The notes under the pieces are model-generated. The model searched no databases and was not told where the DNA came from. It worked only from the letters and a program-made list of their open reading frames with translations. Positions 1 through 64,000 of a stretch of DNA of 64,000 nucleotides are shown in pieces. Numbering within the stretch: position 1 is the stretch's first letter; each line of letters starts with the position of its first letter. The stretch comes from Dongiaceae bacterium (GTDB taxonomy: Bacteria; Pseudomonadota; Alphaproteobacteria; SHNJ01): positions 86,397 through 150,396 of the forward strand of contig JBFXCK010000002.1 of NCBI GenBank assembly GCA_050182275.1. The letters are read 5' to 3'. The position numbers and the translations under genes were made by a program.

Positions 1-32
1 CGGCCACCGGCCATCGGATTTGCAATGATTGT

Positions 33-2240
33 ATGAAATCTTGCATTTATCAAAAGCAAGACCCGGTTGATATTCCGCAAATCGAAACCCGCACCTTGCG
101 CGATGTGTTGGCGCTGCCCTGGGGTTTTGAGATTTATTCGCTTCTTACACGCTGGAATCCCTTAAATTTTGCGCGGCCCTTGCCAAAACCAACTACCCAT
201 AAAAATGTATTGGTGGTTGGCGCTGGCCCTGCGGGCTTTACGCTGGCGCATCATTTGTTAAATGACGGGCATCATGTGGCGATGATCGATGGACTGAAAA
301 TCGAACCGCTGAATATTCCCTTTGCGCCGATTTATAATGCCCAGGAATTAGAAGAAGATTTAGACAGCCGCATTAATGCCGGTTTTGGCGGGGTAGCCGA
401 ATACGGCATCACCGTGCGCTGGGATAAGAATTTCCTGAAAATCATCCGTCTATTGCTGGAACGCCGTGAAGCTTTGCGCATTTATGGCGGTGTGCGTTTT
501 GGCGGCACGCTTAATATTGAGCAAGCTTTTAAGCTTGGTTTCGATCATATCGCCCTTTGCATGGGGGCGGGCAAGCCGAAAATTCCAGCAATCAAGAATA
601 ATCTGGCCAAAGGGGTGCGTACCGCCTCCGACTTTTTGATGGCGCTGCAATTAACCGGGGCTGGAAAAATGGATTCCTTGGCCAATTTGCAGGTGCGCCT
701 TCCCATCGTAGTTATTGGCGGTGGCTTGACGGCGGTGGATACCGCGACCGAGGCTCTAGCCTATTACCCGCGGCAGGTTGAAAAGTTTTTACAGCGCTAT
801 GAAAAGCTGGGCGCGATTAGCTGGAATGCGGAAGAAAAACAAATCGCCGATGAATTCATCGCCCATGCCAAGGCTTTGCGCGCCGAGCCGCATCGTAAAC
901 TTGAGCTGTTAAAAGAATGGGGCGGGGCCACCATTGTTTACCGCCGCCAAATGATTCAATCGCCTAGCTATACGCTGAACCATGAAGAATTGCATAAGGC
1001 CTTGGAGGAGGGGATCACCTTCGCCGAAAATCTAACGCCGCATGAAATAACGGTCGATGATTTTGGCGCAGCAGAAAGTCTTTTGTGTAATCAGGGCGCC
1101 GTTAAAATTCCGGCCAAAACTATTTTAATGGCGGCTGGCACGCAGCCTAATATCATGCTGGCCGAGGAAGATGATATTGTCTTTAACCCCAAAAATTCTT
1201 TCATGTTGCAGGATCAAATCAGCTATTTTGGCGATCAAAATCCTGAATATGCCGGGAATGTGGTCAAGGCCATGGCCAGCGCCAAAGATGGCTATCCCTT
1301 TATCACGCGCGCCTTGGAAAAATTGCCGGCCAATCAAAATATTTTTGCCAAGCTAGATGCCGGTTTAAAAACAAAAGTAGTGCGGGTTGAACGTTTAACG
1401 CCGACCATTGTCGAGGTTGTTGTTCATGCGCCTTTCGCGGCGGCGAATTTTCATCCGGGGCAATTTTACCGGCTGCAGAATTTTGGAACGCCTGCCATGG
1501 AGCCGCTTGCGATGACCGGCGCCTGGGTGGATAAAGAAAAGGGCCATATCGCCGTGATTGCTTTGGAAATGGGCGGCTCTTCCGATTTGTGCGCACAGTT
1601 AAAGCCGGATGAGCCGGTAATTTTGATGGGCCCAACCGGCACGCCCAGCGAGATTCCGGAGAATGAGAAAATTATTTTGGTTGGCGGCGGACTTGGCAAT
1701 GCAGTGCTATTCTCCATTGGCCAGGCGATGCGCGCCAAGGGCAATCAGGTTATTTATTTCGCTGGTTATAAAAAGCTTCAAGACCGCTTCAAAGTCGAGC
1801 ATATCGAATCCGCCGCCGATATTGTTGTGTGGTGTTCCGACGAGGCGCCGGGTTTCAAGCCTTCCCGCCCGCAAGATCAAAGCTTTGTCGGCAATGTGGT
1901 AGAGGCGATGAAAGCGCATCCGGATTTGGTGAAAGGGGCCGACCGTATTATCGCCATCGGTTCCGACCGCATGATGGCGGCGGTGGCGGCAGCGCGGGTT
2001 CCGGCGCCCATCAAAATTGGCTCGATCAATTCCCCCATGCAATGCATGATGAAGGAAATTTGCGGCCAGTGCTTGCAGCGCCAGGTCGATCCGGCTACCG
2101 GCCTTGAAAGCATTGTCTTTTCCTGCGTGAACCAGGATCAGCCCTTAGAGGCGGTTGATTTTAAATGCTTAAGCGACCGCTTGGCGCAGAATAACGCCCA
2201 GGAAAAAATCACAGCGGCTTATTTAAAAGAAATCCTTTAG
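33..2240 (+). CDS. Two-domain FAD/NAD(P)-binding oxidoreductase. The N-terminal half resembles the glutamate synthase small subunit, and the C-terminal half resembles PyrK or ferredoxin reductase and carries a Cys cluster. No in-frame stop lies upstream, so the gene may extend 5' of the window.
   Basis: Dinucleotide-binding motif VVGAGPAGFTLAHHL near the N-terminus. A second Rossmann-like GGGLTAVDTA motif. C-terminal CGQCLQ...C cluster. The 735-aa ORF starts 32 nt into the window. Confidence 0.55.
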   Translation: MKSCIYQKQDPVDIPQIETRTLRDVLALPWGFEIYSLLTRWNPLNFARPLPKPTTHKNVLVVGAGPAGFTLAHHLLNDGHHVAMIDGLKIEPLNIPFAPIYNAQELEEDLDSRINAGFGGVAEYGITVRWDKNFLKIIRLLLERREALRIYGGVRFGGTLNIEQAFKLGFDHIALCMGAGKPKIPAIKNNLAKGVRTASDFLMALQLTGAGKMDSLANLQVRLPIVVIGGGLTAVDTATEALAYYPRQVEKFLQRYEKLGAISWNAEEKQIADEFIAHAKALRAEPHRKLELLKEWGGATIVYRRQMIQSPSYTLNHEELHKALEEGITFAENLTPHEITVDDFGAAESLLCNQGAVKIPAKTILMAAGTQPNIMLAEEDDIVFNPKNSFMLQDQISYFGDQNPEYAGNVVKAMASAKDGYPFITRALEKLPANQNIFAKLDAGLKTKVVRVERLTPTIVEVVVHAPFAAANFHPGQFYRLQNFGTPAMEPLAMTGAWVDKEKGHIAVIALEMGGSSDLCAQLKPDEPVILMGPTGTPSEIPENEKIILVGGGLGNAVLFSIGQAMRAKGNQVIYFAGYKKLQDRFKVEHIESAADIVVWCSDEAPGFKPSRPQDQSFVGNVVEAMKAHPDLVKGADRIIAIGSDRMMAAVAAARVPAPIKIGSINSPMQCMMKEICGQCLQRQVDPATGLESIVFSCVNQDQPLEAVDFKCLSDRLAQNNAQEKITAAYLKEIL

Positions 2241-2500
2241 TGAATGCTGAATTCGCCGTTGGAAAATTTAAATTCGGCGGGGTGAATGAATTCGCAACTT
2301 GCTACCCGCACGCGGTAAAGCTTGCCATCAATATTTTTTTCCCAGAATGTCAGGAATTTTCCTAAGACCGGAAATCTTGGTGCAATGTCTAATTCTTGCC
2401 AAATGAAGGTTTGCAATAAAGAGGGATGATCAGGCAGGTGGTATAAAATCTCTGCCGTGGTCAGGCGATAGTCATGCAGTTGCCGAAACAGGTCGGTCAT
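2237..2500 (-). CDS. Usg-like small protein (alphaproteobacterial Usg family)
   Basis: 87-aa ORF with the N-terminal RLTTAEILYHLPDHPSLLQTFIWQ motif recalled for the Usg family. Convergent with the upstream oxidoreductase. Confidence 0.45.
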   Translation of the reverse strand: MTDLFRQLHDYRLTTAEILYHLPDHPSLLQTFIWQELDIAPRFPVLGKFLTFWEKNIDGKLYRVRVASCEFIHPAEFKFSNGEFSIH

Positions 2501-2653
2501 AGCTTTATTGTTGTCTTAAAATGGTTAAAAACATACAAAAAACTATGCTTTTTGCGGGTCTTGACAGTTTAAGCCGTTCTCCCTATATGGTTAGCACTCG
2601 TTTAGCGCGAGTGCTAAACGGCAGGTTTAACCCTTGATTTTCAGGAGAAAAAA

Positions 2654-2965
2654 ATGAAATTCAGACCTTTGCATGACCGTATCATGGTCAAGCGCCTGGC
2701 GAGTGAGGAAAAGACCGCCGGCGGCATTATCATCCCCGACACTGCCCAAGAAAAGCCGATGGAAGGCGAAGTTATTTCGGTTGGTTCCGGTTCACGCGAT
2801 GAAACCGGTAAATTAATCCCGCTCGATGTTAAGGCGGGCGACCGGATTTTGTTCGGCAAATGGTCGGGCACCGAAGTGAAAATGGATGGCCAAGATTATT
2901 TGATCATGAAGGAATCGGATGTTTTAGGCATCATCGAAGGTTCGGCCAAGAAGAAGGCTGCTTAG
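2654..2965 (+). CDS. groES: Co-chaperonin GroES
   Basis: 103 aa, [15 protein letters not shown]...[18 protein letters not shown]-like aggag upstream. Confidence 0.95.
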
Positions 2966-2977
2966 TTTTAACGGAAG

Positions 2978-3048
2978 CTCATCCTTCGACTAAGCTCAGG
3001 ATGAGCTGAATTTATAAATAGCTCATGGTGAGCTTGTCGAACCATGAG
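2978..3048. repeat. Paired palindromic hairpin repeat, locus 1. The first hairpin has a CTCATCCT stem with the reverse-orientation loop. The second has a CTCATGGT stem with loop GAGCTTGTCGA.
   Basis: gctcatccttcgactaagctcaggatgagc (2978-3006) and gctcatggtgagcttgtcgaaccatgag (3021-3048), lying between groES and groEL. The same family occurs at four other loci in the window. Confidence 0.6.
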
Positions 3049-3078
3049 TGCCAGGAAAATCTCAAAGGAGAAATTATT

Positions 3079-4731
3079 ATGGCTGCAAAACAATTATTAT
3101 TCGCTGAAGAAGGCCGCAAACGTTTAGCCCGTGGCGCTATGATGGCTGCTACGGCGGTTGGCGCAACCTTAGGCCCGTCTGGCCGCACGGCGTTATTGCA
3201 AAAATCTTTTGGCGCGCCGCGCATCACCAAAGACGGCGTAACGGTCGCCAAGGAAATCGAATTGCAAGACCCAATTGAAAATATGGGTGCGCAAATGATC
3301 AAGGAAGCCGCTTCCAAAACCGTAGATCAGGCCGGCGATGGCACGACTACAGCTTCGGTGCTGGCGGGAGCTTTGATTGACGACAGCTTGAAGTATTTGA
3401 TGGCCGGCGCCAATGTTACCGATTTGCGCCGCGGCATGGAAATGGCCTCAAGCGCTGTTGTTGAAAAATTGCTGAAAATGGCCAAGAAGGTTTCGGGCAA
3501 TAATGAAATCGCCCAAATCGGCACCATTTCGGCCAATGGCGACAAGGAAATCGGCGATATGCTGGCCAAGGCCATGGATAAAGTGGGCCATGAAGGCGTT
3601 ATCACTGTTGAAGAAGCCAAATCGATGGAAACCGAATTGGATGTTGTTGAAGGCATGCAATTCGACCGTGGCTATATCAGCCCCTATTTCGTAACCAATG
3701 CGGAAAAGATGGTGGCTGAACTCGATAATCCTTTCATTTTGGTTTATGAAAAGAAATTATCGGGTCTGCAAAGCTTGCTGCCTTTATTGGAAGCGGTTGT
3801 GCAATCGGGCCGCCCCCTAATGATCATTGCCGAAGATGTAGAAGGCGAAGCCTTGGCCACGCTCGTGGTCAACAAGCTGCGCGGCGGCTTGAAAGTGGCT
3901 GCTGTCAAAGCCCCCGGCTTTGGCGACCGCCGCAAGGCCATGCTGGAAGACATTGCGATCTTAACCAATGGTCAAATGATCAGCGAAGATTTGGGCATTA
4001 AGCTGGAGAACGTTAATTTGAAAATGCTCGGTCAAGCGAAGAAAGTGGTGATCACGAAAGAAGAAACCACCATCATCGACGGCTCGGGCAAAAAAGCCGA
4101 TGTGGAAGCGCGTTGCGATCAAATCAAGGCGCAAATCGATGAAACTTCGTCCGACTATGACAAGGAAAAGCTGCAGGAACGCTTGGCTAAGCTTTCCGGC
4201 GGCGTGGCTGTTATCCGCGTTGGCGGCGCCACCGAAGTCGAAGTCAAAGAACGCAAAGACCGTGTAGAAGACGCCATGCACGCAACCCGCGCTGCCGTTC
4301 AAGAAGGCATCGTGCCGGGCGGCGGTGTGGCCTTGATTTATGCTGGCAAGGCCTTAGATGGCTTGAAGCCTGCTAATGACGATCAACGCGCCGGCATCGA
4401 TATTGTCAAACGCGCCCTCCAAGCCCCGTTGCGCAAAATTGCGTCGAATGCGGGTGAGGATGGATCGGTTATTGTTGGCAAAGTCATGGAAGGCAAAGAC
4501 ACCAATTTCGGCTGGGACGCCTATAAGGGCGAATACACCGATTTGGTGAAAGCCGGTATCATCGACCCCGCCAAAGTGGTGCGCACCGCGCTGCAATCGG
4601 CCGTATCGGTCGCCAGCCAGTTGATCACCACCGAAACCGTCATCGCCGATATTCCGAAGAAGGAAGAATCGCATGCCGGCCATGATCATGGCGGCGGCGG
4701 TATGGGCGGCATGGGCGGAATGGGTTTCTAA
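3079..4731 (+). CDS. groEL: Chaperonin GroEL (60 kDa)
   Basis: [13 protein letters not shown]... with the Gly-Met-rich C-terminus [16 protein letters not shown] aaggag at 3065-3070. The ORF-track start at 3025 is an upstream in-frame extension; 3079 is preferred. Confidence 0.96.
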
Positions 4732-4757
4732 ACGAATCCAATTCGGCTTAAATAAAA

Positions 4758-4787
4758 GGCGGCCTATAAATTGGCCGCCTTTTTTTA
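4758..4787 (+). terminator. Intrinsic terminator after groEL
   Basis: GGCGGCC-TATAAATT-GGCCGCC stem-loop followed by TTTTTTTATT. Confidence 0.7.
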
Positions 4788-4848
4788 TTCCCCTTGCAAA
4801 AATCCGCCTTCTATACAAAAGTAGAAAATCAACCAGGGAGAGCCAAGC

Positions 4849-5667
4849 ATGCCTATCAATCTTAAAGCCCATTTTATTCCTGCTATAGCAGCGGCTGTTA
4901 CCAGTTTCAGCGCTGAAGCCGGTATTATCGCCCATGAAGCTTTTGACTATGCAACCGGCAATTTTGGCGGCACGGCCGTGCTAAATGGGGGAATAGGCTG
5001 GGGTGGCGCTTGGCAAACTCTGCCTAACCATGGCCGCATTGAATTCGGCAATTTAGATCATTCGCTGTGCCAAGAAGGTCTTGGCAACAATGCCGGCTCT
5101 TTTTCTGTCTTTACCCAAAATGAAAGTTTTATTGGCTCACGCGCCTTATCCGCGCCAGCGGGCAACGGGGAAGTGTGGCTGTCTTTTGTCAGCAGGCTTG
5201 GCACCGCTATTGGCGGACAGACGCGCGTGGAATTGGCGGGCGGTGATGCCCTTTCTCAATTTGTAGGGGCCGATTATAGCACTTTTAACGCCGGCGGCGG
5301 CCAAGTCGGCGTCCGCGCCCGCTATAGCGATACGGCACAAGAAATACAATTCAACCTTCCAGTGATTAATTTCACCGGCAATATTTTTACTGTAATGCAT
5401 TTATCGGCGGATCCGAATATTCCCGGCAATAGTTTGGTGGAATATTGGGCAGGCTTGCCATTTCAGCCTTTTGAAGATTCTTTTTACCGTTCTTTCTCCG
5501 CGCCTTCGCTTAACTATACGCATTTAAGGGCGAATGCCGGCGGCGGCAATATCGATGAAATCCGCTTGGGCACTTCGCTAGGCGATGTGTCAACCGTTCC
5601 TGTCCCCTCTATCGCCTTGCCCTTAGCGGTGATGGCAGGCTTGGCGGCCAATAGACGCTGCCGGTAG
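4849..5667 (+). CDS. Secreted protein with an N-terminal signal peptide and a C-terminal PEP-CTERM-like sorting tail (VPxP motif, hydrophobic span, RRCR).
   Basis: N-terminus MPINLKAHFIPAIAAAVTSFSAEA. C-terminus VPVPSIALPLAVMAGLAANRRCR, resembling the VPLPA- and PEP-CTERM exosortase signals. Gly- and Asn-rich beta-type body. Confidence 0.5.
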   Translation: MPINLKAHFIPAIAAAVTSFSAEAGIIAHEAFDYATGNFGGTAVLNGGIGWGGAWQTLPNHGRIEFGNLDHSLCQEGLGNNAGSFSVFTQNESFIGSRALSAPAGNGEVWLSFVSRLGTAIGGQTRVELAGGDALSQFVGADYSTFNAGGGQVGVRARYSDTAQEIQFNLPVINFTGNIFTVMHLSADPNIPGNSLVEYWAGLPFQPFEDSFYRSFSAPSLNYTHLRANAGGGNIDEIRLGTSLGDVSTVPVPSIALPLAVMAGLAANRRCR

Positions 5668-6531
5668 ATTGTTTCGCCTTCTTTTTTGGTGAGCGCCAAC
5701 GGGCCGGACTATATAAACTTCTTCATCAAGATCGCTTAAGGAAGCCTCGGCAGGTGTGTATAGCCTGCCGAACCAAGAATGCATTTCTTGAATGCTTTTG
5801 GCCATGATGTGGGGGCCGGGATGTTTACGCCAATCATAGCCGTCATATTTTTCCGGTTGACGGATGATTTTTTCCGCTTTTTCTAAATCATAATTGCTTA
5901 AGCGCAATGCATAAACCGCGCGGCGAATCCATTGACGGTTAAAAGGAGCAAATTTTTTTGCCGGATCAAGCCAGATAAAATAATGTTTTTTCCAAGCATT
6001 CACTAAAAGATAAGGCCGGTCTTTTAATCGATCAAACTCGGCAGGATCAGAAAGCAATAAATCGAATTTTCCGCCAAAAATGGCGCAAAGCTCTAACAGC
6101 TTCATTTTGTGGGCAGATGGGAAGGGCAAAAAATGCATATGCGCATGATCGGTGCAGGCGCAGCCCTGGGCTTGATGGGCGCGGTCTTCGCCGCTTAAGG
6201 CGGGGCTAGTTATTTTGGCGGTTCCATGTTCAGCAAGAACGGGATATTCATCGGTTCTAAGCTTATACGTCCAGCACATTTTTTGTAGCATATCCAAGGC
6301 TTGAGCGCGTATTGCCGGATCCATCGCCGCGAAAGAGGGATAAAATTCGTGCGGTGCGATCAGAAAATGGTGAGGAATAGCGCCAACACTGGGAAAAAAT
6401 AAAAATGGCTCTTTATCTTCACCCAGTTCCGTTATATAGGTTTGCCGGAAAGGGGCCGGATGCTGCGGCCCCAAAAAGCGGGGCAGTAATTCTTCCTTAT
6501 GCGCATCGGCGAGAGAATGGAAGATGATCAT
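5623..6531 (-). CDS. HIT-fold protein of the GalT/Ap4A-phosphorylase type, with a histidine-triad motif in the C-terminal half. Function unassigned.
   Basis: HAHMHFLPF (H-phi-H-phi-H-phi-phi) motif. 302 aa. Start codon lies 10 nt downstream of the lysS stop on the same strand, so it is probably co-transcribed. Confidence 0.4.
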   Translation of the reverse strand: MIIFHSLADAHKEELLPRFLGPQHPAPFRQTYITELGEDKEPFLFFPSVGAIPHHFLIAPHEFYPSFAAMDPAIRAQALDMLQKMCWTYKLRTDEYPVLAEHGTAKITSPALSGEDRAHQAQGCACTDHAHMHFLPFPSAHKMKLLELCAIFGGKFDLLLSDPAEFDRLKDRPYLLVNAWKKHYFIWLDPAKKFAPFNRQWIRRAVYALRLSNYDLEKAEKIIRQPEKYDGYDWRKHPGPHIMAKSIQEMHSWFGRLYTPAEASLSDLDEEVYIVRPVGAHQKRRRNNLPAASIGRQACHHR

Positions 6532-6540
6532 TAATTTTTT

Positions 6541-8043
6541 CTATTCCTTCGGCCGCAAAGTCGGGAAGGCGATGACTTCGCGGATCGAGGGGCTGTCGGT
6601 TAGCAGCATGACTAAACGGTCAATGCCGATTCCAAGGCCGCCCGTGGGCGGCAGGCCGTATTCCAGGGCGGTGATGTAATCTTCATCCATCATTTGCGCT
6701 TCGGCGTCACCGGCTTCGCGCTGTTTGGTTTGTTCCTCAAAACGGGCGCGTTGGTCGATGGGGTCGGTTAATTCAGAGAAAGCATTAGCGATCTCCCAGC
6801 CGTTGATATAGCTTTCAAACCGTTCCACTAAACGCGGCGTTTCACGGTGCGCTTTGGCTAATGGTGAAATATCAAAAGGCAGGTTGGTGACATGAGTCGG
6901 TTGAATCAAGCTTGATTCAACCTTTTCATCGAACACGGCGGCGACCACTTGGCCCCAATTGCTTTTGGGATCAACTTTAATGCCGATAGTCCCGGCTACT
7001 TCCAGGGCTTTTTTGGCATCGGGATATTGTAAGAAATCGATATTGGTTTTCTCTTTTACTAATTCCACCATCGAGCGGCGCGGCCAGGGCGGCGTTAAAT
7101 CAATTTCCTTTCCCTGAAAGGTAATTTTTTTTGTGCCCAGAACTTCTTCGGCCACATAGGCTACAAGATTTTCGGTGAAACTCATCACTTCATTGTAATC
7201 GGCAAAGGCCTGGTAAGATTCCACCGAGGTGAATTCGGGATTATGTTTGATCGAAAGCCCCTCATTCCTGAAACAGCGGTTGATTTCATAAACGCCATCG
7301 GCAAGGCCGCCCACAATCAGGCGTTTTAAATGCAATTCGGGCGCAACGCGCAAATAAAAGTCGGTATCCAGCGCGTTATGATGGGTGATAAAGGGTTTGG
7401 CCGAGGCGCCGCCCATAATGGCGTGCAGCATGGGGGTTTCAACTTCCAAAAATCCTTTGGAATCGTAATAGCGGCGCATGGCGGCGACAATCGCGCTGCG
7501 CTTGCGCAACGTGTCGCGGGTTTTTTCGTTCATGATCAGATCGACATAGCGCTGGCGATAGCGAATTTCAGTATCGCTAAGGCCATGGTATTTTTCCGGC
7601 AGTGGTAAAAGTGCCTTGCTTAAAACGGTGATAACGGTCGCCTTGACCGATAATTCCCCGCGCGCGGTGCGGCGGATGGTGCCTTCAACGCCGACGATAT
7701 CGCCGATATCCAGCAAAGCCAGAATAGACTGGGAAAGAATCGATAAATTATCTTTGTGCGAAAACACTTGAATCTTGCCGCTGACATCCATGATATCCAT
7801 GAACATGCCGGAATTACGGTGCGCCATGACGCGGCCCGCAATTTTCACATGATCTTCGGTTTCTTGATCGGCCGGAAGGTCTTTATATTTTTGTTGCAGG
7901 TCGGCGGCTTGATGGCTGCGCTCGAAATGATAAGGATAGGGATTGACCCCAAGTTCACGCAATTTTTGCGCTTTTTCCAGGCGGATACGGCGATATTCAT
8001 TATCGTCGAGGGCGGGGGCCTCGGCTTTTTTCGGTTTGGTCAT
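6541..8043 (-). CDS. lysS: Lysyl-tRNA synthetase, class II
   Basis: 500 aa with an OB anticodon-binding N-domain and class II motifs, including FRNEGLSIKHNPEFTSVE and GGLGIGIDRLVMLLT. Confidence 0.95.
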   Translation of the reverse strand: MTKPKKAEAPALDDNEYRRIRLEKAQKLRELGVNPYPYHFERSHQAADLQQKYKDLPADQETEDHVKIAGRVMAHRNSGMFMDIMDVSGKIQVFSHKDNLSILSQSILALLDIGDIVGVEGTIRRTARGELSVKATVITVLSKALLPLPEKYHGLSDTEIRYRQRYVDLIMNEKTRDTLRKRSAIVAAMRRYYDSKGFLEVETPMLHAIMGGASAKPFITHHNALDTDFYLRVAPELHLKRLIVGGLADGVYEINRCFRNEGLSIKHNPEFTSVESYQAFADYNEVMSFTENLVAYVAEEVLGTKKITFQGKEIDLTPPWPRRSMVELVKEKTNIDFLQYPDAKKALEVAGTIGIKVDPKSNWGQVVAAVFDEKVESSLIQPTHVTNLPFDISPLAKAHRETPRLVERFESYINGWEIANAFSELTDPIDQRARFEEQTKQREAGDAEAQMMDEDYITALEYGLPPTGGLGIGIDRLVMLLTDSPSIREVIAFPTLRPKE

Positions 8044-8051
8044 AGCTATTT

Positions 8052-9275
8052 CTAGCTATTCGCGCGCGAGGAGGCAAGCGGGACGACTTGGCAATCGATA
8101 TTATTTTGCTTCAATTTTTGGCAGGAATATTCGGCCCGGTTGTAATCAAGGCCAATCAGGCGGGCGCGGTACAGGCGTTGATGGCCTTTGGCGGTTTCCA
8201 CCACATTGACCGAGGCGTCTTTAGCCCAGTATTGGGCGATTTTACGGGCGCTTAAAGCGGCTTCCCTGGCGCGCTTGGCGCTGGTAAAGGCGCCGATTTG
8301 TAAGCCCCAATCGCCTTCAACGCCATCGCCTTGCTCGGTTTCATTGTCAACGGCGCTGACATCGATAACATCGGCTTCTTCTTCCTCATCGCGGGCGGCT
8401 ACCTTGGTTGGCCGTTTGACGATGCGATGGGCGTAATTGCGATTCATGTTGATGCCCAATTTGGCGAAGCCATTATTCAATAATAGCTCCATTTGCCGGT
8501 CGCGCCAGCGGGGCGATTGTCCGCCCAGCACTACGCCAATTACCCGTCTGCCGCCCTCTTGGGCCGAGGCGATTAAGTTAAAGCCCGAAGCCCTGATATA
8601 GCCGGTTTTAATGCCATCGGCGCCCGGATAATTCGCCAGCAAGTGGTTATGGTTGGTGATGGTGTTGCCGCGGAAAGTAAAGGTTTCGGTCGAAAATAAT
8701 TTGTAATATTGCGGATAATTAAAAATAATCGCCCGGCTTAAAGTGGCTAAATCACGGGCGGTGCTGATTTGGGCGGAATGAGGCAGGCCCGAAGCATTGC
8801 GGAAATTGGTATTGCGCATGCCAAGCTGTTTAGCCCGCATGGTCATCATTTGCGCGAATTTGGCCTCGCTGCCGCCCATGCCCTCGGCCAAAACGGTTGC
8901 GGCGTCATTGGCCGAGCGGGTGATCAGGGCCAAAATAGCCTCCCGCACCGTGATGCGGTCGCCGGCTTCGAGATAAAGCTTGCTAGGCGCCCGCTTGGCG
9001 GCGTTTCTAGAGACCGGCAGGGATTGGTTCATTTTCAGGCGGCCTTGCTCTAAGGCCTCGAAAGTCATGTACAGCGTCATCACCTTGGTCAAGGAGGCGG
9101 GGAAGCGCTTGGCATCCGGGTTGACCGAGCTTAAAACTTGGCCAGACTGGGCATCGACCACGATCGAGGCGTATTTAGCGTGGGCTATACTTGGGAATAA
9201 TATTACTAGCGCCAGCGGCAAAGCCACCGCCAGCGTTTGAAGCAATTTCGGCAATGATCCGTTTATTCGGCGCAT
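8052..9275 (-). CDS. D-alanyl-D-alanine carboxypeptidase (PBP5/6-type, S11 family) with a C-terminal SPOR domain
   Basis: Signal peptide. SLTKVMT motif (SxxK active site). SPOR-like tail WGLQIGAFTSAKRAREAALSARKI...YRARLIGL. Confidence 0.85.
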   Translation of the reverse strand: MRRINGSLPKLLQTLAVALPLALVILFPSIAHAKYASIVVDAQSGQVLSSVNPDAKRFPASLTKVMTLYMTFEALEQGRLKMNQSLPVSRNAAKRAPSKLYLEAGDRITVREAILALITRSANDAATVLAEGMGGSEAKFAQMMTMRAKQLGMRNTNFRNASGLPHSAQISTARDLATLSRAIIFNYPQYYKLFSTETFTFRGNTITNHNHLLANYPGADGIKTGYIRASGFNLIASAQEGGRRVIGVVLGGQSPRWRDRQMELLLNNGFAKLGINMNRNYAHRIVKRPTKVAARDEEEEADVIDVSAVDNETEQGDGVEGDWGLQIGAFTSAKRAREAALSARKIAQYWAKDASVNVVETAKGHQRLYRARLIGLDYNRAEYSCQKLKQNNIDCQVVPLASSRANS

Positions 9276-9441
9276 AGCGTAAAACCCACAGCGGCACGGA
9301 AAAAATTAAGGACGTACCCTTTTAAATTTGAAATAAAAAAGGAAATTACTTATTAACAATAGCATAGTAAAGAAGCTTTTAACTTTTATTAACATCTTTG
9401 AATTTTGGCTAATATATTCAAAACGCACGATTTTTACTTTT

Positions 9442-9515
9442 TTGTGCAACGCAACAAAAAGCTTGACAATAGTATATAAAACAACTAGATAGTAGTATAT
9501 TGCAGTGCAGCAAAG
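9442..9515 (+). promoter_or_regulatory. Phasin promoter region with TGC-rich repeats and a -35-like TTGACA. Candidate PhaR-type operator.
   Basis: ttgtgcaacgcaaca at 9442-9456. TTGACA at 9463-9468. ttgcagtgcagcaaag at 9500-9515. RBS aggag at 9529-9533, immediately upstream of the phasin start. Confidence 0.3.
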
Positions 9516-9539
9516 TAACCTTGACCCCAGGAGTAGATT

Positions 9540-10070
9540 ATGACGAAAACCAAACGCAAAGCGAAAACCCAAGCGAAAAAGAATTTCACCGCGCAAACCG
9601 CGCGCATGGCTAAAAATGGCGAAGCCCTTCAAGAAGCGATGAAGACGGCCCAAACCAATTATGAACGGGCTTTGGCGGCCTCTAAGGACCATATGTCCAA
9701 GGCCAGCACCACCATGTTCAGAGGCTATGATGAATTTGCTTCGCTCAGCAAAGAGAATTTGGATGCCATGGTGGCTTCCGCTCAATTATCCGCCCGTGGC
9801 GCCGAAGAAATCTACGCCGCGATGTGGTCTTGGGCGCAATCTTCCCTGGAAAGCACCGTCAGCACCGCCAAGGGCATGATGGATTGCAAGAATATCCAAG
9901 ATGTTGTTGATTTGCAAAGTTCCTACATGCGCCATTTCATGGACAATTGCATGGCCGAAGGCCAGCGCTTGGCCGAAATGTCGTTGCAAGTAACCAACGA
10001 AGCGATCGAGCCGGTAAAGGCGCGCGCTAATGATACTTTGCAAAAAATCTTAAAGCCTTTAGCCGCTTAA
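9540..10070 (+). CDS. phaP: Phasin-family PHA granule-associated protein
   Basis: 176 aa, Ala- and Lys-rich helical protein. The central FRGYDEFASLSKENLDAMVASAQ region is typical of alphaproteobacterial phasins. Confidence 0.75.
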   Translation: MTKTKRKAKTQAKKNFTAQTARMAKNGEALQEAMKTAQTNYERALAASKDHMSKASTTMFRGYDEFASLSKENLDAMVASAQLSARGAEEIYAAMWSWAQSSLESTVSTAKGMMDCKNIQDVVDLQSSYMRHFMDNCMAEGQRLAEMSLQVTNEAIEPVKARANDTLQKILKPLAA

Positions 10071-10092
10071 GTTAGGAGCGCGATTAGAAAAA

Positions 10093-10120
10093 GCCCGGCC
10101 ATGCGCCGGGCTTTTTTGTT
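10093..10120. terminator. Bidirectional intrinsic terminator between the convergent phasin and rlmD genes
   Basis: GCCCGGC-CATGC-GCCGGGC stem-loop flanked by AAAA on the left and TTTTTTGTT on the right. Confidence 0.7.
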
Positions 10121-11481
10121 TAGCTTAATTTTAAAACCGCCAGCGATTCGATGTGATAGGTTTGCGGGAACATATCGATCAGGCGCAAGGATTCGAGCTG
10201 ATACCCGGCTTTGGCGAATTGGTCGATATCGCGCTTTTGAGTAGTGGGATTGCAGCTGATATAGATAATGGTTTTGGCGTTAAAGCCCAGCATTTCGTTA
10301 ATCGATTTATCGGTTAGGCCGGCGCGCGGGGGGTCGATGATTAATAAGGGGTTGAAGCCTTCCGGTAATTGTTTGGCCCAGCCTTTTTGATATAAATCGA
10401 ACCCCAGGCTTTGATAATTTTTAAGCCCATTTAGCTTGGCGTTTTGGGAGGCGAGGGCTACAGCCGCCCCATCGCTTTCAGCGCCGATCACTTCGATTTT
10501 GGGATGGGCCTTGGCAATGGTAATACCGAAGGTGCCAACACCGCCGAAAAGATCATAAATCGTTTCAGGCGCGGTTTGGGCGATAATTTTCATTACTTCG
10601 GTCAACAAATTTGGCAAAAGCGGTACATTCACTTGGAAGAAATTTTCCACGCCATAGCCAAGCCGCACACCATTGATGGTTTCTTCAATGCAGTTTTCGC
10701 CGCGCACCGGGTTTGCTTTAAAATTACGCTGGCGCACCGAAATGCCGGCGATTGAGGGAAATTCGGCGCATAGAATATCGGCGACCCGTTTGACAACGGG
10801 ATGGGCGGGATCCTTTACCTCGAACATCAGCAATTGCCGCTGGCTGCTGAAAGATTCCCGCAAGGTTAGATGTTCCCAAAAAAATTCTTTTGGGCCGCCT
10901 AAATCAGACGAAAGGGTGGCTTGAATGGCCTGTTTGGCGCGCTCTGCGATTTGCCATAAGCTGTTTTGAATTAAGTGGCATTCCTTTAAATCTAAAATAA
11001 ATTGATGCCGCCAACGGGGATGAAGGCCCAGGCGCACCTGGCCCGCATCATCCAGCGCCAGGCCATATTCCATTTTATTACGATAGTGAAAATCTTGCGG
11101 GCTGGTAATGGCTGGCTGTAAAGGAAAGCCGGCGAAGGTTTCGGCCAAGATTCGCTCTTTCCATTCCAATTGCTGGGCGGAAGTCACATGCTGATAAGAA
11201 CAGCCGCCGCAGGCTTTGGTATGAACGCAGCGCGGCGCAATGCGGCTGGGGTGGGGGGCGGCGGTAATATCCAGCCCTTCGGCGTACAAAACACCCTTGG
11301 CCTTTTTATAAATGCGGGCGGTAATGTTTTCATTTTCCGCCGAATGGGCCACAAAAACCGGGCGGCCCTTGTCGTTGCGGCTGAGGCCCCAGCCGCCAAA
11401 CACCATTTTTTCAATGTGATAGGTTTGGTTTTCGGGCTGAAGCGCGGGAATCGGTTTATTCATTCCCGCTATATAAATCAT
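10120..11481 (-). CDS. rlmD: 23S rRNA (uracil-5)-methyltransferase, RlmD/RumA family
   Basis: Fe-S cluster Cys motif CVHTKACGGCSYQH. SAM-methyltransferase motif DLFGGVGTFG. FFQVN motif. Confidence 0.85.
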   Translation of the reverse strand: MIYIAGMNKPIPALQPENQTYHIEKMVFGGWGLSRNDKGRPVFVAHSAENENITARIYKKAKGVLYAEGLDITAAPHPSRIAPRCVHTKACGGCSYQHVTSAQQLEWKERILAETFAGFPLQPAITSPQDFHYRNKMEYGLALDDAGQVRLGLHPRWRHQFILDLKECHLIQNSLWQIAERAKQAIQATLSSDLGGPKEFFWEHLTLRESFSSQRQLLMFEVKDPAHPVVKRVADILCAEFPSIAGISVRQRNFKANPVRGENCIEETINGVRLGYGVENFFQVNVPLLPNLLTEVMKIIAQTAPETIYDLFGGVGTFGITIAKAHPKIEVIGAESDGAAVALASQNAKLNGLKNYQSLGFDLYQKGWAKQLPEGFNPLLIIDPPRAGLTDKSINEMLGFNAKTIIYISCNPTTQKRDIDQFAKAGYQLESLRLIDMFPQTYHIESLAVLKLS

Positions 11482-11484
11482 TTC

Positions 11485-11515
11485 AAAGAAAAAGGGCAGG
11501 CCTTTCGGCCTGCCC
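11485..11515 (-). terminator. Intrinsic terminator downstream of aqpZ (minus strand)
   Basis: GGGCAGGCC-TTTC-GGCCTGCCC stem-loop followed by a T-run on the minus strand. Confidence 0.7.
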
Positions 11516-11535
11516 TTAATCCGAAAGCTTAAAGC

Positions 11536-12213
11536 TTATCTGCTGGTGGAGCAGCTGCCTTTACCCCATTCACCAGTCGATAATTGACGGTGAACGAAGC
11601 CCGCGGCGATTGCGCCGAGGAACGGACCAGCAATGTAGATCCACAGCTTCATCGTTTCGCCGGCGACCAAAGCGGGGCCGATCGAACGGGCGGGGTTCAA
11701 GGAACCGCCGGCCGGGGCTGCGAAAATCATGCCGATCATTAAAGCCGTACCGATCGCTAAGCCAGCGAAGGAGTTATTGCTTTTTTCGCCGAGCATGACG
11801 ATTGCGGTGAAGCATACGAAGAAGGTTGCAATCGCTTCCCAAATGACGGCGGTGCTGTCGGCCAAAGTGGCGGCCGGCATGGTTAAGCCCAAAGTGGTGG
11901 CGGTCGGCATCAAGAATTTGAGCACATATACGGCACATACGGCGCCGATGATTTGCGCAATCCAATAAAACGCCATTTCTTTGTAGCAACCTTTGCAAGT
12001 CATGCATACGGCCAGTGTAATAGCCGGGTTAAAATGGCCGCCCGAAATTGGGCCGAAGCTGTATACCATTACCATTACCGTTAAGCCGAGAATGGCGGGC
12101 GCGAAAGCGGCGATTGATCCGCCACTCATTAAGGCGCCTACCAGGAATAACACCAACGCAAAGGTACCAATACCTTCGGCCAGTAATTTAGAAGTTAGAT
12201 TATTGTTCGACAT
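11536..12213 (-). CDS. aqpZ: Aquaporin Z (MIP family)
   Basis: Two NPA motifs: SGGHFNPAITLA and GGSLNPARS. Six transmembrane segments. 225 aa. Confidence 0.9.
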   Translation of the reverse strand: MSNNNLTSKLLAEGIGTFALVLFLVGALMSGGSIAAFAPAILGLTVMVMVYSFGPISGGHFNPAITLAVCMTCKGCYKEMAFYWIAQIIGAVCAVYVLKFLMPTATTLGLTMPAATLADSTAVIWEAIATFFVCFTAIVMLGEKSNNSFAGLAIGTALMIGMIFAAPAGGSLNPARSIGPALVAGETMKLWIYIAGPFLGAIAAGFVHRQLSTGEWGKGSCSTSR

Positions 12214-12474
12214 GAACGTCTCCTTTAGTGGTTGAGGTTAACAAATGAACTTAAACGAACACCGTTACCCCAGCTTCCAGCGGCAATTGTTTTTTTAGCT
12301 GTTACCTGCAGCTGTAGTGGTGTAGAAAAGCCAGCTACACCATAACTTGTACCACATGTGTGAGTAATTTTTATTCCTGTCAACCGCAAATAACGTATTT
12401 TTGCATACACAGGCCGCATCGTTGCTAAATATCAACTGTGTGCGCCGCAGCAATGGGGTTTTCTGTATTAATCA

Positions 12475-12969
12475 ATGGATATGAGCCGTTTTATGAACCA
12501 AAATTCCTCGCCCGATTGGGTTTTGCATCCGCAATTGGCGGCGGATGCGGTTGCAATCGGCGACTTGCCCTTATGCCGCGTGCTGGTAATGAATGAAGCC
12601 AATTGGCCTTGGATCATTTTGGTGCCGCGGCAAATGCGCGCCAGCGAATATGTAAGGGAAATCTTCGAACTTTCACCGGCCGGGCAGCAGCAATTAACCC
12701 AGGAAATCAGCAAGACGGCGCAGGCCTTGCAACAAGATACGGGCGCTGAAAAAATGAATATCGCCGCGCTTGGCAATATGGTGCCGCAACTGCATATCCA
12801 CATTATCGCCCGTTTTAAAGATGATCCGGCTTGGCCTAAGCCGGTATGGGGGGCAGTGGCGCGTCAAGTAATGGAAGAAGCTCAATTTCAAGAAAAACGG
12901 GGTATTTTAGAAAAACTCTTGAAAATAACATTCAATGCTGATTTTTTGGGCATAAATATAATTAAGTGA
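12475..12969 (+). CDS. HIT-family (histidine triad) nucleotide hydrolase
   Basis: VPQLHIHIIAR histidine-triad motif. The start codon could lie a few codons downstream. Confidence 0.75.
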   Translation: MDMSRFMNQNSSPDWVLHPQLAADAVAIGDLPLCRVLVMNEANWPWIILVPRQMRASEYVREIFELSPAGQQQLTQEISKTAQALQQDTGAEKMNIAALGNMVPQLHIHIIARFKDDPAWPKPVWGAVARQVMEEAQFQEKRGILEKLLKITFNADFLGINIIK

Positions 12970-13155
12970 TTGATTTTAAATTATATAATAATTTCCAAAT
13001 TGACTAAAATTTAATTCCCTTAAGGTAAACTGAAACTAGCCTCAATTAGGGGCAACATTTACCTTGGGGGGAACGATGCAGGATGTGTCGTCAAGGGCTT
13101 GTGCACTGCGGACGCGTAGTGCGGAAACTCTTGTTTTATGTAGTAAAAGCCATAG

Positions 13156-13192
13156 CTGTTACACTTTCCGTGTAACGGCTTTTTGTGTTTTT
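13156..13192 (+). terminator. Terminator-like hairpin with a T-tract in the leader about 170 nt upstream of the first flagellin-like gene
   Basis: CTGTTACAC-TTTCC-GTGTAACGG followed by CTTTTTGTGTTTTT. Confidence 0.4.
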
Positions 13193-13344
13193 AATACGGC
13201 CCAAGGCTGGATCAAGCTTCCCCGCTTGAATCCCCGATGTTTCTTTGCTGCCAACGCTTTTTTCCGTTGCTTCTGTGCCGCGCCCCCCGCGGCCATAGGC
13301 GCGCGGATAAAGCGGTGGCAAGCAAAAACCCCTTATCCGGTTGA

Positions 13345-13793
13345 TGGGAGGGCCTCGCCATGAGCCTAACCATTAACTCCAACCTCGCCGCCAGCATCAG
13401 CACCCGCACGGTTCAACAAACCGACCGGGCGATGAGTGATTCGCTTGCCAAATTGGCAAGCGGCCAGCGCGTTCCGAACGCCCGCTATGACACGGCGGCG
13501 CTTAGCATTTCGGGGCGCATCCGCGGCCAAATAGTATCCTTGCAGGCGGCGGTAACGAATGTGACGCAAGCCAGCAGCTTGCTGCAAACGGTTGATGCCA
13601 CGTATCAACGCGTGCAAGACATGCTGTACCGCATGCGTGATTTATCCACGCAGGCGCAAGGCTCGCAATTATCGACGGTGGAACGCGGCATGCTGAATAC
13701 CGAGTTTCAGCAACTGAAAACCGAGATCACGCGCTTGGCGAATGGTACAACTTTTGGCGCTACTGCTTTGTTTGCGGTTGGTAACATGTCTTT
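13345..13793 (+). repeat. Direct repeat copy A: 449 bp identical to 15222..15670. It covers the RBS and the flagellin N-terminal domain.
   Basis: By visual comparison the nucleotides are identical from tgggagggcctcgccatgagc through ...tttgcggttggtaa. Confidence 0.85.
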
Positions 13794-15240
13794 CCATAGC
13801 GGGACCAATTATGCCTTGGCTGGAAGCCCAATGTCAGTCAATAGCGGCGATTTTAATGGCGATGGCATTCTAGATATTTTATCGGTGGTGGCCACAACAG
13901 CCATTCAACTGTCTTTAGGCAATAGCGATGGAACTTTCCAAGCAGCGCAAACCGTAGTTGCATCGCAATCTTCTATCACTAACTTAGTGCTCGGTGATTT
14001 TAATGGCGATGGCCGCACCGACTTCATTACCAGCGCTGCAACCGGTTTAATATATTTTGGCAATAGCAACGGCACCGTCACCCAAAGCGGGTCGATTGCT
14101 TATGGCGGCCCTAATTCCGTTACCAGTGGCGATATAAATGGCGATGGTATTGTTGATATTATCGCCAGCGTTGGCACCAACATCAATGTTTATTATGGCA
14201 ATGGCAACGGCACTTTCCAATCGGCGGTAACTTCAGCTATTGGCACCGCTTTCAGTCAATTGGTGGTTGCCGATACTAATAACGATACAATTTTGGATAT
14301 CGTGGCGTTGGATAGCGCCAACCGTCAGGTGCGCAGTTTATATGGCAATGGAGCAGGCGCCTTTACCTCGGGAACAGCCAGCGCGACTTTTGGCCAAATC
14401 TTAAGCCGCATGCAAGTCGTTGATATGAATAATGACGGCTTTTTGGATGTGTTTATCGGCGAATCCAACGGTATTTCTTCAACATATGTATTGACCAACA
14501 CTGGCCAAGGAAATTGGAATGCGTCTCAGACCATTACGCTTGGCAGCGTCAATCTTTATGCCCGGGCGGTTGATTTTAATAATGATGGGTTCATGGACAT
14601 TATCAGCGTAAACGATTTTGGCCAAACCTATACCTACCGGCAAGGAACCGGCAATTTAACCTTTGCCAATGCGGTAACTTCCAGCAGCCAGGGTTCTAAT
14701 CTTGGATATGTGGAATATGCGGATTTTAATAATGATGGCCGGATGGATTTTGTCACCCGGGCGGGCAACGGTTTCCGCGCTATTCTTAATCAAGCCACAT
14801 CCGGCTTGGAAGGTTCGGTGCGGGTAGGGGCGGGCGTTGGCAGCGGCAATGATATTTCTTACCGCAGTTTTAGCGTGGCGCTGAATAGTTTGGCGCAGGG
14901 ATTATCTTCCTCGCTTATCACTCAAACCGGCTCGGCAAAACGGGCTACAGAAACAGTCATCGCGGCGATTGATCAATTGTTGCGCTATCGCGCGAATATC
15001 GGCGCTTTATTAAACCGCCTTGAAAAAGTAGGGCAGAATTTAGATACGCTTTTAGAAAATAATGAATTAGCCCGTTCCAGCCTGATGGACGTGGATGCGG
15101 CCGAGGAAATGTCGAAATTCATTTCCTTGCAAATACTAAAAGATGCCGGGATTTCGATGCTGGCGCAAAGCAATGTAACCCACAAAAATATTTTGGCGCT
15201 GCTTGATATCGCGCCCCAAGGTGGGAGGGCCTCGCCATGA
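13360..15240 (+). CDS. Flagellin-family protein, copy 1. The N- and C-terminal helical domains are conserved, and the central variable domain is replaced by a predicted 7-bladed FG-GAP/VCBS calcium-binding beta-propeller.
   Basis: The N-terminus MSLTINSNLA...LAKLASGQRV...LQAAVTNVTQASSLLQTVDATYQRVQDMLYRMRDLSTQA aligns with FliC D0/D1. The C-terminus LRYRANIGALLNRLE...AEEMSKFISLQILKDAGISMLAQSNV aligns with the flagellin C-domain. Seven repeats of the DxNxDGxxD type, e.g. GDFNGDGILDIL and VDFNNDGFMDIIS, each preceded by a G-x-G-T-F FG-like segment. RBS gggaggg. Confidence 0.8.
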   Translation: MSLTINSNLAASISTRTVQQTDRAMSDSLAKLASGQRVPNARYDTAALSISGRIRGQIVSLQAAVTNVTQASSLLQTVDATYQRVQDMLYRMRDLSTQAQGSQLSTVERGMLNTEFQQLKTEITRLANGTTFGATALFAVGNMSFHSGTNYALAGSPMSVNSGDFNGDGILDILSVVATTAIQLSLGNSDGTFQAAQTVVASQSSITNLVLGDFNGDGRTDFITSAATGLIYFGNSNGTVTQSGSIAYGGPNSVTSGDINGDGIVDIIASVGTNINVYYGNGNGTFQSAVTSAIGTAFSQLVVADTNNDTILDIVALDSANRQVRSLYGNGAGAFTSGTASATFGQILSRMQVVDMNNDGFLDVFIGESNGISSTYVLTNTGQGNWNASQTITLGSVNLYARAVDFNNDGFMDIISVNDFGQTYTYRQGTGNLTFANAVTSSSQGSNLGYVEYADFNNDGRMDFVTRAGNGFRAILNQATSGLEGSVRVGAGVGSGNDISYRSFSVALNSLAQGLSSSLITQTGSAKRATETVIAAIDQLLRYRANIGALLNRLEKVGQNLDTLLENNELARSSLMDVDAAEEMSKFISLQILKDAGISMLAQSNVTHKNILALLDIAPQGGRASP

Positions 15241-15670
15241 GCCTAACCATTAACTCCAACCTCGCCGCCAGCATCAGCACCCGCACGGTTCAACAAACCG
15301 ACCGGGCGATGAGTGATTCGCTTGCCAAATTGGCAAGCGGCCAGCGCGTTCCGAACGCCCGCTATGACACGGCGGCGCTTAGCATTTCGGGGCGCATCCG
15401 CGGCCAAATAGTATCCTTGCAGGCGGCGGTAACGAATGTGACGCAAGCCAGCAGCTTGCTGCAAACGGTTGATGCCACGTATCAACGCGTGCAAGACATG
15501 CTGTACCGCATGCGTGATTTATCCACGCAGGCGCAAGGCTCGCAATTATCGACGGTGGAACGCGGCATGCTGAATACCGAGTTTCAGCAACTGAAAACCG
15601 AGATCACGCGCTTGGCGAATGGTACAACTTTTGGCGCTACTGCTTTGTTTGCGGTTGGTAATATGAATTT
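15222..15670 (+). repeat. Direct repeat copy B, the 449-bp partner of 13345..13793
   Basis: Identical sequence. It also supplies the last 6 codons and stop of copy 1. The ATGA overlap at 15237-15240 couples the stop of copy 1 to the start of copy 2. Confidence 0.85.
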
Positions 15671-17108
15671 TAGCAGCAGCACCAATTATAGCCTGGGAGC
15701 TAGCCCTTCCTCTTTTCAGGTGGCTGATTTCACCGGAGATGGATTTGCAGATATTGTAACAATGGATAGTAACGATGATCTGCTAATTAGGCAAGGTGAT
15801 GGCAATGGAGGCTTTGGTCCGGCTTCTAGTATTTCCGTTTTGCTTGCTACTTCTCTCATTGCCGCCGGTGATTTTAATGGCGACGGAAGAACGGATATCT
15901 TCACTGGCGGATCTTTAGCTGGTGTATTTTTAAGCAATGGTAATGGAACCTTTACTTCAGGGGGTTCAATGGCCATTGGCGGGATTTCCAGTCTGAATGT
16001 AGCAGACCTGAATGGCGATGGTTTTCAAGATGTAGTAACCACGATCGGGATTGGCGGCTTCGTCAATGTGTATTTAGGAAATGGTAATGGTACTTTTGCC
16101 AGCGTGTTATCTAGCACTCCGGTAACAGTAGCAGGACAAACAGTTTTAGGCGATGTCAACAACGATGGCATTATAGACGCAATTGTTTACGATTCCGCAA
16201 ATACACGCGTTCAAACATTAATTGGCAATGGCAACGGAACTTTTACCACCGGGGCGGTAAGCGCTAATTTTGGGGCAAATCTGAGTACACCGCAGTTAGT
16301 TGATTTTAATAATGATGGTTTCTTGGATTATTATGTTGGGGATTCGAATGGTATTTCTTCCAGTTATTTACTTATCAATAACGGGCAAGGTGGGTGGAAT
16401 ACCCCGCAAACAATTGCGATTGGCACCATTAATGGCAATGCTTACGCCGCTGATTTTAACGCCGATGGCAATGTGGATATTATTAGCACTGGTGGCGCGG
16501 GGCAGACTTTCTCTTACCGTCAAGGGACAGGCATTATAACCTTCGCTTCTGCTGTAACTTCTGCTGCGCAGGGCGCTACGATCGGGCAAGCACGATATGC
16601 GGATATAAATAATGATGGAAGGCTTGATGTTATTTTAGGAGCAGGTTCGAATCTAAGGGTCATTTTAAATCAGGCCGTTGTAGGATTAGAGGGTTCGGTA
16701 CGAGTAGGATCGGGCGCTGGAAACGGCAATGATATTGCCCTTCGCAGTTTCGGTATAACTCTAAATAATTTATCTCAAGGCCTGGCTTTTTCCGTCATTA
16801 CCCAAATTGGATCCGCCAAACGGGCAACAACAAATGTCATCGCTGCGATTGATCAATTGTTGCGCTATCGCGCGAATATCGGCGCTTTGTTGAACCGCCT
16901 TGAAAAAGTAGGGCAGAATTTAGATACGCTTTTAGAAAATAATGAATTAGCCCGTTCCAGCCTGATGGACGTGGATGCGGCCGAGGAAATGTCGAAATTC
17001 ATATCTTTGCAAATACTAAGAGATGCCGGGATTTCGATGCTGGCGCAAAGCAAGGTAACCCAGCAAAACCTCGTGCTCTTGTTTCAATATGCTCCTAAGT
17101 TTCAATAA
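15237..17108 (+). CDS. Flagellin-family protein, copy 2 (623 aa). Same architecture as copy 1, with a divergent 7-blade FG-GAP propeller.
   Basis: The first 147 aa are identical to copy 1. The C-terminal 80 aa are about 95% identical. Seven DxNxDG repeats (ADFTGDGFADIV ... ADINNDGRLDVIL) are collinear with copy 1 but only about half identical. Confidence 0.8.
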   Translation: MSLTINSNLAASISTRTVQQTDRAMSDSLAKLASGQRVPNARYDTAALSISGRIRGQIVSLQAAVTNVTQASSLLQTVDATYQRVQDMLYRMRDLSTQAQGSQLSTVERGMLNTEFQQLKTEITRLANGTTFGATALFAVGNMNFSSSTNYSLGASPSSFQVADFTGDGFADIVTMDSNDDLLIRQGDGNGGFGPASSISVLLATSLIAAGDFNGDGRTDIFTGGSLAGVFLSNGNGTFTSGGSMAIGGISSLNVADLNGDGFQDVVTTIGIGGFVNVYLGNGNGTFASVLSSTPVTVAGQTVLGDVNNDGIIDAIVYDSANTRVQTLIGNGNGTFTTGAVSANFGANLSTPQLVDFNNDGFLDYYVGDSNGISSSYLLINNGQGGWNTPQTIAIGTINGNAYAADFNADGNVDIISTGGAGQTFSYRQGTGIITFASAVTSAAQGATIGQARYADINNDGRLDVILGAGSNLRVILNQAVVGLEGSVRVGSGAGNGNDIALRSFGITLNNLSQGLAFSVITQIGSAKRATTNVIAAIDQLLRYRANIGALLNRLEKVGQNLDTLLENNELARSSLMDVDAAEEMSKFISLQILRDAGISMLAQSKVTQQNLVLLFQYAPKFQ

Positions 17109-17270
17109 ATATAGGAATTTCAATTAATTATAGTGTCTTCTTTACATCATTGGTTGAGAAACCAATTCCTTGGCGACACGGGGTAACTATTTTGTAATAA
17201 TTGAAGCTTATTCTGAAGATGAAAATAGATGGAAACATGTCAATAATAAGAAACGAAAGAGGAAAGAAAA

Positions 17271-18764
17271 ATGGTTAGTTCTGAAAAGTACCGGGTAGGG
17301 CTTGGCCCCATCTCGGTTTTCTGTGGAGCCTCCGAATACCCGTATAACGAAAAAAACCCGTTCCGCGAGGTCAATCTCGAACATCAACGGCAAATCGAAC
17401 GCTTTGGCCAAATTTTGGCCGGCGCCAATATTCCCCTGATTTGGGGTGCCGGGCAAACCGGCCTGATGGGTGCGGTCAGCCGCAGCGTGATTGATCATGG
17501 CGGCATGGCGATTGGGGTATCAACCGAACATTTGGTCAATGGCAAGGAAGGCGCACAAAAAGGCATTGCGACATTGTTGGTCGCCGATTCGATGCAATCG
17601 CGCAAAATGGCCTTCAATAAATTATCCCGCGCCTTTGTGATTTTTCCGGGCGGGATCGGCACCTTTGATGAAGTCACCGAATATTTGCTGGAACGCGAAA
17701 ACGGCGAGCATCATAAGCCGATTGTCCTGGTTAACATCGACGGTTTTTACGAGCCGCTGCTGCAATATTTCAATGAGCTGGTTAAAAGCCGTTATATGAC
17801 GCAACAAGCGCGTGACATGCTGGTGGTGGTGCGTAACGCCGATGAAATTTTGCCCGCCATTACTGCCGAGCTGTTGAAATTAGAGGCCGATCATCACCGC
17901 CATACCCGCCCGATTTTCAGCAATGAAACGCGCATCGGCCAGCATAACCGGATCGTTGTACGCCGGCACTTTGCCGAATTGCCGATCGGCCGCCATAATT
18001 ATCCCAAATGCGATTTGGGCGTAGGCAGTGTGGCGATCATTTCCTCTTCTTCCGAAGCGGCGCTGAATTATGCCGCAAATGCGCCGCACCGTCAGGAAAT
18101 CGAAAAACTGATTAATTTGCTGGCGCAATACCGCCTGCCGCGCCTTATTCACTCAGGCCAAAATTCCGGCATGAAGGGAATGATCGCCCGCTTGGCAAAG
18201 CAGCAAGGCATTCCGGCAATGGGCATCACCACCAAATTTTTGGAATCCCAAGGCCATGCCGATATCCACGCCGAAACATTATTGATCGCCGATAATGAAC
18301 AATCGGCCGAATTCGCGCTGAAGAATGTGTCGGATGCGATCATCATCGGCCCCGGCGCTATCGATTCTTTGGAAAAATTGACCGATTATTTGACCGAAGT
18401 CGACATCAAAGAAAGCAATCAGCGTTTGGTGATTATGAATGTCGGCGGCCATTATGACGGCCTGCTCAATTACTTCTTGTATTTGATCGAGCGCGGCTAT
18501 TTCGCGCCGGCGGCGATGGCGAAACTTTGCATTGCTAAAACTGCCGAAGAAGTAATCGCGCAAATCAAATCGCCAATGCCTCTAGGCAACGCCGAGCTTC
18601 TTCCCAATAAAATGGATTTGGTTGCGGCGGTGGCGGCGGACAAGCCAAGACAGCCCGCCGCCTTGATTCATGACCCGAATTTCCCGCGCTATCCGGTGAC
18701 GGCGGATTCCGTCAATCTCTTGATGGAAAAATTGGGATTGGTTGACTTTACCGGCACTGCGTAA
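17271..18764 (+). CDS. Tandem LOG-family (TIGR00730-like Rossmann) protein. The first domain is canonical and the second is degenerate.
   Basis: Domain 1 has WGAGQTGLMGAV and PGGIGTFDEVTEYL (PGGxGTxxE). Domain 2 has SGQNSGMKGMIA and a degenerate GPGAIDSLEKL. RBS agaggaaag. Confidence 0.65.
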   Translation: MVSSEKYRVGLGPISVFCGASEYPYNEKNPFREVNLEHQRQIERFGQILAGANIPLIWGAGQTGLMGAVSRSVIDHGGMAIGVSTEHLVNGKEGAQKGIATLLVADSMQSRKMAFNKLSRAFVIFPGGIGTFDEVTEYLLERENGEHHKPIVLVNIDGFYEPLLQYFNELVKSRYMTQQARDMLVVVRNADEILPAITAELLKLEADHHRHTRPIFSNETRIGQHNRIVVRRHFAELPIGRHNYPKCDLGVGSVAIISSSSEAALNYAANAPHRQEIEKLINLLAQYRLPRLIHSGQNSGMKGMIARLAKQQGIPAMGITTKFLESQGHADIHAETLLIADNEQSAEFALKNVSDAIIIGPGAIDSLEKLTDYLTEVDIKESNQRLVIMNVGGHYDGLLNYFLYLIERGYFAPAAMAKLCIAKTAEEVIAQIKSPMPLGNAELLPNKMDLVAAVAADKPRQPAALIHDPNFPRYPVTADSVNLLMEKLGLVDFTGTA

Positions 18765-18863
18765 AATCCTTTAATTTCAACAAAAATAGACGCTTTAACG
18801 CGGCTTTTTCTTGCGGGGAAAGGAAGCTAGTGGCATGGTAGCTTTTTTCCCGTATTCAAGGAC

Positions 18864-20180
18864 TTGTCAATGCGTCTTACTCAATATTTCTTGCCCACCT
18901 TAAAAGAAAATCCTTCCGAGGCGCAAATTGTTTCGCACCGCCTTATGCTGCGCGCCGGAATGATCCGGCAATCGGCTGCAGGGATTTATTCTTGGCTGCC
19001 TTTAGGCTGGCGCGTTTTGCAAAAAGTCTCGCAAGTTGTACGGGAAGAGCAAGACGCCACGGGCGCCGCCGAAATGTTGATGCCGACTTTGCAGCCGGCC
19101 GAGTTATGGCAGGAATCGGGAAGGTATGAGGCTTATGGCAAAGAAATGCTCCGCATCAAAGACCGTCACGAGCGCGATTTGCTGTATGGGCCGACCAATG
19201 AGGAAATGATCACCGATATTTTCCGTCATTTCGTCAAAAGTTACCGCGATGCTGGGAAAATTCTATATCACATCCAATGGAAATTCCGTGATGAGGTCCG
19301 CCCCCGTTTCGGCGTGATGCGCGGCCGTGAATTTTTAATGAAAGATTCCTACTCCTTCGATCTTGATTTTGCCGGGGCCAAGCGGTCTTACAACAAAATG
19401 TTTGTCGCTTATTTACGCACCTTTGCCCGTATGGGATTGAAGGCAATCCCGATGCGTGCGGCTACCGGCCCGATTGGCGGCGATTTATCCCACGAGTTTA
19501 TCATTTTGGCTGAAACCGGCGAAAGCGAAGTGTATTTGGACAAGGCGTTATTAACTAAAGATGCGCTTAGCGCCCATATCGATTATCAAGGCGATTTAGA
19601 GCCGATTGTAAAAAGCTGGACCGATCCTTACGCCGCCACCGATGAAAAGCATGATCCGGTCAATTGTCCGGTTAAAGGCGATCAATTGATTAAAAGCCGC
19701 GGCATTGAAGTGGGGCACATCTTTTATTTTGGCACCAAATACTCCGCGCCGATGAAGGCGGCGGTGGCGGGGCCGAATGGCGAGAATGTGACCTTGGAAA
19801 TGGGTTCCTACGGCATCGGCGTTTCGCGGTTGGTTGGCGCCATTATCGAGGCCAGCCACGATAAGGACGGCATCATTTGGCCGGATGCGGTCGCCCCTTT
19901 CCGGGTGGCTTTGATTAATTTGAAACAAGGTGATGCGGAATGCGACAAGGTGGCGGACGAACTGTATCAAAAACTCGAAGCCGCCGGCATTGATGTATTA
20001 TATGACGACCGCGACGAGCGGCCGGGCGGCAAACTAGCCGATATGGATTTGATCGGCCTGCCATGGCAAATTTTGATTGGGCCGCGCGGCCTGGCTAAAG
20101 GCGTGGTCGAAGTTAAACGCCGTGCTACCGGCAAACGCGAAGAAATGCCGGCCGATGCGGCTTTATTGCAGGTGCTGTAA
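18864..20180 (+). CDS. proS: Prolyl-tRNA synthetase (short bacterial form)
   Basis: [36 protein letters not shown]. Class II motifs. 438 aa. Confidence 0.95.
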
Positions 20181-20183
20181 TCA

Positions 20184-21422
20184 ATGGGTTTTGAACGCCA
20201 AATCGCCTTCCGCTATTTGCGCCCGCGCAAAGGGCAGGGGTTTGTATCGGTTATTGCCGGCTTTTCGCTGCTGGGCATTACCTTGGGCGTTGCGACATTA
20301 ATTATCGTCATGGCGGTGATGAATGGTTTTCGTCAGGAATTATTCACCCGCATTTTAGGCTTAAACGCGCATGTGGCAATCTATGCTGCCCAGGGGAATA
20401 TTACCGGTTATCAAAATTTAAAAACCGAGCTTGAAAAATTGCCCGCTGTCAAATCGGCGGCCCCGGTTATCGAGGGTCAGGTAATGGTGACTTATCGCGG
20501 CAAAAGTTCGGGCGCCTTATTGCGCGGCCTTGCACCGGAAGATGTTAAATCGCGGCCCCTCTTGGCCGGCAATATCATGGATGGCGATTTAAATAATTTT
20601 AGCGGCATCAATGCCGCCATGATTGGCCGGGCTTTGGCCAACCGGCTGGGCATGAATGCGGGGGATTATGTAACGGTGCTTTCCCCGCAAGGCCAAATAA
20701 CCGCCTTTGGCAGTATTCCGCGCAGCAAGGCGTTTGAAACGGCGGCGATTTTCAGTGTCGGGATGTATGAATATGATAATGGCTTTATCTATGTGCCCTT
20801 AGAGGCCGCGCAGAATTTTTATTCGCTGGAAGGCCAGGCCTATGGGATTGAAATTCTTCTGCATAATCCGATGGATTTAACGGCGGCGCGCGAGCAAATC
20901 CGCAATACGGTTGGCCCGGATATGCGCGTGGTCGATTGGCAGCAAGCGCATCAAACATTCTTCAGCGCCATTCAGGTCGAGCGCAATGTAATGTTTATTA
21001 TTTTGACATTAATTATTGTGGTGGCTGCCTTTAATATTATTTCCGGCTTAATCATGCTAGTCAAAGATAAAACCTCGGCGATTGCGATTCTTCGCACCAT
21101 GGGCGCCACGCGCGGCAGCGTGATGCGGATATTTTTTATCAGCGGCGCTACGATTGGGATTTTGGGCACCTTTCTTGGTTTTGCGCTGGGATTGGCATTT
21201 GTGTTTAATATCGAGTCGATCCGCCAAGCCTTGGAGCATTTAACCGGCACCAGATTATTTTCGCCCGAAATTTATTTCTTATCGCAATTGCCCGCTAAGA
21301 TTGATCCCGTCGAAGTCGTAAGCGTGGTGGCGATGGCCTTGGGATTATCGTTCTTAGCCACTTTATACCCCGCCTGGCGCGCCTCGCGCCTTGATCCCAT
21401 TCAGGCTTTGCGTCATGAGTAG
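20184..21422 (+). CDS. Lipoprotein-releasing system transmembrane permease, LolC/LolE
   Basis: FtsX-like permease with N-terminus [41 protein letters not shown] and a large periplasmic loop. Confidence 0.9.
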
Positions 21423-22122
21423 CATCTTGCAGCTGCAAAATATCCGCCGCTCCTTTACCCAAGGCGGGCAGGTGCTTCCTGTTTTGCAGGGCGTTGACCT
21501 GGAATTGAAGGCGGGCGAGCTGGTCGCGCTGGTTGGCCCTTCTGGCGCGGGGAAGTCAACTTTGCTGCATATTGCTGGATTGCTGGAACGGCCCGAAAGC
21601 GGAAATATTTTTATTAACGGGCAGGCAATCGAATTTAAAAATGATGACTTCATCACCGCCCAGCGCCGTAAAACCATCGGTTTTGTTTATCAGGCGCATC
21701 ATTTACTGCCCGAATTTAATGCCTTGGAAAATGTCCGGTTGCCGCAGCAAATTTTGGGTTTAAAAAACCCGCCAGTGCAGGCGGAAGAATTGTTGGCGGC
21801 TGTTGGACTTGCCTCCCGCGCCACGCACCGCCCTTATCAATTATCCGGCGGCGAACAGCAACGCGTGGCGCTGGCCCGCGCCTTGGCCAACGCCCCCCGC
21901 CTTCTTTTAGCCGATGAGCCGACCGGGAATTTGGATCCCCATACAGCCGAGGATGTATTTGGCGTCATTCAAAATTTGGTGCGCCAAACGGGCGTTGCCG
22001 CGCTCATTGCCACCCATAATCTAGAGATGGCGCGGAAAATGGATAGGGTAATGGCGCTGGTCGAGGGAAAGTTAGCCCCGGCCAACTATCCCCATTTTTC
22101 CCAAAAACAGGCGATTTCCTAA
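21415..22122 (+). CDS. lolD: Lipoprotein-releasing system ATP-binding protein
   Basis: Walker [13 protein letters not shown] signature [15 protein letters not shown]. Start codon overlaps the lolC/E stop. Confidence 0.9.
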
Positions 22123-22149
22123 AGCTTTTAAGGACGCTATACTGCCGCC

Positions 22150-25100
22150 ATGGCAGCGGCTGATTTTATTCATTTGCGCGTACATAGCGCTTATTCGCTT
22201 TCGGAAGGGGCATTGAAGATCGAGGAGATTGCGGGGTTGGCGCAAACTTTGCGCATGCCGGCTGTGGCTATTACCGATACCAATAATTTGTTTGGCGCTT
22301 TGGAATTCGCCGAATATTGTTCCAAGTCCGGCATTCAACCAATTATCGGCGTGCAATTGAATGTCCGCCAGGATGGGCAGCAAACACGGCAAGGCTTGCC
22401 GGTTTTGCATCCGCTGATATTGCTGGCGCAAAATAAAGAGGGCTATCAAAATTTATTGCGCTTGGTCAGCGCCGCGCATCTAGAAACCGCGCCGCCCGCC
22501 GACCCGCATGTGAGTTTGGCGCAAGTGCAAAAACATGCGGCGGGCTTGCTGTGCCTAACCGGAGGAATGGCAGGATTGCTTGCGCAATTGCTGGCCAATA
22601 ATCAAAAAGACCAGGCGGAAATTTTTCTCAAGCAATTGTCGGGAATTTATCCGGGCCGTTTATATATCGAGCTGCAGCGTTTCAATCTTCCCCATGAGCG
22701 CAAAGTGGAAGATGAGTTAATTGAATTAGCGAATATTCATCATGTGCCTTTGGTCGCCACCAACGAGGCGTTTTTCAGCGGCCCTGAAATGTTTGAGGCG
22801 CATGACGCGCTGATTTGCATTGCCGAGGGTAAGGCGGTGGCTGATCCGGATAGACGGAAACTAACGCCCAATCATTATTTTAAAAACGCCGCTGAAATGC
22901 GGGAATTGTTTAAGGATTTACCCGAAGCTATTGATAATACGCTGGTAATCGCCAAACGCTGCGCTTTCATGCCGGTGGGCAGTAAACCTTTATTGCCCGC
23001 CTTTCCCACCCCAAAAGGCCGCGATCAGCCTGAAGAATTGCGCTTATCCGCCAAGGCCGGGCTGGAGGAGCGTTTTCAGCAAAATAAAATCATCGATAAG
23101 ACCGAACAAGAACGCTACCGCACCCGGTTGGATTATGAAATCGATATGATTATCCGCACCGGTTTTGCGGGTTATTTTTTAATCGTTGCCGATTTTATCA
23201 AATGGGCCAAGGCGCAAAATATTCCAGTAGGGCCGGGCCGGGGTTCGGGCGCTGGATCGGTTGCCGCTTGGGCGCTTACCATTACCGATCTTGATCCGTT
23301 GCGCTGGGGTTTGCTGTTCGAGCGGTTTTTGAATCCCGACCGTGTATCGATGCCCGATTTCGATATCGATTTCTGCCAAGACCGCCGCGATGAAGTGATT
23401 CGGTATGTGCAAACCCGTTATGGCCGCGACCGTGTGGCGCAAATTATTACTTTCGGCAAATTACAGGCGAGAGCGGTGCTGCGCGATGTGGGGCGCGTGA
23501 TCGGCCTTGGCTATAATGAAGTGGACCGGATTTGCAAATTAATTCCGAACAACCCGGCGCAGCCAACCACGCTTGAACAGGCGATTGATGGCGAGCCGCT
23601 GTTGCAGCAAGCGCGCAAAGACAATCCGGAAATAGCGCGCCTTATGAATATCGGTTTGAAGTTAGAGGGTTTGTACCGCCACGCCTCTACCCACGCGGCG
23701 GGGGTGGTGATTGGCGATAGGCCATTGGAAGAATTAGTGCCGCTGTACCGCGATCCAAAATCCGATATTCCGGCCACCCAATTCAGCATGAAATATGTTG
23801 AAAAAGCGGGTCTGGTGAAATTCGATTTTCTGGGTTTAAAAACGCTGACGGTTTTGCAAAAGGCGGTCAATTTATTGGCGGAGCAGGGGATTCATATTGA
23901 TCTTATCACCCTGCCGCTCGATGATAAAAAAACCTATGACATGCTAAGCCATGGCGACGCGTCGGGCGTGTTTCAGCTCGAATCTTCCGGCATGCGCGAT
24001 ACGTTGCGGAAATTAAAGCCCGACCGGTTTGAAGATATTATCGCAGTGGTCGCCCTTTACCGCCCAGGCCCGATGGACAATATCCCGGCCTATATCGCCC
24101 GCAAGCATGGCCAGGAAAAGGCTGATTATCTGCATCCCAGTATCGAGCCGATTTTAAAAGAAACCTACGGCGTCATGATTTATCAAGAGCAAGTCATGCA
24201 AATTGCTCAAGTGCTATCGGGGTATAGCTTAGGACAAGCTGATTTGCTTCGCCGGGCGATGGGTAAAAAAATCGCCAGCGAAATGGCGGCGCAGCGGCAA
24301 AGTTTTGTCGATGGCGCTTTCAAGCAGCATAAAGTGCCCGCGCAAAAAGCCGGGGAAATTTTTGATTTGGTTGATAAATTCGCCGGTTACGGTTTCAACA
24401 AATCGCACGCCGCCGCCTATGCCTTAATTGCCTATCAAACCGCCTATTTAAAAGCCAATTATCCGGTCGCCTTCATGGCGGCGATTATGACGCTGGATGC
24501 GGGCAATACCGATAAGCTGGGCGGCTTTAAACAAGAATTGCAGCGCTTGGATGTGCAATTGCTGCCGCCCGATATCAATAAATCTTTTCCCCATTTCGCG
24601 CCGGAAGGCAATGCCATCCGCTATGCCTTGGCCGCTATTAAAGGCGTGGGCGATCAGGCGATGCAGGCATTGGTGGCCGAGCGCCAGGCTAATGGTCCCT
24701 TTAAAAATATCGAAAATTTCGTCAGCCGCCTGGATGGCAAAGTATTAAACAAACGCCAGCTAGAGGCCTTGATCGGCGCTGGCGCTTTTGATTCTTTAGA
24801 GCCTAACCGCGCCTTGTTGGCGGGCAATATCGAAAAATTGGTCAAAAGCGCCGCCAAAATTGAAGCCGGCCCGTCTTTATTCGGCGGCGATGATGGCGCG
24901 CGCTTTAAGCTTGATCCGGCGCCGGCGTGGAGCGCGATGGAAAAATTACAGCATGAATTTGATGCTTTGGGCTTTTATTTATCGGCCCACCCGTTGGACG
25001 CTTTCCGCAGCGCTTTGAAAAAATTAAAAGCGGTGACAGCGCTTGATTTCTTGGAATATGGCGCTTCCAAAAATGGCTTGACTATCAATATGGCCGGGGT

Positions 25101-25581
25101 GGTGATCGCGAAAAAAGAGCGCCGCTCGCAAAAGGGCAATAAATACGCCTTCGTTCAGTTTTCCGATTTAACCGGCGTGTTTGAAGTGACGGTGTTTTCC
25201 GAAATTTTGAACTCGGCGCGCGATTTGCTGGAATCATCCGAGGCGCTGTTGGTTTCGGCCGAAGTGCAGCTGCAAGGGGAAACGGTGCGCCTAACCGCGC
25301 AATCGATCCAGCGTTTGGAGCCCCTTGCCGCCAAGGCGCAAGGCGATGTGGTGATTCGCGTCAGCGATCAAGCGGCGATCGAAGCTTTGCAAAAAATCCT
25401 GGCCAAGGCGCCGAATGTGCCTCTAAATAAGGGCCGTTTCCAGCCAGCGCTTGTGACTTTATTGGTGCAAACCTCAACGCATGAGGTTGAAATCAACCTT
25501 CCTAAATCCCCGCCCAATTTATTGCAGCTAAAGCATGATCTGGCCGCGGTGCCAGGGGCGGTGCTGGTGGAGGAGAATTAA
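22150..25581 (+). CDS. dnaE: DNA polymerase III alpha subunit
   Basis: 1143 aa with a PHP domain N-terminus (IHLRVHSAYSLSEGA), a polymerase core, and an OB fold. Confidence 0.97.
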   Translation: MAAADFIHLRVHSAYSLSEGALKIEEIAGLAQTLRMPAVAITDTNNLFGALEFAEYCSKSGIQPIIGVQLNVRQDGQQTRQGLPVLHPLILLAQNKEGYQNLLRLVSAAHLETAPPADPHVSLAQVQKHAAGLLCLTGGMAGLLAQLLANNQKDQAEIFLKQLSGIYPGRLYIELQRFNLPHERKVEDELIELANIHHVPLVATNEAFFSGPEMFEAHDALICIAEGKAVADPDRRKLTPNHYFKNAAEMRELFKDLPEAIDNTLVIAKRCAFMPVGSKPLLPAFPTPKGRDQPEELRLSAKAGLEERFQQNKIIDKTEQERYRTRLDYEIDMIIRTGFAGYFLIVADFIKWAKAQNIPVGPGRGSGAGSVAAWALTITDLDPLRWGLLFERFLNPDRVSMPDFDIDFCQDRRDEVIRYVQTRYGRDRVAQIITFGKLQARAVLRDVGRVIGLGYNEVDRICKLIPNNPAQPTTLEQAIDGEPLLQQARKDNPEIARLMNIGLKLEGLYRHASTHAAGVVIGDRPLEELVPLYRDPKSDIPATQFSMKYVEKAGLVKFDFLGLKTLTVLQKAVNLLAEQGIHIDLITLPLDDKKTYDMLSHGDASGVFQLESSGMRDTLRKLKPDRFEDIIAVVALYRPGPMDNIPAYIARKHGQEKADYLHPSIEPILKETYGVMIYQEQVMQIAQVLSGYSLGQADLLRRAMGKKIASEMAAQRQSFVDGAFKQHKVPAQKAGEIFDLVDKFAGYGFNKSHAAAYALIAYQTAYLKANYPVAFMAAIMTLDAGNTDKLGGFKQELQRLDVQLLPPDINKSFPHFAPEGNAIRYALAAIKGVGDQAMQALVAERQANGPFKNIENFVSRLDGKVLNKRQLEALIGAGAFDSLEPNRALLAGNIEKLVKSAAKIEAGPSLFGGDDGARFKLDPAPAWSAMEKLQHEFDALGFYLSAHPLDAFRSALKKLKAVTALDFLEYGASKNGLTINMAGVVIAKKERRSQKGNKYAFVQFSDLTGVFEVTVFSEILNSARDLLESSEALLVSAEVQLQGETVRLTAQSIQRLEPLAAKAQGDVVIRVSDQAAIEALQKILAKAPNVPLNKGRFQPALVTLLVQTSTHEVEINLPKSPPNLLQLKHDLAAVPGAVLVEEN

Positions 25582-26336
25582 CGCGCCGTCCAGCCGCCAT
25601 CAATCGAAAGCGCGGCGCCCGTAATATTCGCCGCCTGATCGCCGCATAGAAAAACGGCGAGGGCTGCGACTTCATCAACTCCAATAAATTTTTTGGTGGG
25701 CTGCGCCGCTAAAATAACATCGCGCACGACTTCTTCCTCGCTCATGCCGCGGGCTTTGGCGGTGGGGGAGATTTGATTTTCAACCAAGGGCGTTTTCACA
25801 TAGCCTGGGCAAATGGCATTGATGGTGATGCCCATTTCTGCCACTTCTAATGCTGCTGATTTTGTCATGCCAACCAAACCATGTTTCGCCGCCACATAGG
25901 CCGATTTGAAAGGCGAGGCCACTAGCCCATGGGCCGAGGCGATATTAATAATTCGCCCCCATTTATTCTTTTTCATATGGGGCAGGGCCAGGCGGGTAGT
26001 ATGAAAAGCGGCGCTTAGATTAATCGCAATAATTTCATTCCATTTTTCAAGGGGAAATTCATCAATCGCCGATACATGTTGAATGCCGGCATTATTCACT
26101 AAAATATCCACCTTATATTGGCGCATCATATCGGCGATTTCATCGGGCTTGGTCATATCGGCCGGGTGATAATCGGCCTTTAATTTTTTGCGCAAATTCT
26201 CAATTTCGGCCTTATCGCCAAAGCCATTGAGAATGATTTTGGCGTCTTCGGCTGCCATTGCCTCGGCAATGCCAAGGCCAATGCCGCTGGTCGAGCCGGT
26301 AATAAGGGCGGTTTTATTGGTGAGCATGGACGGCAT
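25578..26336 (-). CDS. bdhA: D-beta-hydroxybutyrate dehydrogenase (SDR family)
   Basis: TALITGSTSGIGLGIA cofactor motif and SDR catalytic region. The likely start is MPSMLTNK at 26336. The ORF track extends to 26489 through a palindromic element. Confidence 0.85.
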   Translation of the reverse strand: MPSMLTNKTALITGSTSGIGLGIAEAMAAEDAKIILNGFGDKAEIENLRKKLKADYHPADMTKPDEIADMMRQYKVDILVNNAGIQHVSAIDEFPLEKWNEIIAINLSAAFHTTRLALPHMKKNKWGRIINIASAHGLVASPFKSAYVAAKHGLVGMTKSAALEVAEMGITINAICPGYVKTPLVENQISPTAKARGMSEEEVVRDVILAAQPTKKFIGVDEVAALAVFLCGDQAANITGAALSIDGGWTAR

Positions 26337-26345
26337 CTTACTCTT

Positions 26346-26420
26346 ATCGTCATTCCCGCGAAAGCGGGAATCCATTGTGCCGTTTGATAGATGGACCCCC
26401 GTTTTCACGGGGGTGACGAT
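26346..26420. mobile_element. 75-bp MITE-like element with terminal inverted repeats ATCGTCA/TGACGAT and two internal hairpins
   Basis: atcgtcaTTCCCGCgaaaGCGGGAAtcc...CCCCCGttttcaCGGGGGtgacgat. Only one copy in the window, immediately upstream of bdhA. Confidence 0.4.
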
Positions 26421-26592
26421 AAAAAATAAGCCAAAACTCAAACCCCTTGCAATTTCTTTAGATTTTGCTATAAAACCCCCACTTCTCACGCGGGAGCTGC
26501 GTGGCTTATTTCAATCAATAGGCTAACGCATCCGGTGCCTGATGGTCAGGTGCTTTGCCCCGCGGCGGATTAACCGGATGAAAGGAACTATA

Positions 26593-27381
26593 ATGTCGCA
26601 ACAACCTGCGTTTACGATGCGTCAGCTTTTAGAGGCTGGCGTTCACTTTGGCCACAACACGCGCCGCTGGAACCCGAAAATGGCCAGCTATATTTTCGGC
26701 GAGCGTAATAAGATTCATATTCTTAATCTCGAAAAAACCGTGCCGATGCTGAATCAAGCCTTGAAGGCGATTTACAGCACTGCCGCCAGCGGTGGCCGTG
26801 TTTTGTTTGTCGGCACCAAGCGCCAGGCGGCGGAACCAATTGCTGAAACCGCAAAACGCTGTGGCCAGTTTTACGTTAACAGCCGTTGGCTGGGCGGGAT
26901 GCTGACCAATTGGAAAACCATTTCCAATTCCATCCGCCGCTTGAAAAGCCTGGATGAGCAAATCAACAACCCCGAAAGCGGCTTAACGAAAAAAGAACTT
27001 TTGAACATGACGCGCGAGCGCGAAAAGCTGGAAAAGGCCTTGGGCGGTATCCGCGAAATGGGCGGCCTGCCCGACATTTTATTCGTGATCGATACGAATA
27101 AGGAGCAAATCGCCATCGCCGAAGCCAAGCGCTTGGGTATTCCGATTGTGGCCGTGGTTGATTCCAACTGCGATCCGGAAGGCATTACCTATCCGATCCC
27201 CGGCAATGATGACGCCATGCGCGCCATCAATTTGTATTGCGAATTGGTTGGTCAAACCGTTCTGGCCGGCCTGCAAGCCGAAATGCAAAAAAGCGGCGTT
27301 GATTTAGGTGAAGCCGCCGAGCCCGCGATGGAGGCAAGCTTGGCTGCCGCCAATGACGGCCGCGAAGAAGCGAGCGCTTAA
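26593..27381 (+). CDS. rpsB: 30S ribosomal protein S2
   Basis: [33 protein letters not shown] aaaggaa at 26581-26587. Confidence 0.95.
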
Positions 27382-27393
27382 TATAATCCCCAA

Positions 27394-27467
27394 GCTCATG
27401 GTTCGACTAGCTCACCATGAGCTTCGAGTTTAGCTTTAGCTCATCCTGAGCTTGTCGAAGGATGATC
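27394..27467. repeat. Paired palindromic hairpin repeat, locus 2 (CTCATGGT stem then CTCATCCT stem)
   Basis: gctcatggttcgactagctcaccatgagc and gctcatcctgagcttgtcgaaggatgatc, between rpsB and tsf. Confidence 0.6.
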
Positions 27468-27487
27468 TAATAAGAAAGGAATTTCCT

Positions 27488-28360
27488 ATGACACAAATTA
27501 CAGCAGCGATGGTGAATAAACTTCGCGAAATGACCGGCGCCGGTATGATGGAATGCAAGGCCGCTCTTGTTGAGGCCAATGGCGATTTTGAAGCCGCCGC
27601 CGATATTTTGCGCAAAAAATCGGGCGCTGCCGCTTCGAAAAAAGCGGGCCGTAAAACCGCCGAAGGGTTGGTCGCCATTGCAATTGAAGGCAATAAGGGC
27701 GCCATGGCGCAAATCAATTGCGAAACCGATTTCGTCGCCCGCAATGAAAAATTCCAAGCTTACGCCGCCAAGGTTGCGAAAATGGCCTTAAGCGATTCGC
27801 CGGAAAAAGTGAAATCGGCTGCGGCATCTGAATTGGAGCAGCTAATCGCCACCATCGGCGAAAATATGAGCTTAAGCCGTGTTGGCGGTTTAAGCGTAAA
27901 GCAAGGCGCTATTGTTTCTTATGTTCATAACGCTGTTAATTCAACGATGGGTAAAATCGGCGTATTGGTGGCTTTGGAATCAACCGCGCCTGCTGCGAAG
28001 CTTGAAACCGTTGGCAAGCAATTGGCCATGCATATCGCCGCCGCGCGTCCCGATGCGGTGAATATAGCCGATGCCGATCCGAAGAAGGTGGAAAAAGAAC
28101 GCAATTTTTTCACCGATCAGGCCAAGGAATCGGGCAAGCCCGCCGATATTATCGCTAAGATGGTCGAGGGGCGCATCCGTAAGTATTACGAAGAAGTCAT
28201 CCTGATGGAGCAGCTTTTTGTTGTTGATGGCGAAAGCAAGATCGCCAAGGTGGTCGAGGCCGCCGCCAAGGATGCGGGCGCCCCCATTAAAGTCGCGGGT
28301 TTCTTGCGCTTTGCCTTGGGCGAGGACAATGATTCCAGCCTGGATGCGCAAGCCGCCTAG
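27488..28360 (+). CDS. tsf: Elongation factor Ts
   Basis: [27 protein letters not shown]-like N-terminus. RBS aagaaagga. Confidence 0.95.
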   Translation: [290 protein letters not shown]

Positions 28361-28410
28361 ATTTTTAAGCGGATTTAGGCTAAAACAGCTTCACTATCAG
28401 GAGTTGACCC

Positions 28411-29187
28411 ATGCCGTCTTCAAAAGTCGTTGCCTATAAGAAAGAATCCATGTCCGCCAAATCCGCTTCCCCTTACGCCCGCGTTTTATTAAAGCTTTCC
28501 GGCGAGGTTTTGATGGGGAAGGGCGAATATGGCTTGAATCCCGAAACCGTGCAGCGCATCGCCAGCGAGATAAGCGAAGTCGCCAAGCTGGGCATTCAAG
28601 TATGTTTGGTGGTAGGCGGCGGGAATATTTTCCGCGGCGTTTCGGGGGCGGCGATGGGTATGGAACGCGCCTCGGCCGATTTTATGGGCATGTTGGCGAC
28701 CGTCATTAATGCGCTGGCTTTGCAAAATTCTTTGGAGCAAATGGGCACGCCGACGCGCGTGCAATCGGCCATTCATATGCCATCGGTGTGCGAGCCTTAT
28801 ATCCGCCGCCGCGCGATCCGCCATATGGAAAAGGGGCGGGTGGTGATTTTTGCGGCCGGCACCGGCAATCCCTTCTTTACCACCGATACGGCTGCCGCTT
28901 TGCGCGCCTCTGAAATCGGCGTCGATGTCATTATGAAAGGCACCAAGGTTGACGGGGTTTATTCCGCCGACCCTAAAAAAGACAAAAACGCCAGGCGGTA
29001 TGACCGTTTGAATTATTTGGAAGTGTTATCAAAGGATTTAAAGGTGATGGATGCTTCGGCTATTTCCCTGGCGCGCGAAAGCAAAATTCCCATTGCCGTA
29101 TTTTCGGTTGAAACGCCGGGTGCTTTCGTTCAGGTGGCGCAAGGCAAAGGCACTTTCACTTTGGTAACGGATGAGGCGAAGTCATGA
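28411..29187 (+). CDS. pyrH: Uridylate kinase
   Basis: [13 protein letters not shown]...GGGNIFRG motifs. The start may be the internal M at 28447. Confidence 0.93.
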
Positions 29188-29729
29188 CAACAGCGACAAT
29201 CAATGAAGTCAAACAAAAGATGGATTCGGCGATCGAAGTATTCAAGAAAGAATTGGGCGGTTTGCGCACGGGACGCGCCAGCCCGTCGATGCTGGAACCG
29301 GTCATGGTCGAAGCCTATGGCTCTGTAATGCCCATCACCCAGGTCGGCAACATCAACGTGCCCGAAGCGCGGCTTATTACCGTGCAGGTGTGGGATGCCG
29401 GTTTGGTTTCTGCCGTTGAAAAAGGCATCCGCGAGGCGAATCTGGGCTTAAATCCGCAAAGCGATGGCAATATCGTTCGTGTTCGCCTGCCCGATTTAAG
29501 CCAGGAACGCCGCGCCGAATTGACAAAGATCGCCGGCAAATATGCCGAAGCGGCGCGGGTGGCCGTGCGCAATGTCCGCCGCGATGGCATGGATATGCTG
29601 AAAAAAATCAAGCCGCCGGAAGATGAAGCCAAGCGCCTAGAAAAAGAAATTCAAACTTTGACCGACAATCATGTAAAAAAAATCGATGAAATGGTGCAGG
29701 CAAAAGAAAAAGAAATACTGCAAGTTTAA
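29184..29729 (+). CDS. frr: Ribosome recycling factor
   Basis: 181 aa. Canonical Frr sequence. Confidence 0.95.
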
Positions 29730-29783
29730 TCCGGCATGGCGCCATCCCCGCCAAAGCGGGTATGGCGAAAAGAAAGAAAAGAA

Positions 29784-30500
29784 ATGCAACAACATAATGC
29801 TTCCCCTCAACACGTTGCGATTATTATGGACGGCAATGGCCGCTGGGCCCGCCGTCAAGGGCTGCCATCGGCCTTAGGCCATCAACGCGGGGCCGAGGCG
29901 GTGCGTCATGCGATTAAAGCCGCGATTACCGCAGGAGTGCCTTATTTAACTTTATTTGGTTTTTCTTCCGAAAATTGGTCGCGTCCCGCCGAGGAAGTCG
30001 AGGCGCTTTTAAGTTTGCTGCGCCGCTATTTGAAAAGCGAAACGGTGGAATTGCAAACGCAAGGCATTCAATTGAAAGTCATTGGCGAAAGGCACCGTTT
30101 CCCGGCCGACATTGTCGCGATGATCGAGCAGGCCGAACAATTAACGCGCGATAATTCCAAATTACATTTAACTTTGGCGCTGAATTATGGCGGCCGGGCC
30201 GAAATCGCCGCGGCTTGCCGCCGCATCGCGCGCCTTGTGGCGGAAGGCGAATTGCGCGCCGCTGCTGTTAATGAAACCCATGTCGCGGCGCATTTGGATA
30301 CGGCAGGCATGCCCGATCCCGATTTGATCATCCGCACTAGCGGGGAGCAGCGTTTATCGAACTTCCTATTATGGCAGGCGGCCTATGCCGAATTTGTGTT
30401 CCTCGATATTTTATGGCCGGAATTTAACGCCGAGCATTTTACACAAGCCCTAGAAGCCTTCCATGGGCGGGAGCGGCGCTATGGCGCTCGCGCTTCTTAA
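29784..30500 (+). CDS. uppS: Undecaprenyl pyrophosphate synthase
   Basis: HVAIIMDGNGRWA motif. The ORF track starts at 29736, but an internal M is preferred. Confidence 0.88.
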   Translation: MQQHNASPQHVAIIMDGNGRWARRQGLPSALGHQRGAEAVRHAIKAAITAGVPYLTLFGFSSENWSRPAEEVEALLSLLRRYLKSETVELQTQGIQLKVIGERHRFPADIVAMIEQAEQLTRDNSKLHLTLALNYGGRAEIAAACRRIARLVAEGELRAAAVNETHVAAHLDTAGMPDPDLIIRTSGEQRLSNFLLWQAAYAEFVFLDILWPEFNAEHFTQALEAFHGRERRYGARAS

Positions 30501-31170
30501 AGAAATTACATCAAAAATTCCTTCTAACCCGTTGGTTTTAAGGGTTTTGTCGGCAATAATCTTAATTCCGCTTGCTTTGGCCACGCTTTATTTTGGCGGC
30601 ATTGCTTGGATCGCGTTCTTATTGATTATCGCGTTTGCCATGTCCTATGAATGGGGCAAGCTGGCCAAGAAAAACCCGGTATGGCTTGGAATCGGTTTGC
30701 TATGGACGATTTTGCCGGTATTCAGCGCGCTTTATTTGCGCTTGCTGGTCGAGGATGGTTTTTTCCTCCTTATGTGGGTTTTGGCGGTGGTGTGGGCGAC
30801 CGATACGGCGGCTTTTTTTGTGGGGCGTAAATTGCAAGGCCCAAAATTGGCGCCGCACATCAGCCCCAATAAAACCTGGTCGGGGGCGATTGGCGGTTTA
30901 TTGATTGCCACCATCGTCGGCGGCTATTTAGGCCATGAATGGGGCGGACGCTGGATAATTATATTGACGCTGGCGCTGTTATTTTCGATCCTGGGCCAGG
31001 CAGGCGATTTGGTGGAATCCGCCCTCAAGCGCCATTTTGGGGTAAAAGACACCGGACAATTAATTCCGGGCCATGGCGGCGCTTTGGATCGCACCGATAG
31101 TTTAATATTCACCCTGCCTTTGGCGGCATGGCTGTGTTTATTGGCTGAAACCAGTTTTTTGAATTGGTAA
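30463..31170 (+). CDS. cdsA: Phosphatidate cytidylyltransferase
   Basis: Multi-TM protein with the C-terminal CDS signature region. Overlaps the uppS 3' end, so the true start may be a few codons in. Confidence 0.85.
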   Translation: MGGSGAMALALLKEITSKIPSNPLVLRVLSAIILIPLALATLYFGGIAWIAFLLIIAFAMSYEWGKLAKKNPVWLGIGLLWTILPVFSALYLRLLVEDGFFLLMWVLAVVWATDTAAFFVGRKLQGPKLAPHISPNKTWSGAIGGLLIATIVGGYLGHEWGGRWIIILTLALLFSILGQAGDLVESALKRHFGVKDTGQLIPGHGGALDRTDSLIFTLPLAAWLCLLAETSFLNW

Positions 31171-31174
31171 AAAA

Positions 31175-32347
31175 ATGAAAAAACGCGTCAGTATTTTCGG
31201 GGTAACCGGGTGCATCGGTCAAAAAACGGCGGAATTAATCGATGAAAATCTTGCCGCCTATGATGTTATCGCAATCAGCGCGCAAAAAAACGCCGCCGGT
31301 TTAATTGATGCGGCCAAGCGTTTAAAGCCGCAATTCGCCGTGATTGGCGATGAAAATCTATATGCCCATGTCAAAACCGCGCTGAGCGCGTCAAGCACCA
31401 AGGTTTTAGCGGGTGAAACGGGTTTACTCGAGGCGGCAAAGCAACCAACCGATTGGCTGATGGCGGCGATCGTGGGTGTCGCCGGGCTTAAGCCAATGAT
31501 TGCGGCCTTACCGCACACCAAGGCGATTGCGTTGGCGAATAAAGAAGCGCTGGTGGCGGGGGGGAATATTTTTCTACATGAAGCCGCCAAGCACGGCGTG
31601 CAGCTAATTCCAACCGATTCCGAGCATAGCGGGCTCTTTCAATTATTGCAGGGCGTTAAAAAACAGGCGGTGCGGAAATTAATTTTAACCGCTTCGGGCG
31701 GGCCGTTTCGCGACTCGACATTAAAAGAGATGGCGCAGGCAACGCCGGCTCAGGCGCTTCGCCACCCAACTTGGAAAATGGGCGATAAAATTTCAGTTGA
31801 TTCAGCCACCATGATGAATAAAGGCCTGGAAGTTATCGAGGCGCATTATTTATTTGGCTTTGATCCGGCAAAGATCGAAGTGTTGCTGCATTATGAATCA
31901 ATTATTCACGCCATGCTGCAATTGGAAGATGGCACTGCCTTATCCCAAATGGCGGTAACCGATATGAAGGCGCCGATTGCCTATGCCTTGCATTGGCCGG
32001 AAACTTATCATTATCCGGGGGGTGGCCTGGATTTCGCCAAGCTTGGCCGGTTCACCTTTGCCGCACCGGATGAGGAGCGTTTTCCTGCATTGCGCCTCAG
32101 CCGTAGCGCATTGGAAGCAGGGCCTGCTTCTATCATTGTGTTAAACGCCGCCAACGAAATCGCGGTGGAAAGATTTTTAAACGGTGAAATCGGCTTTTTA
32201 GACATCGTCCGCTTGGTGGAGACAAGCCTTGGCCGTAAGCAGAATATTTCTCCACAGCGTCTGGAAGACGTTCAAGAAATTGATACAGAAGCCCGGATTT
32301 ATGCTAAGGAATGGCAATTGCCGGTGCGTCTGGCAATGGCGATGTAA
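31175..32347 (+). CDS. dxr: 1-deoxy-D-xylulose 5-phosphate reductoisomerase
   Basis: N-terminal NADPH-binding region IFGVTGCIGQ. 390 aa. Confidence 0.92.
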   Translation: MKKRVSIFGVTGCIGQKTAELIDENLAAYDVIAISAQKNAAGLIDAAKRLKPQFAVIGDENLYAHVKTALSASSTKVLAGETGLLEAAKQPTDWLMAAIVGVAGLKPMIAALPHTKAIALANKEALVAGGNIFLHEAAKHGVQLIPTDSEHSGLFQLLQGVKKQAVRKLILTASGGPFRDSTLKEMAQATPAQALRHPTWKMGDKISVDSATMMNKGLEVIEAHYLFGFDPAKIEVLLHYESIIHAMLQLEDGTALSQMAVTDMKAPIAYALHWPETYHYPGGGLDFAKLGRFTFAAPDEERFPALRLSRSALEAGPASIIVLNAANEIAVERFLNGEIGFLDIVRLVETSLGRKQNISPQRLEDVQEIDTEARIYAKEWQLPVRLAMAM

Positions 32348-32369
32348 CATTTTGTCTAGGGTTTAAAGA

Positions 32370-33527
32370 ATGTCTTTCGATTTTTCCGCCTTATTGCCCG
32401 GTTTAGCGCAAGGTGTGTGGGGATATTTCATCCCCTTTGTGCTGGTGCTCACCATTTTGGTGTTTGTGCATGAATGGGGCCATTATTTTATCGCGCGGCT
32501 GTGCGGCGTCCGGGTTGAAATTTTTTCCATCGGTTTTGGCCGCGAGATTTTCGGCTGGAACGATAGCCATGGCACACGCTGGAAATTCTCGCTTATTCCC
32601 TTAGGCGGCTATGTCAAAATGTTCGGCGATATGGATGTGGCTTCATCGCGCGCTAATCAGCGCGACTATAGCGAGGAAGAAAAGAAAGTCGCTTTCCCTT
32701 TTAAAACCACCGGCCAGCGGGCGGCGATTGTAGCGGCCGGGCCATTGGCGAATTTCTTATTTGCTTTGGTCGTTTTGGCCGGCTTGTTCATGGCGGTGGG
32801 GCAGCCTTTTACCGCGCCGGTCGTGGATAAAGTAATCCCGAACAGCGCTGCTTCCAAGGCCGGGGTTTTACCTGGCGACCGGATTATCACGATTGACGGC
32901 AGCGCGGTTGAACGGTTCGAACAAATTCAGCGCTGGGTGCAAAGAAGCCCGGGCGAGCAAATGCTGTTCGACATTTTGCGCAAAGAAAAAATGATTCAGT
33001 TAAAAATCGTTCCCGAAGTGGGCGAATTAACCGACCGTTTCGGCGGCAAGCATCAAATCGGCAAAATGGGCATTAGCAGCGGCAAGGTCGATTATATTAA
33101 GCATGGGCTTGGCGGCGCTTTGGTTCAATCGGTCAAGGAAACTTACGACATTTGCGCCGCTACCTTAAAAGCGGTGGGGCAAATGATTATGGGTTTGCGC
33201 AGCGCCGATGATTTGGGCGGGCCGCTTCGCATTGCCGAAATGTCGGGCAAGGCGGCGCAGGAAGATATAGCCATGCTATTTATGCTGATGGCGATGCTGT
33301 CGATTAATTTGGGCCTGCTCAATCTTTTTCCCATACCTTTGCTGGATGGGGGGCATCTGGTGTTTTACGCCGTTGAAATGGTGCGTGGCAAACCGGCCGA
33401 TCACCGCCTGCAAACCTTAAGTTCTATGGTGGGGCTTGCCCTGGTGTTGATGCTCATGGTATTCGCAACCTGGAACGACTTGGTTCATCTCAACGTAGTA
33501 TCTTACGTTAAATCGCTTTTCAGCTAA
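32370..33527 (+). CDS. rseP: RseP-type zinc metalloprotease (site-2 protease)
   Basis: HEWGHYFIARLCGV HExxH motif. PDZ domain. C-terminal LDGG motif. Confidence 0.9.
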   Translation: MSFDFSALLPGLAQGVWGYFIPFVLVLTILVFVHEWGHYFIARLCGVRVEIFSIGFGREIFGWNDSHGTRWKFSLIPLGGYVKMFGDMDVASSRANQRDYSEEEKKVAFPFKTTGQRAAIVAAGPLANFLFALVVLAGLFMAVGQPFTAPVVDKVIPNSAASKAGVLPGDRIITIDGSAVERFEQIQRWVQRSPGEQMLFDILRKEKMIQLKIVPEVGELTDRFGGKHQIGKMGISSGKVDYIKHGLGGALVQSVKETYDICAATLKAVGQMIMGLRSADDLGGPLRIAEMSGKAAQEDIAMLFMLMAMLSINLGLLNLFPIPLLDGGHLVFYAVEMVRGKPADHRLQTLSSMVGLALVLMLMVFATWNDLVHLNVVSYVKSLFS

Positions 33528-33536
33528 GGATTCACT

Positions 33537-35807
33537 TTGCCGCGTTTTACGTCTTTCTTTCTGTTGCTGGCGTTTGTGTTGCTTCATGCCCCTTTGGCAC
33601 GGGCGCAATTTTCGTCGAATATAATTCAAGCTATTCAGGTCGAAGGCGTGGAGCGGATCGATAGCCTGACGGTGAAATCTTATATGGGCATCAAGGCGGG
33701 CGATGAATTTAGCGCCGAAAATCTGGACCAAGCCTTAAAAAATCTTTTTAACACCGGCCTATTCGCCGATGTGCGCCTGAACAGGATGGATGGCACGTTG
33801 GTGGTGGAAGTCAAAGAAAATCCTGTCGTTAACCGCTTGGCGTTCGAAGGCAATAAAAAAATCGAGCTTGATACGCTGAAAAACGAAGTACAGCTAAAGC
33901 CACGCATGGTATTCACCCGCGCCAGGGTGCAGGCCGATGTTGACCGCCTGCTCACCTTGTACCGCCGCAGCGGGCGCTTTGGCGCGACCGTCGAGCCTAA
34001 GATTATTCAACTGCCGCAAAACCGGGTCGACTTGGTGTTTGAAATCAGCGAGGGGGCGGTGACCAAGGTTGGGCGCATTAATTTTATCGGCAACCGCAAA
34101 TTCAGCGCCGGAACCTTGCGCAGCGAAATCGCCACCAAGGAATCGGCCTGGTACCGTTTTTTCAGCTCTTCCGATTCTTACGATCCCGACCGCTTGAATG
34201 CCGACCGCGAACTCTTGCGCCGCTTTTATTTGCGAAATGGGTATGTCGATTTCAGGGTGCTGTCTTCCGTGGCCGAACTCACCCCCGCGAAAAACGCTTT
34301 CATTATTACTTTTACGGTTGATGAGGGCAACCGGTATAAGGTTGGCGATATCGAATTAAAAAGCGATTTGAAAAACTTAAAGGTTGACGTATTAAAAGAT
34401 CAAATCGCGCTTGAAAAGGGCGAATGGTATGACGCCGGGTTGGTCGATAAAACCATTGCTAACCTTACCAATGCCGCAGGCGATCAAGGATTTGCGTTTG
34501 TCGATGTACAAGCCCAGCCCACCCAGCGCCGGGAAAGCAAAACCATCGATTTCACTTTTAACATTCAAGAAGGCAGCCGGGTTTTTATTGAGCGCATCAA
34601 TATCAGCGGCAATGTGCGAACCTTGGACGAAGTAATCCGCCGCGAGTTCCGTGTGGCCGAGGGCGACGCCTATAACGTTTCCAAAGTCCGCCAGGCGCGT
34701 CAAAAGATTCAAGATTTGGGTTTCTTTGAAAAAGTTGAAGTCACCAATGAGCCGGGCGCTGCCCCCGACCGCACGCAAATCAATGTGGAAGTAGAAGAAA
34801 AGTCGACCGGCGAACTTTCCTTTGGCGCTGGCTTCTCAACCAGCGACAAAGTGGTAGGCGATATCCGTTTGCGCGAGCGTAATTTATTGGGTAAGGGGCA
34901 GGATTTGCGCCTGGCCACTACGCTTTCCACGCGGCGCACCGAATTCGACATTGGCTTCACCGAGCCTTATTTCTTAGATCGCAAACTTGCCGCCGGTTTT
35001 GATCTATTCCATTTGACCCGCGATTTTCAGTCGGAAAGCGGTTATGATGAACGGCGCAGCGGCGGATCTTTGCGCATGCGCTATGATATTAGCGAACGGC
35101 TTAATCAAGAAGTGCGCTATGGCTATAAGCAAGTTGACGTGCGTAATGTAAAGCCCTTTGCTTCCCGCTTTATTCGCGATCAGGAAGGGGTGAATACCAC
35201 TTCTTCGGTGGGGCAAACCCTGCTCTATGACCGCCGGGACAGCCGGATTGATCCAACCAACGGGTATTATGTAAGATTTGGGCTCGATGTGGCCGGCCTA
35301 GGCGGCGATTCGCAATATATCAAACCCGAACTGGGCGCGGGCTATTATTACCCCTTAGGCGAAAATACGGTAGTATCCTTGCTGGGGAATGCCGGATTGG
35401 TAGAAGGAATTGGCAAAAATGTGCTGATTACCGACCGCTATTTCCTTGGCGGCTCCTCTTTCCGGGGATTTAGGATTGCCGGTATCGGCCCCCGCGACCG
35501 CTCGACAGAAGACGCTTTAGGCGGTAAATATTATGCCAAAGGCACGACCGAGATAACTTTTCCTCTTGGTTTACCGGCAGAACTCGGTATCTTAGGCTCG
35601 CTCTTTAGCGATTTTGGGACCCTAACCGGCCTGGATGAGGAAGATGCGAATGTTGAGGACACGGGTAAAATCCGTGTTTCGGTGGGGGCAGGATTATCGT
35701 GGCGCTCGCCTTTCGGTCCAATCCGCATTGATATGGCGGTGCCGTTGATCGAAGAGGAAGGCGACAAGCGGGAATTCTTCCAGTTTAATTTTGGTACTCG
35801 TTTCTAA
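33537..35807 (+). CDS. bamA: Outer membrane protein assembly factor BamA
   Basis: Signal peptide, POTRA repeats, and a C-terminal beta-barrel ending in F. 756 aa. Confidence 0.93.
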   Translation: MPRFTSFFLLLAFVLLHAPLARAQFSSNIIQAIQVEGVERIDSLTVKSYMGIKAGDEFSAENLDQALKNLFNTGLFADVRLNRMDGTLVVEVKENPVVNRLAFEGNKKIELDTLKNEVQLKPRMVFTRARVQADVDRLLTLYRRSGRFGATVEPKIIQLPQNRVDLVFEISEGAVTKVGRINFIGNRKFSAGTLRSEIATKESAWYRFFSSSDSYDPDRLNADRELLRRFYLRNGYVDFRVLSSVAELTPAKNAFIITFTVDEGNRYKVGDIELKSDLKNLKVDVLKDQIALEKGEWYDAGLVDKTIANLTNAAGDQGFAFVDVQAQPTQRRESKTIDFTFNIQEGSRVFIERINISGNVRTLDEVIRREFRVAEGDAYNVSKVRQARQKIQDLGFFEKVEVTNEPGAAPDRTQINVEVEEKSTGELSFGAGFSTSDKVVGDIRLRERNLLGKGQDLRLATTLSTRRTEFDIGFTEPYFLDRKLAAGFDLFHLTRDFQSESGYDERRSGGSLRMRYDISERLNQEVRYGYKQVDVRNVKPFASRFIRDQEGVNTTSSVGQTLLYDRRDSRIDPTNGYYVRFGLDVAGLGGDSQYIKPELGAGYYYPLGENTVVSLLGNAGLVEGIGKNVLITDRYFLGGSSFRGFRIAGIGPRDRSTEDALGGKYYAKGTTEITFPLGLPAELGILGSLFSDFGTLTGLDEEDANVEDTGKIRVSVGAGLSWRSPFGPIRIDMAVPLIEEEGDKREFFQFNFGTRF

Positions 35808-35829
35808 ACAAGGATAAAGGAAGGTCAGT

Positions 35830-36411
35830 ATGTTTATGCGTTTCGCGGTATGTGTGTTTTTGGCGGTTATGGCGGTTCAACCGGCGGTGCTGGCGGCGGA
35901 AACGCCAGCTACAGCCACGGCCAAGCCGATGAGCATGGCGGTGCTCGATGTCCAGCAAATTCAGCGTGACAGCAAGGCTGGTAAGAACATCCAAGGCCAA
36001 GTGGAAAAATTACTAAAATCTTTTCAAGATGAATTCGCCAAGCAGGAAGAAAAACTGCATGCCGAAGACCAAGAATTGACCAAGTTGCGTTCCACGCTTT
36101 CGCCGGAAGAATTTGGCAAGCGCCAAGCGGCTTTTCAGGAAAAAGTGATTAAGGCGCAACGCGCCGCGCAAAAAAAGCGCCGTCAATTGGAGGAAGGCAT
36201 TAACACCGCCCGCCAGCAATTGGAAAACAGCATCGTTGAAGTGGTTGGCAAAATCGCCGAACAGCGCAATTTGACGGTAGTGCTGGCCCGCAACCAAGTA
36301 TTCTTGGCGCAAAAGAGCATTGATATCACCAAGGAAGTCGTCGCCGGCGTGGATGCTAAAGTGCAATCGATTCCGGTGAAGATTACCGAAATTAAAGAAA
36401 CAAAGGGCTAA
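35830..36411 (+). CDS. skp: OmpH/Skp periplasmic chaperone
   Basis: Signal peptide followed by a coiled-coil, Lys/Gln/Glu-rich body. Conserved position between bamA and lpxD. Confidence 0.8.
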
Positions 36412-36436
36412 GACACCAACTTTAAGGGAGAAGGAT

Positions 36437-37468
36437 ATGGCGGATCCGCGCTTTTTTACCCGGGCGGGGCCGTTTACATTGGCAGAGCTGGCCAAACGTT
36501 CAAACGCCGCTTTAAGCAGCGCGGCTGATCCTGAACGCCAGTTCATCGACGTCGCGCCGCTGGACGAGGCCGGGCCCGACCAAGTCAGCTTTCTCGATAA
36601 CCCAAAATATTTAGATGCTTTTTTGGTCAGCCAGGCCGGCGCGTGCGTGGTATCGCCCGGCTATGCCGGCAAGGCGCCGCCGGCAATGGATTTATTGATT
36701 GCCAAGGAACCCTATAAGGCCTATGCGTTAATCGCGCAGGCCTTCTATCCGCCGGAAACTTTTAAGCCGGGAATTGATAAGACCGCACTAATCGATCCTA
36801 GCGCCAAAATCGGTAAAGATTGTTATATCGGCGCCTATGTGGTGATCGGGGCGAAGGCGGAAATCGGCGCGCGCTGCCGGATCGAAGCGCAAAGCACAAT
36901 CGGCCCTGGCGTTGTAATCGGCGATGAGTGCGTGGTTGGCGTCAATTCCACCATTACTCATGCGATTATCGGCAAAAGAAGCATCATTTATACCGGCGTT
37001 CGAATTGGGCAAAGCGGTTTTGGTTTTGCGCCCGATGCCCAAGGTCCGGTCAAGGTGCCGCAGCTAGGGCGTGTTATAATTGGCGATGATGTTGAGGTGG
37101 GCGCTAATGCCGCTATCGACCGGGGCAGCGCCGGGGATACCGTTATTGGCCCTGGCTGTATGATCGATAATTTGGTGCAAATCGGCCATAATGTTAAGCT
37201 AGGCCGCGGCTGTGTGGTGGTGGCGCAAGTAGGGATTGCAGGCTCTACGATTTTGGAAGATTATGTCATGCTCGGCGGCCAGGCGGGTATTGCCGGTCAT
37301 ATTAAGCTTGGCCGGGGCGCTAAGGTAGCGGGCAAGTCGGGCGTCATGCGTGATGTCGAGCCGGGCGCCGCAGTTGGCGGCATTCCCGCCGTATCCATGC
37401 GCCAATGGCACCGGCAAACCGCGGCGGTGCAGCATTTGATAAATAGTAAAAAGCCAGTTGAGGAATAG
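36437..37468 (+). CDS. lpxD: UDP-3-O-acylglucosamine N-acyltransferase
   Basis: Left-handed beta-helix hexapeptide repeats. 343 aa. Conserved cluster position. Confidence 0.93.
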
Positions 37469-37470
37469 TA

Positions 37471-37920
37471 ATGACCAAAATCGATATGCTTGACGTTAAT
37501 CGTATTAAGGAAATGATCCCGCATCGTTATCCGATGCTGATGATCGACCGCGTGCTTGATTTAGTGCCCGGCGAAAGCGCGATCGGCATTAAAAACGTTA
37601 CCGCCAATGAGCCGTTTTTCCAAGGGCATTTTCCGCAGCGCCCCGTGATGCCGGGAGTGCTGATTATTGAGGCCATGGCGCAAACCGCAGCGGTGCTGGT
37701 CGTACATACGCTGGGCAAGCAAGCCGAAGGAAAATTGGTTTATTTTATGACGGTGGATGAAGCGCGTTTCAGGAAACCTGTGGCGCCGGGCGATCAATTG
37801 AAGGTTCATGTGCAAAAAGAACGCAGCCGCGGCAATGTATGGCGTTTTAAGGGCGAGGCCAAAGTGGGCGATGTGTTAGTGGCGGAAGCAATTTATTCGG
37901 CGATGATTCTGGATGAGTAA
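37471..37920 (+). CDS. fabZ: 3-hydroxyacyl-ACP dehydratase
   Basis: [19 protein letters not shown] hot-dog motif. Confidence 0.95.
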
Positions 37921-38713
37921 CATTCACCCAACCGCACTTGTGGCAAAGGGCGCCAGGCTTGGCGCCGATGTAAAAATCGGCCCCTATTGCACCATTGGCG
38001 CCGATGTGACATTGGGCGATGGAGTTACGTTAATCAGCCATGTGGTGATCGATGGGTTAACCACCATCGGCAAGGGTACCACAATTTATCCTTTCGCCGT
38101 GCTGGGCACGCCGCCGCAAGATTTAAAATTCAAGGGCGAAAAATCACGCCTTGAAATTGGCGCGAATAATATTATCCGCGAACATGTCACCATGAATCCG
38201 GGCACCGAGGGTGGCGGGTTGCTAACCAAAGTGGGCGATCATTGCTTATTCATGGTTGGCGTGCATGTGGCGCATGATTGCAAAATTGGCGACCATGTCA
38301 TTATGGCGAATAATGCAACTTTGGCCGGGCATGTGCAAATCGGCAATTATGCGATTATTGGCGGGCTTTCGGCGGTGCATCAGTTTGTGCGCATCGGCGC
38401 GCATGCCATGATCGGCGGCATGTCGGGCGTGGAAAACGACGTGATACCTTACGGTTCGGTCATGGGCGAGCGCGCCAGGCTTTCCGGGCTTAATATAGTC
38501 GGTCTCAAACGCCGTGGCTTTGAACGGGAGGCGATTCATGCGCTTCGTAACGCCTATCGCCTCATGTTCGCGCCGGAAGGCACATTGGCCGAGCGCTTGG
38601 AAGATGTCGCCAATACTTTCAAAGACAATCCCGCTGTTATTGATATTATTAAATTCATTCAATCCGATTCCTCGCGGGCGATTTGCCAGCCTAAAGACGC
38701 GAATGCCGCATGA
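37913..38713 (+). CDS. lpxA: UDP-N-acetylglucosamine O-acyltransferase
   Basis: Hexapeptide repeats with a C-terminal helical domain. 266 aa. Confidence 0.95.
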
Positions 38714-39519
38714 GCAAGCTTGGAATTATCGCCGGTTCCGGCAAATTGCCGCAAAATGTCGCTAAAGCCGCGCAAGATCAGGGTTGCGAGGTTTTTGTGG
38801 TGGCGCTCGAAGGCCAAACCGATGAATTATGGCTTTCTTCTTTTCCGCATGGTTGGCACAAGCTGGGCCAGGTGCAAAAAGTTTTCGACAGTTTAAAAAA
38901 CAACGGCGTCGATGAGGTTATTTTGATCGGTGCGGTCAAGCGCCCCTCGGTTTTTCAATTGGGCCTTGATGCTCGCGCTACCAAAATCGTTTCCAAACAT
39001 GGCATGGATATTTTCAAGGGCGATGATGCGCTGTTGCGGGTCTTGATGAATGAGCTGGAGGGCGAAGGTTTTAAAGTGCGCGCCGCCAATGATTTTTTAG
39101 ATACTACGGCGCCTTTGGGCGTTTTGGGCCAACATCAGCCCGATGATTTAGCCCAGCAAGACATAAAACGCGGAGTTGAGATTTTACACAGCTTGGCCCC
39201 CCATGATGTGGGGCAGGCGGTTGTGGTGCAACAAGGCATGGTCTTGGGAATCGAGGCGGCCGAAGGAACCGATGGCCTGCTGGAGCGCGTTAAAAAATTA
39301 AAACGCGATGGCGCAGGCGGCATAGTGGTGAAACTTTTTAAAACTACTCAGGATAAACGCGCGGATGTGCCCACCGTCGGCCCCGGCACTGTTGAAAAAG
39401 CGCACAGCGCCGGTTTACGCGGCATCGCCTTTAGCGCCGGCAAGACGCAATTGGTGGATCAAGAAGAATTAATCGAAAAGGCCAATAAATTGGGGCTGTT
39501 TTTGGTCGGTATTAAATAA
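38710..39519 (+). CDS. lpxI: UDP-2,3-diacylglucosamine pyrophosphatase LpxI (DUF1009)
   Basis: N-terminal [11 protein letters not shown] motif. Conserved alphaproteobacterial position downstream of lpxA. Confidence 0.8.
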
Positions 39520-40906
39520 CCGCCTCTAGACGGGCGATAACCTCATCCTTGCCGATCAGGCCTAATAAATCGGAAATTGGCAATTGCGTGATCGTGCCGG
39601 TTAAGGCGGCGCGTAAAGGCGGGAAGACTTGATTTAATTTCAAACCTTTGCCCTCGGCCCACACTTTGATCGCTTTTTCATCTTCGGGAAATTGCCAGGG
39701 CAGGCCGCTTAAGATTTGTTTTAATTCCTTCAAAACAATTTTGCTTTCCGAGGTTAAAGCCGCTTGCGCCTTGTCATCGAATGGCAGGGGGCGGGGGCGG
39801 ATCAAGGGCACAGCCATTTCCGCCAGCTCGATCAAAGTTTTAGCGCGGGGTTTGAGGGCCGGCATAGCAGCCTTTAAAAGTTCTTGGGCCGCTTTGTCCG
39901 GCGCTTGATTCAAAATATCTTTCACGTGCGGCAGGATTTCCTTTACCAAAGCCGCATCATCTTTGATGCGGATGTAATGCGCGTTCAGGCTTTGCAGCTT
40001 TACAATATCAAAGCGCGCGGGGTTTTTACCGATGTGGCTTAGATCAAACCATTTGATCGCCTGTTCGGTTGAAATAATTTCATCATCGCCATGCGACCAG
40101 CCCAGGCGCAACAAATAATTCCGCATTGCTTCCGGCAAAAAGCCCATTTTCGCATATTCGCCGACCGCGACCGTGCCGTGGCGTTTAGACATTTTACTGC
40201 CGTCCGGCCCATGAATAAGCGGTAAATGGGCAAATTCAGGCACTTTCCAACCCATTGCCTCATAAATTTGCTTTTGGCGGAAGGCGTTATTTAAATGGTC
40301 GTCACCCCGGATAACATGAGTGATATTCATATCATGATCATCCACCACCACCGCTAAATTATAGGTCGGCGTGCCATCGGCGCGGAGCAGGATTAAATCA
40401 TCGAGCTGTTCATTATTAACCGTAACCTCGCCTTCGACATGATCTTGAATCGTGGTCGAACCGGTTTGCGGCGCTTTTAAGCGGATCACCGGCTTTACGC
40501 CAGGCGGCGCTTCTTTCGGATCGCGATCGCGCCATCTTCCATCATAGCGGGGTTGTCTGCCCTCGGCCGTGGCTTTCTGACGCATCTCTTCCAATTCTTG
40601 CGGGCTGGCATAGCAATGATAGGCATTGCCGCGTTTTAGCATTTCATTAGCGACTTCAGCATGGCGGGCGGCGCGGGCGAGCTGGAATACAGGTTCGCCT
40701 TCCCAATCGATTTCCAGCCATTTTAAGCCTTCCAAAATCGCATCAACTGCTTCCTGGGTCGAGCGTTGTTGGTCGGTGTCCTCGATCCGCAGCAAAAATT
40801 TTCCGCCCTTGTTCTTGGTATACAACCAATTGAACAAAGCGGTTCTGGCGCCGCCAATATGCAGAAAACCGGTGGGGGAAGGGGCAAAACGGGTAATAAT
40901 AGACAT
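39512..40906 (-). CDS. gltX: Glutamyl-tRNA synthetase
   Basis: [27 protein letters not shown] (HIGH motif) and KMSKRHG motif. Confidence 0.95.
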
Positions 40907-40934
40907 GGGCCTAACTTAAAAGTATTGTGACGCC

Positions 40935-43037
40935 GTGACAAGCAAGTTCTTCGCTTTCTTTTTGAATCAGCGCGAGCGGTGGTTTTTCTGGACGCCGGTA
41001 TTTTGGGCGCTGGGGATCGCCGGCTATTTTTCTTTGCCTGCCGAGCCTTCCGTCTTTCCCGTTGTTGCTATTACAGGTGGATTGGCGGCGATGTTTTTTT
41101 GGGCGTCGCGGCGGCAATCCATCATCCTATTCCCGGCTTTAATTGTGCTGTTAATGGCTTTGGGGTTTATAGCAGCCAGCTTCCGCACCGATTATTTGGC
41201 GACGCCTTTATTAACCGAACAAATCGGCCCCGTCCGCATTCAAGGAACAGTTTTGCGCGCGCAAAGCGAGGCAACCGAATCGGGCGGGCGGCTGACTTTG
41301 GGCGATATTCATTTCACCGAGCGGGAAGACCCGCCTATTTTAAAAACCGTGCGCATTCGCGTCCGCCAGGATTTAAAAGATTTTATCGCCGGCGACAGGA
41401 TAGAGGCGCTGGTGATTTTGCGCCCGCCGCCGGCGCCCGTGCTGCCCGGCTCGTTCGATTTTCAGCGTTACGCCTATTTTGAAAAAATCAGCGCTATGGG
41501 TTTTGCCTTGGGCGAGGTTCATAAGCTTGCTGAAACCGCGCCGTCTTCCTGGCGCTTGAAAATGGAGCTTTTGCGCGAAAGGATTATTCAGCGGGTTTAC
41601 AGCACGGTGAAAGATGGCGATAGCGCTGCGCTTACTGCCGCTTTAATCACCAATGAGCAGGCGGGTTTAAGCGACAAAGCGGCACAGGCGATGCGCGATT
41701 CGGGTTTGCAGCATATTTTATCGGTATCGGGCTTTCATTTAAGCTTGGTCGGCGGTTTTGTGTTTATTGTGGTGCGCTATTTTTTATTGTTATTTCCGGT
41801 TCTGGCCTTGCGGCATGATATTAAAAAATGGGCGGCAGCGGCGGCGCTTGTGGTGACGTTTTTATATTTAATCCTAGCCGGGATGGAAGTGCCGACCCAG
41901 CGCGCTTTTATTATGATCGCTTTTATTTTTATGGCGGTGCTGCTCGACCGGGTGGCGTTCAGTTTACGGCCTGTCGCCTGGGCGGCCTTGTTTATTTTGA
42001 TTTTGCAGCCCGATGCGCTGTTATCGGCCAGCTTTCAATTGTCTTTCGCCGCGGTGATCGCATTGATCGCGGCATTTGAGGCCTGGCAAAAACGTGGCGG
42101 GGAAAAGGCGCGCGGCGTGATGTCTTATCTTAGCCGCTATGTGATGGCGCTGGCTTTCAGTACCATCATCGCGACAGCAGCCACTTCGCCGATTGTGGCT
42201 TATCATTTTCACCGTTTCAGCGTTTACGGCCTTTTATCGAATTTTTTGGCCGCGCCCTTAAGCGGCGTATGGATCATGCCTTTGATGCTGGTGTCGCTTT
42301 TGCTGATGCCTTTTGGCTTGGATTATTGGCCTTTGGTGGCGATGGGCTGGGGCAGCAAGCTAACCCTCGATATCGCTTATTGGGTGGCTTCGCTAGAGGG
42401 AGCGGTGATTAACGTGCCGGCCTATCATGCGTTTTCTTTCGCCTGTTTTATCGCAGGTTTATTATGGCTGTGTTTATGGCAAGGGAAATTGCGGTTGAGT
42501 GGATTGGTGTTTGTAATTATCGGCGCCCTTGCGCTGCCTTTCACCCATCTGCCCGATATATTGCTAAGCCATAATGGCCGGTTATGGGGCATAAGGGACG
42601 AGGGCAGATTGATGGTTTCTTCTTTGCGCCGGGAAAAATTCATCGCCGAGCAATGGAGCCGCTATTATGGCCAGGAAAATATTTTGTCCTGGGATGATAA
42701 GGCCGCTTGCGACAGCACAGGCTGCATATGGATCAAAGACACCGCAAAAATTCTATTCGCCAAGCGCATGCAGGCGGCCTTTGAAGATTGCGGGAAGGTT
42801 GATTTCATTATTGCGCCGATGAGCCTTTATAACATTTGCCCGCAAACCCCCATCATTGATGCGCGCTTTTTGCGCCAAAGCGGGCCGGTGGCGTTGTTTA
42901 TTGATAAAGATAAAATCGAAATTATCACCGACCGGAGCTTGCGCGGCACGCGCCCCTGGGTAGTTGCGCCGCAAACTTACCGGAAATACAAGCCAAAGAC
43001 CGAAGAGCCGGCGGCGGAAACCGAGATTAGCGATTAA
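40935..43037 (+). CDS. comEC: ComEC/Rec2-family DNA internalisation protein
   Basis: 700 aa polytopic membrane protein with a competence-domain core (LQHILSVSGFHLSLVGG). The start is uncertain, as it lies only 28 bp from the divergent gltX start. Confidence 0.8.
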   Translation: MTSKFFAFFLNQRERWFFWTPVFWALGIAGYFSLPAEPSVFPVVAITGGLAAMFFWASRRQSIILFPALIVLLMALGFIAASFRTDYLATPLLTEQIGPVRIQGTVLRAQSEATESGGRLTLGDIHFTEREDPPILKTVRIRVRQDLKDFIAGDRIEALVILRPPPAPVLPGSFDFQRYAYFEKISAMGFALGEVHKLAETAPSSWRLKMELLRERIIQRVYSTVKDGDSAALTAALITNEQAGLSDKAAQAMRDSGLQHILSVSGFHLSLVGGFVFIVVRYFLLLFPVLALRHDIKKWAAAAALVVTFLYLILAGMEVPTQRAFIMIAFIFMAVLLDRVAFSLRPVAWAALFILILQPDALLSASFQLSFAAVIALIAAFEAWQKRGGEKARGVMSYLSRYVMALAFSTIIATAATSPIVAYHFHRFSVYGLLSNFLAAPLSGVWIMPLMLVSLLLMPFGLDYWPLVAMGWGSKLTLDIAYWVASLEGAVINVPAYHAFSFACFIAGLLWLCLWQGKLRLSGLVFVIIGALALPFTHLPDILLSHNGRLWGIRDEGRLMVSSLRREKFIAEQWSRYYGQENILSWDDKAACDSTGCIWIKDTAKILFAKRMQAAFEDCGKVDFIIAPMSLYNICPQTPIIDARFLRQSGPVALFIDKDKIEIITDRSLRGTRPWVVAPQTYRKYKPKTEEPAAETEISD

Positions 43038-43040
43038 GTT

Positions 43041-43688
43041 TTACGCCGCATATTTGCGCACCAAACCCACCATCACGCCCTGCACCTGCACGCGCTCAGG
43101 CTTAAAGCTTTGAACTTTGTAGCGTTTGTTGGAAGGTTCCAATTCAATTTTCCCGGCGCGGCGGCGAAGGGTTTTTAAGGTAACTTCCTCGCTGTCAACC
43201 AGGGCCACCACAATTGCGCCATTGTCGGCGTAATCGGTGCGGCGGATTAAAACCGTATCACCATCGAAAATACCGGCCTCGATCATGGAATCGCCGTCAA
43301 CTTCCAGGGCATAATGTTCGCCCCGGCCAACTAATTGGATGGGAACGTCAATATCATTGCCGGTTTCGCGGATCGCCTCAATCGGCGTGCCGGCGGCAAT
43401 GCGCCCCAAAAGGGGCACCCGAACTGCCTGGCCCAGCGTTTCACTGGCCTTTTTGATCGAGCCTTTGACCATGCCGGTGGCGCTGCGCACCACCTCAATC
43501 GCGCGGGCGCGGTTGGGCAGGCGGCGGATAAAGCCGCGTTCTTCCAGCGCCGTGATTAAACGGTGCACGCCCGATTTGGATTCAAGGCCAATCGCCCGTT
43601 TCATTTCTTCGAAGGAAGGGCAAATATGTTTGGTCTTGTAAGTTGTTTCGATAAATTGTAGCAATTTAAGCTGTTTGGCTGTGAGCAT
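43041..43688 (-). CDS. lexA: LexA repressor
   Basis: N-terminal wHTH. S24 peptidase Ser/Lys dyad region [17 protein letters not shown]. Confidence 0.95.
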
Positions 43689-43716
43689 GGGAATAATCCT
43701 CCATTCCTGAATTCAC

Positions 43717-43731
43717 GTTCTATTTTAGTTC
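43717..43731 (-). promoter_or_regulatory. Alphaproteobacterial SOS box (GTTC-N7-GTTC), 29 bp upstream of the lexA start
   Basis: GTTCTATTTTAGTTC. Confidence 0.7.
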
Positions 43732-43789
43732 TTAGGCTTCGTCAAGTCAAATTCGTTTAGGGTATGTTCTTTCCACCGGATAGGGGTAT

Positions 43790-44821
43790 ATGAACCCGTT
43801 TTTTAAACCTCCTTATCGCCAAAAGCAACAAGAGCCTAGGCTGCTTTCTTGGACTTCGATTGCTTTAGTCATTTTATTACCTTTACTGATAGGCTTTGGG
43901 GCAGGGTACTGGCTTCGTCCCACCGTAGAGGAAGCCCGGCTGCCGCCGGAAGAGCATGTATATATACCCCCAGAAATGCCGCCGGAAGAGCCGGTAGCGG
44001 AGATACCCGCCTTGTCCCCACCTCCGCCGCCCGAACCTTCTGTCGAGCCTGCCTGGCAGCGCTATGCGGTAAAGGTGAATATTGATCCGAAATCTCCAAA
44101 AATAGCTTTACTTATCGATGATATGGGCGTCGATCTTAAACATAGCCGTGAGATATTAGATTTACCGGCCCCCTTAACCCTTGCCTATTTGCCTTATTCG
44201 CATGGCCTAACCCGCCAAAGCGCCCAAGCCCATCTAAGGGGGCATGAATTAATGCTGCATTTGCCGATGCAACCTTTGTCGGCCGATGAATATCCGGGGC
44301 CAAGGGCTTTGCTGGTATCGCAAAGCGATGAGGAAATAAGGCAGAATTTATTATTTAATCTCGACCGGCTAAGCGGATATACCGGCGTTAATAATCATAT
44401 GGGCAGCCGCTTTACGGCCGACGCCAGGCGGATGCGCCTGGTTTTAGAGATATTAAAGCAGCGCGGCCTATTTTTCCTTGATTCCCGTACCAATGGCAAA
44501 AGCCAAGCCGAAAAAGTGGCGGCGGAATTAGGCATGCCGCATTTGGGTCGCGATGTTTTTATCGATGACGACGATACGCCCGAGGCGATTGCCCGGCAAT
44601 TGCGCGCCATGGAAAAAATCGCCAAAAAGCATGGCCAGGTTATTGGCATTGCGCATCCACGCCGCGCGACGGTTCCGGCTTTGCGCGAATGGATCCCGAA
44701 AATGCAGGCGCAAGGCTTCGCCTTCGTGCCGATTAGCTATATTGTTGCGCGGAAAGAAAAGGTGGCTCCTAGCCAGCCGGAAATAACTGGCGCAGGCGTT
44801 CCGGATATTCCCGCGCGTTGA
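43790..44821 (+). CDS. Divergent polysaccharide deacetylase family protein (YibQ-like) with a Pro-rich N-terminal linker
   Basis: N-terminal TM segment, then a PPEEP-rich region, then IALLIDDMG...LAYLPY...NNHMGSRFT motifs. Confidence 0.8.
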   Translation: MNPFFKPPYRQKQQEPRLLSWTSIALVILLPLLIGFGAGYWLRPTVEEARLPPEEHVYIPPEMPPEEPVAEIPALSPPPPPEPSVEPAWQRYAVKVNIDPKSPKIALLIDDMGVDLKHSREILDLPAPLTLAYLPYSHGLTRQSAQAHLRGHELMLHLPMQPLSADEYPGPRALLVSQSDEEIRQNLLFNLDRLSGYTGVNNHMGSRFTADARRMRLVLEILKQRGLFFLDSRTNGKSQAEKVAAELGMPHLGRDVFIDDDDTPEAIARQLRAMEKIAKKHGQVIGIAHPRRATVPALREWIPKMQAQGFAFVPISYIVARKEKVAPSQPEITGAGVPDIPAR

Positions 44822-46631
44822 AGAGTTCATACAAAGCGCCGACCCATTCGGTCAGCAAATCATTTTGAATGGCTTGATTTTTACCCTTGGCCGCCGTCAT
44901 TGGCTTGATTTTCGGCGTTACTACTTTTTTTAACACCGCGATAGTTAGGCCATTTTCCGTTTCAATCATCGCCGCTTGGCCTTTTTGCAAGGCAAAGATT
45001 TGCCCCATCAAACGTGGATTGAGGCTTTTATCTTCGCGGCCCACCAAGGGCGAAGTTGAAACTTTGCCGTTCAGTTGATTCGCAATCTTGCCAACGCTTT
45101 CGCCGGCATTCAAATCTTTAACGGCTTTAACGGCATCTTCGCGGGCGCGGAATTTTTGCTGCTCGGCCTGCCAAGCGGCAATTGCGGCCGGGCGTATTTG
45201 CGCCATGGGTTTGAGCCGCCTTTCTTCCAGCGCGTCGGTGCGCACCACAAAATAAGCGCCATCCTTCAATTCTTGCCAGCCGCTGTCTTGCCCTTGCGGA
45301 GTGCGGAAGGCGGCGGCCAGGAAGGCTTTTTCATCGCTGACGGGCAATATCGCCGGCTGGCCGGCCTTGGTTTTACCATCCGGGTCGATGCCCTTGACGG
45401 TATAAATGCTTAAGTCAAATTCCTTAGCCAATTCTTCTAATTTTGCGCCGCTGGCGAGACGGTCTTGCACGTCGTTGGCCAGTTTATAAATTTGTTCTTC
45501 AGCATTTCTTTGTTGCACGGCCATACGCAATTCGTTTTTAACCGTGTCGAAGCTTTTGGTTGATTGGGGCACAATTTTTTTAATCTCCAACACATGCCAG
45601 CCTAAATCGGTTTTGACCGGGCCGATAATACCGGTCTCAGAGGTGCTTAAGACCGCCTTGCCGATTTCATCGGACATTTCGTTGGCGCGAAGGGTGCCAA
45701 GCTCGATCACCTTTTGCGGCGGTTTTAAACTGGCGGCGGCGGCTGATAAACTCTTGGCCGATTTGGCGGCTTTATAAGCTGCTTGGGCAGCTTTTTCATC
45801 CGGGAATAATAGCTGGTTCAGCACGCGGCCTTCGGGAATTTGAAAGGCGGATAAGTTTTTTTCATATTCATCGCGCAATTCTTCTTCGCTGACTTTGGCG
45901 CGGGCGGCAATGTTTTTGGCGGTGAAACTGACAGCGGTTAAATCGCGGTATTCCGGCGTGGAATATTGCGCGCGGCGGGTTTCAAGGAATTCTTCCAATT
46001 CACCGTCGCTGGGGGTTCCAACATTTTTAACCGCGCTATAGGGCAGCTCGATAATATCCGCCTGGCGCTGTTGCTGGGCAAAGGCGGCGCCTGCGGCCTC
46101 GATCGCGGGCAGGGTATAGCCGTGATCGCTGAAAATCGTGGCTAGTTGCGTATCGCTCCAATCCTGGCGGAGCATGGCCAGGAAAGAAGATTCGTTTAAA
46201 TTATTGGTGCGTAAGAAATTCTTGAAAGCATCGGGGCTGAATTTCCCATCGTGTTGAAAGGAGGGATATTTGCGGATCATGTCTTTAATCACGCTGTCTG
46301 GAACGCTTAAACCGATTCTTTTGGTTTCGCGCACTTTTAATTCATTGGTCAGCCATTGCCGCACCACATTTTGAGCCAGCAGCGGGCGCAGTTGCTTTAA
46401 AGCTTCTACATTATTGCCCATGCTTGGCAACAAACGCTCTGCTTCGCGTTCGGCGCCTTGCTGCACCATATCGGTAGTTAAAACGCTGCGTCCCACTTCC
46501 GCCACCGCATTAGAGTTAAATTCGGCGCGGATTGATGAATCCATCCCCCAGCCGACAAAGCTGAGGATAAGCAAGAGGCCGATAATCTTAGAAACCCATG
46601 ATTGGGAAAAAGCGCGCATTTGTCGCAGCAT
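44769..46631 (-). CDS. PpiD-like periplasmic chaperone / peptidyl-prolyl isomerase
   Basis: N-terminal TM anchor, SurA-N-like domain, and a parvulin-like region. 620 aa. Confidence 0.8.
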   Translation of the reverse strand: MLRQMRAFSQSWVSKIIGLLLILSFVGWGMDSSIRAEFNSNAVAEVGRSVLTTDMVQQGAEREAERLLPSMGNNVEALKQLRPLLAQNVVRQWLTNELKVRETKRIGLSVPDSVIKDMIRKYPSFQHDGKFSPDAFKNFLRTNNLNESSFLAMLRQDWSDTQLATIFSDHGYTLPAIEAAGAAFAQQQRQADIIELPYSAVKNVGTPSDGELEEFLETRRAQYSTPEYRDLTAVSFTAKNIAARAKVSEEELRDEYEKNLSAFQIPEGRVLNQLLFPDEKAAQAAYKAAKSAKSLSAAAASLKPPQKVIELGTLRANEMSDEIGKAVLSTSETGIIGPVKTDLGWHVLEIKKIVPQSTKSFDTVKNELRMAVQQRNAEEQIYKLANDVQDRLASGAKLEELAKEFDLSIYTVKGIDPDGKTKAGQPAILPVSDEKAFLAAAFRTPQGQDSGWQELKDGAYFVVRTDALEERRLKPMAQIRPAAIAAWQAEQQKFRAREDAVKAVKDLNAGESVGKIANQLNGKVSTSPLVGREDKSLNPRLMGQIFALQKGQAAMIETENGLTIAVLKKVVTPKIKPMTAAKGKNQAIQNDLLTEWVGALYELFNAREYPERLRQLFPAG

Positions 46632-46650
46632 AAATAATATTCCTACCTTT

Positions 46651-46726
46651 GCTCATCCTGAGCTTGTCGAAGGATGAGTTTTGTATATCGGAGCCAACCC
46701 CATGGTTCGACAGGCTCACCATGAGC
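46651..46726. repeat. Paired palindromic hairpin repeat, locus 3
   Basis: gctcatcctgagcttgtcgaaggatgag and ccatggttcgacaggctcaccatgagc, upstream of tpiA. Confidence 0.6.
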
Positions 46727-46819
46727 AAGAAGGGGTTTAATGAAAAACCGGGGCCAGTATGCTGAAGCGGGGCGCTGATGCAAGTGGAAAAATAATCGGG
46801 ACTATGCTAGGAAGTCGGC

Positions 46820-47530
46820 ATGACCCAACTTCTTATCGCTAATTGGAAAATGAACGGCAGCAAGGCCGGAGTTCTGGCCTATGCCGCCGAATTGTTAAAT
46901 TTTATGGCGGCGGAGGGTAAATCACATCAAATGGTGATTTGTCCGCCCTTTCCGTATTTAGATATAGTGGCGGAAAATCTTGACGGCAGCGCCGTTCAGT
47001 TGGGCGCGCAAGATTGCCATACCCAGGAAAAAGGTGCATTTACGGGCGATATTTCCGCCCCCATGTTGGCCGATATGGGCTGTAAATATGTTATCGTCGG
47101 CCATTCCGAGCGCCGCCAATATCACGGCGAATCTGATGATTTAATCGCGCAGAAATTGCAAAGTGCGCAAAAGGCGGGCTTGATCCCCATTTTATGCATT
47201 GGCGAGACGGGGGAGGAGCGTAAGGCGAATAAAACCCTTTCCGTTCTTAGCCGTCAATTAAAAATCGCCGCGGGTGATCTGGTGATTGCCTATGAACCGG
47301 TATGGGCAATTGGCACGGGCTTAACCCCAAGCGCTGCTGAAATTGAAGCGGCTCACCGCCATATCCGTCAGGAATTGAAAACCAACAAAGCGCCGATTCT
47401 GTATGGCGGGTCGGTCAAGCCAGAAAATGCACAGGAGATTTTCGCCATTCCCGGGGTCGATGGCGCCTTGGTTGGGGGGGCAAGCCTAAAAGCCGCTGAT
47501 TTCATGGCTCTTTACCGGGCTTGCCGGTAA
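46820..47530 (+). CDS. tpiA: Triosephosphate isomerase
   Basis: NWKMNG...GHSERR...AYEPVWAIGTG motifs. Confidence 0.95.
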   Translation: MTQLLIANWKMNGSKAGVLAYAAELLNFMAAEGKSHQMVICPPFPYLDIVAENLDGSAVQLGAQDCHTQEKGAFTGDISAPMLADMGCKYVIVGHSERRQYHGESDDLIAQKLQSAQKAGLIPILCIGETGEERKANKTLSVLSRQLKIAAGDLVIAYEPVWAIGTGLTPSAAEIEAAHRHIRQELKTNKAPILYGGSVKPENAQEIFAIPGVDGALVGGASLKAADFMALYRACR

Positions 47531-47611
47531 AATTTTTTGCTAAAATTCCCCTAGCAAATTAGGCCAGAAACCGCTAAAACACTTTGATTCATTTAACGGA
47601 AGAGAAAAGCA

Positions 47612-47938
47612 ATGGAATCGATCCTGCTGGTGATACATTTATTGGTGGCTTTGGCCCTGATCGGCCTTATTTTAATTCAGCGCAGCGAAGGCGGCGGCCT
47701 TGGCATCGGCGGCGGCGGCATGGGCAGCTTGCTTGGCGCTAGAGGTACGGCAAATTTATTAACCCGCGCCACGGCGATTTTGGCGACCGCTTTTATCGCT
47801 ACCAGTATTTTATTGGCGATTATTGCGACGCACCGCAGCGGCATTAGCAGCATCGCCGATACAATTACGGCGGCGGAACCGGTGCAAACCGCCCCTGCAC
47901 CCGGAACGGAGATTCCCGATGCGCCATTATCTAAATAA
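47612..47938 (+). CDS. secG: Preprotein translocase subunit SecG
   Basis: LILIQRSEGGGLG motif. Two TM segments. Position tpiA-secG-pyrG. Confidence 0.9.
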   Translation: MESILLVIHLLVALALIGLILIQRSEGGGLGIGGGGMGSLLGARGTANLLTRATAILATAFIATSILLAIIATHRSGISSIADTITAAEPVQTAPAPGTEIPDAPLSK

Positions 47939-47945
47939 CTCATAA

Positions 47946-49610
<1,665 letters not shown>

Positions 49611-49611
49611 A

Positions 49612-51757
<2,146 letters not shown>

Positions 51758-52426
51758 GTGCTGCCCGGGCCGCACGAAAAGATCGTTTATACCGGCGAAA
51801 GCCTGCGCTTTGCTTGGCAAAAGACCAAGGAAAACCTTGGGTTTTTGATCGTTTTTTGGCTGCTATATCTCGCCTTGATGGCTTTCGCTTCTTGGGCATT
51901 GGAAATTATTTTTCCGGGCGAGGGGGGCAATGAAACCATCCGCCAAATTTTGAATTGGGTAACAACGATTTTTTTAGGCATGGGCGTTACTAAAATTCAT
52001 TTGGATATTGTTGACGGCAAAAAGCCCAGCCTGAACGATATTTTGGCGACCCTGCCTTATTTTATTAATTTTTTGATTACAAGCACATTATATACGCTTA
52101 TCACGATAGCGGGATTTATTCTTCTTATTATTCCGGGCGTCATTTGGTTCTATAAATATTTGCTATCGCCTTATTTCGTGATCGATAAAAATATGGATCC
52201 AATTGCAGCCCTGAAGGCCAGCGCCAAGGCGACTCGGGGAGAGAAATTTAATTTGTTCATTCTTACCTCAACTTTTCCGCTCATTATATTCTTAGGTGTT
52301 TTAGCCTTGGGAATCGGGATATTGGTTGCCATGCCGGTTGTATATTTGGCCCAGGCCTATGTCTACCGCCGGCTTGAAGAAAGAATGATCGAGCCTTTAA
52401 CTTTCCCAACCGCCCATGCACAATAA
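51758..52426 (+). CDS. Hypothetical polytopic membrane protein (GTG start)
   Basis: 222 aa with several hydrophobic spans. No diagnostic motif. Confidence 0.45.
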   Translation: MLPGPHEKIVYTGESLRFAWQKTKENLGFLIVFWLLYLALMAFASWALEIIFPGEGGNETIRQILNWVTTIFLGMGVTKIHLDIVDGKKPSLNDILATLPYFINFLITSTLYTLITIAGFILLIIPGVIWFYKYLLSPYFVIDKNMDPIAALKASAKATRGEKFNLFILTSTFPLIIFLGVLALGIGILVAMPVVYLAQAYVYRRLEERMIEPLTFPTAHAQ

Positions 52427-52760
52427 CAAGCCTTTGCGCCGTTTATTGCCGACTATTTTAATCGCCTTGGTGTTGGGCTATTTCGCTTATCATGCGATTC
52501 AGGGCGACCGGGGGTTAATTACGTATTTTCGCTTGCGCGCCGATCTTAATAAGTCGGAAATTCAGCGCGATGAATTGGCCATTAAGCGCCAGCAATTGGA
52601 AAGCGAAGTGCAGCAGCTTCGCCCCGATCATGTTGATCCCGACCGTTTGGAAGAAGAAGCCAAACGCAGTTTAGGCTATGCTAAGAAAAATGAATTGATG
52701 ATTGTTTTGCCGAAAGCCCAGCCGCCAGCCAATGACCCATCTGCAGCCGCCGTCAAGTAA
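52416..52760 (+). CDS. ftsB: Cell division protein FtsB (septum formation initiator family)
   Basis: Single TM segment followed by a coiled coil. Position downstream of eno. Confidence 0.8.
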   Translation: MHNNKPLRRLLPTILIALVLGYFAYHAIQGDRGLITYFRLRADLNKSEIQRDELAIKRQQLESEVQQLRPDHVDPDRLEEEAKRSLGYAKKNELMIVLPKAQPPANDPSAAAVK

Positions 52761-54183
52761 TCAAATTTTGCTTACCGCCGCTAAAATGCGGGCGGCCGAG
52801 GGGCGCTTATTCGCCTCCGGCATTCCCACCCAAGATTTAATGGCGCGGGCGGGGGAGGAAGTGGCGAAATTCGTTCATCACCGCTACCATGGCAGCTCGA
52901 TTCTTGTTTTATGCGGCCCCGGCAATAATGGCGGGGATGGGTTTATCGCCGCCAAACATTTGCGTAAAGGCGGGCATGCCGTGACCGTCTGTTTGCTGGC
53001 CGAAGAAAATAAATTAAAGGGCGATGCCGCCTGGGCGCGCGCTGAATGGGGCGGGGCTGTTGTTCCTTTCGCGCCAGCATTATTTGAAAATCATGAGATT
53101 ATTATTGATGCGATTTTTGGCATTGGCTTGAACAAGCCGATCACCGGCGGTTTGGCGACCGTGATCGCCATGCTGCATTTGCAAACCAAGCCGGTTATCG
53201 CCATTGATGTGCCAAGCGGCATTGATGCCGATAGCGGGGAGATTTTGGGCATGGCGGTGAAGGCGACTTCCACCGTTACTTTTGCAGGCCCAAAGCTTGG
53301 CCATTATCTTTATCCCGGCCGGGCGCATAGCGGGGAATTGGTGGTGGCCGATATTGGGCTTGGGCCTTTGCTGGCGCAGGAAGAACCGGTGCATTTTTTA
53401 AATTCGCTTGATCTTTGGGCGCATCTGATTCCCCAACAGGATTGGCAAACCAATAAATATAGCCGCGGTAAATTACTGGTGGCGGGCGGAAAAATGATTG
53501 GCGCCGCCATTTTATCGGTACAGGCGGCGCGCAAAATTGGCGCCGGTTATGTAAGTTTGGTAACGCCCAAGCGTTTGGCTAAAACCGTTTCCATTGTGCA
53601 TCCCGGAATTGTTACGCATGGCGCGAATTTTTCCCTGAAGTGGGGGCGGTATTTGCGCGATCCCCGGATTCGGGCGGTTTTGCTGGGGCCGGGTTTGGGG
53701 CGTAAAAAATCTTGGGTATTAAGGGCTTTGGCGCGCGGTTTGCCAACTGTGCTGGATGCTGATGCCTTAACAATTTTTATCGACCGCTCCTGGCAATTAT
53801 TTAATGCGATTCAGGCGCCAACGGTGCTAACGCCCCATGCCGGGGAATTTGCACGGCTGTTTCCGGAAGTGTCCGGCGGCAAGGTAGAGCAGGCGGTGAT
53901 GGCCGCCCGTATCAGCGGTGCGGTGGTCGTGTTCAAAGGGGCGGATACTGTTATCGCCAACCCCGATGGAAGGGCGATCATCAATATCAACGCCTCGCCC
54001 AGTTTGGCCACTGCGGGTACGGGCGATATTTTGGCCGGAATGATCGCAGGGCTTATGGCGCAAGGCATGCCGGCCTTTGAGGCCGCCGCCGCCGCGGTAT
54101 GGATGCATGCCGAAGCCGCAACCTATGTAGGCCGCGGATTAATCGCCGAAGATTTATTATCGCAATTACCTGTCGTTGCCTGA
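52732..54183 (+). CDS. nnr: Bifunctional NAD(P)H-hydrate repair enzyme Nnr (epimerase plus ADP-dependent dehydratase)
   Basis: N-terminal YjeF-N region (LVLCGPGNNGGDG) and C-terminal carbohydrate-kinase-like region (GTGDILAG). The start is uncertain because it overlaps the ftsB 3' end. Confidence 0.85.
   Translation: MTHLQPPSSNQILLTAAKMRAAEGRLFASGIPTQDLMARAGEEVAKFVHHRYHGSSILVLCGPGNNGGDGFIAAKHLRKGGHAVTVCLLAEENKLKGDAAWARAEWGGAVVPFAPALFENHEIIIDAIFGIGLNKPITGGLATVIAMLHLQTKPVIAIDVPSGIDADSGEILGMAVKATSTVTFAGPKLGHYLYPGRAHSGELVVADIGLGPLLAQEEPVHFLNSLDLWAHLIPQQDWQTNKYSRGKLLVAGGKMIGAAILSVQAARKIGAGYVSLVTPKRLAKTVSIVHPGIVTHGANFSLKWGRYLRDPRIRAVLLGPGLGRKKSWVLRALARGLPTVLDADALTIFIDRSWQLFNAIQAPTVLTPHAGEFARLFPEVSGGKVEQAVMAARISGAVVVFKGADTVIANPDGRAIININASPSLATAGTGDILAGMIAGLMAQGMPAFEAAAAAVWMHAEAATYVGRGLIAEDLLSQLPVVA

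Positions 54184-64000: not shown

Follow-up and report, generated by a model that had tools for sequence, protein, structure and literature searches.

To our knowledge, no part of the flagellum is less well understood than the outer domains of flagellins, and we know of very few of them with a demonstrated function beyond motility. The clearest case is that of the proteolytic flagellins. In the flagellinolysins a metallopeptidase occupies the hypervariable region and a single filament can display as many as ~20,000 copies of it (Eckhard et al. 2017; PMC7643111). Canonical flagellins, such as Salmonella FliC (1ucu/9gnz) and that of Geovibrio thiophilus (9au6), share a D0/D1 core, a D1 β-hairpin and an outward variable domain, which is Ig-like or a β-folium. 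A 793-aa flagellin with four outer domains is reported to build filaments (9au6; PMC11532411), so a large subunit is no barrier to assembly. The AlphaFold survey of Fields et al. 2024 (PMC11532411) includes, among the outer domains of flagellins, a cluster (#55) named “WD40-repeats”, which the authors suggest was co-opted from a cellular protein. A propeller as a flagellin outer domain is therefore not wholly new. That cluster shares with the proteins described below a β-propeller predicted as the outer domain; it is named for WD40 and not FG-GAP, and the paper mentions neither calcium loops nor the organisms concerned here.

We analysed 64,000 nt from a Dongiaceae bacterium (GCA_050182275.1, contig JBFXCK010000002.1, positions 86,397 to 150,396, forward strand; the window). 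It contains two genes, A and B, in which a flagellin scaffold carries a putatively functional, non-structural domain, as in the flagellinolysins. That domain is a binding-type propeller where the flagellinolysins show an enzyme, and neither an HExxH motif nor a Pfam peptidase match was found in A or B.

13360 to 15240, + strand: gene A, FG-GAP flagellin, 626 aa (NCBI MGE0251502.1 / MGE3478430.1)
13360 to 13794, + strand: gene A residues 1-145, with ND0 (9-34), ND1a (45-99) and ND1b (106-129), from Pfam Flagellin_N and AlphaFold2 (AF2)
13795 to 14793, + strand: gene A residues 146-478, predicted seven-bladed FG-GAP propeller with 28 strands and seven DxNxDGxxD loops
14794 to 15240, + strand: gene A residues 479-626, with D1 β-hairpin, CD1/CD0 helix and tail, from Pfam Flagellin_C, AF2 and alignments with short flagellins
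15237 to 17108, + strand: gene B, FG-GAP flagellin, 623 aa (NCBI MGE0251503.1 / MGE3478429.1)
15672 to 16673, + strand: gene B residues ~146-479, predicted seven-bladed FG-GAP propeller, from profile and comparison with A

The first-pass annotation had described tandem copies flanked by HIT and LOG-domain genes, with no flagellar genes beside them. A and B are indeed neighbouring ORFs of the same architecture, and their neighbours are a HIT protein gene upstream (12475-12969) and a gene for a double LOG-family protein downstream (17271-18764). No flagellar genes, and so none of flhA, fliF, flgE, fliD and fliS, were found in the window among ORFs of at least 150 aa scanned against Pfam at 1-13 kb and 39.5-64 kb, or among precomputed Pfam matches at 17-25.6 kb; we read the stretch at 25.6-39.5 kb as a housekeeping cluster from its ORF sizes and order and an rpsB leader match. 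The start codon of gene B shares the sequence ATGA with the stop codon of gene A, which suggests that the two form one operon. The same MAG has a third FG-GAP flagellin copy, unlinked to A and B.

Flagellin_N (PF00669) matches residues 5-139 with 81.8 bits in both A and B, covering 135 of 139 profile positions, and Flagellin_C (PF00700) matches residues 533-615 with 55.5 and 56.8 bits; the Pfam gathering thresholds are 26.6 and 23, respectively. A profile of the family run against the PDB matches solved filament flagellins with E values down to 1.5e-61, and the best 60 matches listed are all flagellins. R91, R93, L95 and Q98 of gene A share register with the FliC segment LQRVRELAVQ. Across 41 sequences of the family and its ordinary relatives R91, L95 and E115 never vary, and Q98 is kept in at least 90%. 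The conserved AxDDAAG motif reads ARYDTAA here. AF2 predicts CD1/CD0 as one long helix (523-616) and the D1 hairpin as strands 484-488 and 498-502 (pLDDT 82-92). Judged by profiles and models, A, B and the third copy are true flagellin-family proteins with a full D0/D1, and the flagellin N- and C-termini claimed at first pass stand in both genes, above the Pfam thresholds.

FlgL has the same two Pfam domains, and a hook-filament junction protein of the FlgL/HAP3 type, or another minor axial protein, would also fit the JGI name of the divergent member P0091 (“flagellin-like hook-associated protein FlgL”) and an E value of 1e-17 for the NCBIfam FlgL model TIGR02550. This model, however, scores 64.3 bits against its cut-off of 127.2, and NCBIfam flagellin models reach 128.6 bits, about twice as much. 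The nearest D0/D1 relatives, like the best PDB matches listed, are flagellins, a genome can hold as many as three copies, and flgK is not a neighbour. We therefore regard such a role as very improbable. The best flagellin score falls short of the curated whole-protein cut-off (128.6 against 332 bits), with the termini alone matching, which is why the PGAP name of the A and B proteins is “FG-GAP-like repeat-containing protein”. This naming leaves an annotation gap, as surveys that start from the name “flagellin” can miss the family.

The central region matches FG-GAP_3 in seven stretches each, with 164 bits in A and 143 bits in B (E 9e-49 and 4e-42; gathering threshold 26.9), and FG-GAP (PF01839) with 85 and 61 bits (E 2.5e-24 and 1e-16). 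AF2 (pLDDT 88; two models made) predicts D0/D1 helices together with a closed propeller of 28 strands (7x4). Fold searches find the model to be like solved filament flagellins, integrin alpha subunits and FG-GAP lectins, and Foldseek against canonical flagellins gives E values of 1e-16 to 1e-8. The HMM search and monomer prediction proposed in the first-pass annotation thus bear out its seven-bladed FG-GAP propeller, with FG-GAP stretches above threshold and both the propeller and the D0/D1 helices modelled. All seven of the DxNxDGxxD strings that it quoted are present in gene A (residues 164, 213, 258, 305, 355, 405 and 455), and gene B has seven equivalents. Its claim that the propeller stands in place of D2/D3 is correct insofar as the usual outer domain is replaced, but the site lies before the D1 hairpin. 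The predicted position is inside D1, between helix ND1b and the β-hairpin, and not at the canonical D2/D3 site; in canonical flagellins the insert follows the hairpin. Ordinary relatives of ~370-400 aa appear to hold inserts at the same D1 site, and one of them (P0122) adjoins fliF-fliG-fliH-fliN-motA.

The propeller of gene A has ~333 aa, a pI of 4.05 and no cysteine. Integrins have three or four calcium-type loops and PVL has two calcium sites. Here the propeller differs from those of integrin alpha and the FG-GAP lectins in being an insert within a flagellin and in having a calcium-type loop in all seven blades. Exactly seven loops are present in 15 of 15 family members examined, and across them Asp is invariant at loop positions 1 and 9 of every loop and at position 5 of five loops, being nearly invariant at position 5 of the other two. 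Seven Ca2+ sites per subunit are predicted from these loops. The similarity to the lectins PVL (2bwr/2bwm) and AAL-2 (4tqj) is one of fold, at 18-20% identity. Almost no residues of the propeller surface are invariant across the family outside the calcium loops, and a conserved ligand pocket is therefore not evident.

The proposed search of public genomes for Flagellin_N, FG-GAP and Flagellin_C together recovers the architecture in ~16 deposited sequence clusters; those with a named source all come from uncultured Alphaproteobacteria. FG-GAP flagellins thus appear to be a rare type, known only from a few such bacteria. The novelty claimed at first pass has to be narrowed to a variant, FG-GAP type of outer domain, with some of these clusters already named “flagellin” by JGI and propeller cluster #55 already listed. 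The genes stand alone or form tandem arrays with two or three members, and one other genome has three tandem copies. An assembly chimera or decaying pseudogene pair might be suspected because the sequence comes from a MAG and because, in one assembly, the contig stops 288 bp short of gene A on the upstream side. Neither reading frame is interrupted, however, the propeller is under purifying selection, the model is confident, and at least 15 clusters, drawn from independent NCBI, JGI, ENA and Logan assemblies, share the architecture, so that we give this explanation next to no credence.

Unlike canonical flagellin genes, those for FG-GAP flagellins sit outside flagellar clusters; none of the family members examined has a flagellar gene within 10 kb, and the neighbourhoods are housekeeping. 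At L002/L003 the adjacent next gene encodes an ordinary flagellin of 370 aa, with 70% N-terminal and 59% C-terminal identity to the FG-GAP flagellin. In the related MAG CAYWJR01 the FG-GAP flagellin is on one contig (L006) and three ordinary flagellins, FliD, two FliS and FliK are on another (L009), a link that rests on metagenomic binning. Because this MAG has a normal filament locus elsewhere, the missing flagellar neighbours are a trait of the family and not proof of a non-flagellar host. An indirect and incomplete search found no conventional flagellin for the MAG of the window. With three copies there, and three in tandem in the other genome, the FG-GAP flagellins might be the main or only subunits of a thick, calcium-stiffened, sheath-like filament with a hydrodynamic or structural role instead of a binding one. 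Such a role would suit the lack of a conserved surface patch outside the calcium loops, and thick filaments from large flagellins are described in PMC11532411. Given that related genomes hold ordinary flagellins adjoining the gene or on another contig, and that the search in the MAG was of the limited kind just described, we consider this quite unlikely.

The termini of the Campylobacter flaA/flaB, Salmonella fliC/fljB, Caulobacter and Sinorhizobium flagellins show concerted evolution. A and B resemble these multi-flagellin systems, with their tandem or dispersed paralogues, homogenised ends and diverged centres, but the centres of the latter are ordinary outer domains or absent, in place of the propeller found here.

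13345 to 13816, + strand: gene-conversion tract 1, ribosome-binding site and gene A codons 1 to ~152, from blastn within the window
14803 to 15187, + strand: gene-conversion tract 2, C-terminal helix region, from blastn within the window and dS

Tract 1 has 97.9% DNA identity to 15222-15694 of gene B (dS 0.019 for codons 1-145) and tract 2 has 85% identity to 16683-17068 (dS 0.11 for codons 541-600). The duplicated DNA begins at 13345, 15 nt ahead of each ATG, and the C-terminal tail of gene A is encoded by the duplicated ribosome-binding-site segment. The propellers share roughly 45-50% protein identity, with saturated dS and a dN/dS of ~0.17. The termini of A and B are nearly identical, homogenised by recent gene conversion, and the propellers are old and kept by purifying selection.

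We think it probable that A, B and the third copy are accessory filament subunits of the flagellin family, exported by the flagellar apparatus and displaying the propeller. From the flagellin N-terminus and the lack of cysteine we infer that they would leave the cell unfolded by way of the flagellar type III apparatus. D0/D1 would polymerise them into the flagellar filament, probably beside conventional flagellins, and one acidic propeller per subunit, its fold stabilised by calcium, would be shown on the surface. The filament would be made thicker by this layer, whose most plausible role is that of a multivalent binding surface for carbohydrate or particle adhesion, and the paralogues would differ in specificity or antigenicity. 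Against this reading weigh the distance from flagellar genes, the missing σ28 and σ54 consensus, the scores below the NCBIfam flagellin cut-offs, the ARYDTAA motif, the scarcity of invariant surface residues and the dependence of the L006-L009 link on binning. The termini might instead work as a signal for flagellar type III export and a handle for chaperones on a soluble or surface lectin or adhesin that forms no filament. The consistent location in housekeeping neighbourhoods, a leader motif of their own that ordinary flagellin loci lack, the divergent ARYD in the AxDDAAG motif and the soluble lectins as closest structural relatives of the propeller are in keeping with this. On the other hand, D0 and D1 are conserved throughout, beyond the N-terminal export signal, with full-length Pfam matches, the D1 hairpin and R91, L95, Q98 and E115 retained, and gene conversion with the adjacent ordinary flagellin at L002/L003 spans the polymerisation surfaces. 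Without assembly, this degree of conservation would be difficult to account for, and we consider export alone unlikely. A bolder and doubtful reading is that a clade of uncultured Alphaproteobacteria has repurposed flagellar export and assembly to show or secrete thousands of calcium-dependent, lectin-like propellers. Equally tentatively, this would yield an “adhesive flagellum” or a distinct filament without a part in motility, the genes lying outside the flagellar regulon with their own leader and the paralogues having swappable specificities. If the preferred reading as displayed accessory subunits is true, these proteins, each subunit with its rigid, integrin-like propeller and the seven calcium-type loops, make clear candidates for a binding flagellum. 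The unusual D1 insertion site and large globular outer domain make the protein an attractive cryo-EM target, and multivalent display could make use of it as a natural scaffold.

No σ28 or σ54 promoter consensus was found upstream of the pair. Between the HIT gene and gene A is a leader of 390 nt, with two features.

13075 to 13089, + strand: degenerate leader motif GATGCAGGATGTGTC, 1 mismatch to GAYGCAGGAGGYRTC, 271 nt upstream of the ATG of gene A
13154 to 13180, + strand: terminator-like hairpin and T-run, from a consensus scan only

Terminator-like sites in the region are in total no more numerous than in shuffled sequence. With 1 mismatch allowed, the leader motif has one match in the window against 0.03 expected by chance. 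The exact 15-nt motif lies upstream of the first FG-GAP flagellin gene at L002/L003, L005, L006 and L088 and of both genes at L089, and is absent from all 83 other loci scanned. The motif is a 5-bp hairpin whose loop holds the Shine-Dalgarno sequence; the hairpin shows one compensatory pair and may control expression of the family post-transcriptionally.

The two genes lie in tandem, with ATGA as the overlap between the end of gene A and the start of gene B:

13360-15240, + strand: gene A, ORF for an FG-GAP flagellin of 626 aa
15237-17108, + strand: gene B, ORF for an FG-GAP flagellin of 623 aa

The first-pass annotation had described tandem flagellin-type ORFs with a seven-repeat FG-GAP center, and Pfam bears this out with three domains above their gathering scores: Flagellin_N at residues 5-139 of A and B (81.8 bits versus a gathering score of 26.6), Flagellin_C at residues 533-615 (55.5 bits in A and 56.8 in B versus 23) and FG-GAP_3 (164 bits in A and 143 in B), the last in seven stretches per protein. 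All seven DxNxDGxxD loops quoted in that annotation are found in A, at residues 164, 213, 258, 305, 355, 405 and 455, and B has seven equivalent loops. We regard an architecture of a flagellin scaffold with a seven-blade propeller as practically certain. NCBI lists proteins identical to A and B under a MAG labelled Dongiaceae (Rhodospirillales), with "FG-GAP-like repeat-containing protein" as their only name. A third copy in the same MAG, P0004, stands alone on another contig, and none of the three copies contains cysteine.

A profile built from 15 family members matches solved filament flagellins in the PDB with a best E-value of 1.5e-61; the 60 matches listed are flagellins without exception. 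The NCBIfam flagellin models score 128.6 bits, about twice the 64.3 bits of the FlgL model, and an FlgL identity was rejected; with matches confined to the termini, all these scores fall below the curated cut-offs. The ND1 segment LYRMRDLSTQ stands in what we take to be the exact register of Salmonella FliC LQRVRELAVQ, giving R91, R93, L95 and Q98. Across 41 FG-GAP and ordinary flagellins (those with no propeller), R91, L95 and E115 do not vary, and Q98 is nearly invariant. A flagellinolysin was likewise rejected, as no HExxH motif was found in the FG-GAP flagellin sequence. So was an assembly artefact, since the architecture recurs in about 16 sequence clusters (611-638 aa, 31-44% identity to A). 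Exactly seven calcium-type loops occur in all 15 members examined, and beyond the flagellin ends the invariant positions are almost solely the loop Asp and Gly. A species-level genome collection holds at least two full-length members among the matches listed, both from uncultured alphaproteobacterial MAGs. A representative search with the full-length profile gave at least eight among its top 150 matches, a lower bound because giant multi-propeller FG-GAP proteins filled that list.

AlphaFold2 gave a pLDDT of 76 with a 15-sequence alignment and a better model with 41 sequences (pLDDT 88.4, pTM 0.77). As the first-pass annotation had expected, the better model combines D0/D1-type helices with a seven-blade propeller; each blade has four strands:

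Residues 9-34, 45-99 and 106-129: helices ND0, ND1a and ND1b
Residues 149-475: 28 beta-strands forming seven four-strand blades
Residues 484-488 and 498-502: beta-hairpin
Residues 523-616: single long helix CD1/CD0

The propeller had been proposed to sit in place of D2/D3. Its central position between the flagellin termini stands, but the insertion site differs: in FliC, D2/D3 exit D1 after the D1 hairpin, whereas in FG-GAP flagellins the propeller precedes it. Short flagellins carry the hairpin motif "FQVGAN...I.V.I......LGL" directly after helix ND1b. In A the equivalent segment, SVRVGAGVGSGNDISYRSFSVALNSLAQGL (residues 483-513), stands C-terminal to the propeller and folds as a hairpin in the second AlphaFold2 model, and we therefore place the insertion between ND1b and the D1 hairpin. 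This assignment combines a motif recognized by eye, HMMER and MAFFT alignments, and the second model; as a short peptide query the segment found no PDB match, and a local segment HMM gave weak matches only (below 5 bits). The same earlier site appears, in statistically weak alignments, to be used in ordinary relatives of about 370-400 aa (P0121, P0122, P0131 and P0143). One of these adjoins fliF-fliG-fliH-fliN-motA, so that the site seems compatible with normal flagellin function. A propeller is suited to such insertion because both its ends meet where the ring closes.

Some family genes stand alone and others form tandem arrays of two or three; all have housekeeping neighborhoods. Frequent neighbors are groES-groEL, usg and an RP005_N/Pyr_redox_2 gene (compared loci L002/L003, L005, L088 and L006); in a single case, L089, the locus lies between cytochrome bc1 genes and lgt. 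Loose synteny is seen at L088, L002 and L005, in the order Peptidase_S11, lysS, groES-groEL, FG-GAP flagellin, usg, RP005_N/Pyr_redox_2 gene, ctaA. The window retains groEL and the Pyr_redox_2 gene near A and B, and the same gene set is found reshuffled at 33-9275:

33-2240: Pyr_redox_2 gene
3025-4731: groEL
6541-8043: lysS
8052-9275: Peptidase_S11

Two ORFs between groEL and lysS, 4849-5667 and 5623-6531 (- strand; 272 and 302 aa), have no Pfam match. The earlier remark that no flagellar genes flank the pair agrees with our scan of 1-25.6 kb and 39.5-64 kb of the 64-kb window, which found none; 25.6-39.5 kb is read as housekeeping from its ORF order and an rpsB leader match:

26485-26591: rpsB leader RF01815 (Rfam, 43.8 bits; gathering score, 40), upstream of a presumed rpsB at 26542-27381

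There is indirect support for the hosts of FG-GAP flagellins being flagellated. In the related MAG CAYWJR01, an FG-GAP flagellin adjoins groESL (contig L006), and a separate contig, L009, encodes two GT41-TPR glycosyltransferases, three ordinary flagellins, FliD, two FliS and FliK. The two glycosyltransferase genes lie immediately upstream of ordinary flagellin genes (L009 617-5021), an adjacency that suggests flagellin glycosylation in CAYWJR01. At L002/L003, the gene directly after the FG-GAP flagellin encodes an ordinary flagellin of 370 aa, 70% identical to its neighbor over the N-terminal 137 aa and 59% over the C-terminal 99 aa; its N-terminal identity to FG-GAP flagellins elsewhere is lower (48-59%). 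No conventional flagellin from the present MAG was traceable among 26 flagellins matched by a D0/D1-only query, and the MAG is absent among the listed matches of a species-level genome-collection scan for conventional flagellin and flagellar genes.

The DNA of 13345-13816 is 97.9% identical to that of 15222-15694, and residues 1-145 of A and B are the same. The C-terminal helix regions share 85% DNA identity and the propellers only about 45-50% protein identity.

Nei-Gojobori estimates for A versus B
N-terminus, codons 1-145: dS 0.019, dN 0.006, dN/dS 0.315
C-terminal helix, codons 541-600: dS 0.11, dN 0.007, dN/dS 0.066
Propeller, codons 146-478: dS 2.6 (saturated), dN 0.45, dN/dS about 0.17

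By these estimates the duplication is old, its ends have recently been homogenized by gene conversion, and the propellers are under purifying selection. Three tandem copies at L005 have a milder pattern, with ends about 70-78% and middles 34-39% identical. A tblastn search upstream of A found no trace of a flagellin gene lost by deletion. The duplicated N-terminal region contains a pair of identical antisense ORFs of 83 aa, 13366-13617 and 15243-15494 (both - strand), which are probably spurious.

FG-GAP flagellins would be exported by the flagellar type III system and, through D0/D1, would join ordinary flagellins by co-polymerization or as a filament segment, with the acidic propeller (pI 4.05) exposed outside D1 on each subunit. 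We consider their incorporation into a filament somewhat probable. The closest structural relatives of the propeller are lectins and integrin ligand-binding heads, and we therefore favor a multivalent binding or adhesion surface, a role that we put forward tentatively. The main alternative is that the propeller layer thickens the structure. For the paralogues of this MAG, sequence comparison shows that several copies are kept, with homogenized ends and a conserved seven-loop propeller under purifying selection.

Flagellins with functional outer domains are already known, for example flagellinolysins (PMC7643111), and flagellins with much larger outer regions are described as assembling into filaments (9au6; PMC11532411). 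The AlphaFold survey of Fields et al. (2024) reports outer domains in 682 clusters, among them "WD40-repeats in cluster #55" (PMC11532411). Across the literature that we searched, no paper reports a single protein that unites a flagellin with an FG-GAP, VCBS or bladed-propeller domain. We rate the FG-GAP flagellin as a variation within known outer-domain display, not a new category, and of interest to flagellar structural biologists.

At L002/L003, L005, L006 and L088 the first FG-GAP flagellin gene has a 15-nt element, GAYGCAGGAGGYRTC, upstream of it, as do both genes at L089; in four cases the element immediately precedes the start codon:

L002 9880-9894: GAYGCAGGAGGYRTC
L005 6192-6206: GAYGCAGGAGGYRTC
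L006 4053-4067: GAYGCAGGAGGYRTC
L088 9894-9908: GAYGCAGGAGGYRTC
L089 7937-7951 and 10030-10044: GAYGCAGGAGGYRTC

Within the element, the Shine-Dalgarno sequence occupies the loop of a 5-bp hairpin that has one compensatory pair (UA/CG exchange). A hairpin with loop AAAGUAU usually lies ahead of the element, which is absent from 83 other loci, mostly ordinary flagellin loci. The element may be a translational control element; its hairpin presumably resembles a GGA-in-loop site for a translational regulator. The window's one degenerate copy, with a single mismatch, occupies 13075-13089 and lies 271 nt upstream of gene A (chance expectation 0.03); the ribosome-binding site of A is GGGAGGG. At L089 10001-10046, the called start of the compared protein P0012 adds a 16-aa N-terminal extension; leader motif and alignment indicate that the true start is GTG at about 10049 (protein SLTIQ). 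Gene A and most relatives lack a sigma-28 (TAAA-N15-GCCGATAA) or sigma-54 consensus (TGGCAC-N5-TTGC) in their upstream sequence, and a scan for sigma-70 sites and terminators yielded no more matches than shuffled sequence did. A 99-aa ORF upstream of gene A (13064-13363) is probably spurious; its terminal ATGA falls on the start of gene A, as the segment with the ribosome-binding site duplicates the A/B junction. Translational coupling of a leader ORF to the flagellin start was rejected as a family feature: such an ORF is present in the window and L002 and not in the compared loci L004 or L088.

Right after tRNA-Glu (61830-61905), GC falls to 35% over 61830-64000, against a window average of about 51%. 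ORFs 61952-62839 and 63039-63701 in this stretch have no Pfam match, and the stretch may be an element integrated at the tRNA gene. The downstream neighbor of gene B (17271-18764) encodes a protein of 497 aa with two LOG-type domains (LDcluster4 and Lysine_decarbox), unusually long for the LOG family.

Follow-up and report, generated by a model that had tools for sequence, protein, structure and literature searches.

Propeller flagellins at the locus

The window, by which is meant the whole 64-kb stretch of DNA that was analysed, comes from an uncultured alphaproteobacterium. Its ORF list contains two adjacent flagellin ORFs, both on the + strand and in the same orientation:

13360-15240, + strand: copy 1, an ORF of 626 aa with the C-terminal tail ...APQGGRASP-stop
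15237-17108, + strand: copy 2, an ORF of 623 aa with the native C-terminus ...YAPKFQ-stop

Pfam gives the two proteins the same domain order, and the ORFs and Pfam together bear out the first-pass annotation, which had described two tandem flagellin-like copies with propeller blades. Flagellin_N (PF00669) covers residues 5-139 in both copies at 81.8 bits (cut-off 26.6). Flagellin_C (PF00700) covers residues 533/534-615 (533-615 in copy 1) and reaches 55.5 and 56.8 bits, where the cut-off is 23. Between them, FG-GAP_3 (PF13517) matches seven stretches per copy (E = 9e-49 and 4e-42). The outer domain usual for a flagellin is thus replaced in both proteins by a seven-bladed FG-GAP β-propeller.

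The AlphaFold2 model of copy 2 (mean pLDDT 74) has helices at residues 2-34, 45-100 and 106-129 in the N-terminal region (2-129) and at 524-621, and an all-β region at 145-502 with a pLDDT of about 75-89. The best Foldseek matches to this model are flagellar filaments (9au6, 9n59, 7sn4 and 9gnz). Propellers are also matched, including CRTAC1 (9etn; 403 columns, rmsd 6.0), KICSTOR, the BBSome and integrin alpha-IIb (3fcu), and a phmmer search against the PDB matched flagellins with E down to 1e-29. Copy 2 carries seven D-x-[DN]-x-D-G-x-x-D loops, starting at residues 164, 212, 257, 306, 356, 406 and 456, and among 13 family members the D/N/G columns at 164-172, 212-220, 257-265, 306-314, 356-364, 406-414 and 456-464 are invariant. 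The loops are putatively of the Ca-binding type. Both proteins are flagellins and are predicted to form filaments; no flagellar apparatus genes were found within the 64-kb window.

The NCBIfam flagellin models align to the termini only, and none of their cut-offs was reached (best 128.6 bits versus 332, for NF009444), as is to be expected of a flagellin with a foreign domain in it. It is for want of these cut-offs that the database name makes no reference to flagellin: the copy 1 protein has the very sequence of P0002 at NCBI, which is entered as [quoted passage not shown].

A mosaic of homogenised ends and divergent propellers

Comparison of the two copies divides them into the following segments:

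13345-13784, + strand: first arm of the 5' repeat, a run of 440 bp with 0/440 mismatches and no leftward extension
15222-15661, + strand: second arm of the 5' repeat, the same as 13345-13784; its opening 15-19 nt double as the last codons and stop of copy 1
13785-14955, + strand: divergent middle of copy 1, blades 1-7 and the linker back to D1
15662-16835, + strand: divergent middle of copy 2, blades 1-7 and linker
14956-15171, + strand: 3' homogenised block of copy 1, 97.2% identical to 16836-17051 (6 mismatches in 216 bp)
16836-17051, + strand: 3' homogenised block of copy 2, counterpart of 14956-15171
15172-15221, + strand: divergent C-terminal tail of copy 1, sharing 54% of its bases with copy 2 at 17052-17101 (pS 0.76, saturated)

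The mosaic divergence reported by the first-pass annotation is real, though several of its details were wrong. The 5' repeat starts 15 nt upstream of each ATG (13345 and 15222) and consists of a 15-nt leader with the SD sequence GGGAGGG, followed by 141 complete codons and 2 nt. It had been given as 449 bp and 147 codons, but those 449 bp hold three mismatches; the perfect run is 440 bp, an identity that may be a little too high if near-identical repeats were merged during short-read assembly or polishing. Codons 1-141 make up the N-terminal D0/D1 core segment, and the run ends at codon 142, close to the Pfam end of Flagellin_N at residue 139. All of the same-amino-acid codons in the block are identical between the copies (136/136; dS = 0). 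It had also been supposed that deletion through these direct repeats would yield a chimeric gene; with repeats of 440 bp, what such a loss leaves behind would be copy 2 itself and no chimera.

The 3' block spans most of Flagellin_C (the C-terminal D1/D0) and begins at residue 535, where Pfam places the start of the domain at 533-534. Identical codons make up 60 of its 64 same-amino-acid codons, with a dS of 0.095. A block of about 97% identity had been correctly recognised, but it is 216 bp long and not terminal, as opposed to the last ~240 bp of the gene: the last 240 bp of copy 1 are 82.5% identical to the in-register bases of copy 2. The extreme C-terminal tail of copy 1, with its saturated synonymous sites, has escaped homogenisation.

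In the middle, the copies share 52% amino-acid and 58% nucleotide identity (52-62% at the nucleotide level for the propeller part). Synonymous sites there have a pS of 0.69-0.76 and a dS that is about 2 or saturated, and 94 of 201 same-amino-acid codons are identical, compared to a fraction of ~0.42 expected under random codon choice. The amino-acid identity of blades 1-4 is 41-42%, in keeping with the half identity originally estimated. Blades 5-7, at 59%, are intermediate in protein as had been stated, but not in their same-amino-acid codons, which are equally randomised (42/88 identical, against 35/76 in blades 1-4). Propeller GC3 is higher in copy 1 (0.48) than in copy 2 (0.36). The divergence of the blades had been ascribed to diversifying selection. 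The data lend this view no support: dS is saturated in the window pair, and orthologous propellers of relatives have a dN/dS of about 0.09 and 0.02, values that point to strong purifying selection.

The longest run of identical codons among the 411 same-amino-acid codons is 136, a length reached in 0 of 100,000 shuffles, where the maximum was 44. By Fisher's test, the 5' block differs from the middle with p = 1e-31 and the 3' block with p = 1e-12. Such a synonymous-codon mosaic is beyond the reach of protein-level selection, and the termini were therefore homogenised in DNA, in agreement with the earlier view that they had undergone gene conversion. The two blocks also differ from each other (0/440 mismatches versus 6/216, Fisher p = 0.0012), which argues for repeated conversion events, although the window pair is only two sequences, in which the direction and number of events are indistinguishable. 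The 5' tract is the young one and the 3' tract the older.

The junction between the genes

The two copies meet in a short stretch that serves both genes:

15222-15240, + strand: duplication junction, in which the copy 2 SD and spacer are the copy 1 codons G-R-A-S-P

The stop of copy 1 and the start of copy 2 overlap as ATGA at 15237-15240, and the copy 2 SD sequence GGGAGGG lies 6-12 nt upstream of the ATG, within the codons of the copy 1 tail (...QGGRASP-stop). The junction ORFs and the tail thus agree with the initial description of an RBS reused as end codons of copy 1 and an ATGA overlap. The arrangement had been attributed to this particular duplication, but it recurs in the arrays of relatives. 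The junctions of L005, one such array, read ...NGGDA-stop and ...NGGDE-stop with TAATG, and that of L003, another, reads ...LLEGGAF-stop, followed by 1 nt and then ATG. Placing the SD of the next gene inside tail codons, with an overlap or gap of 0-4 nt, is a family trait.

Given an SD inside the end of the copy 1 ORF and a start codon that overlaps the copy 1 stop, copy 2 probably depends on the transcript of copy 1 for its expression. The two genes are probably co-transcribed, and translational coupling of copy 2 to copy 1 is possible. No promoter was identified for the gene pair: a scan with a sigma-70-like consensus found 12 sites, against 8.7 ± 3.2 expected, which amounts to chance, and none was prominent inside copy 1. 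It is plausible that copy 2 has no promoter of its own.

Arrays in related genomes

In related MAGs, propeller-flagellin genes stand two or three to an array on long contigs, such as the 90.8-kb contig that holds the L005 array. The same MAGs also encode ordinary short flagellins. Two of these MAGs supply the test: in the propeller tree, L005_A groups with L003_b (bootstrap 100), L005_C with L003_c (92) and L005_B with L009 (100). In the termini tree, L003_b and L003_c are grouped with a bootstrap of 100. The orthologues L005_A and L003_b share 81% amino-acid identity in the propeller, 78% at the N-terminus and 72% at the C-terminus, and the paralogues L003_b and L003_c share 41%, 87% and 90%, respectively. 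These conflicting trees exclude independent duplication in the relatives and show the conversion to be domain-limited. Gene conversion, as first suggested for the window, is thus also seen in relatives, where propellers pair across genomes and termini cluster by genome; concerted evolution there is limited to the core-forming segments.

This paralogue-versus-orthologue comparison rests on L003/L009 versus L005 and not on the window pair, whose members (W_c1 and W_c2) are sisters in both the propeller and the termini trees. The collections searched hold no close relative of the window genome, and the nearest outside homologue is ~41% identical.

A third paralogue is present in the same assembly as the pair but unlinked to it (L154:8001-9917). 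It is only 56% identical to the pair at the N-terminus and 63-65% at the C-terminus, and homogenisation is therefore confined to tandem neighbours. Its GC3 is 0.67 at the N-terminus and 0.41-0.49 in the blades.

Proposed recombination between neighbours and its alternatives

The favoured reading, with a probability of roughly 0.8, is that the pair arose by an old duplication, and that recombination between the neighbours has repeatedly overwritten the core-encoding segments and left the propellers divergent. The duplication would be old because the synonymous sites of the propellers and the extreme C-terminal tail are saturated. We infer that the overwriting would occur by homologous recombination between the adjacent copies, either as intrachromosomal gene conversion or as unequal sister-chromatid exchange. 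One very recent tract would take in the SD along with codons 1-141, without a difference in 440 bp, and a somewhat older one most of Flagellin_C, with 6 differences in 216 bp. Both would end at the flagellin/propeller domain borders, where the DNA would be too divergent for pairing. The result would be two subunits with a common lattice-forming core and two distinct surfaces, and the common core would let both subunits co-polymerise in one filament. The propellers may have an adhesive or ligand-binding role.

An unlikely alternative course of events is a very recent tandem duplication of the whole gene, after which recombination replaced one propeller cassette by a diverged allele of another strain or species, so that the identical ends are leftovers. 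The sister relationship of the two copies in both trees is in its favour, as are the lack of a known orthologue of either propeller elsewhere in the collections searched and the different GC3 of the two propellers. There is also precedent: among the H antigens of enterobacteria, flagellins are well known to have exchanged their central regions by lateral transfer. However, the terminal 50 nt lie outside the propeller and are only 54% identical with a saturated pS, so that a further, independent replacement has to be assumed for them. The two blocks differ in age, whereas relics of a single duplication should match. Low propeller GC3 is found family-wide, also in the unlinked paralogue that is not homogenised, and terminal conversion is demonstrable in relatives.

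Less probable still is an assembly artefact, in which strain alleles were joined, repeats collapsed or the copy number misjudged. The first-pass annotation had raised this worry, and reasonably so: the source assembly is a MAG, the 440-bp exact repeat is longer than short-read k-mers, contig L009 of a related MAG ends in a 55-nt exact repeat common to another flagellin copy, and L003 begins inside a flagellin copy. Nevertheless, the tandem order itself is real. The junction between the copy 1 tail and the SD (15210-15240) is unique sequence, beyond the invention of an assembler, and since the repeat graph has a single entry, a single exit and a single junction, no path through it is simpler than the observed order. 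GCA_050247815.1, another public record, is base-identical across 14 kb that include both copies, and the two- or three-copy arrays of relatives, as in L005, share the SD-in-tail design on long contigs. The copy number may be above two, as additional copy 1 units.

Identity of the ends solely through purifying selection on the filament core or codon bias, without recombination, fits the status of D0/D1 as the most conserved flagellin parts, with many invariant columns in the family alignment, but is refuted by the synonymous-site data: all 136 codons are identical at synonymous sites too, as are the 15 non-coding or out-of-frame nt upstream, while over the same terminal segments L005 paralogues show a dS of 1.0-1.4 and only 34 of 75 same-amino-acid codons are identical between the pair and the unlinked paralogue.

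Comparison with known systems

Tandem flagellins are already known to evolve in concert. For the tandem fla genes of Campylobacter, concerted evolution and intragenomic recombination were described by Meinersmann & Hiett (2000) and Harrington et al. (1997), as cited in PMC5126078. The flaA and flaB genes share ~95% identity from end to end, and each has its own promoter, one for sigma-28 and the other for sigma-54 (PMC5126078). Like the window pair, they are adjacent, co-oriented flagellin genes held similar by inter-copy recombination. However, the window pair is homogenised at the core-encoding ends only, with outer domains that are dS-saturated, and its genes overlap by ATGA and show no second promoter that could be recognised. 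In the Alteromonadales, too, tandem fla genes have long evolved in concert, and there likewise the paralogues of one genome resemble each other more than orthologues of different genomes do (PMC6053082). That survey used whole genes (PMC6053082). Here, by contrast, the propeller and termini trees conflict.

The enterobacterial H-antigen flagellins FliC and FljB have conserved termini and a hypervariable centre. They resemble the window pair in their core-forming termini, differing central surface domain and breakpoints at the borders of conserved regions. Unlike the window pair, their genes are neither tandem nor overlapping, the variation is between alleles or phase-variable loci, and their outer domains are D2/D3 folds rather than β-propellers.

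Flagellin outer domains fall into structural clusters (PMC11532411), and “giant flagellins” are known (Thomson et al. 2018, as cited in 10.1101/2022.05.16.490919). As in flagellins with a large outer domain, a folded module several hundred residues long is inserted into the D0/D1 core of the proteins described here. The literature searched yielded no paper joining flagellin to an FG-GAP, VCBS or β-propeller outer domain. Being named “FG-GAP-like” and falling below the NCBIfam cut-offs, these proteins would be absent from surveys of annotated flagellins, and the family appears to be previously undescribed. A broader proposal is tentative, and rather doubtful as a whole: that this is an undescribed flagellin family with a Ca-binding FG-GAP propeller as outer domain, carried as translationally linked arrays of 2-3 ancient types, in which domain-limited conversion would keep the cores interchangeable and give each filament several ligand-binding surfaces. 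If true, the filament would be a modular adhesive or sensing structure and not a plain propeller.

The closest structural parallel to the outer domain is found in the FG-GAP/integrin-alpha propellers, such as those of CRTAC1 and integrin alpha-IIb, which likewise have seven repeats, each with a D-x-D/N-x-D-G-x-x-D loop. The fold match has a TM of ~0.4, normalised to the whole 623-aa query. However, the known FG-GAP propellers occur in receptors, adhesins and giant multi-propeller surface proteins, whereas here the propeller splits the two halves of a flagellin.

The propeller flagellins

Two co-oriented genes whose reading frames overlap by ATGA make up the tandem pair:

13360-15240, plus strand: copy 1, open reading frame of 626 aa
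15237-17108, plus strand: copy 2, open reading frame of 623 aa

In both proteins, a Flagellin_N domain (residues 5-139) is followed by seven FG-GAP_3 repeats and a Flagellin_C domain (533/534-615), all Pfam matches being well over the curated cut-offs. In the AlphaFold2 model of copy 2, with a mean pLDDT of 74, residues 2-129 and 524-621 form long helices and residues 145-502 an all-beta part. Foldseek comparison with the PDB matched the helical part to flagellar filament subunits (9au6, 9n59, 7sn4 and 9gnz) and the middle to beta-propellers, including those of the FG-GAP/integrin type (CRTAC1 9etn, KICSTOR, the BBSome and integrin alpha-IIb). Every blade contains a loop of the Ca-binding type (D-x-[DN]-x-D-G-x-x-D) that forms invariant columns across 13 family members.

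Homologues of the same architecture are found at about 40% identity. When 1.84 billion representative proteins were searched with a profile, 13 full-length members came up among the best 150 matches, and at a 50% identity threshold this small family forms at least 13 clusters among these 150; many giant multi-propeller proteins were also matched and dominate the listing. Relatives were sought in genomes with an 8-sequence alignment. A metagenome scan with copy 2 found no close relative, and back-translated FG-GAP peptides drew generic propeller proteins. Databases mis-name family members as generic FG-GAP proteins, and the two window proteins are no exception: each has an identical NCBI MAG entry under the name [quoted passage not shown]. 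No NCBIfam flagellin model reached its cut-off with either of them (best score 128.6 bits versus 332). With a generic name and scores below the cut-off, the family would be missed by annotation-based flagellin surveys.

Extent of the mosaic

The first-pass annotation described the pair as a mosaic with homogenized ends and a divergent middle. This pattern is real, although its coordinates and extents needed revision. The direct repeat starts at 13345 and 15222, with no leftward extension, and is perfect over 440 bp, up to 13784 and 15661; the 449 bp of identity originally claimed contains three mismatches. The repeat consists of a 15 nt leader with the Shine-Dalgarno (SD) sequence GGGAGGG, followed by 141 codons and 2 nt. 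At the other end, a 216 bp block (14956-15171 versus 16836-17051) has six mismatches and is 97.2% identical. This 3' block is not terminal, and identity is just 54% over the final 50 aligned bases (15172-15221 versus 17052-17101). For the terminal 240 bp of copy 1, previously put at about 97%, comparison with the in-register part of copy 2 gives 82.5%. The block edges lie only a few codons from the end of Flagellin_N and the start of Flagellin_C. Between them, the copies share 52% amino-acid and 58% nucleotide identity, with 41-42% amino-acid identity in blades 1-4 and 59% in blades 5-7.

The junction proved to be as first described: copy 1 ends in ...APQGGRASP and a stop, and its final codons double as SD and spacer for copy 2. 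The ATGA overlap and the internal SD suggest that the pair is co-transcribed, and copy 2 is possibly translationally coupled to copy 1.

Synonymous sites and selection

Among codons that specify the same amino acid in both copies, the fraction using the same codon was determined. It was 136/136 in the 5' block and 60/64 in the 3' block, versus 94/201 (47%) in the propeller and linker, where 42% would be expected if codons were drawn at random from the usage of these genes (Fisher tests of the two blocks against the middle, p = 1e-31 and p = 1e-12). The short tail had 2/6. The longest run of identical codons was 136, and the maximum in 100,000 shuffles was 44. By the Nei-Gojobori method, dS is 0 for the 5' block and 0.095 for the 3' block; the middle is at about 2 or saturated, and the tail is saturated as well. 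In mismatches the two blocks are also unlike (0/440 versus 6/216, p = 0.0012), which implies events of different age.

The gene conversion proposed in the first-pass annotation is supported by the analysis, but the diversifying selection on the blades that went with it is not. Since dS is saturated in the pair’s own blades, dN/dS is not interpretable there, and orthologues from relatives were used in its place. Orthologous propellers gave a dN/dS of about 0.09 for blades 1-4 and about 0.02 for blades 5-7, which is purifying.

A third, unlinked paralogue

The profile search also picked up a family member on another contig of the same genome assembly:

L154:8001-9917 (GCA_050247815.1, contig JBFWTN010000002.1): solo propeller flagellin, P0239, 638 aa

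This solo gene is flanked by SIMPL and MlaC/MlaA genes. Its N-terminus is 56% identical to that of the pair in amino acids and 61% in nucleotides; in amino acids, its C-terminus reaches 63-65% identity and its blades 30-39%. With termini just 56-65% identical to those of the pair, the solo copy has escaped homogenization, which thus reaches adjacent copies only. In blades 1-4, the 41% identity between copies 1 and 2 is barely above that of either copy to the solo paralogue (36-39%).

GC3 within propeller-flagellin genes is 0.66-0.67 in the N-terminal segment and 0.36-0.49 in the propellers, with neighboring genes at 0.56-0.65. This was considered as a sign of GC-biased conversion or of a foreign copy 2 propeller, but was dropped because the non-homogenized solo paralogue is alike (N-terminus 0.67, propeller 0.41-0.49); the contrast is thus intrinsic to the family.

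Arrays in related genomes

Arrays of the same kind are found in MAGs of related uncultured alphaproteobacteria:

L005:6380-12050 = L001:4211-9881: three-copy array (A, B, C) in a related MAG
L003:1-3991: array of at least three copies in another related MAG
L009:4073-5889: further copy in the same MAG as L003

In L005, the stop and start of neighboring copies have one base in common (TAATG), and the tails (...NGGDA and ...NGGDE, each then stop) are a reading of the next gene’s GGAGGTG. The L003 tails end in ...LLEGGAF and a stop, followed by 1 nt and then ATG. The recurrence of an SD within the tail makes this design a family trait rather than an accident of the window duplication.

A neighbor-joining tree of the propellers pairs copies across the two genomes: L005_A with L003_b (bootstrap 100), L005_C with L003_c (92) and L005_B with L009 (100). 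This grouping indicates that the three propeller types are old and common to both genomes. In the neighbor-joining tree of the termini, L003_b groups with L003_c (100), and L009, which belongs to the same MAG, is their nearest neighbor. Amino-acid identity between the orthologues L005_A and L003_b is 81% in the propeller, 78% in the N-terminus and 72% in the C-terminus, whereas the paralogues L003_b and L003_c have 41% in the propeller versus 87% in the N-terminus, 90% in the C-terminus and 93% in the tail. The relatives thus show concerted evolution restricted to the core-encoding segments.

The order of propeller types from the groES-side leader seems to differ, being A-B-C in one MAG and B-type first in the other. 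MAGs with propeller flagellins also have several ordinary short flagellin genes (L010, L011, L013, L014, L018 and L019), often in tandem, with at least four on L013. The propeller type thus comes on top of a conventional set.

Mechanism and alternatives

The pattern is best explained by an old tandem duplication in which the core-encoding ends would have been overwritten again and again by homologous recombination between neighboring copies, through either gene conversion or unequal sister-chromatid exchange, and the diverged propeller DNA would set the limit of the tracts. Identical D0/D1 segments would keep both subunits compatible in one filament lattice, and this compatibility may favor fixation of the conversions. 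Copy-number instability of the pair is plausible. Deletion between the 440 bp repeats would not yield the chimeric gene first envisaged; what would remain is copy 2 itself, preceded by the copy 1 leader. A chimera would arise only by exchange in the 3' block, and then in the tail only.

A recent duplication followed by import of a foreign propeller cassette is an unlikely origin for the pair, given that the tail beyond the 3' block is divergent, that the two blocks are of unequal age and that the relatives behave as they do.

Less probable still is an assembly artefact. The last 55 nt of contig L009 repeat exactly part of another flagellin copy’s C-terminal block (L009:5835-5889 = L003:3852-3906), which shows that such repeats break short-read assemblies, and extra copy-1 units or a collapsed consensus within the 440 bp block would be compatible with the assembled sequence. 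Nevertheless, the junction sequence is unique, the path through the repeat graph is forced, a second public record is base-identical, and the same architecture is present on long contigs of the relatives. Contig L003, too, begins inside a flagellin copy (L003:1-230), making the homogenized ends break points of these short-read MAG assemblies, and caution is needed with the copy number and gene order that MAGs report.

Selection on the protein alone, with no recombination, is refuted by the synonymous-site data, since purifying selection on protein cannot explain why synonymous positions and the leader are identical too.

Genomic neighborhood

The tandem pair lies among housekeeping genes (MIP, HIT, a double LOG gene, proS, dnaE and an rpsB-tsf-pyrH-frr-uppS-cdsA-dxr-rseP-bamA-lpxD/A cluster), and no other flagellar genes were found within the 64-kb window. 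Neither a sigma-28-like (TAAA-N15-GCCGATAA) nor a sigma-54-like site was found upstream of copy 1, and sigma-70-like matches were at chance level, so that a promoter was not identified.

As RNA, the intergenic stretch between HIT and copy 1 (13040-13200, plus strand) has an unusually stable predicted fold (MFE -62.4 kcal/mol, z = -5.1, 0/200 shuffles as stable), with an 11-bp hairpin (13154-13180) at its end and TTTTTGTGTTTTT after that. This stretch may encode an unannotated small RNA or may be the terminator/3'UTR of HIT. The second assembly’s contig stops inside this stretch, at window position 13072. Rfam gave no match at E <= 1 between 12000 and 18000, and only two in the window at gathering score:

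26485-26591, plus strand: rpsB leader/sRNA, directly upstream of rpsB
61830-61902, plus strand: tRNA

Five window ORFs of 159-302 aa had no Pfam match at the thresholds used: 4849-5667 (+), 5623-6531 (-), 9306-9785 (-), 61952-62839 (+) and 63039-63701 (+).

Upstream of copy A in L005 (about 6080-6115), and likewise in the upstream region of L009, is a perfect CIRCE-type inverted repeat, TTAGCACTC-N9-GAGTGCTAA. It sits between a divergent groES-groEL and the flagellin array, so that the array in these relatives abuts the control region of a heat-shock operon. In the window, groEL (3025-4731) is about 9 kb upstream of the pair.

Comparison with known tandem flagellins

The diversity of flagellin outer domains is well recognized (PMC11532411, with 682 outer-domain clusters), but the literature searched yielded no description of a flagellin family in which an FG-GAP propeller is the outer domain. 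The beta-propeller family is a more novel aspect than the conversion. It lends itself well, as a natural system, to studying how the borders of conversion tracts depend on sequence divergence, and whether the need for co-assembly selects for homogenization.

Concerted evolution of tandem flagellin genes is already established, as for Campylobacter flaA/flaB (Meinersmann & Hiett 2000; Harrington 1997, both as cited in PMC5126078), and conserved termini are already known to serve as recombination substrates in such genes. The window pair is a clean further example. Where this family differs from the known tandem flagellins is that conversion is strictly domain-limited, and that, through the relatives, it can be demonstrated against outer domains that persist as orthologues.
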